Assembly (NCBI RefSeq): GCF_030028105.1
Contig: NC_092373.1
Coordinates: 178,661,556-178,725,555, forward strand
Length of the DNA: 64,000 nucleotides
Source of the DNA: Mobula birostris
Lineage: Eukaryota
Reading direction: 5' to 3'
Shown: positions 1 through 64,000 of the stretch, piece by piece
Position numbering within the stretch: position 1 is the stretch's first letter
Layout of the letters: every line of letters begins with the position of its first letter
The notes under the pieces: model-generated
Databases searched by the model: none
What the model was told of the DNA's origin: nothing
What the model saw: only the letters and a program-made list of their open reading frames with translations
Translations under genes and position numbers: made by a program

Positions 1-99
1 GCTTTATAAAAGACCTTTCTTGACAACGTCATAATATTCAATTCCATCTGCAATGCAAAGCATCAATGCCTGCTTGCATTAAGACTGAAAGATCTTATT

Positions 100-610
100 G
101 GTATGGGCTCATGAGTGCCAAGTAATATTTGTCTAATGAACTACCCAGTCATTGAATGCAGTCCTGCATAATTACTTCAGATTTGTCATGACCAGAAGCT
201 CAGCTGAACCAGCAGGAAATACCGTGGCTACAAGAGCAGGTCAGATGGCAGTACATGTCAGTGACTCTTCTCTTCTACCAGGCTCTTTAGACAAATGTGA
301 TGAAATACTCTCCACCTCCATTTAACACTCAAGTGCAATACCACCAAAAAGAAAGTGGCCCCCTTTGTTGACACTATTAGTATGTACCATCCACAACCTT
401 TATGGCTAAGAATAATAAGAACAAGGATACAGGAATACCAAGTATAATATTAACATTTCTTAATTTCCACTGTATCTAAAAACTTTAAATCTCCATCAGC
501 ATTGTGGGGATGATCTTCAGATAAACTGCAGTGGGTCAAGATGGCTCATCTCTACCTTAACAGCAATTAGGAATGTACCCTGACCCTACCAGCAATACCT
601 GTGCCCTAAA
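100..610 (+). mobile_element. Old LINE 3' end (CR1/L2-group), heavily decayed
   Basis: The tail ctgcagtgggtcaagatggctcatc...gcaattagg resembles the reverse complement of the segment at ~31860-32200. Confidence 0.35.
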
Positions 611-928
611 TTTTAACATGGGAAATGCCAGGTTGCAATTTAGAACTCACAGAAGGGCTTCACACAAAAACAAAATTTTAAAGAAAGTTTTTGTAAAAGG
701 CTGAAGAGCGGGTTAACAGATTAGAGTAATTTGGTCAACTAGCTAAGATAGTGTTTCAACCCATTTAGTAAGCATATTATCATGACTAGCCCATGCCAGA
801 GTACTGTAGAATGTTTCTTGTTTTTTTAAAAAAAAATCCTTCAATGCTTCAAAAAGCTGCAAAAGACCAGGCATTCAAGTGCTTTACTATATTTAAATAA
901 AAGAACCATTGAAATTTGATCCACTTAC

Positions 929-2012
929 TTCTTTACAGGTTGCTTCTGAACCTCTTTAATTCCCTTAGTAGATCCATTTGCCGCTGGAGTGCTTTCTGGC
1001 TTCTGCAATATATCCACTTTGTCCGCAGATGGCTCAACATGTTCTTCTTTATCTTGCAATAATTGCTTTGCAGCGTTGGCTTCTGGCAACTTAGAGCTGG
1101 GAGAATTACTAACTTTTGAAATTCCACCAAAAGGATTGAAATTTGGGTCATCTAGTTTGTCCCAGTCAACACTGTAGTTAAATTTTGGGACGACAGGATC
1201 AGTTTCACTCAATTTTACAGCCTCCTTACTCTGTTCTTCCAATTTGCAGTGTTCATCAGGATGAATTTCATTCTGTTTTATAACTTCCTTAATCTGCTCT
1301 TCAGATTTGTTATGCACTGATTTCTCTGTAGTTTCTTTGGACCTCTTAGGGCATATCTGCCCTCCAGGTCTTTTTCCCAACTTCTTTGGTGGTGGTTTCT
1401 TCTTCACTTCATCATCAAATGCAAACTCCAACTTTACTGGTTGCAAAGAATCAGTATCAGCTTTCTGGGCATTTTCAGATGCAAGATCTTGAATAAGTAC
1501 TGGGGAAGTCTCTGGTTTTTGCACTCCCGTCGGAAGGGAGTCAGAGCTTGTGCTGTCACAGTTGAGATTCAATGAATTTTCTACAGGAAGTTCTAAACTT
1601 TCCACTGCTGCCTCACTTTTGCAAAGATCAATCTTCTCAAGACAATCTCCCTCAAAGCTGTTCAACTTCTGAGATACAATTACCTCAGAATCCTCCTCTA
1701 TGTAGTTGCTTTGACACTCCATTTGTAAAGGCATGTCTGCTGATGTGTTCATTCGCTGATCTGCATTAATGTTATAAGGAGGGATTAAAGACATTTTTGC
1801 AGTCTCCTCAAGAAGCATTTGACTATTCACTGGAGTAATTTTGAGACTTTGTTCACGAGAGTCAAGCTCGTTGTCACTCGGTTTCTGAGCTGGCGAATTC
1901 ATAACTTTTGAATTACTTTGAAATGGATTTATTGCATCAAGCATGTCAAGATCAAGTGTATATGCTCCATGAGATGGAACTTGTTCCTCGTTGGCAACAG
2001 ATTGGCTAGTCT
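929..2012 (-). CDS. TACC3: TACC3 large internal coding exon (equivalent to the long mammalian exon 4)
   Basis: ORF 925..2037 contains PVKLEFAFDDEVKKKPPPKKLGKRPG and YSVDWDKLDDPNFNPFGG, matching the TACC3 motifs PVKLEF..PPP..LG and Y.LDWDKMDDPNF.PFGG. Donor AA|gtaagt at 928. The acceptor is either cag (exon starts 2012) or tag (exon starts 2005); see findings. Confidence 0.9.
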
Positions 2013-2394
2013 CTGTCAGAGATAAAAAGCACCTCAAATTTAATGAATAACAACCAGAGGCATATTTGAAAAGTACCCCGCTAAATGAAATCAGCCAAAG
2101 ATTTTATTTTTGTTTCAAAAGCCAATTTAAGTTCAGAAACCTTATAAGTCACTTTGCAAACTAGTTTCAATTCAGAGTAAGTGCTAACAATATCTTGACT
2201 TTTAACTCAAAAGTGAACCGGCAGTAATTGTGGACAAAATTATGAAAGCTCAATTTTACATTGCCTTTTTTCCAATAAACAGGATTTTAGAAAACATGAT
2301 AAAGTTTAACTTACTTTACAAACTAACTTTGCATACAATAACGCAAGATCAAGAGTCACAATTCAAATATACCAAATAAAATAACCAAATATAC

Positions 2395-2463
2395 TTGCTT
2401 TCTTTCAATTGCTCTTCTGATTGCAGATTAAATACTTCAGAACTTCCACCAGAATCTTTGTGC
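2395..2463 (-). CDS. TACC3: TACC3 small coding exon (HKDSGGSSEVFNLQSEEQLKES)
   Basis: Strong acceptor ttcttttacaattacag. The only open frame is phase 2, which completes TG|G (Trp) from the upstream exon. The donor is either gt at 2394 or gc at 2398. Confidence 0.65.
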
Positions 2464-2489
2464 CTGTAATTGTAAAAGAAATTTAAGCG

Positions 2490-3570
2490 ATCTCTTACCA
2501 TTAAGGTGGACAAGTCCCCAGGGTCTTACACAATATACTCTGTGATATTGAGGGGTGCCATGACCAAGATAATCTTTTCCCAGCCACAGGAGAGGTTCTT
2601 GTGGACTGGTGAGTAGTTTATGTTCCTTTTTTCAAGGGGGAAGGGGAGGGCTAAAGCACTGGTATAACCCTCAAAATTATAAACTGCCTAGTCTCACTTA
2701 GTGGTAGAGAAGCTATTTTTGAGGACTCTTAGGAACAGGACTAATGAGCATTTGGAAAATGATGGCCTAATTTGGGATAGCCTTTAAGAGGCTAGATAAG
2801 TCATATCAACGATTGAGTTTTGAAGTAACGACCCAAGATGCTCAAAGGGTAGAGCAGTGCAAGGAATTTTGACAAGATGCCTCATGAACTCATTCAGAAA
2901 ATTAAGATGCACAAGATCCACAATCACTTGGCTGTTTGGATTCAGAATTGCATTGCGCATAGGAATCAGTGCAGTGGTTGATAGGTCTTATCCTGGCAAA
3001 AAGCCACGGACTTAGTCGTGTTCCATAGGATAAAAAAAAATCAGTTACAGGTATGGTTAGAGAACTGATAAATGGCAAATGAAAAGGGAAGGAACAGTTA
3101 ATGGCAGAACCTTTAACATGGTCCAAGTCCACAGCTCCCTGAAAGTAGCCACATAATTCAATAGGGTTTTCCAAGGTGTACTGCTTTATTTGTTGAGGCA
3201 CTGAGTTCAAACTTAGAAAGCTATGTTGCAGCATTATAAAGCTCATCAGGCTGCATCAATTCTGGTTACCCCATTTTAGGAAGGATGTGGAGGCCCAGAG
3301 AGAGCTCAGAAGTGTCCCGGAATGCTGCGTAGACTGGAGGATTGCTATAGAGGCAAGTTATAAAATTGTGTGAGGCATTGAGTAGACATCTGACATCTTT
3401 CTTCTCCAATAAAGTATCTAATAGAGGGGCACAGTTTAAAAATGCGCAGGGGAAGTTTTTTTTAAAAATATAAATAGTGAAGAGCACCTGAAAAATACAG
3501 GATGGTGCAGGCAGACATGATAAACATGTTTAAGACACTTATAGATAGGCACATGTAGAGAATGGAGTGA
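2490..3570 (+). mobile_element. Decayed CR1 LINE
   Basis: Remnants of DKSPG, VPLFK, HSSLKVA and QFWxPxxRKDV coding motifs, homologous to the better-preserved CR1 at 34-35.5 kb. Confidence 0.7.
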
Positions 3571-5896
3571 TATGGGCCATCTGCTTGCTGGGATTAGGTG
3601 CCACTAGCTTAGTTTGGCACGTCATGGGCAGCAGGGTCTATTCCTGTGCAATTATGTTCCATAAAGCCATACGACATAGGAGGAGAACCGGACCATTTGG
3701 CCCATCGAGTCTGCTCCACCATTCCATCATGATGGATTTATTATCCGTCTCAACCCCATTCTCCTGCCTTCTCATCACAATCCAAGAACCTATCAACCTC
3801 TACTTTAAATATATTCAACAATTTGGTCTCCAGAGCCATATGTGGCAATGAATTACAGTGGATACAAGATGGGAGTACACTATACTACCTCCTCAAACCT
3901 TGCACAATTGGGTTAGATTATAGTTATAGTCAGAGCACCACAGCACAGAAACAGGTCCTTCCCCACATCTAGCCCATGTTGAATTATTTCCATAAAACTT
4001 TTAACCATCTTTAGAAGAAAACATCTAACAGCAGCTAGCGTCCATCAATTTATTATTGGAAGAAATTGAGTGTTACACTATACATCTGATGCAATTGTAA
4101 CTAAGGTTAATTAAACTCAGATGTAATATTAGAAAGCTCCACCTGTGGAGGGGTGAAAATGAGGTTTACCAAATTAAACTTGGGGGAAAAAAAACTATGG
4201 GAGAACGAGATGCAGCTGACACAGGTATGGACAAGCAAGAGAAATGCAGCAAACTATTAGAAATTAAATATATAAACTGTTAAAAGTGGAATTAGTAGTG
4301 AACATCGCTACTCTATTTACTTGAAAACCTCAGTGAAACCCCTGGCAAGAGAGAATATATCAATAAAAGATTTACTGAAGCTACGGCTGTAACAAGCACC
4401 AGCTATAGCGAGACAATATCAGCAGAGACGAGTGTCCAAAATCTCTGCTGTGTAACTGGGAATTAGTTCTGTTAAATCATACCAAGGATTTGGTGAATTA
4501 AAACACTTTTGCTGTCCCAAGTATAAAATGTGTGTGTGAAATATGTTCAGTAGTGTTGTAACTGAGAAATGTTTGGAAATGACATGATTTTGAGATAGAA
4601 ATCAGAATGAGTACAAGAACTTACTGACTGTAATCCTGTTGAATACAGGTCAGGTTTTTTTGTTGTACAAGTTTTGAGAAGTGACTTTCCATGGATGACC
4701 AGCTATTTCATCCAATGAACCAAGAAACAAGATGACGAGCCAACCATGATCAACAAACCAGCACGGAACAAAATGTTTCATGACGTGTTGGATTTAACAT
4801 AGTTGGATGTACAAGTTTATTATTCATTTAGAGGATCTGAATTTGATTTTCTGCAAGAACTGATTTTTGCAAAGACTTTGATAAGTTACTAAATGGGATT
4901 TACTTTAAAAGTTGTGATGTTGGAGAATTGTCATGAAAGGAATTAAGTTGAATATTTTTTTAAATTTAAATCTGTAGACATAGTGACTTAAACTGAAACT
5001 GAAGTTAACCATAATACCCAAGAATAGAAATTCAATTAGTTCTAACCAACTGGGGATAAATAGAAAGGCAAAAGGTTAGTCTATAAACCTTTAAATAGGG
5101 AATAACACTAGACCTAATTAATTAGAGTAATAAATGTTATTCTAATGAACATCACTGATTCCAATTGAAAAGGAATTTGATATCTGAGAATCTAAATTTG
5201 GAATTTGATATTTGGAATCTAAACAGAATGTTGGAACTTTGAATTGTTCTTACTCATGTAAATATTTTGCATATATTACTACTTTTTATAAATAAATTTA
5301 CCTCCAGAAGTGTGCATTTTTTTTTATTCACTGCCTCCTTCCAATACCCAAACTGATGGTCCACTAGGACCTAGCGTTATGCTATGTAATTTGATCTTCA
5401 AGAGTGCGGCAAACAGTCACGCAAGAAGAGACAAACGCTACACAGGTGTTACATAATACAGAAGTCATCTTTGTGTATAATGGAGTTGAATGCTTATTTG
5501 GATCCTGTTATCTTTGCAGGCAAGGCAGTATCTCAAAGTATACCTAACAGGGAAAATAGGCAACCCAGAAGCAAAGAGATTAGCACAATCTCATTACAGC
5601 ACCGACCACGACTGATCAGGATTATTCCTGCTGCTGTCTAAGGATTTTGTATGTTCTCCATGTGACTGTGTGGGCTTCCTCCGGGTGCTTCAGTTACATC
5701 TCATCAGAACTGAGAAAGCATTTAACTGAGTAACCTTAAAGGGAATATTCATAACTGAATACGATATCACAGGACTGTTAAAGTCTCAGACAATTACATA
5801 AAACTAGCTTAGAACCAAGTACACACATTTTGGCTCACTGCGACAGAGCATTTATTCTTGTAACACAAAATGCTGGAGGAACTCATTTATTCTTAC

Positions 5897-6042
5897 CATT
5901 TATCCTCATTAAGATTTTCTGGACCCTGTATGTTCAATGCAATTTCCTCATTGTTTCCAATTTTCTGAAATGCAACATTGGTGATATGTGGACTCAATAT
6001 TTTCCGTGTAACAGGGTCTCTTGCAGGGGTTTGGAAGGACAC
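5897..6042 (-). CDS. TACC3: TACC3 second coding exon (VSFQTPARDPVTRKILSP...)
   Basis: Translation matches the conserved TACC3 N-terminal VTFQTPLRDPQTHRILSP. Acceptor ttttcacaatgtag, donor TG|gtaaga, 146 nt, phase 0 to 2. Confidence 0.92.
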
Positions 6043-6590
6043 CTACATTGTGAAAAGTTAGTTTAGAACAGAGGAATATATCAATAGCATCTCTGTAAAT
6101 ATTCAGTGCCCAAAGTAGCTAACTCTTGTATGTGGTGATACTTTGCAATTAAATTTGAATAGAAAACTCAAATGTTTTAAGAGACAAACAAAAGTCAAAT
6201 TTAGCCTAACCTCTGCAGCATACTTAATGTACTGAATAGCACCAAGTAGGGAACAAAGTAGTGGACTGGAAATCAAATCAGAAATTAGACTCAACGTGCA
6301 TAGCTCACCAGAAAACTTGCTTCCACCAATAACCATTGCCTACTGCACCATTAAGTTTTGCTACACAGATATTTTTAGTACAGAGTGATATCTTGTATGA
6401 TTAAAAGCTTCAGTTGTTAAATATTCTGAAAATACCCATCCTTTGATTTATTTGAAATGAAGAAATTTTATATACAAGTTTTAAGTTTCAGATCTTTAGA
6501 GAACCAAATAATGAACATTAAAGTTCAACAAGTTGATTAAAAACAGAAAATAGACAAACTATTAATGCTATAATGCAAAAAAAAAAGCAC

Positions 6591-6755
6591 CTTGGAAAGT
6601 TTTGTTGAACTTTTGGGAGGGAAATTTTCCTTCTCTGTTACTCGAAGAGTTGGTTTCCCCGTGCTTGCAATCGGTGTTGACGGGTTACACTGTTCATCCA
6701 TTATAGTGGAGCCTTGAAGGTCCAAATAACTGTTTTCATCCAAATGCAAACTCAT
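6591..6755 (-). CDS. TACC3: TACC3 first coding exon (MSLHLDEN...LRVTEKENFPPKSSTKLSK)
   Basis: Similar to the TACC3 N-terminus MSLQVLND...LRVSQKENVPPK..KAMK. Acceptor ctttctcag lies 10 nt before the ATG; donor AAG|gtgctt; 55 codons, in phase with the next exon. Confidence 0.88.
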
Positions 6756-7089
6756 ACCAGATTGGCTGAGAAAGATGCAAGGCAAGATAAACCACTTATA
6801 ATTGTCTATAAATAATTCATAGAAACAACATTAAACACTAATACAAAGTCACTAGTTTTCTGAATACATTACTTCCAGATTTTTCAGTGTTCTTTTAACA
6901 AACTGTATATTCACACATGGAACCATCAAGACTCCATCCAAAATTTGTACTTGAGATACAAAACTGTCAGCTAAATAATGAACATCAATACTCTTCCATT
7001 AGTTTATATCTATTCAGCATCCTCTGTCGCAACATCTTTCCTACAGTGCAGTGATTGAAATACATACTATTAAGTTGTAAAACCATTTC

Positions 7090-7800
7090 TTCAGGGTCAA
7101 CATGAAAGATGAACATTTCTCTCTGGACAGGTGCTTCTGGACTTTAACCTCTAATTCCTAAAACCAGAGATTATTGTTGTAATCTTTTCTGGTATCCTTC
7201 TATCTCACATCCTTCCTATAAATGAAGTGACCAGAACTGAACACAAGACTGGAAGAGCAGGACCAGAGATTTATAAAGGCTCAGCAAGTTATACAAGCTT
7301 CTATCGATAAAATCCCAATTTAATATGCTTTATTAATTGTGCCCCGTCACCTGTGAACCCATACCCCCAGGGCCCTGTATTCCTTTACCAACACTATCTT
7401 TTACCCTAATGTTATCTCTTCATAACTTCCTACCAAAATGCATGAGCTCACATTTCTCTGCCTTAAACTTCACCTGCCATGCTTCTATCCATCTACCAGC
7501 CTTTTTACATAGACTATACTTCCATTTTACAGTGCTATCAAGCTTCACATCACATGCAAATTTAGAAATTGTGACTTTCACCCAAAATTAGTATATTAAT
7601 ATGGATTAGAAACACTGACTCCTGGGAATATCACTATACACCACTCCCCAACCCCAGTTTCAATAATGACCACTCACCACAATCTTGCTGTCAACTATTA
7701 GCCAATTCCACATCTATAATATCAATACCTTTTATGCACTGGTTCTATTAAGCCTGTAGCCAAATAGGGATTTTTGCGCCTTTTGACAGCTCTAATGACA
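7090..7800 (-). mobile_element. Decayed CR1 LINE
   Basis: gtgaccagaactgaacaca and catctgcc-like blocks are shared with the other CR1 copies. Confidence 0.55.
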
Positions 7801-8589
7801 AGCCACGTGACTTTTGTTTGTCTCAGCTAGCCCTATTTGCCTGCATTTGACCCAATCCCTTCAAATCTTCCTATTCACAAATACATAATTGAAATAGTTC
7901 TAGAAGAGGCATACAGGCCAAACACTGGAAAATGAAAATAACTCAGGTAGACAACTTGGTTGGCAATGACAAGATGGGCCTTTAAAAATCCCGTTTACAT
8001 GCTACATAAACATAGATTTTCTCGATAGATCACAGCATCTTATGCCCACATACACCCTTAGATCTCAAATCCAGCATTTCCCTAAACATATTTAATGTAG
8101 CCAGTACAGTAAACTCAAGTAACATCCCAGCAATTGGATTCAGCACATATGTCCTCTTTCTGGGAGAGTCAGTTAATAGAGAGGGGCAGAACACTAGGGT
8201 GATGGAGACGGAATCCTTCACCACCCAGATGACCATCAAGTACAGCAGTCCCAGGGTTGCAGAAGATAACTCAAAACTTTGTTTTTTTTTTAACATTTTT
8301 GGTGTCATTTGCACAGCACATTCAGTTGGGGTAAGTTTTTTTTTTGTTTAAAGACCTTAGTAACATTCCACTCATGTGACGTTATACGCCCCATTTTCGA
8401 GAAGAATCCCACTAGTATTCATTAACAGTGCAACAACTAGACTCTGGTCCTTCCCCGCAAAGACTTCGCGTTGGCTGCACCAAGCTTCGCTGCATCCCTT
8501 CGTATGACTAGAAAATGGTAGTCGCACCACACTCGCTGAGTTGGAATGTCAGCACTATCTGCGTTCCCCACCACACCCAACCCGTCTCC

Positions 8590-9140
8590 AGCCGCCGGTC
8601 CTCTCCCGATCCATCTGCGGACCCCTCCACCTCACTCTCCTATCCCAATCCCACCACCCTCCAACCCTACCACCTACCTCCCACCACCGTCAGCCCCACT
8701 CCACCCTTCTCCCGCGGCCAGGCCAGGCCGCTCCCGCTGCGCCCCAGCCCCAGCCCCTGCCTCACCTTTCACCGCCGCCCGCTCCTACCCCGCTTCGGAC
8801 GCTCCGGCTCCCGTCTCGCTCGCCAAATTTTAAAACCTGACCGTTTGGCGCCACGTCCAATACAAAGCAGCCGCTTTCCAAGGTCATAGTTCAGCTGGTT
8901 TACAAACGGACCAATCGGCAGCCGGAGAAAGGCGTCGGTCTTCTCGCGAGAAGACAGTGCCATGGTGCCGCTCTTGCTGCTGAAGCTGTGTGACTGGGAG
9001 TATCTCGTCGCAGGTGGGGCCTGTTATCCCCGCTTGTTAGACACCGCGCTTTACACAGAGATTAGCAACACCCAATATCGTTTGCGGAATGCACATTATG
9101 AAGGTTGCTACTTGCGTTTTATATCAAATTGGCTATTTGT
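8590..9140 (-). promoter_or_regulatory. CpG-island cell-cycle-type promoter of TACC3 (E2F/CDE-like, CHR-like, CCAAT boxes)
   Basis: CpG-rich segment in otherwise CpG-poor DNA. TTTGGCGCCA at 8844-8853; inverted TTTGGCG at 8821-8827; TTTAAA (CHR variant) at ~8829-8834; CCAAT at 8857, 8911 and 9072; ATTGG at 9128. Confidence 0.7.
8766..8830 (-). other. TACC3: Probable non-coding first exon of TACC3 (5' end approximate)
   Basis: Lies within the CpG island and ends in a strong donor AAG|gtgagg at 8765. The first coding exon begins with a splice acceptor, so an upstream exon is required. Confidence 0.6.
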
Positions 9141-9149
9141 GTCCCGAGG

Positions 9150-11250
9150 GTCGGGTGACTGGGGTTGAAACACTGAGCCTGCTGCTGGGAGTTCCTCTCA
9201 GGCAAGAAGGGGATAGAGATGGAAAGAAAACGGTGGAGAAGACGGAGATATTGGGTGAGAGGAGTTGTATGGAGGAAGGCAAATGGCAGGTTTCTGGGGA
9301 AGCGACCGATTGAGGATTGTAGTGGATTATCATCCAGTGATGAAGGCAGTAAACTGGATTTAAATCAAATGAGGAAGGAAGAGTTTAAGGTTTTGTTGAG
9401 TTTGTTTCTGATAACAATCCAATTAAACTAATGACTTGAAAAAATAGATATTGTGAGTGCAAAATTTTAAAGAGATGGAGCAAACACTCAGTATTTTGTA
9501 AAGATAGTAGGCAATGTGAGAAAACCTTGGGTATTAAAAGCTGTAGGAGGAAGGAAAGTAACATCAAGGAATAATATTTAATGATAGTGGTTTGGGGAGT
9601 AATCATTGGAGTGCCTCTAAATGTATTCATGGACCAAGTTAAAAATAATTTAGTTTGGGGCAAAGTTGTAGATGCTAAATGTTTAAAAGAAATTTGTGGT
9701 GAATAAGAGCAGATGGCTAATCATTGCTGATTAAATTTGATGAAAAAAATATTGCTGGATAGGGTTAATTTAGGTTATCTGATTACATGGCTTGAGTCAA
9801 TTTCCTGCCCCCTCAGATGTTTTCAGTACCAGAAGTTTGGCCATGTAGCAGTTGTGTGTAAGAGTAAAAAGCAGTGTGGTAGATGTGAATAACATGAATA
9901 TAGCAATTGTAGAGATGTTGTTAGGCTAAAATGTAGTAGCTCAGCATTTAATACCTTCATTTCCACAATCCTGGTTGAGAAGTTGTAGAACTTGGGCCTC
10001 TGTACCTCCCCCTGCAATTGGATCCTTGACTTCCTAACCGGAAGACCACAATCTGTGCAGATTGGTGATAACATAGCTGATGATCAGTGCACACCTCAGG
10101 GTTGTGTGCTTAGCCCACTGCTCTACTCTCTATATACACATGACTGTGTGGCTAGACATAGCTCAAATTCTATCAATAAATTTGCTGACGATACAACCAT
10201 TGTTGGTAAAATCTCAGGTGGTGACGAGAGGGCGTACAGGAGTAAGATATGCCAACGAGTGGGGTGATGTCACAGCAACAACCTGGCACTCAACATCAGT
10301 AAGACAAAAGAGCTGGTTGTGGGCTTCAGGAAGGGTAAGACAAAGGAACACATACCAATTTTCATAGAGGGATCAAAGTGGAGAGAGTGAGCAGCTTCAA
10401 GTTCCTGGATGTCAAGATCTCTGAGGATCTAACCTGGTCCCAACATATCGATGTGGTTATAAAGAAGGCAAGACAGTGGCTATACTTAGGAGTTTGAAGA
10501 GATTTGGCATGTCAACAAATACACTCAAAAACTTCTATATTTGTGCCATGGAGAGCATTCTGGCAGGCTGCACCACTATCTGGTATGGAGGGGCTAGTGC
10601 ACAGGTCCGAAAGAAACTGCAGAAGGATGTAAATCTAGTCAGCTCCATCTTGGGTACTAGTCTACAAAGTATCCAGAAAATCTTTAGAGAGCGATGTTTC
10701 AGAAAGGCAGAGTCAATTATTAAGGACCTCCAGCACCCAGGGCATGCTGTTTTCTCACTGTTACCATCAGGTAGGCGGTACAGAAGCCTGAAGGCAGGGG
10801 TCCCCAACCTTTTTCGCACCGCGGACTGGCCGACCGTGGGGGGGGGTTTATTTCTTGATCATATGGTTTTGGAGGATACCGAGTTGAGTAATAATCTCTT
10901 GTGCTCTGTACTCAACTAAATAACTAAGGAATCAATTCCCAGATCATTGGGAGACAATAAAAGGAGAGTTGTTCCCTGGTGGGCAGATGAATGTAAAAGA
11001 GATGTGGAGTGGAGTAAAGCTTTTAGAAAGTCAGGCAGTGTTACTTCTGTTCATCTTTCATGCAATATAAATGAGCACGCTCAGGTGTTTGGTTGGTGTG
11101 CAAGAAGGAGGTCACTTCAATGTATATTGCTTTAATTAGATCTGTCTTTGGTTACGGTGGTGTTGCTTATGCGTCAGCTTCACCAGTGGTCTTAAAGCCC
11201 CAAGATAAAGTTCAAGCTCAAGCATTGAGATTGTGTCCTGATTATGTACT
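9150..11250 (+). mobile_element. Decayed Nimb/I-clade-like LINE (ORF1 zinc knuckles and ORF2 remnants), interrupted by a Rex element
   Basis: PLRCFQYQKFGHVAVVCKSKKQCGRC (CCHC-knuckle-like) at ~9808-9930, KRRVVPWWADECK at ~10960, and IRSVFGYGGVAYASAS...KVQAQALRLC at ~11135-11237. Confidence 0.55.
9934..10794 (+). mobile_element. Rex1/Babar-type LINE reverse transcriptase fragment
   Basis: [46 protein letters not shown] and HPGHAVFSLLPSGRRYRS motifs, with stops and frameshifts. Confidence 0.85.
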
Positions 11251-11747
11251 TTAGTGCTCTGATTTGTTCTCAGATTTGACACCTTTTAAAACAAGTATTT
11301 CAAGCTGTAGGACAGGCGTTCTTCTTGAGGTTGGACAACTACTGTTGAGACTGCAGTATCTAAGCTTGTGTATACATTTCATGTAATGTACATGATTGTA
11401 CATAATGATTGGAGGAGCCTGTTGTTTATTGAGAATGACTGGTCTGCTTGTTTTAATAGAGATGTTGCATGAAAAGTCAATAATCTAGTGATCATTTTAC
11501 TATGAAAGACAACTTTTTTTTTTCTTTAGTTTCATCAGAAGTTGGTATGCTTCCAAATTAAAATGGTTTAGTTTCAGGCATTTTTAGCTTTTTGTATTTG
11601 TGCTCTTAAAATGATTAGAGCAAAATTAATGGAAAATCATAGACCATTGGTTAACGAATCTTTTAAGAGGCCTCATTTCAAAACCAAGACATGCAAAATG
11701 ATGTCTTATGTATCAGAATCTGGAAAGATTTAATCAGCAGGTGGGAG

Positions 11748-12062
11748 TGACACAGTGGCATAGTGGTTAGTGTAATGCTTTACAGCACCAGTGATTGGAA
11801 GATTGACGTTCAATTCCCACCAGTGTCTTTAAGGAGTTCTCCCCACAACCACATGGTTTTCCTCTGGGTGATCCGGTTTCCTCCCACATTCCAAAAAAAA
11901 CACACAGGTTATGTACAAGTAAATTGTGGGCATGCTATGTTGGCGCTGGAAGCATGGTGACACTTGTAGAGTTCTCCCAGTACCTCAGACTCTGGAAGAT
12001 AAACAAACAATGCATTTCACTGTATGTTTCAATGGTTATATGGCAAATAAAGTTAATTTCTT
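11748..12062 (+). mobile_element. tRNA-derived V-SINE (HE1-like)
   Basis: A-box-like cagtggcatagtggttag, B-box-like gttcaattcc, and V-domain-like gttctcccc...ggttttcctctgggtgatccggtttcctcccac. Related copies at ~5580, 28570, 29030, 36350(-), 37250 and 58200(-). Confidence 0.7.
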
Positions 12063-13215
12063 ATACATCAATTGAAACAATTACAATCTCCTTTCTTAAA
12101 AACCTTGTTTCTTTGATTATTTTGTCTGATAATTTACAACCCTATGCCATGAATCATCTTGAAGAACTGGACAAGGATAACAGACTTAGCTGCTCCTATT
12201 TGTATGCATATTCAAAAGCTTCAGTGAAAACTAAAACAAGACATACAAACATACTTTTACTTTTATTCAAGTGACTCTGCTCCACATGCATTGCTTAGAA
12301 TATTGACAAAAGTCAATCATCATATAACCCAGTAATGTACTTCATAAAAAAAATCAAACTTGCAATCTTATGCTTACAAACCTAAAGTGAAAACAATGGA
12401 GTCCTATTGATTGTAACTGTGCACTGCTTTCTATGTTATACACTACCAATGTGTAATTTTATCTTTAATATCTAACATTTTTACTTAGTCCAAATAGCTG
12501 CCACAAAACAGCATTTTCACATTTGCTAAGACAATGATATAACCGATTCTGAAAACCGCAACTCCCACCCCATCTTTAACATAATGTAACCAGCCAAATA
12601 TTTTGATGCTTTTCAACAATCTCAGAGATTGTTTAGATTGTTTCAGTTTAAAATAGTGCCAGCTACATTTCCAAATTAGACGATAAGACATAGGTGCAGA
12701 ATTCGGTTAATCAGACCATTGAGTCTGCTCCACCATGCGATCATGCCTGATTTATTATCCCTTTCAACCCCATTCTCCTGCCTTCTCCCCATACCCTTTG
12801 AAGCCCTTACTCATCAAGAACCTATCAACCTCTGCTTTAAATATACCCAATTCCAGTGTTGAACTTGAAACTTCCACAGCAGCCAATATGATTCTCCAAT
12901 AGACCTGCTTTGTTCTTCCAGTCTAGTATTAGTTCATTCCCATCCATGCAATAATTTCTCTCAAATCTGGTCTCCAATCTTCTGAATAACTTATCACTAC
13001 CAATATTCAACCTCTCAGAAATATTTGTCACAGACAGGCAGACTAGCCTTGTGTGTACATTAATGAACCCCCAATACCACTTTTCGGTCACCCCTCCCAA
13101 CTTGTTCACATTGAAACAGACATCTCTTCCTTTAACACTTAAACAGAACTCTTTACGATCTCTGCACCCAAAGGAAAATAATCTAATCCCCACATAATAA
13201 TGATTACAGAGTATC

Positions 13216-13490
13216 CATTCTTTAGTTAGAGCCTTCAGCATTTTGGGCATCGAGGGAGAGAGGAAGAGGAGAGCCATCCGCAGTACCACCGATGCGGCAG
13301 AGAGGGCCTCAAGATGGCTGTGGCTCAAAAGAGGGGAGCCATGGAGTCATAAGTAGCTAGCCATCTGGACACAAGCTGGGGTCTGCTCAGCCCCGGCTGG
13401 GTCACCTGGAGGCCGTTGTATGATGTTGAAAGACCCGAAACACCCGATGATTCCAGGAACATCACTGAAGATGTGTCCAGAAGCATCAAT
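13216..13490 (+). mobile_element. 3' end of an RLE-type non-LTR retrotransposon (Hero/NeSL-like)
   Basis: Open frame SLVRAFSILGIEGERKRRAIRSTTDAAERASRWLWLKRGEPWSHK* (stop 13354-13356) followed by a short 3' UTR. The AAERASRWLW end is typical of Hero-like elements. Confidence 0.6.
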
Positions 13491-14252
13491 AGATGTATGT
13501 ACACAGCATTCTTCAATGAATCCACCATCAGCTATTCTAAAGTCCTTTTTGTAGACTTGCCCTCCTTCATCAATTTTACTTATTCAAATCTGTTCCTTGA
13601 TTAAAATGCTGTGGTCACTGTAAACTGGTCATCCAAAACATTAGCTGCGCAGATAGAAAAGTGATGGGTGACCACCAGGTGGAGCAGTGGATGAAGTCAG
13701 GTGTCTGCGCAAATAAATACTGTATACAGTACGTACCACATTGGACACCACACAGGGGTTGTGAGGGCTGGGGAAGGAACTGCCTTCCAGGAAAGCAGCA
13801 TGGCCAAGTTTCTGACACAGCAGGGAAGAACGGTTATGATTATAAGGAGACACGAGACTGATGCTGGGATCTAGAGCAAAAACCAAAGTGCAGGTGGAGA
13901 AGCATCCGTGGAGATCACATATACCAAAGTACAATAAAGAGCATTGTTTTGCATGCCATCTGTACAGATCATGTTATTAACTCCAGAATCGGAAAAAGCT
14001 GCAGAAGGTTGTAAACTCAGCCAACCCAATGTTGGACATGAGGCTCTAGGGCATCAATTACACCTTTACAAGTCATAGTCATAGTCATACTTTATTGATC
14101 CCGGGGGAAATTGGCTAATGCTTCATAAAGACACCACCCATTATTAAGCTTCCCCCCCCCCCCCCCGTACGTGCCTTCTCATTGCTACCATCAGGGAGGA
14201 GGTACAGTCAAATACAGAAAACAAACTGTTGATCCTGTAGGCAGAACAGACA

Positions 14253-15217
14253 CAGTGGCATGCAAAAGTTTGGGCGCCCCGGTCAAAATTTCTGTTACTG
14301 TCAATAGCTAAGCGAGTAATAGATGAACTGATTTCCAAAAGGCATAAAGTTAAAGATGACACATTTCTTTAATATTTTAACTTTATCAGTCCACAGGATG
14401 CAAAACGCATCAGGCTTGTTTAGATGTTCCTTTGAACCTTTTGAATAGAACTTTTTGGCCGCAATGAGCAAGGGTATGTTTGGAGGAAAATGGGTGCAGA
14501 ATTTCATGAAAAGAACCGCTCTCCAACTGTTAAGCACGGGGGTGGATCGATCATGCTTTGGGCTTGTGTTGCAGCCAGTGGGACAGGGAACATTTACTGG
14601 TAGAGGAAAGAATGAATTTAATTAAATACCAGCAAATTCTGGAAGCAAACATCACACCGTCTGTAAAAAAAAGCCAAAGATGAAAAGAGGATGGCTTCTA
14701 CAACAGGATAATGATCCTAAATACACCTCAAAGTCCACAATGGACTACCTCAAGAGGCACAAGCTGAAGGTTTGCCATAGCCCTTACAGTCCCCTGACCT
14801 AAACATTATCGAGAATCTGTGGATACACCTGAAAAGAGCAATGCAAGCAAGACAACCCAAGAATCTCACAGAACTAGAAGCCTTTTGCATTGAAGAATGG
14901 GCGAAAATCCTCCAGACAAGAACTGAAAGACTCTTAGTTGGCTACAGAAAGTGTTTACAAGCTGTGACACTTGCCAAAGGGGGTGTTACTAAGCATTGAT
15001 CATGCAGGGTGCCCAAACCTTTGCTTTGGACTCTTTTCCTTTTTTGTTATTTTGAAACTGTAAAAGATGGAAAAAAATAGTTTTCTTGCTTAAAATATTA
15101 AAGAAATGTGTCATCTTTAACTTTATGCCTTTTGGAAATCAGTTCATCTTTTACTCACTTAGCTATTCACAGTAACAGAAATTTTGACCAGGGCGCCCAA
15201 ACTTTTGCATGCCACTG
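14253..15217 (+). mobile_element. Internally deleted Tc1/mariner (DD34E, IR/DR-type) transposon
   Basis: About 128 bp of matching terminal inverted repeat (CAGTGGCATGCAAAAGTTTGGGCGCCC...); flanks CA and TA; inner direct repeat at ~15001-15024; transposase remnants TVKHGGGSIMLW, QQDNDPK and SPDLNIIENLW. Confidence 0.92.
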
Positions 15218-17689
15218 TATGGGCATATAACAGCACATGGAAGGATTGGAAAGCTAACTTGTCTGTACTTAAATGCACGGAGAATGACTGGTGAGGCAGA
15301 GGGTTGATCTGTACATGGGAAAATGTTATAATCACAGAGATATGGTTTAAAGAAAGGAAGGAGTCGCAAATCAGTGCTTCAGTGTGTACAAGTTTCTGGC
15401 AAGACAGGGAAGCAAGTAAAAGAGATGAGAACATTGCTATATGGAAATTGAAGTAATGAGAGTTCAGCGGCAAGGTGTTCCCATAAGGTGATCAGTAAGG
15501 AGAGATCAAGATATTTCTGGATGTCAAAGAATTTTGAGGATTTGAAGTAAAGAAAGGACGCATATGGCAGGTACTGGGTGCGAAAACTGGTGTACTTTCA
15601 GGACTACAGAGTGTGTATGTGTAAGGGGTAACTGAAAAAGAAATCAGGAGGGCAAAGAGGGGCCATGAAGTATCCTTGTCCTACAAGATTAAGGAACATT
15701 TAAAGGCATTTTAAAATATTAAGAGCAAGAAGGTAACCAGGGAAAGAACAAGGCCTGTTGAGGATCATGCAGGGAGCAATCAGTGCTCGGAACCAAAAAA
15801 AATGAATGGTATTTTAAATAATCCTTCTCGTCCATATTCACTGAGTAAGACAGGAGATTGCTGGTGTCCTCGTGGGGATTTCTAAATATTCCCTAGCTGG
15901 CATCTGGAGTGCACTGCCTGGCAAGGTAGTGCTCTCACATAATTTAAAACATATCTGAACAATACCATCTGAATCACTAAGGAATGAAGCTACAGATGCT
16001 GCTAAATGAGAGAAGAATAGATAGGTTCAAATGTTCGGTCTGGGCATGATAGGCTAAAGGGACAGATACTGTGCAGTTTCATTCTGTCACTGACAGTGAC
16101 AGCACTTCAAAAAGCACTTGGGACATCCTGAAATTGCCAGTGGTTTCACATGAATTCAAGGGATCAAAGATCAATTTTATTTGTATATACATGTATTAGG
16201 AATTTGCTGTGGTTGTGTTGGTCAGGGCACAACATACAACAAAAAGCAACTTTCAACAATAACAAAGGATGATTTAAAAAATAAAGGACAGAAATGGAAT
16301 AAAATGTGCATAAATACATAAATGCCAGCATATATTTGCAATGCAAACAGCATAATAAAAAGTGTGAGTGTGATTACTTAAACTGAGTATGATGTTCTCC
16401 TAAGGAGCTGTCTATTGATGAATCTTCAGCTGGCTGTTGAGGCCATTCTGAGATCCAGATATTTCAATGTAGTTGCCTGGACTTCTCCCTTGACCTCACC
16501 ATTGTGGGTGACCCTACCAAGAGCTAAGCACCAATGGCTAAACTCCAGATAGCATCACTTTTTACGTGATGTCTACAGTACAGTGCAGTGCAGTGACAGA
16601 GGTAATTTATAAAGGGAGTGGGACTAAAATGGTTGATCAGATTAACTGCTTGGAGGAAGAAACTTTAATTTTGTGTGAAGATTTTATTTTAATAGCCTTC
16701 TTCAGTTAAAACATTCTTTGTAAATTACCTGTCATATACCATGTCCCATATACCCATCATGTTCATTCTTAATATTACTGCCTCTCCATCTCCCAAACTA
16801 TAGTTTATAATTTTAATTGACAAATCCCTACATCCTGTTTTTCCCAGTGGTATGTCTTCTCCGCTCTTCCATCAAAAGCTCAGCCCCTTGCAGATATTCC
16901 ATTTGTTTTCCTCTTCCTTTGTTTCAATAATGGTATCTGATCTTTCAGCCATGTCCTCCTTGAATATTGTGATTACTTAAACTGTTGCAACCAATCTCTT
17001 CAAATAAAATAGCAGTTCTGCTCCCTTCTTCCCAATTCCTCATTTATTTTATTATGCTCATCGGTTATGCTGCAGGATAACACCTTTTTTAAAAAAATGC
17101 AGAAATAAAGCATGAAATGTCACATCTGTCAGTTCAAGGTACGTTTAATGTCACAAAAAGCTGAATCTGAAATGTTGTCTCCCTGCCCCTCTGTAGAGTT
17201 TATTATTGCAGATGTGCAGAATTTTACAATGGAAATTTACTCTTCAAAAAATATTAAAGTCTGATAGACGTAGCATTCATAAATGTTGCTACTAAAATAG
17301 GGAAGCTAACCACTACAAAAGGATAGGTACATGGATGGGTTCAGGTGCAGGTTGATGGCACTGGGTAGCACAATAGTTGGGCACGGACTAGATAGGCCAA
17401 AGGGCCTGTTCCTATGCTGCAGTGCTCTATGACTGAAAGATTATTGCCATTTACTGATACAAGTTGGCCTGGGCTCTCACCGTGTTAAAGGCACGATGTA
17501 AATGTCGGGGGTGGGGGGGGGGGAAGAATGTTATTTCTTCTTATCCCATGAGTTTTAGTGAAAACTAATCCCTCGTTTTTAATTCAGACGAACATACCTT
17601 GGTCTTTTGCGCGATAAAACCACGAAATCAATTTGCATTTTTTGCATAACGGACATAAACAGAAAATGAAATCGACCCCTGCAAGTTGC

Positions 17690-17812
17690 TTTCCCTGGGA
17701 ATAGACACAACTCGGGGTCGCCCGGAGCCGCGCTATTTGCGCATGCGTGCATGGGCGGGCCCGGGACCTGATTTTCGTGTTTCCACGGAGACCACAACTG
17801 GGGATTTTGACA
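17690..17812 (+). promoter_or_regulatory. CpG-island promoter / 5' UTR of TMEM129
   Basis: CpG-rich from ~17700 to 18100. NRF1-like TGCGCATGCGT 17738-17748, GC box GGGCGGGC 17753-17760, RFX X-box-like GTTTCCACGGAGAC 17779-17792. Confidence 0.65.
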
Positions 17813-18017
17813 ATGAACAGCCCCGAGGTGGTGTTTACGTTGTTTTACGTCGTTTTGTGCTTCTGCTTCGTCTTAACCCCAACTGAGTTCCGTTCGGCGG
17901 GGTTGACGGTGCAGGACCTGCTGTCCGATCAGCTGGGCAGCGAGCAGCTGGCCTTCGTCCACTACCACATCCGCCGGACGGCCGCCACTCTCGCCGTGCA
18001 CTCACTGCTGCCGCTAG
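17813..18017 (+). CDS. TMEM129: TMEM129 coding exon 1 (E3 ubiquitin ligase TM129)
   Basis: MNSPEVVFTLFYVVLCFCFVLTPTEFRSAGLTVQDLLS...HYHIRRTAATLAVHSLLPLG matches the TMEM129 N-terminus. Donor G|gtaagc, 205 nt. Confidence 0.96.
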
Positions 18018-18469
18018 GTAAGCGCCACTGCGCCGGTGGCAGGGGAGGACGGCCCGAGCGGTCTGCTGGCACTGTGGGACTGGCCCAGACTGTCTGCTGG
18101 GACCTAGTCAAGGAGTTGTCAATTTGTATTAGAAGTTTTGAACTCTCTAATTTCAGTTCCAGTGATCACTGTAGTTACTGAAACTCTTGAAGCAGGTGTG
18201 TATTGAGTCCGTGTCATCTCTACTTGCTGACACATGTAGGAAAAGAAAATTACATTCTACTTCCTTTCTTGGGTTTCTGCAGAAAGAAACTGAGTATTGA
18301 ATGAATTCCTGATATTAAATCAGAATTGCAACCTTGTTCTGACATAAAGTCTTTATCCTGGCCTATTAAATCTATTTCTCTTTTTCACAGGTACTGCTTT
18401 TTCCAATTTTGTTCTTGTTTCTATAGTACAAATGTAGTTTAACTTTAGCCAGTGTACCAGATTAACTTT

Positions 18470-18870
18470 CTTTAGCCTCCAACCTGATGGCATGAACATT
18501 GACTTCTCTAACTTCTGCTAATGCCCCACCTCCCCCTCGTACCCCATCCATTATTTATTTTTATACACACATTCTTTCTCTCACTGTCCTTTTTCTCCCT
18601 CTGACTATACCCCTTGCCCATCCTCTGGGTCTCCCCCCTCCCCCATCTTTCTCCCTGGGCCTCCTGTCCCATGACCCTCTTATATCCCCTTTGCCAATCA
18701 CCTGTCCAGCTCTTGGCTCCATCCCTCCCCCTCCTGTCTTCTCCTATCATTTTGGATCTCTCCCTCCCACTTTACCTCTTCCTAGAGATGCTGCCTAGCC
18801 TGCTGCGTTCACCAGCAACTTTGATGTGTGTTGCTTGAATTTCCAGCATCTGCAGAATTCCTGTTGTTAA
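18470..18870 (+). mobile_element. Penelope-like element terminal fragment
   Basis: agcctccaacctgatggcatgaacattgacttctc, a pyrimidine-rich tract and gatgctgcct..cctgctg, homologous to 38830-39260. Confidence 0.65.
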
Positions 18871-18938
18871 CTTTCTTTCCAAATAATTGCATGCCAGTTC
18901 TAAATTTTTTCCTTGTAGCTCCCTTGCAAGAAGGCCCT

Positions 18939-20140
18939 GGAGAGGCAGTGGATGTCATTTACTTGGATTTTCAGAAGGCATTTGATAAGGTGCCACACAT
19001 GAGGCTTCTTAACAAGATAAAACCCTATGGTGTTACAGGAAAGATACTGGCCTGGATAGCAGAATGGCCAACAGGCAGGAGCCAGCGAGTGGGAATAAAA
19101 GGGGCCTTTTCTGGTTGGCTGCCTGTGACTAGTGGTGTTCCTCAGAGGTCAGTATCCGGACCGCTACTTTTCACATTGTTTGTCAGTGATTTAAATAATA
19201 GAATTGATGGCTTCGTAGCAAAGTTTGCGCATGATACGAAGATGGGTGGAGCGGTAAGTAACGCTGAGGAAGCAATGTGATTTCAGCAGGACTTAGACAA
19301 GTTAAAAGAATGAGCACATATGGCAGATGGAATACAGTGTTGGGAAATGTATGATAATGCATTTTGATAAAAGTAACAGTAATGTGGATTATTATCTAAA
19401 TGGGGAGAAGATTCAAACATCAGAGGTGTAGAGGGACTTTGGAATCATGCAAGACTCCCAGAGGGTTAATTTACAGTTGAGTCTGTCGTAAAGAAGGCAA
19501 ATGCAGGGTTGGCATTTATTTCAAGGGGAATAGAATATAAAAGCAAGGAGATAATACCGAGTATTTATAAGACTCTAGGCAGACCGCACTTAGAGTATTG
19601 TCAACAAGTTTGGGCTCCATATCTCAGAAAGGATGTGTTGTCATTGGAGAGAGTCCAGAGGAGGTTCATGAAGATGATTCCAGGAATGATGGGGTTAACA
19701 TATGAGAAGCATTTGGCAGCTTTGGGCCTGTACTCAGTGGAATTTAGAAGAATGCGAGGGGATCTCATTGAAACCTACTGAATGTTGAAAGGACTAGATA
19801 AGGTGGATGTGGAGAGGAAGTTTACTATGGTGGGGTATCCAGAACTAGAGGGCACAGCCTCAAAATTGACTGGCAATCCTTTGGAACAGAGGTAAGGAGG
19901 ATTTTTTTTTTGGCTAGAGTAGTAAATCTGTGGAATGCTTTGCCACAGACTGTGGTGGAAGCCAAGCCCGTGTCTATATTTAAGGCGGAAGTTAATCGTT
20001 TCCTGATTGGTCACGGCATCGAAAGATATGGTGAGAAGGCAGGTGTATGGGGTTGAGTGATATCCGGGATCAGCCATGATGGAATGGCGGAGCAGACTCA
20101 GTGGGCTGAATGGCCTAATTCTGCTCCTGAGTCTTATGGA
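18939..20140 (+). mobile_element. CR1 LINE, 5'-truncated
   Basis: VDVIYLDFQKAFDKVPH, VTSGVPQ, KFAHDTK and RPHLEYC motifs, followed by a CR1 3' UTR. Confidence 0.9.
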
Positions 20141-20794
20141 CATACAGCAACATTTTGCCAGCAACTCTCAAAACTGCTAGATACTCTACTAGATATATTT
20201 CGTCTGAACTATGATCACTGCAATCTGCAGCCTGTAATTTTCTTTTAAGAAATGTACTTTTAAACCTTCTAAACGAACTAGCAATTTTGCAGTCTCCTGA
20301 AGGAGGAACTGTTTGTGCTTGACCTGCTTCCCTCTCATCTTACCATTACCACCGGGTGGGGGGTGGGGGAAGGTGCAGGAGACTTGGATCCCACGCTACC
20401 AGGTTTTGAAACAGTTCTTGCCCTGCAGCCACTGGGCTCCTGGACTGGCTTCACTCACCTCAGCGCTGAACTCACTCAGTAGCTGTGGACTCACTTTTAG
20501 GGACCCTCTTGTTTCTTTGTTTTGTGGGCGCCAGCAAGAAGATAAATCTCAAGGTTGCATACTGTATACATACTGCGATAATAAATTTGAACTTTGAACT
20601 TCTTTAATTTAGTCCTCTAGTGTATCTATAACTTTTACGTTGCATTGAAACCCATCGAACACAGGACCAAGATGAAATCTAATTAAAACAAAGTTTACAT
20701 GCAATACAAAATAGTCCTTGCACTTCAAAAGGGTGTAAGTTAACACTTGAATGCAAGGGTTATTTTGGAGAGAAAGCAAGGTTGGAGGTGAACC

Positions 20795-21650
20795 AATTGG
20801 CATATAGGAGTGAGAATGGAAATCTGGTTGAATGGTGCCACAACAATAAACTCTTACTCAATGTGAGCAAAACCAAAGAGCTAATTATGGACAGGAGGAA
20901 GATGCTAGAATTTTATGAGCTAGTCCTCATTGGGAAATCAGAGATGTAAAGAGTCAGTAACTATAAGTTCCTTGGCATTATCATGTCAGAGGATCTGTCC
21001 TGGGAGCAGCATGCAAGTGCCACAGTGCCTCTACATTCTAAGACGTTTGTGTAGATTCAGTGTTTCACCGTAAACTTTAACAAACTTCTATAGATGCACA
21101 GTGGAGAGCATCCTAACTGGTTGCATAATGGCTTGGTATGGAAACACAAATATCTATAAACAGAAAAGTGTACAAAAAGTGGTGGACAGAGCTCAGTCCA
21201 TCACAGGCAAAGCCTTCCCTACCATTGAGCGCTGCCAGTAGAAAGCAGCATCCATCCTCAAGGACCCCTACCATCCAGGCCATGTGACTACCATCGGGTA
21301 GTAGATACTGGAGCCTTGGGTCCTACACCACCAGTTCAGGAATGGTTATTACCCTACAACCATCAGGCTTCTGAACCAGAGTGGATAACTTCACTTACCT
21401 CAACATTGAATTGATTCTACAACCTACAGACTCACTTTCAAGGGCTCTACAGCTCATGTTCTCATTTTTTTTATTATTTGCACAGTTTTATTTTTTTGGC
21501 ACATTGGTTATTTGTTAGTCTTTGTTTATGTACAGTTTTTCATAAATATTGTTTTCCTGTAAATGCCTGCAAGAAAATAAATCTCCAGGTAGTATGTGGA
21601 GATATAATATATATGTACTTTTATAGTAAATTCATTTTTGACTTTGAACT
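20795..21650 (+). mobile_element. Rex1/Babar-type LINE 3' fragment
   Basis: LNVSKTKELI, FYRCTVESILTGCI and KDPxHPGH remnants, homologous to 9934-10794. Confidence 0.7.
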
Positions 21651-21770
21651 ACGGAGGATTTTTTTTGCAATTAAGTTTTGACATAAACTTTGCAAGTAGG
21701 TACATAATGTTCCTTTACTAATATGCATGTTCCTATTGTCAATCTTCCTTTACTATTTTTTTTCTTGCAG

Positions 21771-22242
21771 GTTATTTTGCAGGAATGTGTTTTGCAACTT
21801 CTGATGAAAAGTACTACTACGTTCTTGTGAGCAAGGGATGGATTATTTACTTGGCGATAGCTGTGCTAATTCCTGTCATTGTTAGTCTCATCGTTTGGTA
21901 TTGGTCCTTAAATAATTGGGGCAACCATCCGATAGCCCGAAGCCTTGCACACTATGCCCTTCCTCAGTCCAGTTGGAGAGCTGTGGCATCTTCTGTGAAT
22001 ACAGAGTTCCGACGGATTGATAAATTTGCCTCCGGTGCACCAGGAGCCCGAGTTGTTGTCACTGATACCTGGGTGATAAAGGTGACTACGTATCGTGTTT
22101 ATATAGCACAGCAACAGGACATTCACCTCACCCTGACTGAATCAAGGCAGCACGAACTGTGTCCTGACTTAAATACACCTGTGCAATTCCTCACAATCCG
22201 AGTGGGCATCATCAATCCACACATCACACCATTTGACATTAG
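21771..22242 (+). CDS. TMEM129: TMEM129 coding exon 2
   Basis: Acceptor tttcttgcag. Encodes ...YALPQSSWRAVASSVNTEFRRIDKFASGAPGARVVVTDTWVIKVTTY... Donor AG|gtaggt; phases 1 and 2 are consistent. Confidence 0.96.
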
Positions 22243-22480
22243 GTAGGTGATGTAACCCAGTGTAGAGTCAAACTTAATTTTCCATTGCTGCTTAAAAGTT
22301 GAGACTAATTGTCAGATCATTTTTGAGCTGATTTCCTAATATTCTTTCCTTAACACTTTTAAAGTCTTCTAACCTCTTTCCCTTAATACAACAAAACCAT
22401 AGCAAGTGGGGTGCAAATAAAAGAAAATGATTAACATTAGCTCTTGTCACAGATTGAAATTTCTTTTTTTTTGTTTGCAG

Positions 22481-22640
22481 GTTAAATTCAACAGAATATG
22501 GTGAACTTCGTGAGAAGCTCCATACTACAATCCGGAATGCCCATAATGTGGTCATCCATCAGTCTCTGAGTGACATGTTTTTGGACACATTCAAGATCCA
22601 AGTAGAATTAAATCAACCTTATCATCTTTCTGGGAATCAG
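22481..22640 (+). CDS. TMEM129: TMEM129 coding exon 3
   Basis: Acceptor ttgtttgcag. Encodes LNSTEYGELREKLHTTIRNAHNVVIHQSLSDMFLDTF...; donor CAG|gtatgc. Confidence 0.95.
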
Positions 22641-23029
22641 GTATGCATTGTCACAATTAATAATATCATAGTGAATCTGTGGCAACACAATCACAGAGAA
22701 ACAATAAAAAGCATAAATGTTGTAAGCTTTATTCTGGGCTATATTTCAAGTTAATGGTCTTCATCATGAAACGTAACAAGGTTTAACCATGCACAGAAGT
22801 TTTAAAGTTTGGGGAATAGGTCTGATTATGGAAAGCGTCTGATGCTAAATGAAAAACAATAGCAGTGCAAAGCAAAGGTGGGTGCAAATTGGGAAAGTAA
22901 ACAAAGCTTCTCCAATTGAACTGGAAATAGAATCATTACTATGCAAAGTATGTTGGGCTTAATTGTTTAAAAGTAAAATAAAGCTACTCCACAAACTCTG
23001 TATCAGTCCCTGTTCATTACCTTACTTAA

Positions 23030-23420
23030 CAATTGATTGGAAGCCTCCCATCTTGTGATTTGAACTAGCCTTAAAATTTTTAACACTTTCCCTACGTTGC
23101 ATCAAATTCCATCACCTTTGTGCTTGCTGATGTATATTCACTTCAGATTACTTTCATTCTTACTTCTACATCCCTCTTCACCTCTATCTCTGTAACCATC
23201 TTACACCATGCAACCCTCCAAAATCTCTCTGCTTCAAAAGCTCTGACCATGAATTTCCTTGTTCCACTGTTTACGGCTTTCCCTTCAGCTGTGTAGCCTA
23301 TAAGATTTAGAATTTCCTCAACATATCTGTTGCTACCTCTCCTGCTTTCTCTCTAATCTTTATCACACTGCTTCCTCCTTACCTCCTTGGTTAAATTTCA
23401 AATCACCTGCCCTAAACACA
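23030..23420 (+). mobile_element. Decayed L2-like LINE 3' end
   Basis: ccttcagctg...gaatttcctc...tacctcctt...tcacctgccctaa pattern typical of L2 3' ends. Confidence 0.4.
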
Positions 23421-24221
23421 AGAAAGTCTTCAGATGCTGAAAATCCAAAGCAACACATACGCAAAATGCTGGAGGAACTCAGCAGGTCAGACAACATCTA
23501 TGGAAATAAACATTTCAGGCAAAACCCTTCTTCAGGACTGGGGAAAAAAGGGGTAGACACTGAATAAAAAGGTGGGGGGGAGGGGAAGGAAGATAACTAG
23601 AAGGTGATAGGTGAAGCCAGGTGGGTAGGTGAGCTGGAGAGGAATTAGCTGTCCTAACATCTACTCAAGATGTTTTAAAACACCTTAGGAATATATTATG
23701 GGTTGAAATTTGGTATTGTTTTATTAATGTTACAAATATCAAGATACAGTGAAAACCATCAATTTTTCTCTGTTTCTTACATTTCTGATGGTTTCTTGCA
23801 ACTTGCTCTCTTGATCTGTATGTATACTGTTCATACAGATCAAATTGAGATAAAATAAGGTAAAACAATAATAATATAGAATAAAGTGTAAAAACTACCA
23901 AAAAGTGCATAAAAAGGTGATAAACACAGTAGAAGCATAGGAAGCTGGATGGGTTTCAACTTATTGCAACTTTGACCAGACTGATTTAAATGATTTAAAC
24001 CTGCATACTTGTTCAAAAAATGTATTGCTTTTTATCCAGCTTTGCAACCAGTAGAGTTTTGTTTAATGGTTTCTGAAACAGTAACAGATTAGAGGATGGT
24101 TTTCTCAAAGGAGGCCATATTTGTCTTAGAAAGTGTTGAGGCACTGCTGCCGTAGCTGAAAAGGGAAATGTGAAGTGGATTGTGCTTTTATATGAAAGCT
24201 TGAGTATGTCACATTAAGACT

Positions 24222-25086
24222 TGTTACGTACCCCGTAACTGGGTTGCCAAACCAGCAGAAATGGATCACTCAGTTGGAGTCTGGATTACTAGAACTAAAG
24301 AAGTTTTATTAAAGAAACAAGCAACACAATAATCAAAAGGATAATAAATGCTACAGTTCAGCAATGATAAACACACATGTGCACAGAATTAAGATAACAG
24401 GATCAATCAAGCTCCATCGTTGTCTAGGGGTAAATGACCAATTTCAAAGTGACACAAAGTCCAGTTCAATTTAGTTCAGTTCGCAGTAATCGTTGCCATG
24501 GTGATGGACAACGTGGGGGGAGGGAGAGAGAACAAGAACGAATGATCATTCGAAACGGCTTCCACACACAGACCTGCGATATTGCTCACAAGCAGCTTTC
24601 GGGCGAGTCCTTTGTGATGTCACCTGAGGTCACCGACTGTGACCCCTCCTCCAGATGCGGTCGATCCTCTGCAGTGAACCCGGCACCCAAGCAAGGGCGG
24701 ACACACACCAGGTTCCTGCTGATCGTACCTTTCCACCCTGTGCGTTTATGGCCCGGTACTTCCCACCGACTTGTGAGAGGCGCACCGCTTCCAGGGTCTC
24801 ATTACCTCGGGGTGTCGTGTGTGTGTCCCTGCCTTAGCGAACCTGTCCCTTTTTATCCCCCTGCTGGGGTATTGCCCGTCCATCACTTCAAACAGTTCAG
24901 GGTTCAAAGGGGGAGCCGATCTTGAGAATACCCAGACTGATGGCTCCTTAATTAACACCTCCAAATGCTGCTTCATTGTGTGCCTCATCTCTCCCTCCCC
25001 TGAGAACAGGTGGCAGACTAACTGCTGATGCCACTGGTGCTAGCCCAGGCCAGCAAACATCTTAATTTATGTGTATTCTCGTCACA
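24222..25086 (-). mobile_element. Solo LTR (865 bp) in TMEM129 intron 3
   Basis: TGTTACG...CGTCACA termini and a perfect 4-bp target-site duplication GACT (24218-24221, 25087-25090). On the minus strand there is a GATAAAA TATA-like box (~24850) and AATAAA (~24305). CpG-rich relative to its flanks. Confidence 0.85.
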
Positions 25087-28070
25087 GACTATCTAAATTA
25101 TTGTTTAAAAATTGCTTCACACCCCTTATCCCACTTTTTTCCATAAATTTATAATCCCTTGGAAATCTGTAATCCTTGTCATTGATTATAAGAGTTGGAA
25201 TCAGGTCAACAAAAGAAATAAAAACCGAAGTAGTCCACATAGTCATACAATTTATTAAGGTCATCCATTTTCCAGTTTGATCTGTCATATCCCTAGGTAC
25301 TCTTTTTGTCAAAAATCTATTAATTGTAGCCTTGAATGTGATAAATCCTGTCAGAACCTTTTGTCTACTTTATGAAAAGCTGTTTGGAAAATACAGATTT
25401 ACTACATCTATTAGTTTTCTATCATAAACCTTGCTGCTTGTATCCTTGAAACTCCATCAGATGCCTCATGCCCAATCACATTATGTTCTGTATTGAACAG
25501 CTTCTTATCAATAGTAGATCGCAGCATTTTCCTGAAAATGTGTCTCAAGCTAACTGGCTGCTAATTCCCTATTTTCTCTTGGCTTTGTTTTCTTATATAT
25601 CATGACTTTTTTCATAAAGAGTGGAATTTTGGAAGAGCATTCCTAATGTATTCATCATCTCTGAGGGGATTGCTTTTACAATCCTAAAGTGCTCAGATTG
25701 GAGTTGTATAGTCCAGTTCTATTCTGCACAATCATCAGGAAAAGAATATAATTGATATTATAAGAGAGTAAGTGTGTATTTTGCAGCTTGGCATGGAAGT
25801 GAATATTAAAGCTATGCTCTCAAGTTTGTAAACCCTTTCACTCTGCTTCAGATTTGAGTATAATGAAGATTAAAGGCATGTACAGATGAGGGAGGCCATT
25901 TATTAAATCTAACATGTTTCCATAGAAATTTGCAGTTTGTTTCCCATGCCCAAGCATAATCATTGCTTCCATCTGCCATTGATAAGTTGCTGTCTTCACT
26001 TTGAAAACTCTTTCAGAAATTAATCTTTCTTGGAAAGGAACATCCTGTCATTAATACTGAATTTTCTTTTATTTAGTTTGTGTTTATGTCCTGATATCTA
26101 GCAGACACAATTACAAGAAATTAAACTTGTTCCAGGTTAACGAGCCAGAATTTCACAGTTAAATAACAGCATTTGAAGTTTATAAACAAAGAAATCACAT
26201 CACAGTCTTGTGATACAAAAGAGAAACCATATGAATTGTAATTGCACAAATCATTTGGCAATTTGTGATAATAAGGCATTATTGTGATTGCTCTTGCAGA
26301 AAATTGATTCAGCATTTGTGTTTTATGAAACTTCTTCATTTCTATACTAATTGCCAATTAAACTCAATGTAATGTAATGCCTGTTCTTAATGTAAAAGCT
26401 CTTTCAATGGGGATATTTATTTTTTCGCATTGCCATTCAATATTCCAGTGGAGTCTCATTTTTGCAGGTAATGAGTTGTTCATGGAAATTTATAACCATT
26501 CAAAACAGGAACGTTTCCTCTCTTTCCCTCTGTCCAATCCCTGATTCTTTCTTTATTTTTGTATTCAACTTGGAGCCATAGAAATATTACAATAGGAAGG
26601 AATCCAGAAAGAACTACCCTTCCTAACCCAATCCTCAAGTACACACTTGACTCTGATTCATTTTCCCACAGTCCATAAAAACTGACATTCACCAAGATCC
26701 CAGTAGCATTGTTACTCTCTTTATTGGCTTGTGCTTCATGGAATTTCTAACATGAAAATTTGTGCTGAAAGAGGAGGTGAATTACTTCCTTTGTCACAGA
26801 TGTGGAGGTTGATCACTTTGATTGCTTTAGGATTAAAATGACTACTGAATTGTGTTTGACCATGAAGTACAACCATACATTGGCTATCTGTATTCAGTCA
26901 TGTGAAATCCAGCACAAATCTGTCAGCTCAGAATCAGATTTACTATCGCTCATATGACATGAAATTTGTTGTTTTGCAGTAGCAGTACAGTGCAGAGACA
27001 TAAAATTACTCTAAATTGCAAAAGTAATAGTGCAAAAAAAAGAAATAACAAGGTAGTAAATCATAAGCACAACAAATTCTGCAGCTGCTGGCAATCTTGA
27101 GCAATGCACACAAGATGCTTGAGGAAATCAGCAAGTCAGGCAGCATCCATGGAGGGGAATAAAGAGTCAACATTTTCAGCTGAGACACTTCATCAAGACT
27201 AGAAAAAAAGAAGGAAGAAGCCAGAATAAGAAGGGGGGAGGGGGAGTGGGAAGGAGTATAAGCTGGCAGGTAATGTGTGAATCCAGGTGAGGGGGAAGGT
27301 TGGTGGGGAGGGCAGTATGTCTTTAGAAGATTTGGATTTCTTTTGGGGAAATTGGACTAGAAAAATGGTAAGTACTTCATCTGAGTAAAAGGAATCAGTA
27401 AATTGTTGTGCTGTAATGAGCAATCCATGTACCAGCCCCAGAAGAAACCAAAATGGATAATATTGGGGAAAATCAAAGAATTGATCATTTGTTTTGTGAA
27501 TGAGCTGTCAAACCTCTTGAACTGGGCATAAAAGAGCCATGGAAGTGTTTGAAGGAGAGGAGGAGTATTTAAAAGAAACACATTAAAGCCAACACCTTCC
27601 AGTAGATTTCAAATTAGCGTCCATGGGAATGTGGTGTGACCAAGTTCTGTGTTGCATTACAGATCATATTCCACTTCAAAATAGGAATCTATTCCTGTTT
27701 ATCACTTGTGAAAACTGTTATAACAGAAGCTATGTGAATAGAAAGTTGTTTTATTGCTTAAAAAAAGGATAGGTTTTCAGATTTCATTAACAAAAGATAG
27801 AATATAAATTTAAGTCATAGCTTACGTGACAATAATTCAATTCCACAATGGTGCTGTCACTGTTTCATCAAATCAAAAATAACATTGATCTTGAAGACAT
27901 AGTTATACTGGTAAGTAGGGCAGAGTTGGTAATATTGTTTGAAGAATTGTATAATACCAAGAACTTTGTAAGTTAACTGAATCACAATTGTTCTCCAAGA
28001 ATCTTTTAGAGGTGGCTGATAGAGATATTATCTAATTTTCTTTTAACTGCACACTGTTTCTTTAAAACAG

Positions 28071-28319
28071 GAACTGGAGCCATGCATTGGCTGCATGCAG
28101 ACAGCTGCTAATATCAAACTTGTCAAAGTCTGTATGGACCCAAATGAGGGTGAATGTCAACAGTGCTACTGTCGTCCTATGTGGTGTCTGACCTGCATGG
28201 GGAAATGGTTTGCCAGCCGCCAAGATCAGCAGCATCCAGAAACGTGGCTTTCAAATCGGGTGCCTTGCCCTACTTGTCGATCAAAGTTCTGCATTCTTGA
28301 TATCTCTGTTGTTAGCTAA
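28071..28319 (+). CDS. TMEM129: TMEM129 coding exon 4 (C-terminal Cys-rich RING domain, stop)
   Basis: ELEPCIGCMQ...CQQCYCRPMWCLTCMGKWFASRQD...PCPTCRSKFCILD. The four exons sum to 1086 nt, i.e. 361 aa plus stop, with no frame break. Confidence 0.96.
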   Translation, partial: ELEPCIGCMQTAANIKLVKVCMDPNEGECQQCYCRPMWCLTCMGKWFASRQDQQHPETWLSNRVPCPTCRSKFCILDISVVS

Positions 28320-28567
28320 AAATTACTCATTAGCCTAGTTGTCTGTTTACACGCAAAATTTCATTTCTGGCCTTGTGCATTCTGGTACTGTAATAACAAC
28401 CAATTTTCTTGTTAGATGTTTTGAATGCCTCTGAAACTTTCATTATTCACTTGTTTAAAATTTTGACCCAAGGATTTGTGAGTTGCTGCCTCAAAATCCA
28501 ACAAACTCTGGAGAAGTTTCTGTAACAAAATTCCTGAGGTATTAATTCTCTTTTTTACTCCATTACA

Positions 28568-29345
28568 GAGTGGCGCTGTGCTGCAGCAGTTAGTGTTGAT
28601 GCCTCATTGCCTTGGAGATGCATGCTCAGTTTTGGCTTCGGCTGCCATCTGTATGAACTTTCACATTCTCCCTGTCATTCCATGAAGTTGTTCCAGGTTC
28701 ACCAGTTTTCTTATATATCCCAAAGAAGTGGCTACTGTAAATTGCCACCTTAAAGAATTAAGGGAATAGTTTTTATATCTGAAAGAGAATCTGTTGCAGG
28801 GGTACTGGGAAGTAAGGTGAGTGGATTGAGGTTGATAGAATCGTTCTGGATGGTGGTATAGATTTGATGGGCCAAGTGGCTTTCTTCTCTGATGTAATTA
28901 GCAGGTTAAATTTACTACACCTAAACTGAAACCTGTGTCTGCATCTGGTGGGAAGGTTAAAATCTAATGGCTTTTGTCACAGAAGCAGTCAGATCAAGAA
29001 TTCACTATAATGGGGTGGGGAGGGGGTGGTCACAGCTAGTAGAATTACTGCCCCACAGTGCTGGGTTCAATCCTGGCCCAAGATGCTGTCCGTGTGGAGT
29101 TCGCACACTCTCCCTGTGACTACATGAGTTTCCTCCCACGTTCCCAAAGGATGTGCAGGTTGGTAAGTTAATTGGCCATTGTAAAATACCTCTTGTGTTC
29201 AAGTGAATGAGAAATCTGGGAGGAGATGATTAGAAGATACAGAGAATAAAATTTTAATTAAAAAGGGATTGGCATAAGTGGATGGACAATGGTCACTAAA
29301 GTTTGGCTTGTTGGGCTGAGTGTCTGTTTCTGTGTTGTGTGACTG
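28568..29345 (+). mobile_element. Two tandem-oriented V-SINE copies downstream of the TMEM129 stop codon
   Basis: gggttcaatcctggccc...gtgtggagttcgcacactctccctgtgac (29063-29120) and a homologous copy at 28568-28900. Confidence 0.65.
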
Positions 29346-30289
29346 GATGACAATAATTGAAGTTTTCGAAGTTATTTTAAATTACTTGAACTGTTTCTGA
29401 ACTTCAGACTTGTACATTTTATATAATTCTAAACTGCCTTTTAGCTTTATACTTCAGAGGCAATTATTACATATTTTTATATCTGCAGTTGCCACATTAT
29501 CACTACAAATTACATGATTACTGCAGAAAAAAACACAATTATGGGTAGTAAATACCTATGAGAGAATTGAGATGTATTTTTTTAAACACAGTTCTCCTTT
29601 ATTGACGATTGCTGAATCCTGTTACTATTATGGTGATGGGATTTTCTGATTTCCTACAGGAAAATGTTATTAGTCATTGTATTTTCTGGGACAGGGTGTT
29701 CTTCAACTGCACTTTGCTAGTTCCCTGAATAACAGAGATATTAGGAAGCTTGGATTTATTACCTAATGGAGATTCTGGTAATGGACCTTATTGAAGTACA
29801 GTAGTCTGTATGATGATGATGCTTCCACAATTCCTCCAGCAGAGGGAGGAAAATGGTGCAACTCTCTCTAGCTTGTTTAACAATAAATGCAAAGAATAGT
29901 GTGGTGTAATTTCATTTTAAATCCTTGTAGATAAACAGATGACACATTATCTTCATTCACATGAAACGATGATTTAACACAATTCTTAAACCCTGAAATC
30001 ATCAGTAAAGCCCAATATAATCCTTTCCATTTGGTAGTAACAAAAATGTGCATTTTGATTAAACTAAGCAGCATTTGAAAATTGTCATGCTGATGGGGTT
30101 TTCTCTAGGAATAGATCTAAACTCTTGCTGGCCTTGCTCTTTGTTCAATGAAAGGGGAAACCAATACATTAGCGAAGAAGATTCTTAGTTCTGAGAACAT
30201 TGATGTGGAATTTTCATGATTGGAGTTAAGGAACAGTAGTATCTTGACTACCAATAGTAGGGATGGCAGTAAACAGGAAATCAGATGCA

Positions 30290-31570
30290 TAAAATAAGGG
30301 CACAACTCTAATCAAAGGGTAACTGATGTACAGATAGGTCAAGCAAATCGAATTAGAAATAATAATGTAGAGGAGGAATTTCTGGAGTGTATGCAGGGTT
30401 GATACCAGTATGTTCTGGAGACAGGCTGTCCTATTTTGGGTGCAGTGTAATCAGAAAGGATTACTAAACAATCGTGGGGGAAAAGAATAATCCTTCTGAT
30501 CGTAACTAATTCTTCATTAAGATGGAAAGTTAGAGAGTTGATTTTGAAATGTGGGTCCTGAATCAAAATAAACAATAATACTATCGAGCCAGAGTTGGAA
30601 ACCTATAGGTATGGCAGTGGATGGTCAAAAGCATATCTTTCATTTTAATGAGAGTATGAATTAATGATAACAGTCATTCATTCCTGTCTGATGCAAAACT
30701 AAAACAGAAAAGTTGACTCATCTATGGATTTCAACATCTGTGAGGGTTACTATCAAATTTCTGGGGGGAAAGTAGAGAAAAAAGCCAGTTAAAGTGGAAA
30801 CCGGAGGATTTGGAGCTGATTAAGGAGAACAAAGGGGTTGATACAGAAAAGGAAAACAGAGTGTGTGCACGACCTAGAGAGCACAAACTAATTGTAAAGG
30901 CCTCGGTAGATAAACAAGGACAAATGTAGGCCACTACAGTCAGGAACGGAAGAAAAAAGATGGCAAGCCAATTACATTCATAGTTTGGAAACAATTAATC
31001 TTACAGAAACATAGCGTTGAGTAAGAGGGAGGAACTAAATAAAATAAATATCACAAGGGAAATAATTTGGGGGAAATTGGAGGGATTAAATCCGCAGGGG
31101 CTGATGGTCTGCATCTCATAGCATTTCAGGAACTAGACCTAGAGATAATGAAATGCTTTGATCATCTGGAGCTTTTGCAGTGGATTGGAGGATAGATAAC
31201 CTGACTATTTTAAAAAGAGGTAGACAGAGAAAAGAGGGAAGCTAGAGACCAGTTATCTTAGAGATCAATAATAGGCAAATTGCAAGAGTCCATTATAAAT
31301 GATATAATAGCCTGGGACTTGGAGAAGAGAGATATGATCTGACAAAGTTAACATTGGTTAAAGGAAAATTATACTAGACAATTCAACTGGAATTTTTTTA
31401 ATGAGCTTTATTTCAACTTTAAGAAACTTTTTGATAAAGTTCACATGTAAAAGATATAAGAGGTTAATATATGAAATTAAACCACTTGGGATTGAGAGCA
31501 AAGTGTTGACGAATAGAGAACTGGCTGTCTGAAAAGAAACAGAAATGGGTCCTTTTTTCCCCAAGTTGGC
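30290..31570 (+). mobile_element. Highly decayed CR1 LINE
   Basis: EEEFLEC, GxDGLH, LFKKR, YRPVxL and FDKV remnants. Confidence 0.6.
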
Positions 31571-33298
31571 AGATAGTGTCTTGTGGGTTACCAATGCTGG
31601 GACCAATCTGATTCTTAAACAGGCCACAGTTTGCCCATCAAGCATAATACTTGTCATGGAATATTGTGTGTCCATCTATTCTATTTATGAAATCCAATTA
31701 ATATGCATACATTCTAGTGTAATTTATAATGCTGCCACCTTGAGATTCTTGAGTGTTTTAAAGTTTGGTGCTTTATAATGTTCTCTAATATGAAGTGTCC
31801 CATATGCTGATCTTGTGATATGCATAACTAATGATGCTCTTATTCAAACACTTTGATTTGGGCATCTTTGGGGCCAGCATTTATTAACCATTGCTCTCTC
31901 CCCTTGAAAGTGAAGGCGAGTAACATTCTAGAATTGTTGCACTATGGAAATGTAATCTCATTTGTTGTGTTGAGTTCCAAGATTTTAAACCAGCCATGAG
32001 AAAGAATTGGTGAGTCAGGATGGAGTGTGATTTGACACGGTACTTGCTATTGGCATTGTTGCTGTGCTCCTGCTATCCTTTGAGTCACAGCTTTGGAATA
32101 TGCGTGGTAGATAATGTAGTTGTATTGAAGGTGGAAGAAGTGAGTATTTGAAGTGGAGTGCATAATGCTAATTAAGCAATGTCCTGAATATCTATTGATC
32201 AAAAGTGTAAGGAGCAGATCATAAATTGATATTGTAAGCAACACTATAGTTAGATTGATTCCTGTTGTCAAAACATTTAGAATTGAAAGGGATAGGTCAT
32301 GGTTTTTTTTTATGCCAGACCATTACCTTTCAATAATGGAAACTAGATACTGCATTTTAAAGCTCAGAATATCTTTCATGCAGACAAAATTACCAGTCAT
32401 TTATATCCATCTTCATAGATGGGTTTCTTCTAATTAGTGAATCCCAATATAAATACTCTATCTGTTTGAACATGCTGGTACGTTATAATTAAGTCTGTTA
32501 CCAAAGTTTTTGAAATATACATAACTAGTTCAAATTAATTATTTATTCATTTGCAATGGATTGCTTACAAACTTAAAATAATACGTCTTTCATCTTATAT
32601 GTCACTTTTTTGATGAGTAAATTAGCTTTCAGCACACTGATGAATTTACTTATTCCCCTCCCCCCCAAGAGGAATGTAACTAATTATTGTGCAACTAATT
32701 ATATTCACTTTCTTTTCCCACCACTTATGATATTTCTGGATTATGTGTGACTGTTTGGGCATATTGAATTTTGCCCTTTTCACTCTTTGGTGATCTTTAA
32801 TCCATTCTTCAATATACATACTGAAATTCTTTTTCTTCACAAACATCCAGGAAAACAGAGGAGTGCCCCAAAGAATGAATGACAGTTAAATGTTAGAACC
32901 CTAAAGCACCCCCCCCAACTCCCCCTTCCCACGCAAAAGCAGCAGCAAAGCACATCGTGAACTTGGTATGTACTGGATGGCTTCCACAAAATAGTTATTA
33001 TCTTGCAGTTCGTAACCTGCAAATGCCAAATTCTAGTACATTTAAATACTAAATAGGGTCAGGTTAAAGTACATAAATGGATTTTGTAGCCTGGGAGATG
33101 GTGGAAAGCTATAGTGGAAACAAATGTGTTGCACTTGGGAGATATAACATCAAAATGTGAAAAGGAATGGAAAACGTGGAGGAACCAAAAGCTATGGATC
33201 CCTTTAGATGGCAGAGCGTGTAGGTTAGGTAGCTAAGAAGAAATGGAATGTTAGTTGAGTCATATAATAAAGCAGAAAGATGTCATCACAGCTATATA

Positions 33299-33919
33299 CA
33301 CTCAGAGGTCCTGTTAGGCGCAGGAGTGAAGCCCCAGTGTGGTCTGCTGCTGCTGAAGTCTATCCACTTCAAGGTTTGACATATGCGTTCACAGATGCTC
33401 TCTGCATACCGCTATTATAATGTGTGGTTACTTGAGTTGCTGTTGTCTTCCTGTCAGCTTGAAAAAGTCTGGGTATTCTCTGACCTCTCTCATTAACAAG
33501 GTATTTTTGCCCACAGAACTGGCGCTCACTGGATGCTTTTTTATTGCTTTTTGCACCATTCTCTGTAAACTGTAGAGCACGGGTTCCTACCCTGGGGTCC
33601 AGGGACCCCTCAGTTAACAGTAGTGGTCCATGGCATAAAAAAGGTTGGTAACCTCTGCTCAAGAGACTGTTGTGTGTGAAAATCCTAGGAGATTAGCAGA
33701 TTCTGTGATTCTCAGACCACCCTGTCTGGTACCAGCAATCATTCCACAGTCAAAGTCACTTAGATCACACTTCTTCCCCATTTTGATGTTTGGTCTGAAC
33801 AACAACTGAACCACTTGACTATGTCTACATATTTTTATGCCTTGAGTTGCTGCCACATCACTGGCTGATTAGATATTTGCATTAATGAGCAGGTGTACCT
33901 AATTAAATGGCCACTGAAT
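33299..33919 (-). mobile_element. Non-autonomous Tc1-like element, copy 1
   Basis: Termini cactcag.../...ggccactga. The minus strand encodes the paired-like HTH MGKKCDLSDFDCGMIAG...LLGFSHTTVS. Homologous to copies at 41849 and 59672. Confidence 0.8.
33578..33657. mobile_element. 80-bp hAT/Charlie-like MITE nested in the Tc1-like element
   Basis: Degenerate CAGGGGTTCCCAAC-type inverted termini and an 8-bp duplication ctgtagag/ctcaagag. The empty site is seen in the paralogous copy near 59970. Confidence 0.75.
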
Positions 33920-33971
33920 TCATTAGTTACCCCACACCTAGTGCATCGTGTACACTTGTGGCCAGTACATT

Positions 33972-35500
33972 ATAGAACATAGAATAGTACAGCACAGTAC
34001 AGGCCTTTCGGCCCACAATGTTGTGCCGACCCTCAAACCCTGCCTCCCATATAAGCCCCCACCTTAAATTCCTCCATATACCTGTCTAGTAGTCTCTTAA
34101 ACTTCACTAGTGTATCTGCCTCCACCACTGACTCAGGCAGTGCATTCCACACACCAACTACTCTCTGAGTAAAAAAACCTTCCTCTAATATCCCCTTTGA
34201 ACTTCCCACCCCTTATCTTAAAGCCATGTCCTCTTGTACTGAGCAGTGGAGCCCTGGGGAAGAGGCGCTGGCTATCCACTCTATCTATTCCTCTTATTAT
34301 CTTGTACACCTCTATCATGTCTCCTCTCATCCTCCTTCTCTCCAAAGAGTAAAGCCCTAGCTCCCTTAATCTCTGATCATAATGCATACTTTCTAAACCA
34401 GACAGCATCCTGGTAAATCTCCTCTGTACCCTTTCCAATGCTTCCACATCCTTCCTATAGTGAGGTGACCAGAACTGGACACAGTACTCCAAGTGTGGCT
34501 GACCAGAATTTCATAGAGCTGCATCATTACATCGCGACTCTTAAACTCTATCCCTCGACTTATGAAAGCTAACAAACACCCCATAAGCTTTGTTAACTAC
34601 CCTATCCACCTGTTAGGCAACTTTCAGGGATCTGTGGACATGTACCCCGAGATCCCTCTGCTCTTCCACACTACCAAGTATCCTGCCATTTACTTTGTAC
34701 TCTGCCTTGGAGTTTTCCCTTCCAAAGTGTACCACCTCACACTTCTCTGGGTTGAACTCCATCTGCCACTTCTCAGCCCACTTCTGCATCCTATCAATGT
34801 CTCTCTGCAATCTTTGACAATCCTCTACACTATCTACAACACCACCAACCTTTGTGTCGTCTGCAAACTTGCCAACCCACCCTTCTACCCCCATATCCAG
34901 GTCGTTAATAAAAATCACGAAAAGTAGAGGTCCCAGAACAGATCCTTGTGGGACACCACTAGTCACAATCCTCCAATCTGAATGTACTCCCTCCACCACC
35001 ACCCTCTGCCTTCTGCAGGCAAGCCAACTCTGAATCCACCTGGCCAAACTTCCCTGGATCCCATGCCTTCTAACTTTCTGAATAAGCCTACCGTGTGGAA
35101 CCTTGTCAAATGCCTTACTAAAATCCATATAGATCACATCCACAGCACTACCCTCATCTATATGCCTGGTCACCACCTCAAAGAACTCTGTCAGGCTTGT
35201 TAGACACGATCTACCCTTCACAAAGCCATGCTGACTGTCCCTGATCAGACCATGATTCTCTAAATGCCTATAGATCCTATCTCTAAGAATCTTTTCCAAC
35301 AACTTTCCCACCACAGACGTAAGACTCACTGGTCTATAATTACCCGGACTATCCCTACTACCTTTTTTGAACAAGGGGACAACATTCGCCTCCCTCCAAT
35401 CCTCCTGTACCATTCCAGTGGACAACGAGGACATAAAGATCCTAACCAGAGGCTCAGCAATCTCTTCTCTCGCCTCGTGGAGCAGCCTGGGGAATATTCC
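33972..35500 (-). mobile_element. CR1 LINE, best-preserved copy (273-aa RT ORF 34613..35434)
   Basis: NYRPVSLTSVVGK, QHGFVKGRSCLT, DFSKAFDKVPH, GVPQGSVLGPLLF and KFADDTK; frameshifted 3' of the RT; ttctat-type tail. Confidence 0.95.
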
Positions 35501-37125
35501 GTGATAGCATTACGAAGGGCTCAGAACAAATTAACAAGGATCATCAGGAATAATGATTTTAAACTGAGTTAAGGTTTGGTTGAAGTTTATAAAATTATGA
35601 GAGCCCTAGAGAGTGTGAATAAGAAAGATTTTTTCTTTATTTGTGTGCTCAGTAGCCTTGCCTGATACCAGTATCCCAAAACAGACACTATTCTGTAAAG
35701 CATACACAAACTGCTGGAGGAACAAAGCAGGTCAGACAGCATCAATGGAGGGGAACAATTTCTTCAATCCCACCAAATATCACAACATTTTTGGCATAAG
35801 CTGTCGATTCCAATTCTAGTTTCTGCAATAAAAACACACATAGAAAATAAAGGCGTGGATTATTTGCACATTAATACCCCTTTGAGATCCTTACTCCTGC
35901 CTTGTCTTAGCACCCAAAGCCCATAGTAACTTGTGAATTCTGATCATCCCAGTTGTCTAACATGGTATTCAAGACTGTATCAAGTATAATTAGCCTCATG
36001 GTCTTTTTTAGCACAACACTACAGAGCCACAGAGTAATACATCATGGAAACAGGCCCTTTAGCTCAACGCATCCATGCCAAACAAGATGCCCATCCAAGC
36101 TCGTTCCATTATGAAATATAATAAATATTTGACTTGGGCATTGCAAAATAGGATGACACATTGAACTACTTTGATTAAATTAAAGTCTGCCAAAACTTGA
36201 ACAGACAAAATAGGTAACAGTGTGCACATCTTAATTAATTTCAAAGAGCTGGGAAGATAAGACATTGAGAAGCTGTGAGAGCAATTTTTAGAAATATTTA
36301 GATTTAGAGACGTCCAGCATGCTAACAAGCCTAACAAACCAGTGCCACTCAATTAGACCCATGTGACCAATTACCTACTAACCCATACAATTTTGGAACA
36401 TGGGAGGAAACTAGAGCACACAGAAGAAACCCATGTGATCATGGGAAAGCATAGAAACTCCTTACAAGGACTGACTCCTTACAAATGTTCTGTCCTCAGT
36501 GCAGAATGCCTTTCCAAGGGATGGGACTTCCCCCTAAAATGACGGGAATTCATACTTAGTGGCCGGGTCTCTGACTCTGAGTAATGTTACTTTCCTGCAA
36601 AAATGAAAACTTCATAAAGAAGCTGCACTTCTTTCAACATTAATTTCCTAGTTGGTATTAGCACAGCAGAAATACTACAGGAAGGTTATGTCCTGTGAGA
36701 TTGTGTGAAGGTCGAAACACAATGTAAGATGGAAGTGTGCAGAAGACCATGGTAGAATTGTAGCCCACTATATTTGATAGAAAGGAGGGTGAGAGCACTG
36801 ATATCTTCATTGCCCTCACCAGGTGGTTCAACCTTTCGCTGGGACTATGCTAGCATCCTAGAGGATACCTGTTAACAGGTTCTACCTATCTACATGATTC
36901 ATGCCACTGCTACTGTTTGCAATTTGTATCAAAATATTTTGTTGGCAGATATATTTTCCTGACAGACATGCTAGGTCAATTGGAAAAATTGAAGCTGCTT
37001 GAATGGTGAAAGTCAGATAGCGCAAGTTTTAGATATAGGATTACAAACAGGAGAAAATCTACAGAACATTCACAAAATACTGAAGGAACTCAGCAGGTCA
37101 GGCAGCATCTATGGAAAAGAGTAAA

Positions 37126-37160
37126 CAGTCAACATTTCAGGCAGAGACCCTTCATCAGGA
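37126..37160 (-). ncRNA. Hammerhead ribozyme-like motif in a solo Penelope terminus (decayed)
   Basis: The minus strand reads TC CTGATGA AGGGTCTCTGCCT GAAA TGTT GACTG. Confidence 0.45.
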
Positions 37161-38127
37161 TTATCCACACTGATGTAATTCTAGTGAATGTCTTGGAGAA
37201 GTTCTGTTCATTCTTTATTTGTTAGTCTTAAAGCAATGATTAACATCACCAGCACTTAATGTTCAATGTCCATCTCTGCCTTTAAGAAGTTTGTATGTTC
37301 TCCCAGTGACTGTGTAGGTTTCCTCCAGGTGCTCTGTTTTCCTTCTACGTTCCTAAGGCTATATGGGTGAAGGTTAGCAAGTTGCAGGGATTTTCACTGG
37401 ATGACCAGTCCCTATACACCTCCACCCCCATCAGAAGGGCCTTAAAGCTCTTTGCTTATTTCTGGACAACATACACAACCAGTTCTCTTCTGCCACCACT
37501 CTCCTCCATCTGATGGAACTGGCCCTCACCCTCAATAATTTTTCCTTTGGCTCCTTCCACTTCCTTCAAATCGAAGGTGTAGCCATGGGTCCCAGCAATG
37601 CCTTCCTTTTCATCAGCTACATGGAACAATTCATGTTCCAAGCCTACACCAGCATCGCTCCCCAACTCTTCCTATGCTACATTGATGACTGCATTAGTGC
37701 TGTTTCCTGCACCCATGCTGAGAACATCGATTTCATCAACTTTCCCTCCAACTTCCTCCCTGCCCTCAAATTTACTTAGTCCATTTTTGACACTTCCCTT
37801 CCCTTTCTTGATCTCTCTGTTTTCATCACTGGAGACAGTCTATCTACTGATATCTTTTACAAACCCACTGATTCTCACAGCTACCTAGACTATACCGCTT
37901 CCCAACCTGTCACTTGTAAAAGTGCCATCCCCTTCTCTCAGTTCATTCGTCTCCGCTACGTCTGGTCTCACGATGAGGCTTTTCATTCCAGAACAACTAA
38001 GACATCCTCCTTCTTCAAGAAAGGGACTTCCCTTCCTCTACTATCAGTGCTACCCTCCCCCACATCTCTAACATTTCACGCACATCTGCACTCTCCCTAT
38101 CCTTCTGCCGCCACACCAGGAATAGGG

Positions 38128-38285
38128 AGTTAGATATGGCCCTTGTGGCTACGGGGATCAGGGGGTATGGAGGGAAGGCTGGTGCAGGGTTCTGAGTTGG
38201 ATGATCAGCCATGATCATAATAAATGGTGGTGCAGGCTCGAAGGACCGAATGGCCTACTCCTGCACCTATTTTCTATGTTTCTAT
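38128..38285 (+). mobile_element. Short CR1 3'-end insertion inside the Penelope-like element
   Basis: CR1 3' UTR with a ttctatgtttctat tail, flanked by the 8-bp duplication GAATAGGG (38120-38127, 38286-38293). Confidence 0.8.
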
Positions 38286-39168
38286 GAATAGGGTTCCTCG
38301 TGTCTTCACCTACCACCACACTAGCCTCCACACATAATTCTGTAACTTCCGGCATCTCTAAAGGGATCCCACCACCAAGCACATCTTTGCTGCCCCCTAC
38401 TTTCTGCTTTCCTCAGGGACCACTCCCTTGTCCACTTCTCCCTCCCCACTAATCTCCCTCCTGATACTTACCCTTGCAAGGGGAACAAGTGCCACACCTG
38501 GCCCTACACCTTTTCCCTCACTACCATTCAGGACCCCAAACAGTGCTTTCAGGTGAGATGACACTTCACCTGCGAGTCTGTTGAGGTCATCTACTGTATC
38601 CAGTGCTCCTGGTGTGGCCTCCTATATATCAGTGAGCCCCGATGTAATTTGGGAGACCACTTTGCCAAGCACCTTCAGTCAGTCTGCCACAAAAAGCAGG
38701 ATCTCTCAGTGGCCACCCATTTCAATTATACTTCCCATATCCATTCCAATATGTCAGTCCATGGTCTCCTTACTGCTGTGATGAGGCCACACTCAAGTTG
38801 GAGGAGCAACAGCCTATATTCCATCTGGATAGCCTCCAATTTGATAGCATGAACATCGATTTTTCGAACTTATGGTAATTGGTCCCCTCCCCTTCTCCTT
38901 CACCATTCCCCATTCTTGTTTCCTTCTCACACATTATCTCCTTCCCTGCCCATCACCTCCCTCTGGTGCTCCTCTCCCTTCCCTTTCTTCCATGGTCTAA
39001 AGTCCTCTCCTATCAGATTCCCTCTTCTCCAACCATTTATCTCTTTCACCAGTCAGCTTACCAGCTCTTTACTTCACCTCCCTGCCTCCTCTCCTGGTTT
39101 CACCTGTCACCTTCTACGTCTTGCTCCCCTCCCCCCACCTTCTTATTCTGACTTCTCCCCTTCCTTTC

Positions 39169-39206
39169 CAGTCCTGATGAAGGATCTTATCCTGAAATGT
39201 CAACTG
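39169..39206 (+). ncRNA. Minimal type-I hammerhead ribozyme-like motif in the Penelope terminus (decayed)
   Basis: CAGTC CTGATGA AGGATCTTATCCT GAAA TGTC AACTG gives a helix I arm, CUGAUGA core, helix II, GAAA, GUC triplet and the helix I partner. The deviations are CpG-type transitions. Confidence 0.55.
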
Positions 39207-39464
39207 TTTACTGTTTTCCATAGATCTGGTCTGCTGAGTTCCTCCGGCATCTTGTATGTGTTGATGTGGGCTTGCTACATTGGCACTGGAAGAATGACAA
39301 CACTTACAGGCTGCCTCCAGCACATCCTTAGACTGTGTTAGTCATTGATGCAAATGACACATCTAGTTGTATGATGTATATGTGACAAATAAATCTATTC
39401 TAATCTTTAAAGTTAGTGTTACCTCTCTACAACTATTGTTTGTCCTGCACTTAACAATTTGGGA

Positions 39465-41581
39465 AAACATTTAATTGGAGTAGAGGGAATGCTATTAGAC
39501 AGGAACTTGAGAACATAAATTGGGAGCAGATGTTCTCAGTGAAATGCACAGCAGAAATGTGGCAAATGTTTAGGGAACATTTGCATGGTGTTCAACATAG
39601 GTATGTTCTGTTGAGGCAGGGAAAAGATGGTAGGGGAAAAGAAGCATGGTGTACAAAGGATGCAGAAAAACTAGTTAAGAAGAAAAGAAAAGCCTGAGAG
39701 GTTCAAGAAACTAGGTACTATTAGAGCTCTAGAAAATTACAAGGGTGCCAGGAAAGAGCTTAAGAATGGAATTAGTAGAATAGAAGGGGCTATGAAAAGG
39801 CCTTGGCGAGCAGGATTAAGGAAAATGCCCAAGGCATTCTACAAGTACATGAAGAGCAAGAGGCTGAACAGTGTGAGAATAGGACCAAACAGGTGTGATA
39901 GTGGAAATGTGTGCATGGAGCCGGAGGAGGTAGCAGAGGTACTTAACGAATTCACCAGTCAAAAGGACTTTGGCAAAGTGGGGTTGACTTACAGCAGACT
40001 GGAATGCTTGAGTGCATAGATATTGAGAAAGAGGATGTGCAGGAGCTTTGGAAAGGCATTAAGTTAGATAAGTCGCCGGGATCGGATGAGCTGTACCCCA
40101 GGCTACTGTGGGATGCAAGAGGGGAGACTGCTGAGCCTCTGGGGATGATCTAGGGATGGGAGAGGTACCAGAGGATTGGAAGGTTGCAAACATTGTTCCC
40201 CTGTTCAAGAAAGGGAGTAGAGATAACTCAGGAAATTATAGACAGTAAGTCGTACTTCAGTGGTGGGCAAGTGTTGGAGGTGATCCTGAGAGGCAGGAGA
40301 TATGAGCATTTGGAGTGACTAAATCTGAGTAGAGATAGCAGCACAGCTTTGTCAAGGGCAGGTAATGCCTTACGAACCTGTTTGAATTCTTTGAGGATGT
40401 AATATAACACATTGATGAAGGTAGAGCAGTGGATGTAGTGTATATGGATTTCGGTAAGGCATTTGATATGGTTTCTCATGTAAGGCTCATTCAGAAAGTA
40501 AGGAGACATGGGATCCCAGGAGACCTTGCTTTATGGATTGAGAATTGGCTTGTCCACAGAAGGCAAAGGGTGGTGTAGATGATTCGTATTCTGCACGGAG
40601 GATGGTGACAGTGGTGTTTCACAGGAGTCTGTTCTAGGACCCCTCTTCTTTATGATTTTTATAAATGACCTGGATGAGGAAGTGGAGGGATGGGTTAGTA
40701 AACTTGCTGATGACACAAAGGTTGGGGGTGTTGTGGGTAGTCTGGAGGGTTGTCAGGTTACAGTGGGACATCAATAGGATGCAGAATTGGGCTGAGGAGT
40801 GGCAGATGGACTTCAACCCAAATAAGTGTGAAGTGATTCATTTCATTAGGTCAAATTTGAAGACAGAATATAATATTAATGGTAAGAATCTTAGTGTGGA
40901 GGATCTGAGAGACCTTGGGGTCCATCTCCATAGGACACTCAAAGCTGCTGCGCAGGTTGACGTTAGGAAGGCGTATGGTGTGTTGGCTTTTATCAACCGT
41001 GGGATTGAGTTCAAGAGCCGTGAGGTAATGTTATAGATAACATGACATTAGTTAGACCCCACTTGGAGTACTATGTTCATTTCTGGTCACCTCGCTACAG
41101 GAAGAATGTGGATACCATAGCGAGAGTGCAGAGGAGATTTACAAGGATGTTGCCTAGATTGGAGAGCATGCCTTATGAGAATAGGTTGAACTTGGCCTTT
41201 TCTCCTTGGAGTGACAGAGGATGAGAGGTGACATGATAGAGATGTATAGGATGATGAGAGGCATTGATTGTGTGGATAGTCAGAGGCTTTTTCCCAGGGC
41301 TGAAATGGCTAGCATGGGGGACATAGTTTTAAGGTGCAAGGGGATGTCAGAGGTAAGTTTTTCCACAGAGAGTGTGGGTGTGTGGAATGCACTGCCAGTG
41401 CCGGTGGTAGGGATGTATACAATATCTTTTAAGAGACTCTTAGATAGATACATGTAGCTTAGAAAAATAGAGGGCTATGCAGTAGGGAAATTCTAGGCAG
41501 TTTCTAGAGCAGGTTACATGGTCGGCACAACATTGTGGGCTGAAGGGCCTGTAATGTGCTGTACATTTCTATGTTTCTATG
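39465..41581 (+). mobile_element. CR1 LINE (~2.1 kb, decayed ORF2)
   Basis: KAFYKY, DKSPG, VPLFKKG, ADDTK and RPHLEY motifs; ttctatgtttctatg tail. Confidence 0.9.
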
Positions 41582-41848
41582 CAGGTCTCTAATTAGTTGC
41601 AGGTTTTGTGAACTTTGTGCCCCATTCATCACTCTGCTCAGTGCTAGATGCCATCATATTCCTAGCTCTGCTGGATTGGTCGATGAATTTACATAGGGTC
41701 AGCAGGCAAAGTTTTGAAAAAGGGCCATGGATGTGAAACGTTAACTGTGTTTCTCTCTCCGCATATGGTGCCTAACCTTATGGATGTTTTCAGCTTTCTT
41801 CAATAACATCCCTGTGCGGCGTGACATTCTACCATACAATATAACAAA

Positions 41849-42401
41849 ACTCAGTGGGTACTTTACTCGATGCCTCCTGTACCTAATGAGGTGGCCGCCG
41901 AATGTACGTTCTTGGTCTTCTGCTGCTGAGCCCCACCACCATCAAGGTTCCAACGGGTCGTGTGTTCACAACTGCTCCTTGGACACACTACCGCTGTAAT
42001 GTGTGGTTATTTGAGTTGCCACTGCCTTTCTGTCAGCTTGAACCAGTGTGGTCAATCCCCTCCGATCTCTCTCATTAACAAGATATTTCCCCACAGCTCA
42101 CTAGATTTTTTTTCTTGTTTTGCACAGAAGTCTCTCTTGAGACTGTTGTGTGTGAAAATCACAGGAGATCAGCAGTTTCTGAGATACTCAAACACCCTGT
42201 CTGGCACCAACGATTATTCCCTGGTCAAAGTCATTTAGATGGCATTTCTTCCCCATTCTGTTATTTGGTCTAAGCAACAACTGAACTTTGACCATTTCTG
42301 CAAGCTTTTATGCATTGAGTTGCTGCCACACAATTGGCTAATTAGATACTTACATTAACTAGCAGGTATCCAAGTGTATCTGATAATGTGGCCTCTGAGT
42401 G
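41849..42401 (-). mobile_element. Non-autonomous Tc1-like element, copy 2
   Basis: actcagtgg...gtggcctctgagtg-TA termini; the body is homologous to 33299-33919. Confidence 0.75.
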
Positions 42402-42527
42402 TATTAGTCATTATTGCTGTAAAATTCTTTCATTTTAAATAGAAATTGAGGTGACAATCTCAATGGCATTGCAAGATCAATCTTTTTATTCATTAAGTAT
42501 ACTTCAAAGTTCCTTAAGGTTGTTATA

Positions 42528-43097
42528 GCCTGGGTGGTAATGGGGACAAGCTCCCACTACCTATTGAATGCTCCCAATGGCATGCACCTCAGGGAGCCTC
42601 TGACAACCAAGTCCAGCTCCTGGCCTCCATGTGTGGCTTAGCTACTGAGCCTGGCAGAACTGCTTTTACTGACAGCAGAAGGGGCAAAGCCGAGTTACTG
42701 GCACCTTAAAACCAGTCGCTTCAGGCAGATGGGGCTCGTCAGCCATGGTTGGCAGCTCATCTAGGAGAAGGAAAACTGATCTCAAACCTCCACTGTCTTG
42801 TGGCTACACCCACTCATGGGGAAGGCTGTGGGAGTAAACCCTGAGGGAAAAATCCAGAGTTGGAGTCCCTAAAGCAGTCCTACGTTGAGTTCAACGCTGA
42901 CTGGCAACTCCTGTGATGCTTCTGCACCAAACTGTATTGGCCTCTGCAGTTCCTTTGAAGTATGGTGAGACGAGGGCTTCCGTTGGCCAGGATCGACCAT
43001 GAACATTGCGTTCTGGCCGTCTAGATACGCAAGCCTGGGAAGTACAATATGGAGAGCAAACTGTTGCCCATGCAACAAGCTCCCCCTCTCCATGCAT
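42528..43097 (+). mobile_element. RTE-related non-autonomous element (5' UTR-like sequence)
   Basis: ctaggagaaggaaaactgatctcaaacctcc...gggagtaaaccctgagggaaaaatcc...ggagtccctaa is recognised from memory as RTE-family 5' sequence. No second copy in the window. Confidence 0.45.
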
Positions 43098-44479
43098 CTG
43101 CCACAGCTTTTATGGGTTTCAGATTTTGTTTCACCTGACATTTTGCTGTGCAGTTGTGGGAAATGTTATAGCCTTCAGTACAGCCAGCCTGAGTGAAACC
43201 TAATTTTGGTTTGTCACCCACAGCCGAAGTGTGTAACTTATAACATCCACTTTAGCAGATGCAAGGCTGGAAACTGAACTCTATTTGAAAAGGCAAGTCT
43301 ATGGTCTTACACAGGGGCATTACAGTTCTGGATAGCCGAGAGGCTTTGCAGACTAGCACAAAGTCTTTTCATCTGCATGCTCCACTATTGCAGAGGAAGC
43401 CTGTGTGGCACCAAGTTGTGGGTGGGATGCTGGGTTGTAAAGAAGTGGGGGTTAGAGAGTATTGTGGTGGTATGGTTAGAGGAGATCGTAAGAGATAGAG
43501 AAGATCAGGCTGGTGAGAGTGGATTGGCAGGGGTAAGAACTTAAGGAGTAGGAGCTGCATTACCTTTCCCTTGGTACACTACCAGGTGAGAAAAATGCTC
43601 TCATCATCTATCTCTTTCAAACATACATGTTTCGGTGAGACCACCATATACTCTGAATTTCACAGAGTATCAGTCCACCCCACTGATAAGCCAACTCACC
43701 TTTCTCAGATCCCTACGTCACAGAAATCAGCCAGTTCGATTCTCTGAAAATCATATTAAGAAACAGCTATGAGCACTGGATACAGCAAGGACTAAGGGAC
43801 TAGACAGCATCCTATTTGTAGTACAGAAGACCTTCACAGCAGAACTAGTTATGCCTCCAGCTAAGCTACAACAGTGCAGTTGCAACACCGGAACCTTCCC
43901 ATGAATGTGGAAGATTGCCTTGGTCTACTCATTATATCATGTAGAGTTATCATATAAATATGGTAGGGTGCTTCCAATGCATCGGCAAGTTTGCGGCACT
44001 TGGAGGTTCATGGCAGGGAGAGTTTCTCCCTTCTGCTGCCTGTCAATCGGGACTTTGAGACTTTTTTTTTTACCATGCCCATGGTCTGCTCTTTATCAAA
44101 TTATGGTATTGCTTTGCACTGTTGTAACTATACGTTATAATTATGTGGTTTTGTCAGTTTTAGTCTTGGTTTGTCCTTTTTTTTTGTGATATCACTCTGG
44201 AGGAACATTGTATCATTTTTTAATGCATGCGTTTCTAAATGACAATAAACAAGGACTGAGTGTCCTTATAATCTAATCTAATAAGGTAAAAAAGGGTGCC
44301 AAGGGAAGAATGATATCGCTGGGTGATGGGCGGACTATTCAAATGTATTGGAGTGGGATTGCAGCTATCTGAGTTTACTAACAGAGAAATGAAGGGTCAG
44401 AATATAGTGTGAAAAATCTCAGTTCTGCCTGCAAATCTCTGAGCTTCAATCCATTAATTTCTTCTGTTTTTGGATTTGA

Positions 44480-44905
44480 AAAGGATGCTCCCAGGATTGG
44501 AGGACCTGTGTTATGGGGCAGATTGACAAGGCTAGGTCTTTATTCCTTAGAATGTAGGTGACCTTGGAGAAATGTTTAAAATATTAAGAGGCATAGATAA
44601 GGTGGAAGGTAGCAGTCTTTTTCCCAGGGTAAGGGAGTTCAAATTACGGGGCATAGATTTAGGGTGTAAGGGAAAAGGTTTCGAAGGGGCCAGAGGGGCA
44701 AATTTTTTCATGCGGAGCATGGTGCGTATGTGGAAAGAGCTGCCAGAGGAAGTGGTTGAGGCAGGTACTGTGGTATCATTTAAGAAGTTCTTGAACAGTG
44801 GTATACAGTGGCAGGGTTATAGAGAGACGGGCAGATCACAGGAAATTGGGATTAGCTCGCTGAGCACTGTGATCAATATGGATTCATTCGGCTGAAGGGC
44901 CTATA
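44480..44905 (+). mobile_element. CR1 3' fragment
   Basis: FKILRGIDKV...LFPRV...WKELPEEVVEAG followed by a 3' UTR. Confidence 0.75.
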
Positions 44906-45224
44906 TCTATGTCTTATCGTTCCAAGACTCAGTTTGGACAACAGCAAATCAGACAGAACCTAAATATTTATTGACATCATAATTTAAACAGGAATTACTG
45001 AAGGTAACAGAATTGTCCTAGAATTCTGTGTAAGAAAAATGGTAATCTGACCCCAAAATATCACTGTCGACGGAGTTCTAGAATATAAAATATTACTTTG
45101 TTTCCATTGTTGCATTATTCTTTTGGATTAAGACCCTTGCATGTCTTTATTTAATGTAGCAAAATGAATGCTACCATTTACCATCTGATTCAAGCAAACT
45201 AAAAGTCAAAAGTATTCGTTAAGA

Positions 45225-45352
45225 TCATCAGCAGGAAATGTGGCTAGTCGCAACTGTTTCTCTCTGACTAGAGTTAAACAGGAAGCAGAAGAATTTGAAG
45301 GCAAAAGGAACAATGCTTCGCTGTGTCTGAGGAGCTTCTAAACTGTCAAGAT
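45225..45352 (+). promoter_or_regulatory. Putative promoter / 5' UTR of the Ig-superfamily gene
   Basis: Non-repetitive DNA just upstream of the leader exon, with ETS cores CAGGAAATGTGG (~45232-45243, ETS plus RUNX-like) and ACAGGAAGC (45278-45286). Based on motifs only. Confidence 0.35.
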
Positions 45353-45437
45353 ATGGAGCTGAGTTCCTCCAGTCTCTACAGTAAACTTCTACCCTTAATT
45401 CAACTCATGCTTCTTCTATCTTGCACGGCTATTGCAG
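45353..45437 (+). CDS. Signal-peptide (leader) exon of the Ig-superfamily receptor
   Basis: MELSSSSLYSKLLPLIQLMLLLSCTAIA has a hydrophobic core and an A-x-A end, followed by a consensus phase-1 donor CAG|gtaaga. The phase matches the V exon at 60312; the link between the two is inferred. Confidence 0.65.
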
Positions 45438-46956
45438 GTAAGAATGCAGTTGATTTCAATATTTTTAGATTGTGGATTTTTAAAAATTACTGATAATACC
45501 AATGATCATTGGTTGCTGGTACCTTTGATTTAAGGAGGAACATCTCAAGTAGGCTTAAGCAGAAGGTTTAGATCTGTAATGTTACATTCAAATAAAAACT
45601 AAATGTTAGGGATAATCCACAGTTAATGCAGTATCGGTGGATAGAGTAACAGTCTACTGGAGGAACTCAGCAGCTTCTGCTGAGGAAAAAATAAATGTTG
45701 ATGTTTTGGCTTGAAACTTTGCATCAAGTTTTTCCCCTTCACCCCAACAAATGTTGCTCAAGCCTAGCAGATTGTTTTTTTTTGCTCCAGGTTCCAGTCA
45801 GTCCCTTGTGTCTCTATAGATTTCAGGTCAATGATCCTTTATCAAACTTGGAACATAGAGAAAGTAAACATATTCTATGTCATAGAGAAGACGAACAATG
45901 GAGAACAAAGTAAATGCCCCGACAAAGGGAGCAGGAAGGGTTTTTAAAGACCTGCTGAATATCACCATATTTTGTTTTAATTTACAGTTTTCAGCATCTG
46001 CAGTTTTATCTGAATTTGTGCTACATTTCAAAACTGCTCATTAGGCTTCAAGTTATGTTTGATGGGCAAATGGAAACATCATATTTGGCTACATGATGAA
46101 CTGTGGACACGTATAGAATTGACCATCCCATAAATAGAGTTCTGGTTTTGATGCACGAACGTTCCAGTTCATCAAATATGCAAATAATTTTATATTAACA
46201 GGTGGTGGATTTTTAGTTACCATATTATTCATTTTCAGGACGTCGGCCATGCACTCAAGGCCAACATTTATTGCCGTACTTAATTCAGTATTTCTCCCCT
46301 CTTGAGTCTTTTATTTTTGACACGTGCCAAGGTACAACAAAAAACTTGCATTGCATACTATCCATACAGATCAATTCTTTAAAATGCTACATTGAGGTAG
46401 TACAAGGTAAAACAATAACAAGATGCAGAATAAAGTGTTAGAGTACAGAGAAAGCACAGTGCAGACAGATGGTAAGGTGCAAGATACATTGTGGGATTAA
46501 GAGTCCATTTTATTGTACTGGAGAAACACTCAGTAGTCTTATAATGGCAGAACAGAGGCTGTCCCTGAGCCTGGTGGTACATGCTTCCAGGCTTTTGTAT
46601 CTTCTGCCCGATGGGAGAGGGAAGAAGAGAGAATGCTCAGTGTCTTTGATTATGTTGGCTCCTTACTGAGGCAGAAGTACAGACTGAATCCATAGAGGAG
46701 AGGCTGCAGAAAAGAGTGCATAAAAGATTTACAAGGACATTGCCAGGACTCAAAGGACTGGGTTTTTGAGATGATCAACAATCTAAGACGTTATTCATTG
46801 TGCAGAGGAAAAAGGATGGGTGATCATAGGTATAAAAAACCATGAGGGGGCATATATAAGGGTGAATGTGCAGTCTGAGAGGAAGTCGTTCAGTCTGGTA
46901 CCTTTGCAACATTTATAAGGCATATCCACAGATGCATGAATAGAGAAGATTTAGAG

Positions 46957-47036
46957 CAGGGGTACCCAACCTTTTTTAAGCCATGGATCCCTACCATTAA
47001 CCGAGGGGTCTGTGGATCCCAAGTTGGGAGCCCCTG
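46957..47036. mobile_element. 80-bp hAT/Charlie-like MITE
   Basis: TIRs CAGGGGTACCCAAC / GTTGGGAGCCCCTG; degenerate 8-bp flanks atttagag/gttcagag; inverted homologue of 33578-33657. Confidence 0.75.
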
Positions 47037-47599
47037 GTTCAGAGGGATATGGGCCATTTTCAGACAAATGGAACCAGCTTAGATGGGCATCTTGTTTGAC
47101 GTGAATGATTGGGACCGAAGAGCCTGGTTCAGTGCTGCATGACTCTACGAGCAGCCTTGTTGAACTGCTGCAAATCTGGTGAGGATTGTGGATTTGAGGG
47201 CTGCTGTTCAAGTATCACGGGAAAGTAACTGAAGCGCATGTTGCACCTGGAAGAAAAAACGGCAACTGATGTGCTCTCCGGTGGAAGGACTAGATGGTTA
47301 GTTGTTGCGAGTGGAATGCCCACCTAGTGGTCTGTGTATCCTGCCTGACGTTGAGCTCCCTCATATAGGCAGTTGGAGGATATTCTACCCCACTCCTGAA
47401 ATGTGTCTGCAGATTGTGGAGAGAAATTAGATTTTCTACCCACTTTGAACTGCTCAAGGAGCCGTAGTTTTTATTTGGCCGGTTCAGCTAAGTTACCAGC
47501 CCCCTAGAGCTGAAGGTTGTGAGCACAGTGATAGAGATCTTCTGAAAACCAATCAGATATAATAGCAAAGAAATACAGACAGCCTCAAAAATTTTTATA

Positions 47600-49510
47600 C
47601 GGTATATAAAGTTCAATACAGATACATTTTCTTTTTGCACCAAAATAGGGACATCAGTACTTGCTGATGTCAATCTGACTGGCAAGAGAGTGAAGCAAGT
47701 CAGAATGAGTGAGTACAGTACTAAATTTGTAACTTTTAGATAGTCAGTTTACAATCCAAAACTAGGGAAATGAATCTAAACAAGGGAGATTATGTAGGAG
47801 TGAGACGTGAGTTGCAATGCTAGGTTGTGGAGTTTCATTAAAAGGCATGATATTTGATGGGTAATAGGTGACATTTAAAGCAGAAGTACAGGAACAGTGA
47901 CTGTTATAATTCCATCCTTGACTAACCTTAAAATGCACAAGGATACATAACCCAACTTTGGCTAATATTAGCTACAAATTGTATTAGATCCAGTGAAGAG
48001 TAGTTTTGCCAGACTAAGTTGCAAACCTAAGTATTGGAAGTAGTTTAGGTTTCAGCTAAGTGAAAAAAATAATTAAAAGGGCACAAGTAGGCACTGAGAG
48101 TATACTTGCAGAGAACATAAAAGTAGACTCTAACAGTTCCTCCAGGTATCTAAAAAGAGAAAGTCAAAATGATGTCAAACATAAATCGCCAATAAAAATG
48201 GGAGAATTCGTCATAGGAATTGATGGATGAATTAAATGGTTCCACTTTGACAGAGGAGAATACAAGTAAACCCACAAAAATGTTAAGGAACCAGGAATCT
48301 AATGAAATTGGAGGATTAAGAACAAAAAGGAAAGAAACAGTGCTGATGAAATTAATGGCACCCAATAGATCCCCAGGACGTGATCACTTGCAACCTAGAA
48401 GACTGAAGGTAACCATTAGAAACAGTGGATGCAGTAGTAATCATTTCCAGAGTTCTATAGTTTCAGCACATTGAAAAATGGCAAAAGTAACTGGTGGATA
48501 TTGCAGGGATCAGTGTTTGGGCATCAGTCATTCATAATATTTATCAATGATTTAGATGAGGAAGAGAATGTAATATTACAACTTTTGCTACTGCCCTTAA
48601 ACGTAAGTGGGATTATAAATTGCGAGGAGGATGCAAGGGGTTTCAAGGCAAATTGGATAGACTGAGTTAATGGGCAAGGACATGGTGGATGTGGTATAAA
48701 GTGGATAAATATGAAGTTAGCCACATTGGTAATAATACAATGCAGGTACATCGTATTATTTAAAGTGTTATAGTGGGAAGCATTGATGTAGATATCCTTG
48801 ACGATGAGCCACCAAAACAGATCTCATGGCAGGCAGTTAAGAAGGCAAGTCTTTTATGACTTTCATAATGGAAGGATTTGAATATTGGAGTAAAGATGTC
48901 TTGGTACAATCATAAATTCCTTGGTGATACCACAAATGGAATATTGTGAACAGTTTTAGTCTCCTGAACCACATACAATAAATAATATATAAGCCATTGA
49001 GAGAGAACTAGAATGATTCTGAGAATGGTAGAACTGTCATACAAGGATAGATTTTATTCACCACAACTTAGAAAACATGAGAGGACAACTAAATAAACAT
49101 TCAATACTTGCAGGCAATAATAATTGGGCATCTAAAGGATTTTTCCCCTGGCTGGCACACCTAGAATGAGAGGTCACAATGTCAGGTACAGTGCAAAAGA
49201 TTTAGTACTGAGCTGAGGAAGAGACCTCTCCTGAAGAAGGGTCTCAGCACAGAATGTTGACTGTTTATTAATTTCCATGGATGCTGTCTGACCTGTTGAG
49301 TTCCTCCAGCATTTTGGGTGTTGCTGAGGAGACTTTTCACCCAGAGGGCGGTGAGCTGTGGAATTCACTGCCACCAGGCTTACTGGGATCGAGCCTCAAT
49401 TTTATTTTAGAATGAAATAGATATGTTTGCGGATGCAAAAAACATCATGGAGTATCGGTATCAGGAGAGAAGAGGACTGTGGTACTGAAATAGATGATAA
49501 ACACAGCTGG
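47600..49510 (+). mobile_element. Highly decayed CR1 LINE with a Penelope terminus inserted at ~49225-49325
   Basis: QGSVFG, FINDLDE and SPGxD remnants. The inserted ctgaagaagggtctc...gatgctgtctgacctgttgagttcctccagc block splits the NFFTQR-coding segment. Confidence 0.6.
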
Positions 49511-49799
49511 TACTGTTCTATATTCTATGTCTTCAGCACTACAGCAAGCATGTTGCCTGGTCCAGATATTTTCAACTATGCCTTGATATCTCGTACAGAG
49601 AACCAAGTTGGTCAAAGCAAGGCTTCTGTGATGGCGAGATATCAGGGGGAAGTCGAAACGGGTTACCTATTCAGCACACCTGGCTGGAAATGGTTGCAAA
49701 TGCTTCAGCCCTTCCCTTGATCGTTATAATCATTCAGCACGTGGACAGTTTTCTCCTGCTTGTTGTCTATTTGTCTAACACACCTCAAAATATGATTTG

Positions 49800-51260
49800 G
49801 CACATAGAACACAGAACAGGTACAGTGATGTTGTGTCAAACTAATTCAATTTGTAATAAAAAGCCCAACAAAAGTAATCAGTCTGCACAACGTCCATATC
49901 CTTCCATTTCCCACAGATTCACATGCCCGTCCAAGAACGCCTATATTGCACTTGACTCCACCACGACCTGTGGCAGCTTACTCCAGGAAACAACCACTCT
50001 TACATTAAATGAATGCTCACTGGAATAAGACCTTTCAACCCTGGAAAAAAGATAGCAGCTATCTATTCTCCCCGTGCCTCTCAGACCTCCCCTCTGTCTC
50101 CACTGCTCCAGAGAAAACAACCCAGGTTTATCTAACATCTCCTTATAGCAGATGCCCTCTAATCCAGATAGTATCCTGGTAAAATTTTACTGCACCCTCT
50201 CCAAAGCCTTGACATTCTTCCTATAATGACACAACCAGAATTCAATACAATACCCCAGATGCAGCCTAACACGTGTTTTGTAAAGGTGCAACATAATTTC
50301 CCGACTCTTGAACTCAGTTCCTCGACTAATAAAGGCAAGGATACCAAGTGCTTTCTTTACACCTTATCGACATGCAGCCACTCTCAAGAAGCTATAGACT
50401 TGAACACCAAGATCCTTCTGCACGTCAGCACTGTTAAGGGCCCTGTCATTAACAGAACACTATACCTTTACATTTGATCTCCCAAAGTGCATAACCTCAT
50501 AGTTGGACTGATTAAATTCCATCTGCCATTTCTCCACCTATATCCTGCTGTGTTCTTTGCTGGTCATCTATGTTATCCACAACACCACCAATCCTTGCAT
50601 CACCTTCATTGACTGGTAATAAAACAAACAGCTTAGGACCCTGTACAGATCCCTGCAGAACACCATGAGTCATGGAGCTCCAGACCAATACGCTCTTTCT
50701 TCTATTGGCAAGCCAAGTGGCCTAAGCACCTCAGATCCCATGCATCTTAATCTTCTGGCTGAGCCTCCCATGAGGGAACTTGTCAAATACCTTACTAAAA
50801 CCCATGTAGGCAATATCCACAGTTCTACCTTCATCCATTACCCTTGTCAAAAACTCAGTTAATTTAGTCAGACATGACATTTAGTCATGCCCTGCACAGT
50901 GCCACACTGACTGTCCTAGTTATGTTTTCCAAATGCTTAGATCATATTCCTAAGAATCATTGCCATTAACTTTCCTTGAACTGACTTGAAACTTACCAGT
51001 AAATAGTTTCTAGGATTATACCTATTTCACATTGGCTACTTGCCAGTTCTTCTGGATCTGGTCTGTGGCTAGACAAGAGAAGACACAAAGTTATCGGTCA
51101 AGGTCACAGCAATCTTATCCCTGCCTCTCTCAACAGCTTGAGATATATCCCATTGGGTTCTGGGGACTTAACCACCTTAATGTTCTTTAAGAGATTAAAC
51201 ACTACCTCCTCCTTTAGCTCAATATACCCGAACATCATCTTATACTCCACCTCCATGTGT
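49800..51260 (-). mobile_element. Decayed CR1 LINE
   Basis: The reverse complement carries CR1 RT and 3' motifs homologous to 33972-35500. Confidence 0.75.
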
Positions 51261-51514
51261 GCAGATGCTTGATCTGATCCATTGTATGATTGTTTAGTCC
51301 TCTTTGTTGCATGCTGCTTTTGATGTTTAGTGTTCCTATGGTTCTGCTCATGTGTCTAAATGTTGCCTTGAGTTCTTAATTACCGGCTGTTAGTCAATTC
51401 TCCTAACTCACCGAAACCTCACAGTGGGTGTTCATCTTCTGTTCTTAGAATTTTCACATGTACATCTTGACCTTCCAGCACCTCAGTGGAGATCAGTCAT
51501 GATGATAGTAAGGT

Positions 51515-52733
51515 CCTACATAGGAGGCTGGTCAAGAAGGTTCAGTCGCTTGTCATTCAATATGAGGTAGTAAATTGGATTAGACATTGGTTTTGTGGGA
51601 GAAGCCAGAGAGTGGTGGAAAAAGGTTGCCTTTCTGAAGACCTGTGACTAGTGGAATACCACAGGGATTGGTGCTGGGTCCTTTGTTGTTTGTCTTCCAT
51701 ATCAATGATCTGGATGATAATGTGGTTAACTGGATCAGCAAAATTGCTGATGACACCAAGACTGGGGGTTTAGTGGACAGCAAGAAAGAATATCGTGGTT
51801 TGCAGCCAGATCTGGACCAGCTAGGAATATGGGCTGAAGAATAACAGATGGAATTTTATGCAGACAAGTGTGAGGTGTTACACTTCAGTGGGACCAACCA
51901 GGGTAGGTTTTACACACAGGAGTGCTGTACAACAAAGGGATCTGGGAATACAGGTCCATAGTTCATTGAAAGTGGCATCACAGATAGGTGGGGTCATAAA
52001 GAAAGCTTTTGGCACATTGGCCTTCATAAATCCAAGTACTGAGTGCAGAAGATGGGATGTCACGTTGATGTCTAAGACGTTGGTGAGGCCTGATTTGGAG
52101 TATTGTGTGCAGTTTTGGTCACCTACCTATGGAAAGGATGTAAATTAGTTTGAAAGAGTACAAAGAAAATTTACAAGAATGTTGCCGGGACTGGAGTACC
52201 TGAGTTATAAGGAAAGATTAAATAGGCTAGGACTTTATTCCTTGGAACGTAAAAGATTGAGAGGAGATTTGATAGAGGTTTACAAAATTATAAGGGTTGT
52301 AGAAGGCGTAAATGTAAGTGGAGTGTTTCCACTGAGGTTAGGTGGAACTACAACCAGAAGCTATCAGATAACATTGATCATCCACATATTTTCAGTTTAC
52401 CCTAGACAAGAAAGTATGGATTAGGAACATTGCCTGATTTGTGATATCTCCCTTATTGCCTATGATTGTTAATTGAAATGAATGATGAATAATTAATCAT
52501 GGGTTAAGGGTGAAAGGTGAAAAGTTTAAGGGGAACATGAGGGGAAACTTTTTCACTCAGGGGGTCATGAGAGTGTGGAACAAGCTGCCAGCACAGGTGA
52601 TGCATACGAGCTTGATTTCAACATTTAAGAGAAGTTTGGATAGGTACGTGGCTGCTAGAGGTATGGGGAGTGGGGGGGGAGGGGCTATGTTCCCAGTGCG
52701 GATCAATGGGAGTAGGCAGTTTGGCACAGACTA
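51515..52733 (+). mobile_element. CR1 LINE interrupted by a locally templated insert
   Basis: SGIPQGLVLGPLLF, KIADDTK, RPDLEYCVQFWSP and NFFTQ motifs; non-CR1 block at 52358-52499. Confidence 0.85.
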
Positions 52734-53294
52734 AACCCACTTGAAGAACAACAGTCCGTTCTACACAGAGCAGTGGTAAAATATAACTTCCATGCAAGGC
52801 AGACGACAATTTTCTTAGAAAAATACAGCATAGAAACATGCCCTTCAGCCCTTTTCTATGAATCTATATAAGAAATATATCTGTTATAGTGTTTTTTTCC
52901 AGTGGGGAACTAAATGCTATAATTAGAAGTAAAGACGTGTGTTCGTAAATGCAGAGGTAAGTGTTTCTATTTATAGGACTGACCAAGAAACGTATCGTCT
53001 GTGCACAATTGCCTTGCATGGAAGTTATATTTTATCATTGATCTGTGCAGAACAGAGTGTGGTTTTTCAAGTGGGTTGTTTGGAAAGTTTGTCATGGAAA
53101 CCAATACTACAAAGTTTTTCAAGGTTAAATTCCGTTACTTGTTTCATGATGTGTTGATTAATTATTTATCATTCATTTCAATTAACTATCAGGCAATAAG
53201 GGAGATATCACAAATCAGGCAATGTTCCTGATCCATACTTTCTTGTCTAGAGTAAACTGAAAATATGTGGATGATCAATGTTAACTGATAGCTT
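52358..53294. repeat. Nested inverted repeats (outer arms 52358-52499 / 53155-53294; inner arms 52734-52806 / 52995-53077)
   Basis: Direct reverse-complement comparison. Also visible in the ORF track as ALHGSYILPLLCVERTVVLQVG (-) versus ALHGSYILSLICAEQSVVFQVG (+). Confidence 0.9.
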
Positions 53295-54167
53295 AATAGT
53301 CATTTTTCAAAAGTGTTAGCATGTTATTTCATTGTGGCTAAATACTTTAAGCACATTAGTGCTCATTCACTCCCTTGTATCCCTTGCACTATACAACAGT
53401 AAAGCAATTTATTTCTGCAGTTTTCAACTGGTTGAAACTGCTAAAAGGAACTCAGCTCCTTCAGCTGAAGATCTGAGAAAACCTTTTGTTTCTTTATCAG
53501 TTTTTCTGTTTCACACTGTTATTTTTTCTCTTGTTCACTTGTTCTTATCCTGCTTCTTTTTGTCTACAAGTAGAGCCCATTGCCAGATTGGTCATTATTA
53601 CACATTCATTGATAACTTTGAAAACTGAGTGGGATAAAGGCTTCAAGGAGAATAAAATTGGAGGAATATGGGCAGAATAAAGCAATGGGACAAATCTTAG
53701 AAAGCAATGAAGTCAACTTAATGGACAACAGCCTCCTTGGAACCTCCCACTCTGAATCCACCGCTACCTACAAAGTTATCTCAGTATTGAAAGTGCACGT
53801 CCATTGTCAGTGACTTGGAAAGTATTTATTATAAAACTAGTGGTGCTTACAATCAAAATATTATTCCCTACATACTGTACACATGAGATTCTGCAGATGC
53901 AGAGAAACACAAGATATTGGAGGAGATCAGCAGGTCAGGCAGCATCTATGGAGAGGAGTAAGGAGCCAACAATGTTATGTTTTGTGACTTCAAAACATTA
54001 AACTAATTCAAGGGAAGACACAGGAGACCGACATGTGAGTGAGTCTAACTTCGTGTTTACTTTGAGCGAGGGGCGCACATATCACGTGTGATGATATATG
54101 CAATTCACATATTTATACATATAACTTGCAATTAATTATTTAAATGAATAAGAATGTTTAATCAAAC

Positions 54168-54247
54168 TATATATGTGTGTGTGCGTGTGTGTATGTGTGT
54201 GTATATATACACACATACACACACACACACACACATACATACACACA
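54168..54247. repeat. Compound (TG)n-(TA)n-(CA)n microsatellite
   Basis: Read directly from the sequence. Confidence 0.9.
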
Positions 54248-54248
54248 A

Positions 54249-54728
54249 AGGACTGTGAGAACAGCAGAGAAGGTCATAAGGGTCTTCCTACCATCCGTCG
54301 GGGACATTTATCAGGAGCGCTGCATATGCAGCGCCCTTTGTATTATTAAGAATCCCACCCATCCATCCAGCATCCTCTTTGACTTTCTACCATCAGGCTG
54401 GAGACAATGCTGCAAAAAAAAAATGAATGGTCAGGATGAGAAACAGTTTCTTCCCCCAGGCTATTAGGCTTCTGAGCTCCCTGCCACATCATATTTGAAG
54501 TATCACTGGTTAATCTGTTCCGTACCTTACAACACTTAATATTAATGCACTTTAGTTTGTTATTTATGTGTGATTCATCTGTAGATTTTATCCTTACCTT
54601 CATAAGTTATCATGTGTTATGTGTACTACTGCGCTTTACACTCTGGTTTGAAGAAACATTGTCTCGTTCCTATATACATTATACGGTTATATACATGTAT
54701 ATAGTTAAATGACAATAAACTTGACTTA
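54249..54728 (+). mobile_element. Rex1/Babar-type LINE 3' end
   Basis: QRTVRTAEKVI...DIYQERC...IIKNPTHP...LPSG; tail acaataaacttgactt. Confidence 0.7.
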
Positions 54729-55877
54729 GTTTATTTTTCTTTCCAATTGGAAATATATTGTACCAATTTGCATAGCTCAACTAAATCTCCCTGCAGTATA
54801 AAAAGTTCACAGCATACCTCACCCAAAGGGATCTCTCCATTTTACCTTCTATGGAGTTAACAAGTATAGCTTGGATTTATGAGTCCAGGTAATCTCTGTA
54901 CAAATGGAGTTAATGGTCGAGGGAGGGGTGCGGGGGTGGTGTGTGATGCAGATGTAAGCTTGAAGTCCATCAACAGCAAATATTTTTGATGCCGGAACTT
55001 TCTAGAGCTACTTAGTTCAACATTGATCAATTGCAATTTAATAGCCATACTATGAAAGGTACAGAATTACCGATTGCATACTGGGCAGCTGTCTCTCCTG
55101 AGAATTCTACTTCTGCTTCTTTCATGAATCTGACTGCTAAGGTGAAACTGGTATCCACCTACTCTATGCAGATGCCTGGTATCACTATTTAGACAAGTGC
55201 AGTTAAAAGTAAGATATTCTTTTTAAACCATTATGTGTATCTATTCCTTCCTATCACAACTGTTTTCCTTCCTTCTTGTGTTTAAGAGACTGAGGTCTCA
55301 CTGTGTCTGGATGCATTAAATGATCCTTCAGAATACAACCACTGATAGATTTGACCAAATTTTGCACTTGGTTTTGATCTTATTTAGCCTTTGCCTCACA
55401 TTCTCATTGTTGTTTCTGGTTACATTTCATTCAAGGCAGTTCATAAGTATATATCGTGATACAGATTAGGAGCATATTTTAACACATTATTTCTGTGCTG
55501 TTAGTCTAAATGCAATGTTGCTTAAACATTCTAATTTCTAAATAATTTCTTTTTTTAACAGATTGTACTTTGGAGTAAACTATTCAAAGATTTCACCGCC
55601 CCCTTGCATCAGAATATCAGATTCAGATTTAATTATCACATGAGAAATGCAACATTTGCATTAACAACCAACACAGCTAAGAATGTGTTTGGTTCGCATT
55701 GCAATGACCCAAATGAGTAAGTGACCTTAGTTGTTTGTGGGAGATTTTGGACGTGGTATGTGGCTAATCGGCCTTTATTTCCACGCGAGTCATCAATAAA
55801 GCCATCTGCTATCACCCTCTAAATTACTTTCCTCCCTTGATGTTTTCTTTAAGCATTCCCAGGCAGGTCGTCAAACA

Positions 55878-56208
55878 GTAGACAATAGGTGCAGGAGTAG
55901 GCCATTCAGCCCTTCAAGCCAGCACCACCATTCACTGTGATCATGGCTGATCATCCACACTCAGTACCCTTTTCCTGCCTTCTCCCCATATCCCTTCACT
56001 CCGCTATCTTTAAGAGCTCTATCTAACTCTTTTTTGAAAGAATCCAGAGAATTGGTCTCCACTGCCTTCTGAGGCAGAGCATTCCACAGAACCTCAACCC
56101 TCTGTGTGAAAAAGTTTTTCCTCAACTCCGTTCTAAATTGTCTACCCCTTATTCTTAAACTGTGGCCTCTGGTTCTGGACACCCCCAACATCGGGAGCAT
56201 GTTTCCTG
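55878..56208 (-). mobile_element. CR1 3' fragment
   Basis: SRTRGHSLRIRG...NFFTQRV..LWNALPQKAVE followed by a 3' UTR. Confidence 0.8.
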
Positions 56209-57649
56209 CCATGACAGCACTGCTCTCCAAAGTGTGTCTTAATGATTATAGAAAGTGAAAAAGAAGGCTAAAAGTGGCTAGTTCAACCCCCACCATCAAC
56301 CTCTCCCTTCTTTGACTGGTAACCCAAAAGTGAGGCTGGAGATCATCTGTTCTTTAAGCCTCCCAACAAAATAGCTGCTTTCGAATGTGGTGCATTAACC
56401 ACAATGTTTTCTTCTGTTACTATCTGCCTTCAGTTCCATTGCCAGGAGGATAACTGTGCCAAGATTACACCCTGACACGTGAATGATCAAAACTTAAATT
56501 CATCCACCTACAGCTTCAATTCAGCTAGATCTAGCAAGTGCAGTCTATAGTAGCCCACCTCACAGCAGGAGACCAGGAGGAAACTGGCTCCGTAAAGTGC
56601 TGTTCCCACCCTGAAAGGGTTAGAGTCAAGTTGAGTTTATTGTCATATGTAGGAGTACATGTATGCACAGGTGTAAAAAAAAACTTACAGCAGTAGCACA
56701 AGCACATATTATCATCCTCAACATTCACAAGAAAGAACAAAAATTGTGCAAGTAAAAATGTCTGTTGGAGTGCAAAGAGATCAAAGCGGTTACAGTTTTG
56801 CAAAGGAAAACAGTCTGCAAACAGAATGCCTGCCTTCAGCAAGCCCAGCCATACAGCATTTAGATTTGTGCAGAAATTATTAAAAGTATGTTTACTTCAT
56901 GTGAGTAACGAATACGTTCCCGACACCAGTGTTCCTGACCCTGGCTCCAGCCACATACCTGCCCCACTCCAGAGCCCATCTCTGAGCACAGATCTGTCTG
57001 TAACTTAAAACTCACCTACAAAACTCTGATGGTTACGGGACTTGGAAAGTCACACAGGTGGAACTAACACACAAGGTAGAGGTAATTTTATATCCTGAAG
57101 GACAAACATAGGAACATGAGAAATTCTGCAGATGCTGGACATCCAAAGAAACACACACACAATGCTGGAGGAACTCAGCAGGTCAGGAGGCATCCTTGGA
57201 AATGAACAAACAGTCAATGTTTCGGGCTAATACCCTTCTTTGGAACTTAAGGAAAGGTTCTGGCCCAGGTTCCTAAACCTGACCGGTCTCTAACCGCAAT
57301 TTGTTAGACACCACCAGTTCAGTCTCAGGTGGAACGTGCTACATACACCACCATTTGAAGCCTTGAAATTACCCAGATCATTATAGATAGTAAATCAGCA
57401 TACAATTAGGACTTCCTGTGTGTTTTATCACACTGCACTGTTTCAGTAGTCTGCTATTTTCTTTACTCGGAATTAGTTAATGTGTTTGCCTGGAAATTCT
57501 GGGGATGGGAACTCTCGAGAGTCTGAGCTAAAGGCTAATTAACATATTCTGTTACAGAAAGCTATTCAGCCCATCAAGTCTGTGCCAGCTCCCATTAATC
57601 CCAATGACCTCCCCCCCCCCACCCCCCACATTTCCACGTGGTTTTGTAT

Positions 57650-58125
57650 CATTCCGGGATGATTTCAGGGTTGAAAGGCTTATCCTAAGAGAAGTGTTTG
57701 ATGCACTGTGCCTTTATTAACTGGAATTTAGAAGAATCAGGAGTGACTTAATTGAAACCTATGGAATGGTGAAAAGCCTTGATAGAGTGGATGTGGAGAG
57801 GATGTTTCCGATGGTGGGAAAGTCTAAGACCAGAGGACACAGCCTCAGAATAGAGGAGCATCCTTTTAGAATGGAGATGAGGAGGAATTTCTTTAGCCAG
57901 AGTGGTGAATCTGTGGAATTTGTTGCCACAGGCAGCTATAGAGGCCAAGTCATTGGGTATATTTAAGGCAGAGATTGATAGATTCTTGATTAGTTAGGAA
58001 ATGAAGGGATATGAGGAGAAGGCAGGAGACTGGGGCTGATGGGGAAAATGGATCAGCCAGGATGAAATGGCAGAACAGACTCGATGGGCCAAGTGGCCTA
58101 ATGCTGCTCCTATATCTTTCTTATG
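57650..58125 (+). mobile_element. CR1 3' fragment
   Basis: LDRVDVERMFPMVG.S.TRGHSLRI; homologous to 19680-20140. Confidence 0.8.
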
Positions 58126-58537
58126 GTATTTCATTTCATGTTCCCATCAATTACCCGTTAATTATTTTACCATTTAGATCCAACAGACGGTCATTTACAG
58201 ATAATAATTAATACAGTTATATACCAGCACATCTCTGAGATCTCAGCAGAAACTGGATTTCCCAGAGTAAACCCATGTGGTCAGAAGGAGAACGTGCTGA
58301 TGCCTCATTGCGAGCACCCGACGTAAGGGTCGAATCTGGGTGCTTGGAGCTGCAAGGCAGCAGCATTGGTTCTCTGTCAAAACGCCATTCGGAAACCGAG
58401 CTGAGACTGCTGGTGGAGAGGTGACTGTGGTTTTATTTACAGCAGGGTGACGTTAGGATCAGAGCGACATAGCAATGTAGTGCCACATTGGGACTGTTAG
58501 ATGGAAGAAGGCCCAACAGGTTTCTTGTCCTGGAGTA

Positions 58538-59670
58538 TTTAGATTAGATTAGATCAGATTAGATTCAACATTATTGTCATTGTGTCGAGTACAGATACAA
58601 AGCCAATGAAATGCAGTTAGCATCTGACCAGAAATGCAAAGAATCGTGTTATTTACAAAATAACTACGAATAAAAAGTAAGTGCTACAGCACACAAATAT
58701 AAAAGTACTGAGACAGTACAATATGGATGCAATACTGCTTAGCGCTGTGATGTGAGGTTCAGCAGTGTTACAGCCTCAGGGAAGGAGCTCTTCCTGTGCC
58801 TGCTGGTGCAGGAGCGGAGGCTCCTGTAGCGCCTACCGGATGGGAAGGGAGTAAAAAACTTACAGCAGTAGCACAAGCACGTCCATGGTTAGGGTGAGAT
58901 GCATCCTTGATAATGCTTTTCGCCCTGCCCAGGCAGCGTTTATGGTAGATGTTCTCAATGGTGGGCAATTGGGTGCCGATAATCCTCTGGGCAGGTTTCA
59001 CCACACGTTGGAGTGCTTTACGGTCCGATATGGGACAATTGCCATACCACACTGAGATGCAGTTGGTGAGTATGCTCTCAATGGTACAGCCGTAAAAGTC
59101 CGTCGGTATCCTGGGACAGAGGTGAGCTTTCTTGATGCTCCGCAGGAAATAAAGGTGTTTTTGATCAGGATGGAGGAGTTCAGGGACCGGGTGAGATCCT
59201 CAGAAATGTAGACACGAAGGAATTTGAAGCTTGATACACATTCCACTACAGCTCCGTTGATGTAGATGGGGACGTGAGTGTGGCTCCTAGCATGCCTGAA
59301 GTCCACAATGATCTCCTTGGTCTTCTGGGTGTTAAGGGCCAGGTTGTTGTCAGCACATCACGTGGCCAGGTGCTGGACCTCGTCCCTGTAGGCCGTCTCG
59401 TCATCCCCTCTGATCAGGCCAACCACCGTGGTGTCGTCTGTAAACTTGATTATGGAGTTAGAACCATGTACAGGAATACAGTCATAGGTGAAAAGAGAGT
59501 ACAGAAGAGGGCTCGACACACAGCCTTGAGACACGCCGGTGTTCAGGGTGAGAGTGGAGGAGGAGAGGTTCTCTAACTTAACTGATTGGGGTCTGTTAGT
59601 CAGAAAGTCCAAGGTCCAATTGCAGAGGGATGAGCTGATACCAAGCTGGCGAAGTTTGGCGATCAGCTGC
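58538..59670 (-). mobile_element. Rex1/Babar-type LINE, 5'-truncated, with (AATCT)n tail
   Basis: [45 protein letters not shown] and IIKDASHPNH motifs; (agatt)n at 58540-58565. Confidence 0.9.
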
Positions 59671-59671
59671 A

Positions 59672-60232
59672 CACCTAGCTGCCATTTTCTGAGATACCTA
59701 CTGTACCTAATAAAGTGACCACTGGGTGAATGCCAATGGTCTTCTGCTACTGTAGCCCATCCACCTCAAGGTCTGATGTTTTGTGCATTCAGAGGGGCTT
59801 TTCTCCACACCACTGTTGAAACGTGTGGTCATTTGAGTTACCATCTCCTTTCTGTCAGCTTGAACCAGTCTGGCCATTCTCCTCTGACCTCTCCAATTAA
59901 CAAGGCATTTTCAACCACAGAACTGCTGCTCATTGGATGTTTTTTGTTTCTCGCTCCGTTCTCTGTAAACTCTGGAGACTATTGTGTGTGAAAATCCCAG
60001 GAGATCAGCAGTTTCTGAGATGCTCTAACCACCCTGTCTGGCACCAACAATCATTCCACGGTCAAAGACACTTAGATCACATTTTTCCCCCATTCTAATG
60101 TTTGGTCTGAACAGCAACTGAACCTCTGGACCATGTCTGCGTGCTTTTACGCATTGATATGCTGCCTCATGATTGGCTGATTAGAGAGCTGCATTAACGA
60201 GTAGGTGTACTTAACAAAGTGGCTATTGAGTG
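59672..60232 (-). mobile_element. Non-autonomous Tc1-like element, copy 3
   Basis: Homologous to 33299-33919 and 41849-42401; ends ...aaagtggctattgagtg, 79 bp before the Ig V exon. Confidence 0.8.
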
Positions 60233-60311
60233 TTTACATCCTTCAGAGAAGTGGAGATCCATAACCTAGCAACTATCCGGGTGCATGTCATCTGTCTGCT
60301 TTTATTCACAG

Positions 60312-60638
60312 ATGAAACAGCGGATTTTAAAATTATTCAGCACCCTCCAGAGGCCAATGTTTCTGTGGGCAACAATGTAGTGATGATGTGTTCCTGGGAC
60401 AGCAACCAGATTGAGAGCGTCAGAGTGAACTGGCTAAAGGACAACATCAACATTTTTTCAAACAAAACAGGAAAATACCAGTATGGAAGGACAAAGTACA
60501 TTGTTGAAATGAACAGCTCAAGCCTTACCATTCTGAGTGTCTCGCAGAATGACTCTGCAATCTACCACTGCGAGGTATTCGTGGAAATTCCATCATTCAG
60601 AAGAGCAAGGGGAGAAGGGACAATATTAAACGTCATTG
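60312..60638 (+). CDS. Ig V-set (germline VJ-type) domain exon, CD28H/TMIGD2-like receptor
   Basis: Phase 1-1 exon (ttattcacag|...G|gtaaga, 327 nt) with canonical Cys (MMC), Trp (VNWLKD), LTI, DSAIYHC and G-strand GEGTILNV. ESVRVNWLKD and YHCEVFVEIP resemble human TMIGD2 ERLRVKWTKD and YVCWAAVEIP (recalled). Four N-glycosylation sequons. Confidence 0.85.
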
Positions 60639-60789
60639 GTAAGATGATTCATTGTGCTTCTACCTTATGAATTAAATATGCACAACAGACATGTATGTTT
60701 TATCTATTATACTTGCAATTTTCCCATCCAGGCAGATTCTATTGCTATTCCGGATGGAGTCATAGAGTTACACACAGAGAAAAAAAAAT

Positions 60790-61300
60790 TGCTGAAGGAA
60801 CTCAGCAGGTCACTGGAGGGAAATGAACAGCCAACATCTTGATTTTCTACCAGGACTATAAAGAAGAAGGGCAAAAGTCAGAATAAGAAGGTGGGGAAGG
60901 GGAGGAGCAATAGCTGCAGGTGATAGGTGAATCCAGGGGAGAGGAATGGGCATAATGTGAGAAGCTGGGAGGTGATAGGTGGAGGAGGCGAAGGGCTGAA
61001 GAAGATGGAAGCTGATAGGAGCGTGTAGTGGGCAATGGAGTAAAGGAGGTAGATAACTGGAGGGAGAAAGGTGTGGGTCTTGAGGACAGGGAAGGGAAGG
61101 AGAAGGGACCAGAGGGACAAGGGAAAACTAATGGGAGGGGAACAGGTAGGTATAGCTAATGGAAGTTAGAGAAATAAATATTGATACCATCAGTTTGGAG
61201 GCTTCCAAGAGAGAATATAAAGTGTTATTCCTCTAATCTGTGTCTCACCTCAACTTGGAGTACTGCAGGCCGAGCACAGACATATTTGTATGGGAATGGG
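60790..61300 (-). mobile_element. Penelope-like element terminal fragment
   Basis: Reverse complement of the 38780-39260-type sequence (gaactcagcaggtca, purine-rich tract, ttggaggct). Confidence 0.65.
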
Positions 61301-62109
61301 AAGTGGAAGTATGAGAGATCCTGGCTGTTATGGCAGATGAAGAGATAGGGAGCAATGGAATAGAAGCAGGACCTTTGACCCCACTTGTCCATGCTGATCA
61401 AAGTGCGTAGCTGAACCGGTCCCATTTGCCTGCATTTGCTGATATGCCTCTAAAGGTTTCCTGTCCATGTACCTGTATAAAATGTCTTTTAAACATTGTA
61501 ATTGTATCCACGCTACCACTTCCTCTGGCAGCTAGTTCCATATAACCTCCACCATCTCTCTGAAAATCTTGCACTTCAGGTCCCGTTTAAATCTTTCCCC
61601 TCTCTCCTTAAACCTATGTCCTCTAGTTTAACACGCTCCTACAATGGGAAACAGAGTATGAACATTCACCTTATTAATGCCCCCAATGATTTTATAAACT
61701 AGGAATTGACCCTTCAGGCACCTACACGCCAGAAAAAAAAACAGCGCAGCATATGCAATCTCGCTTTTTTATTTAAAGTAAGGCAAAGACTCCCGAGAAA
61801 GCCAAAAATATAGTCTGTTACAAATGCACCATCGGGAAGTTTTTAATAATGCTTTAAAACCAGCAAAGTAACCAGAACAGTGTCTGGACACGTGCATCTG
61901 TGCTGTACAGGGGTTCTGTGTTGAATTAGATTCCAGGCCATTGGTATTCTACTGACCTCTGCTGGAATATTGTATAATTGCACATAGGGGGCAGTTCAAT
62001 ACAGTCTGTTAAACATCAACAGTTAAACATCCTCCAAAAACTCATTGAGCAAGGTCCTTGGTAACAACTAGCTGCAAGGAGATTCTGGAACTGTAACTCT
62101 GTATTATTT

Positions 62110-63850
62110 AGTCATAAAGTCATAGAGAAATACAGCAAGGATACAGGCCCTTCAACGCAATGAGACCATGACGATCACAGACCCCACCCAACTAGTCCCA
62201 GTGGCCTACATTTGGCCCAGATCCCTCCATACCCCTTTCCCTACCTATCCTACTTCTTTTTAAAAGATGCTGTTGTACCTGCCTCAACCACCTCGTCTGG
62301 CAGTTTGTTCCATATACTCAACACCCCCTGTGTGAAAAAAGTTACCCCTCAGGTGCCTTTGAAATCTCTCCCCTCTCATCCTAAATCAATGGACCCCTAG
62401 TTTTGGTCTCCTACGCCAGGGAAAAGACTGTTGCATCCACCTTATCTACGCCTCTCATAACTTTAAACATTTCTATAAAGTCACCCCTCATTCTCTTCAA
62501 ATATATCCAAAAAAGAATTAATACCTTTATTTTTCTAAAGTAAAAAAATTGGATCACACTTTTATTTGGAATAATAAAAGACCAAGGATTAGTAAATGTC
62601 ACTTACAAAAGTTGAAAAAGGATAGAGGTCTTGCTTTGCCTAATTTAGTAATGTATTATTGGGCTGTTAATGTCCAATACATGTCCTTTTGGTTATACTG
62701 GGTTGATAAAAACGATCAGCCAGTTTGGGTAGACCTGGAACTGAAAGCTGTGAAACAGTTTTATTTAACCTCGTTATTGGGAGTTGCTTTACCTATACAA
62801 TTAGCTAAAGTTGCTAATTTAAACCTATACCCTGTGATTAAGCACTCTTTACAAATTTGGCTCCAGTTCCGCAATTTTTTTAATCTTAAAAAAATTAAAC
62901 TTTGTAGTTTAATTTATTGAAATTATTTTTTAAACCTTCTTTGAGTGATCCAATTTTTTTGTCGCCCCTCATTCTCCCACACTTCAAGGAATAAAGACCT
63001 AGCCTGCCCAACCTCCCCCGTAACTCAGGCTCTCCAGTGCTGGCAACATCGTCATAAATCTTCTCTGCACTATTTTCAGGTTAACCACATCTTTTCTGTA
63101 ACAGTGACCTAAAGTGTGCAGAGTACTGCAAGCGTAGCCTTACTAAGAACTTAATCAACTGCAATATAACGACCTAGTTTCAATACTTGTTATTCTGACA
63201 TATGAAGACCAGCATGTTAAATTGCAATTTCACCACCGTATCTAACTGTGACGCCACTTTCAATGAACTATCCATTTGTATTCCTAAGTTCCTCTGTTCC
63301 AATGCACTCCCTTGTGCCTTATTATTTGTAACGTAAGTCCTACTCTGGTTTGACTTTCCAAAATTCATCACCTCACACTTACCTGCATTGAAATCTATTT
63401 GCCACTGCTCAGGTTCATTAATTTATCACATACAGTGAAGCGTTAAAAAAAAATTCACCACTGTGTCGAACTGTAAAGCTACTGAGAATGAACTATGTAC
63501 TCCTAGGTCCCTCTGTTCCAATAAACTCCCTAGTGCCTTATCATTCCTAGTAGAAGTCCCACACTGGTTTTACTCTGCAAAATGCATTATCTACATTTGC
63601 CTGTATTGAAATCTATTTGCCACTGCTCAGATTCATTTATTTATCACATGTACCTTGAAACATATAGAGGGACATGTCGTTTTATGATAACAACCAACAC
63701 AAGATGTGCTGGAGCAACCCACAAGTGTTCCCAACCAACCTCCTAACTCATCAAGATCCCCCTGTAATGTAAGATAATCTTCTTCTCTGTCTGCAATACC
63801 TCCTAATTTCAAGACATCTGCAAAGTGAATGATCAAGTCTTCTGCACGTG
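62110..63850 (-). mobile_element. Decayed CR1 LINE with internal insertions and a duplication
   Basis: RMRGDFIEMFKVMRGVDKVD, DSSLKVASQ and FADVLKLGG remnants on the minus strand. Confidence 0.7.
62496..62960 (+). mobile_element. Internal L1-clade ORF2 fragment inserted in the CR1 with a 16-bp duplication
   Basis: FIWNNKRPRI...GLALPNLVMYYWA is the post-RT L1 ORF2 signature. Flanks gtcacccctcattctc (62480-62495) and gtcgcccctcattctc (62961-62976). Confidence 0.85.
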
Positions 63851-64000
63851 CATCCAAAATCAAATTAATTAAAAACAGAAAACACTGGAGATACTCAATA
63901 AGGTAACCAGCATCTGTGGAAAGGCAAACAGAGTTTTAGGTTGGTAACCTATCCTGGTTCTGACAAAAAGTCGTTGGCCTGGAACATTATCTCCGATTTT

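Follow-up and report, generated by a model that had tools for sequence, protein, structure and literature searches.

Among the receptors related to the T-cell co-stimulator CD28, the little-studied CD28HL2 was named at the TACC3-TMEM129-SLBP locus by Quiniou et al. (2024; PMC11599192), and in the literature covered by our search (subscription journals outside coverage) it is named in that paper alone. The cd28hl2 block consists of slbp, tacc3, and tmem129; the gene is present in bichir, paddlefish, gar, eel, bonefish, and lungfish, and absent in tetrapods, including human (PMC11599192). CD28HL2 was also reported as lost in rays, with skates the only rays listed (PMC11599192). The batoid literature searched (subscription journals outside coverage) contained no mention of CD28 among the matches listed. 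CD28HL2 tails in Data Sheet 4 of the same paper include YENS and YINS, and YxN is interpreted there as a GRB2/GADS site, although the CD28HL2 tail as a whole is said to give little functional hint (PMC11599192). A related receptor is human CD28H/TMIGD2, which has a known ligand (HHLA2/B7-H7), carries a YSNV motif in its tail (PMC11599192), and activates via Tyr192, according to a review (PMC10173190).

The window, i.e., the whole 64,000-nucleotide stretch of Mobula birostris DNA that was analyzed, contains the first two coding exons of a receptor gene (Table 1). Gene order, described for this genome only, is TACC3 (-), TMEM129 (+), receptor gene (+), and SLBP (+), such that slbp, tacc3, and tmem129 all accompany the receptor, as in the CD28HL2 block. 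A Pfam search with the putative large TACC3 exon frame returned no match. TACC C-terminal exons (PF05010) lie on the minus strand at C5:178645746-178648180, 13-16 kb before the window; of the genome's three TACC loci, this one is called TACC3 on the strength of its synteny. C8 carries another SLBP-like locus, the second. Among 64 of the 253 non-repeat frames of at least 55 codons (the longer intergenic ones), the TMEM129-SLBP interval yielded transposon-type domains only; a small-exon gene between these neighbors is compatible with such an open-frame scan.

Table 1. Coordinates of the receptor gene and its neighbors (plain numbers, window positions; C5, contig positions).
Feature	Position	Strand	Remarks
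Putative large TACC3 exon	925..2103	-	Long open frame; assigned by position and strand
TMEM129	17861..28313	+	PF10272, 4 exon matches, best E 6.4e-45; upstream neighbor
Coding exon 1	45353..45437	+	ATG and hydrophobic leader, 85 nt, phase-1 end, GT donor after 45437
Alternative cassette exon	55562..55716	+	155 nt, partly repeat-like
Coding exon 2	60312..60638	+	VJ-type IgV, 327 nt = 109 codons, phase 1-1, AG acceptor and GT donor
Intron 2 start	60639..64000	+	Gene continues past window
Transmembrane exon	C5:178729992-178730111		Beyond window; joined to V exon in transcript contigs
Tail exon with YENS	C5:178737254-178737317		Beyond window; NCBI model P0002 and splice signals
Tail exon with YVNS	C5:178746091-178746155		Beyond window; NCBI model P0002 and splice signals
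Last tail exon, YKNI, YQNN, and stop	C5:178750997-178751115		NCBI model P0002 and splice signals
SLBP exons	C5:178787971-178790542	+	Downstream of receptor gene

Six coding exons with AG/GT borders join into an uninterrupted 259-residue open reading frame, which is predicted to encode a type I membrane protein composed of a single IgV domain, a transmembrane segment, and a cytoplasmic tail. The original prediction, made from the window's letters, placed a phase-1 leader exon about 14.9 kb upstream of a phase 1-1 V exon, and its coordinates and phases were confirmed (intron 1, 14,874 nt). The leader itself was assigned from hydropathy and homology; an in-frame stop at 45296 precedes the ATG at 45353, and a transcript contig spanning 45204-45437 ends exactly at the leader-exon donor. 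The anticipated 45437^60312 junction is present in joined contigs from three of four runs belonging to two studies, where the RNA status of the runs is an automated guess, and the V-transmembrane junction is present in contigs of all four, with contig ends matching exon borders. The transmembrane and cytoplasmic exons expected beyond 64 kb were likewise located, one of the former and three of the latter; the tail-exon junctions are based on P0002 and splice signals rather than on reads. P0002 corresponds to residues 53-259 of the assembled receptor, and neither P0002 nor a second NCBI model, P0003, has a leader.

The V exon matches the Pfam V-set profile (E 1.3e-10) and encodes both Cys residues, the Trp, VEIP, and a GEGT G strand. 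The RVxWxKD and VEIP motifs, which had been proposed as common to human CD28H, are both found in the human CD28H row of Data Sheet 3 (PMC11599192). The FG loop reads YHCEVFVEIP, followed by the G strand GEG, and it agrees with the CDR3 consensus Y-x-C-[polar]-xxx-E-I-P-[P/A/L/V]-[P/F/L] through EIP; the next two residues are S-F. This difference results from a one-residue deletion common to Mobula, Hemitrygon, and Hypanus (4/4 proteins with the shorter EIPS loop and no PxP), whereas Pristis and Narcine CD28HL2 retain PPP (EIPPP). PxP is also absent from CD28HL2 of some species in PMC11599192. The predicted V-domain structure (pLDDT 90.4) was closest, among the fold-search matches listed, to TCR V domains (Z 15-17, including a TCR-V-like match at Z 16.8 with an rmsd of 2.0 across 105 residues), with antibody V domains and PD-1 (Z 14.1) also returned. 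TCR-V fold likeness is common to all V domains. A sequence search of solved structures gave generic Ig matches, without ranking of families and with no TMIGD2 chain among the matches listed.

The gene is almost certainly the ray orthologue of CD28HL2, because it occupies the same locus as that described by Quiniou et al. (2024) and groups with their two shark references, P0010 (XP_041039503) and P0012 (XP_060678526). Identity to these proteins is 47.0% over 202 columns and 40.8% over 255 columns, respectively. Of six V exons found in the genome, that of the receptor is the best match for both: 103 vs. 74.7 bits for the next exon with XP_041039503, and 100 vs. 72.0 bits with XP_060678526. In a 33-row V-domain tree, 13 cartilaginous-fish CD28HL2 rows, including both shark references, fall on one side of a 99/99 branch, within which sharks and rays split. 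Synteny, motifs, and tree agree with the original prediction of a CD28H-like paralogue in the TACC3-TMEM129-SLBP block. Two sparser trees with few outgroups do not resolve the clade (AU p 0.39 for the CD28HL2 clade), and an alternative grouping of rays with CD28HL1 is not rejected (AU p 0.21). Bony-fish CD28HL2 V domains (P0077 and P0150) lie outside the shark-ray clade in the V-only tree, on long branches whose placement is unsupported. Of the features by which PMC11599192 recognizes the CD28 family, which also include binding of a B7-family ligand, a single IgV-TM-tail architecture, a CDR3-region motif, and cytoplasmic tyrosine motifs are present. The suggestion that such paralogues might already have been described in non-mammals proved correct, as CD28HL2 is in PMC11599192. 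Retention in cartilaginous fish also held, in sharks and rays; the gene is not confined to them, since the same paper lists bony fish such as gar and lungfish.

CD28HL2 orthologues were found in six non-skate ray species, and the Mobula protein is 83% identical to its Hemitrygon orthologue over 259 residues. No skate or chimaera orthologue was among the named matches of the protein searches, which are no test of absence. Compared with CD28HL2 of PMC11599192, the locus, the IgV-TM-tail architecture, the YxC-x-xxx-EIP loop, and the GEG strand are the same, and a transmembrane dimerization motif is likewise absent. The transmembrane segment has no charged residue, and the 90-residue tail is basic. 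It contains four YxN motifs, YENS, YVNS, YKNI, and YQNN, the first as in great white shark CD28HL2; neither YxxM nor ITIM occurs in the tail. Asn at +2 follows four of the five tail tyrosines, a count reached by 27 of 100,000 tail shuffles in a test chosen after the motifs were seen. At least one YxN is present in 13/13 shark and ray models, and YxxM or ITIM in 0/13. The number varies, with only two in Narcine and three in several sharks; the tail of sturgeon P0077 has YVNN, YINN, and YQNV. Unlike Heptranchias and catshark isoform X1, Mobula lacks a 30-residue tail segment, of which no remnant was detected in intron 3 (scores 27 and 31 vs. a control range of 23-38).

Judging from its sequence, the ray CD28HL2 with its four-YxN tail is probably a lymphocyte co-stimulatory receptor. 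The four motifs suggest multivalent Grb2/GADS recruitment. A B7-family ligand would bind the EIP-bearing FG loop, Src-family kinases would phosphorylate the tail tyrosines, and the SH2 domains of Grb2/GADS would dock at several YxN sites and feed Ras/MAPK-type signaling; as a complete chain, this has slightly better than even chances. Gene structure, two splice junctions, locus, orthology, and motifs were observed directly; ligand, cell type, phosphorylation, partners, and signal direction are what we infer for CD28HL2. Because YxxM, ITIM, and a charged transmembrane residue are lacking, the receptor is less likely to bind PI3K directly, to exert SHP-type inhibition, or to pair with an ITAM adaptor. 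A multi-YxN tail may instead sequester Grb2 and dampen signaling, or the protein may be mainly an adhesion receptor outside lymphocytes, an alternative that we regard as unlikely but deserving weight: the multi-YxN adaptor NTAL/LAB is described as a negative regulator in mast cells (PMC2211846), and human TMIGD2 is also described as an adhesion molecule (PMC10173190). On the other hand, none of the 13 models has an ITIM-type motif, and CD28H, the closest paralogue with a tested role, is co-stimulatory via a tail tyrosine (PMC10173190).

A cassette exon within intron 1 distinguishes the Mobula gene from CD28HL2 as described. Its 3' end is spliced to 60312 in runs X1 and X3, while the 5' border was inferred from an AG acceptor and from a contig whose length, 213, equals 28+155+30. 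Thirty-nine of 40 scored genome matches of the cassette are other, partial copies. Inclusion would stop translation after 33 residues. Three cassette ATGs share the reading frame of the V exon; the cassette as a cause of the leaderless NCBI model is unsupported, as that model begins downstream of them. The cassette-included form was detected in both organism-A runs examined and was the sole form detected in X3, which, along with the leaderless P0002 and P0003 and the lack of a cd28hl2 gene in skates (PMC11599192), would fit a gene that is decaying or largely silenced in rays, with the cassette destroying most transcripts. This is improbable, given a frame open across all six exons, the conservation with Hemitrygon, the leader-V contigs from two studies, and the orthologues in six ray species.

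A relocated CD28H or CD28HL1 is a very improbable identity for the gene. CD28H does have the EIP loop and RVxWxKD, and the V exon that ranks next in the genome shows 37% identity; on the present tree, tail, and synteny, this reading is nevertheless rejected. Mobula CD28HL2 shares with human CD28H/TMIGD2 one V domain, RVxWxKD, VEIP, and a membrane-proximal YxN, but the human tail is proline-rich with one listed YxN, and the human gene lies in the fsd1/stap2 block (PMC11599192) rather than adjoining TMEM129 and SLBP. Shark proteins with a CD28H-type YVNV tail, whose CD28H label is read from motifs, form a separate 100/99 branch. With CD28HL1 the gene shares the EIP loop, a GxG strand, and the contig (24 Mb apart); CD28HL1 differs in its YESF tail motif, its KIAA0232/MAN2B/TBC1D14 block, and its V domain, 36-37% identical to Mobula CD28HL2. 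The Y[E/D]SF motif and kiaa0232 block, both absent at the CD28HL2 gene, occur together at C5:154.47-154.49 Mb, where the next best V exon (C5:154.49 Mb) belongs to a CD28HL1 gene with an SSLYESF tail about 140 kb from KIAA0232. Least probable of all is that the domain is an antigen-receptor V segment joined in the germline, or that the receptor is NKp30-like and adaptor-coupled, as the single-exon VJ domain and the TCR-like folds might suggest; both are ruled out by the V-transmembrane junction. There is no constant domain, no exact recombination heptamer in 60000-61500 (as originally noted), and no heptamer-spacer-nonamer signal in 57000-64000. The transmembrane segment is uncharged, and the tail, 90 residues long, has tyrosines of its own.

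As a comparison of working mode only, LAT, NTAL, and LAX have several Grb2-type tyrosine motifs per tail, as here (PMC3291652). Cysteines at the inner membrane edge are common to CD28HL2 here and LAT-type adaptors. Those of LAT are palmitoylated, and the LAT, NTAL, and LAX adaptors are not known to have an Ig ectodomain. A speculative and rather doubtful joint reading is that CD28HL2 may be a ligand-gated, LAT-like multivalent Grb2 scaffold with its valence tuned by skipping single tyrosine exons, that the repeat-derived intron-1 exon may act as a poison exon gating output in manta-type rays, and that CD28HL2 loss among rays would be confined to skates at most.

The ray orthologues, the four-YxN tail, and the intron-1 cassette exon are additions to a known gene and not a new kind of system. 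They correct the printed claim of cd28hl2 loss in rays and provide a complete model, with two transcript-supported junctions, where the shark reference is truncated and the NCBI model has no leader. With its four-YxN tail, this orphan receptor, a CD28-family member of early jawed vertebrates, has a signaling hypothesis that can be tested.

The single-V-domain receptor gene beside TMEM129 in Mobula birostris is a genuine ray orthologue of CD28HL2, a gene already published, together with its slbp/tacc3/tmem129 locus (Quiniou et al., 2024; PMC11599192). Its leader and V exons, separated by an intron of 14,874 nt, have the borders and phases given in the original prediction, and the exons sought past 64 kb were found by aligning three longer relatives from a protein search to 200 kb of downstream DNA, which yielded four more exons. 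The window itself lies at G000:C5:178661556-178725555. AG/GT stands at every internal border of the six exons, which cover a coding span of 44,208 nt and join into 259 residues with no stop. One of the three relatives, P0002 (XP_072112717.1), is NCBI's uncharacterised M. birostris protein; it is identical across the shared part and equals residues 53-259 of the assembled protein. P0002 and a second NCBI model, P0003, have no leader, as their first Met is located within the V domain; leader-V splicing is nevertheless seen.

Exons of CD28HL2 and neighboring genes in M. birostris
Feature	Position	Strand	Remarks
TACC C-terminal exons	13-16 kb upstream of window	minus	
TMEM129	17861-28313		
CD28HL2 coding exon 1	45353-45437		ATG at 45353, phase-1 GT donor after 45437
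CD28HL2 coding exon 2 (V domain)	60312-60638		327 nt, phase 1-1
CD28HL2 transmembrane exon	68437-68556 (continued window numbering)		relatives aligned to downstream DNA
CD28HL2 tail exons (three)	75699-75762, 84536-84600, 89442-89560 (continued window numbering)		relatives aligned to downstream DNA
SLBP exons	~37 kb beyond CD28HL2 stop		

The V exon matches the Pfam V-set family (E 1.3e-10), and its predicted model has a V-domain fold (pLDDT 90.4); the top fold match, with Z 16.8 and rmsd 2.0 over 105 aligned residues, comes from a TCR V domain. The exon itself encodes the G strand and a search of its surroundings found no recombination signal, in keeping with the VJ-type domain first proposed. 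The suggested likeness to human CD28H also holds, as RVxWxKD and VEIP both occur in its row of the published alignment (PMC11599192). Upstream of the start codon, in sequence that a transcript contig spans from 45204 onward, lie an out-of-frame upstream ORF of 5 codons (45313) and adjacent GGAA and TGTGG words (45232-45330), putative ETS/RUNX-like sites.

V exon sequence, whole or partial, was present in seven runs from two studies, whose records give neither RNA status nor tissue; a genome search returned a single strong match to this exon. When contigs were aligned to the V exon alone, the start of the transmembrane exon followed 60638 in all four runs aligned, and the leader-exon end preceded the V exon in three of them (X1, X4, and X5, covering both studies), confirming the anticipated 45437^60312 junction. 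X4 and X5 derive from a related organism (6 differences/330). Because these joins span introns of 14.9 and 7.8 kb at GT-AG borders, they indicate spliced RNA. Support for the three tail junctions comes from splice signals and the NCBI model rather than from reads.

In X1 and X3, a different segment is joined to the start of the V exon; its unique position in the genome is 55687-55716, followed by a GT donor. The 213 bases of the X1 contig match the sum of 28 leader, 155 intervening, and 30 V bases, which puts the predicted acceptor at 55562. Inclusion of this cassette exon, the middle of which resembles a dispersed repeat, would lead to a stop after 33 residues, and its three ATGs in frame with the V exon could serve as start sites of a leaderless form. 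Contigs from X4 and X5 did not show the cassette; the X1 contig depths (14.2 vs 18.3) are not readable as an isoform ratio.

Intron 1 is also filled with repeat fragments. A 298-codon reverse-transcriptase frame at 34613-35509, minus strand (Pfam RVT_1, E 2.7e-37), is likely a LINE fragment. A frame combining a SCAN domain and zinc knuckle (L012:836-1495, minus) is likely a retrotransposon Gag relic, and Tc1-type transposase fragments lie at L011:4172-4514 and L012:9229-9799.

Synteny was examined in the M. birostris genome, and orthology was assessed further with the published shark reference CD28HL2 proteins, retrieved by profile search (XP_041039503 and XP_060678526). Among six V exons found in the genome, both score highest on that of the window. 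In a V-domain tree that included 18 further EIP-bearing relatives picked from 91 and omitted three distant own-genome paralogues, the 13 CD28HL2 rows from sharks and rays group on a single branch (support 99/99), within which sharks separate from rays; two sparser trees leave the shark-ray branch without resolution, and bony-fish CD28HL2 V domains are unplaced. The original reading of a CD28H-like paralogue is upheld; its novelty falls to the earlier publication. CD28HL1 was rejected as a candidate, as it is a distinct gene near KIAA0232 (C5:154.47-154.49 Mb) that encodes a YESF tail. This M. birostris gene (L002, G000:C5:154468600-154490276, minus) has an EIP V exon and a tail with SSRGSSHW and LYESF, and KIAA0232 is ~140 kb away. 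Data Sheet 4 of PMC11599192 has the accessions of its two shark CD28HL2 rows swapped, and the paper also assigns XP_060678526 (NCBI: LOC132805451) to epaulette CD28HL1.

Other V domains were encountered in the searches. The L003 gene (C7, 37.29 Mb) has a V exon of VJ type whose loop reads EIPPP (L003:1471-1851), then a C1-set exon (L003:2687-3202), and pairs in the tree (100/99) with its great white shark counterpart XP_041066805, 'immunoglobulin kappa light chain-like'. With a CD28H-type loop and a C1 domain, it departs from the nine CD28 members listed, which are defined by a single V domain; it may be an already described VJ-C1 gene. Single-exon V domains also occur at L004 (C27, 6.68 Mb; PPP loop, GNG), L006 (C19, 17.01 Mb; without GxG), and L005 (C8, 10.77 Mb), whose loop is like that of skate CD28X (Data Sheet 4, PMC11599192). 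P0075 and P0100 are two CD28HL1-like great white shark proteins with separate accession sets, and P0021 and P0026 carry EIP-type V domains in tandem.

The gene was stated as not found in rays, where it was seemingly lost; the rays covered were little skate and thorny skate (PMC11599192). Orthologous proteins, all named 'uncharacterized', are on record for M. birostris, M. hypostoma, Hemitrygon akajei, Hypanus sabinus, Pristis pectinata, and Narcine bancroftii, and the tree places a 95-residue fragment (P0034) among rays. These six species represent three of the four ray orders. No report of CD28HL2 in rays was found in the non-subscription literature searched, in which the term occurs in a single paper.

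Four of the five tyrosines in the 90-residue cytoplasmic tail lie in YxN motifs, distributed across all three tail exons, an enrichment reached by 27 of 100,000 shuffles in a post hoc test. The 13 shark and ray models contain one to four YxN motifs each, and no YxxM or ITIM was found in their tails. The second motif, with the EL that follows, resembles the YINS motif of bony fish, and the sturgeon tail has three YxN. The multi-YxN pattern may have been under-read because the great white shark reference is truncated after the first tail motif. That motif is absent from catshark isoform X2 and two bamboo-shark models, which hints at tail-exon skipping.

YxN is regarded as a GRB2/GADS site (PMC11599192), a review names Tyr192 as a signaling residue of human TMIGD2 (PMC10173190), and LAT-type adaptors are described as working by multivalent Grb2 binding (PMC3291652). 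Given its family and motif, co-stimulation would be the likeliest job of CD28HL2: a ligand would contact the FG loop of the V domain, the tail tyrosines would be phosphorylated, and Grb2/GADS would dock at several of these sites. The main alternative is that CD28HL2 dampens signaling or serves adhesion. To the published gene, occurrence in rays, the multi-YxN tail, and the cassette exon are new additions; the analysis provides a corrected species range, a complete gene model, and a testable hypothesis on the tail.
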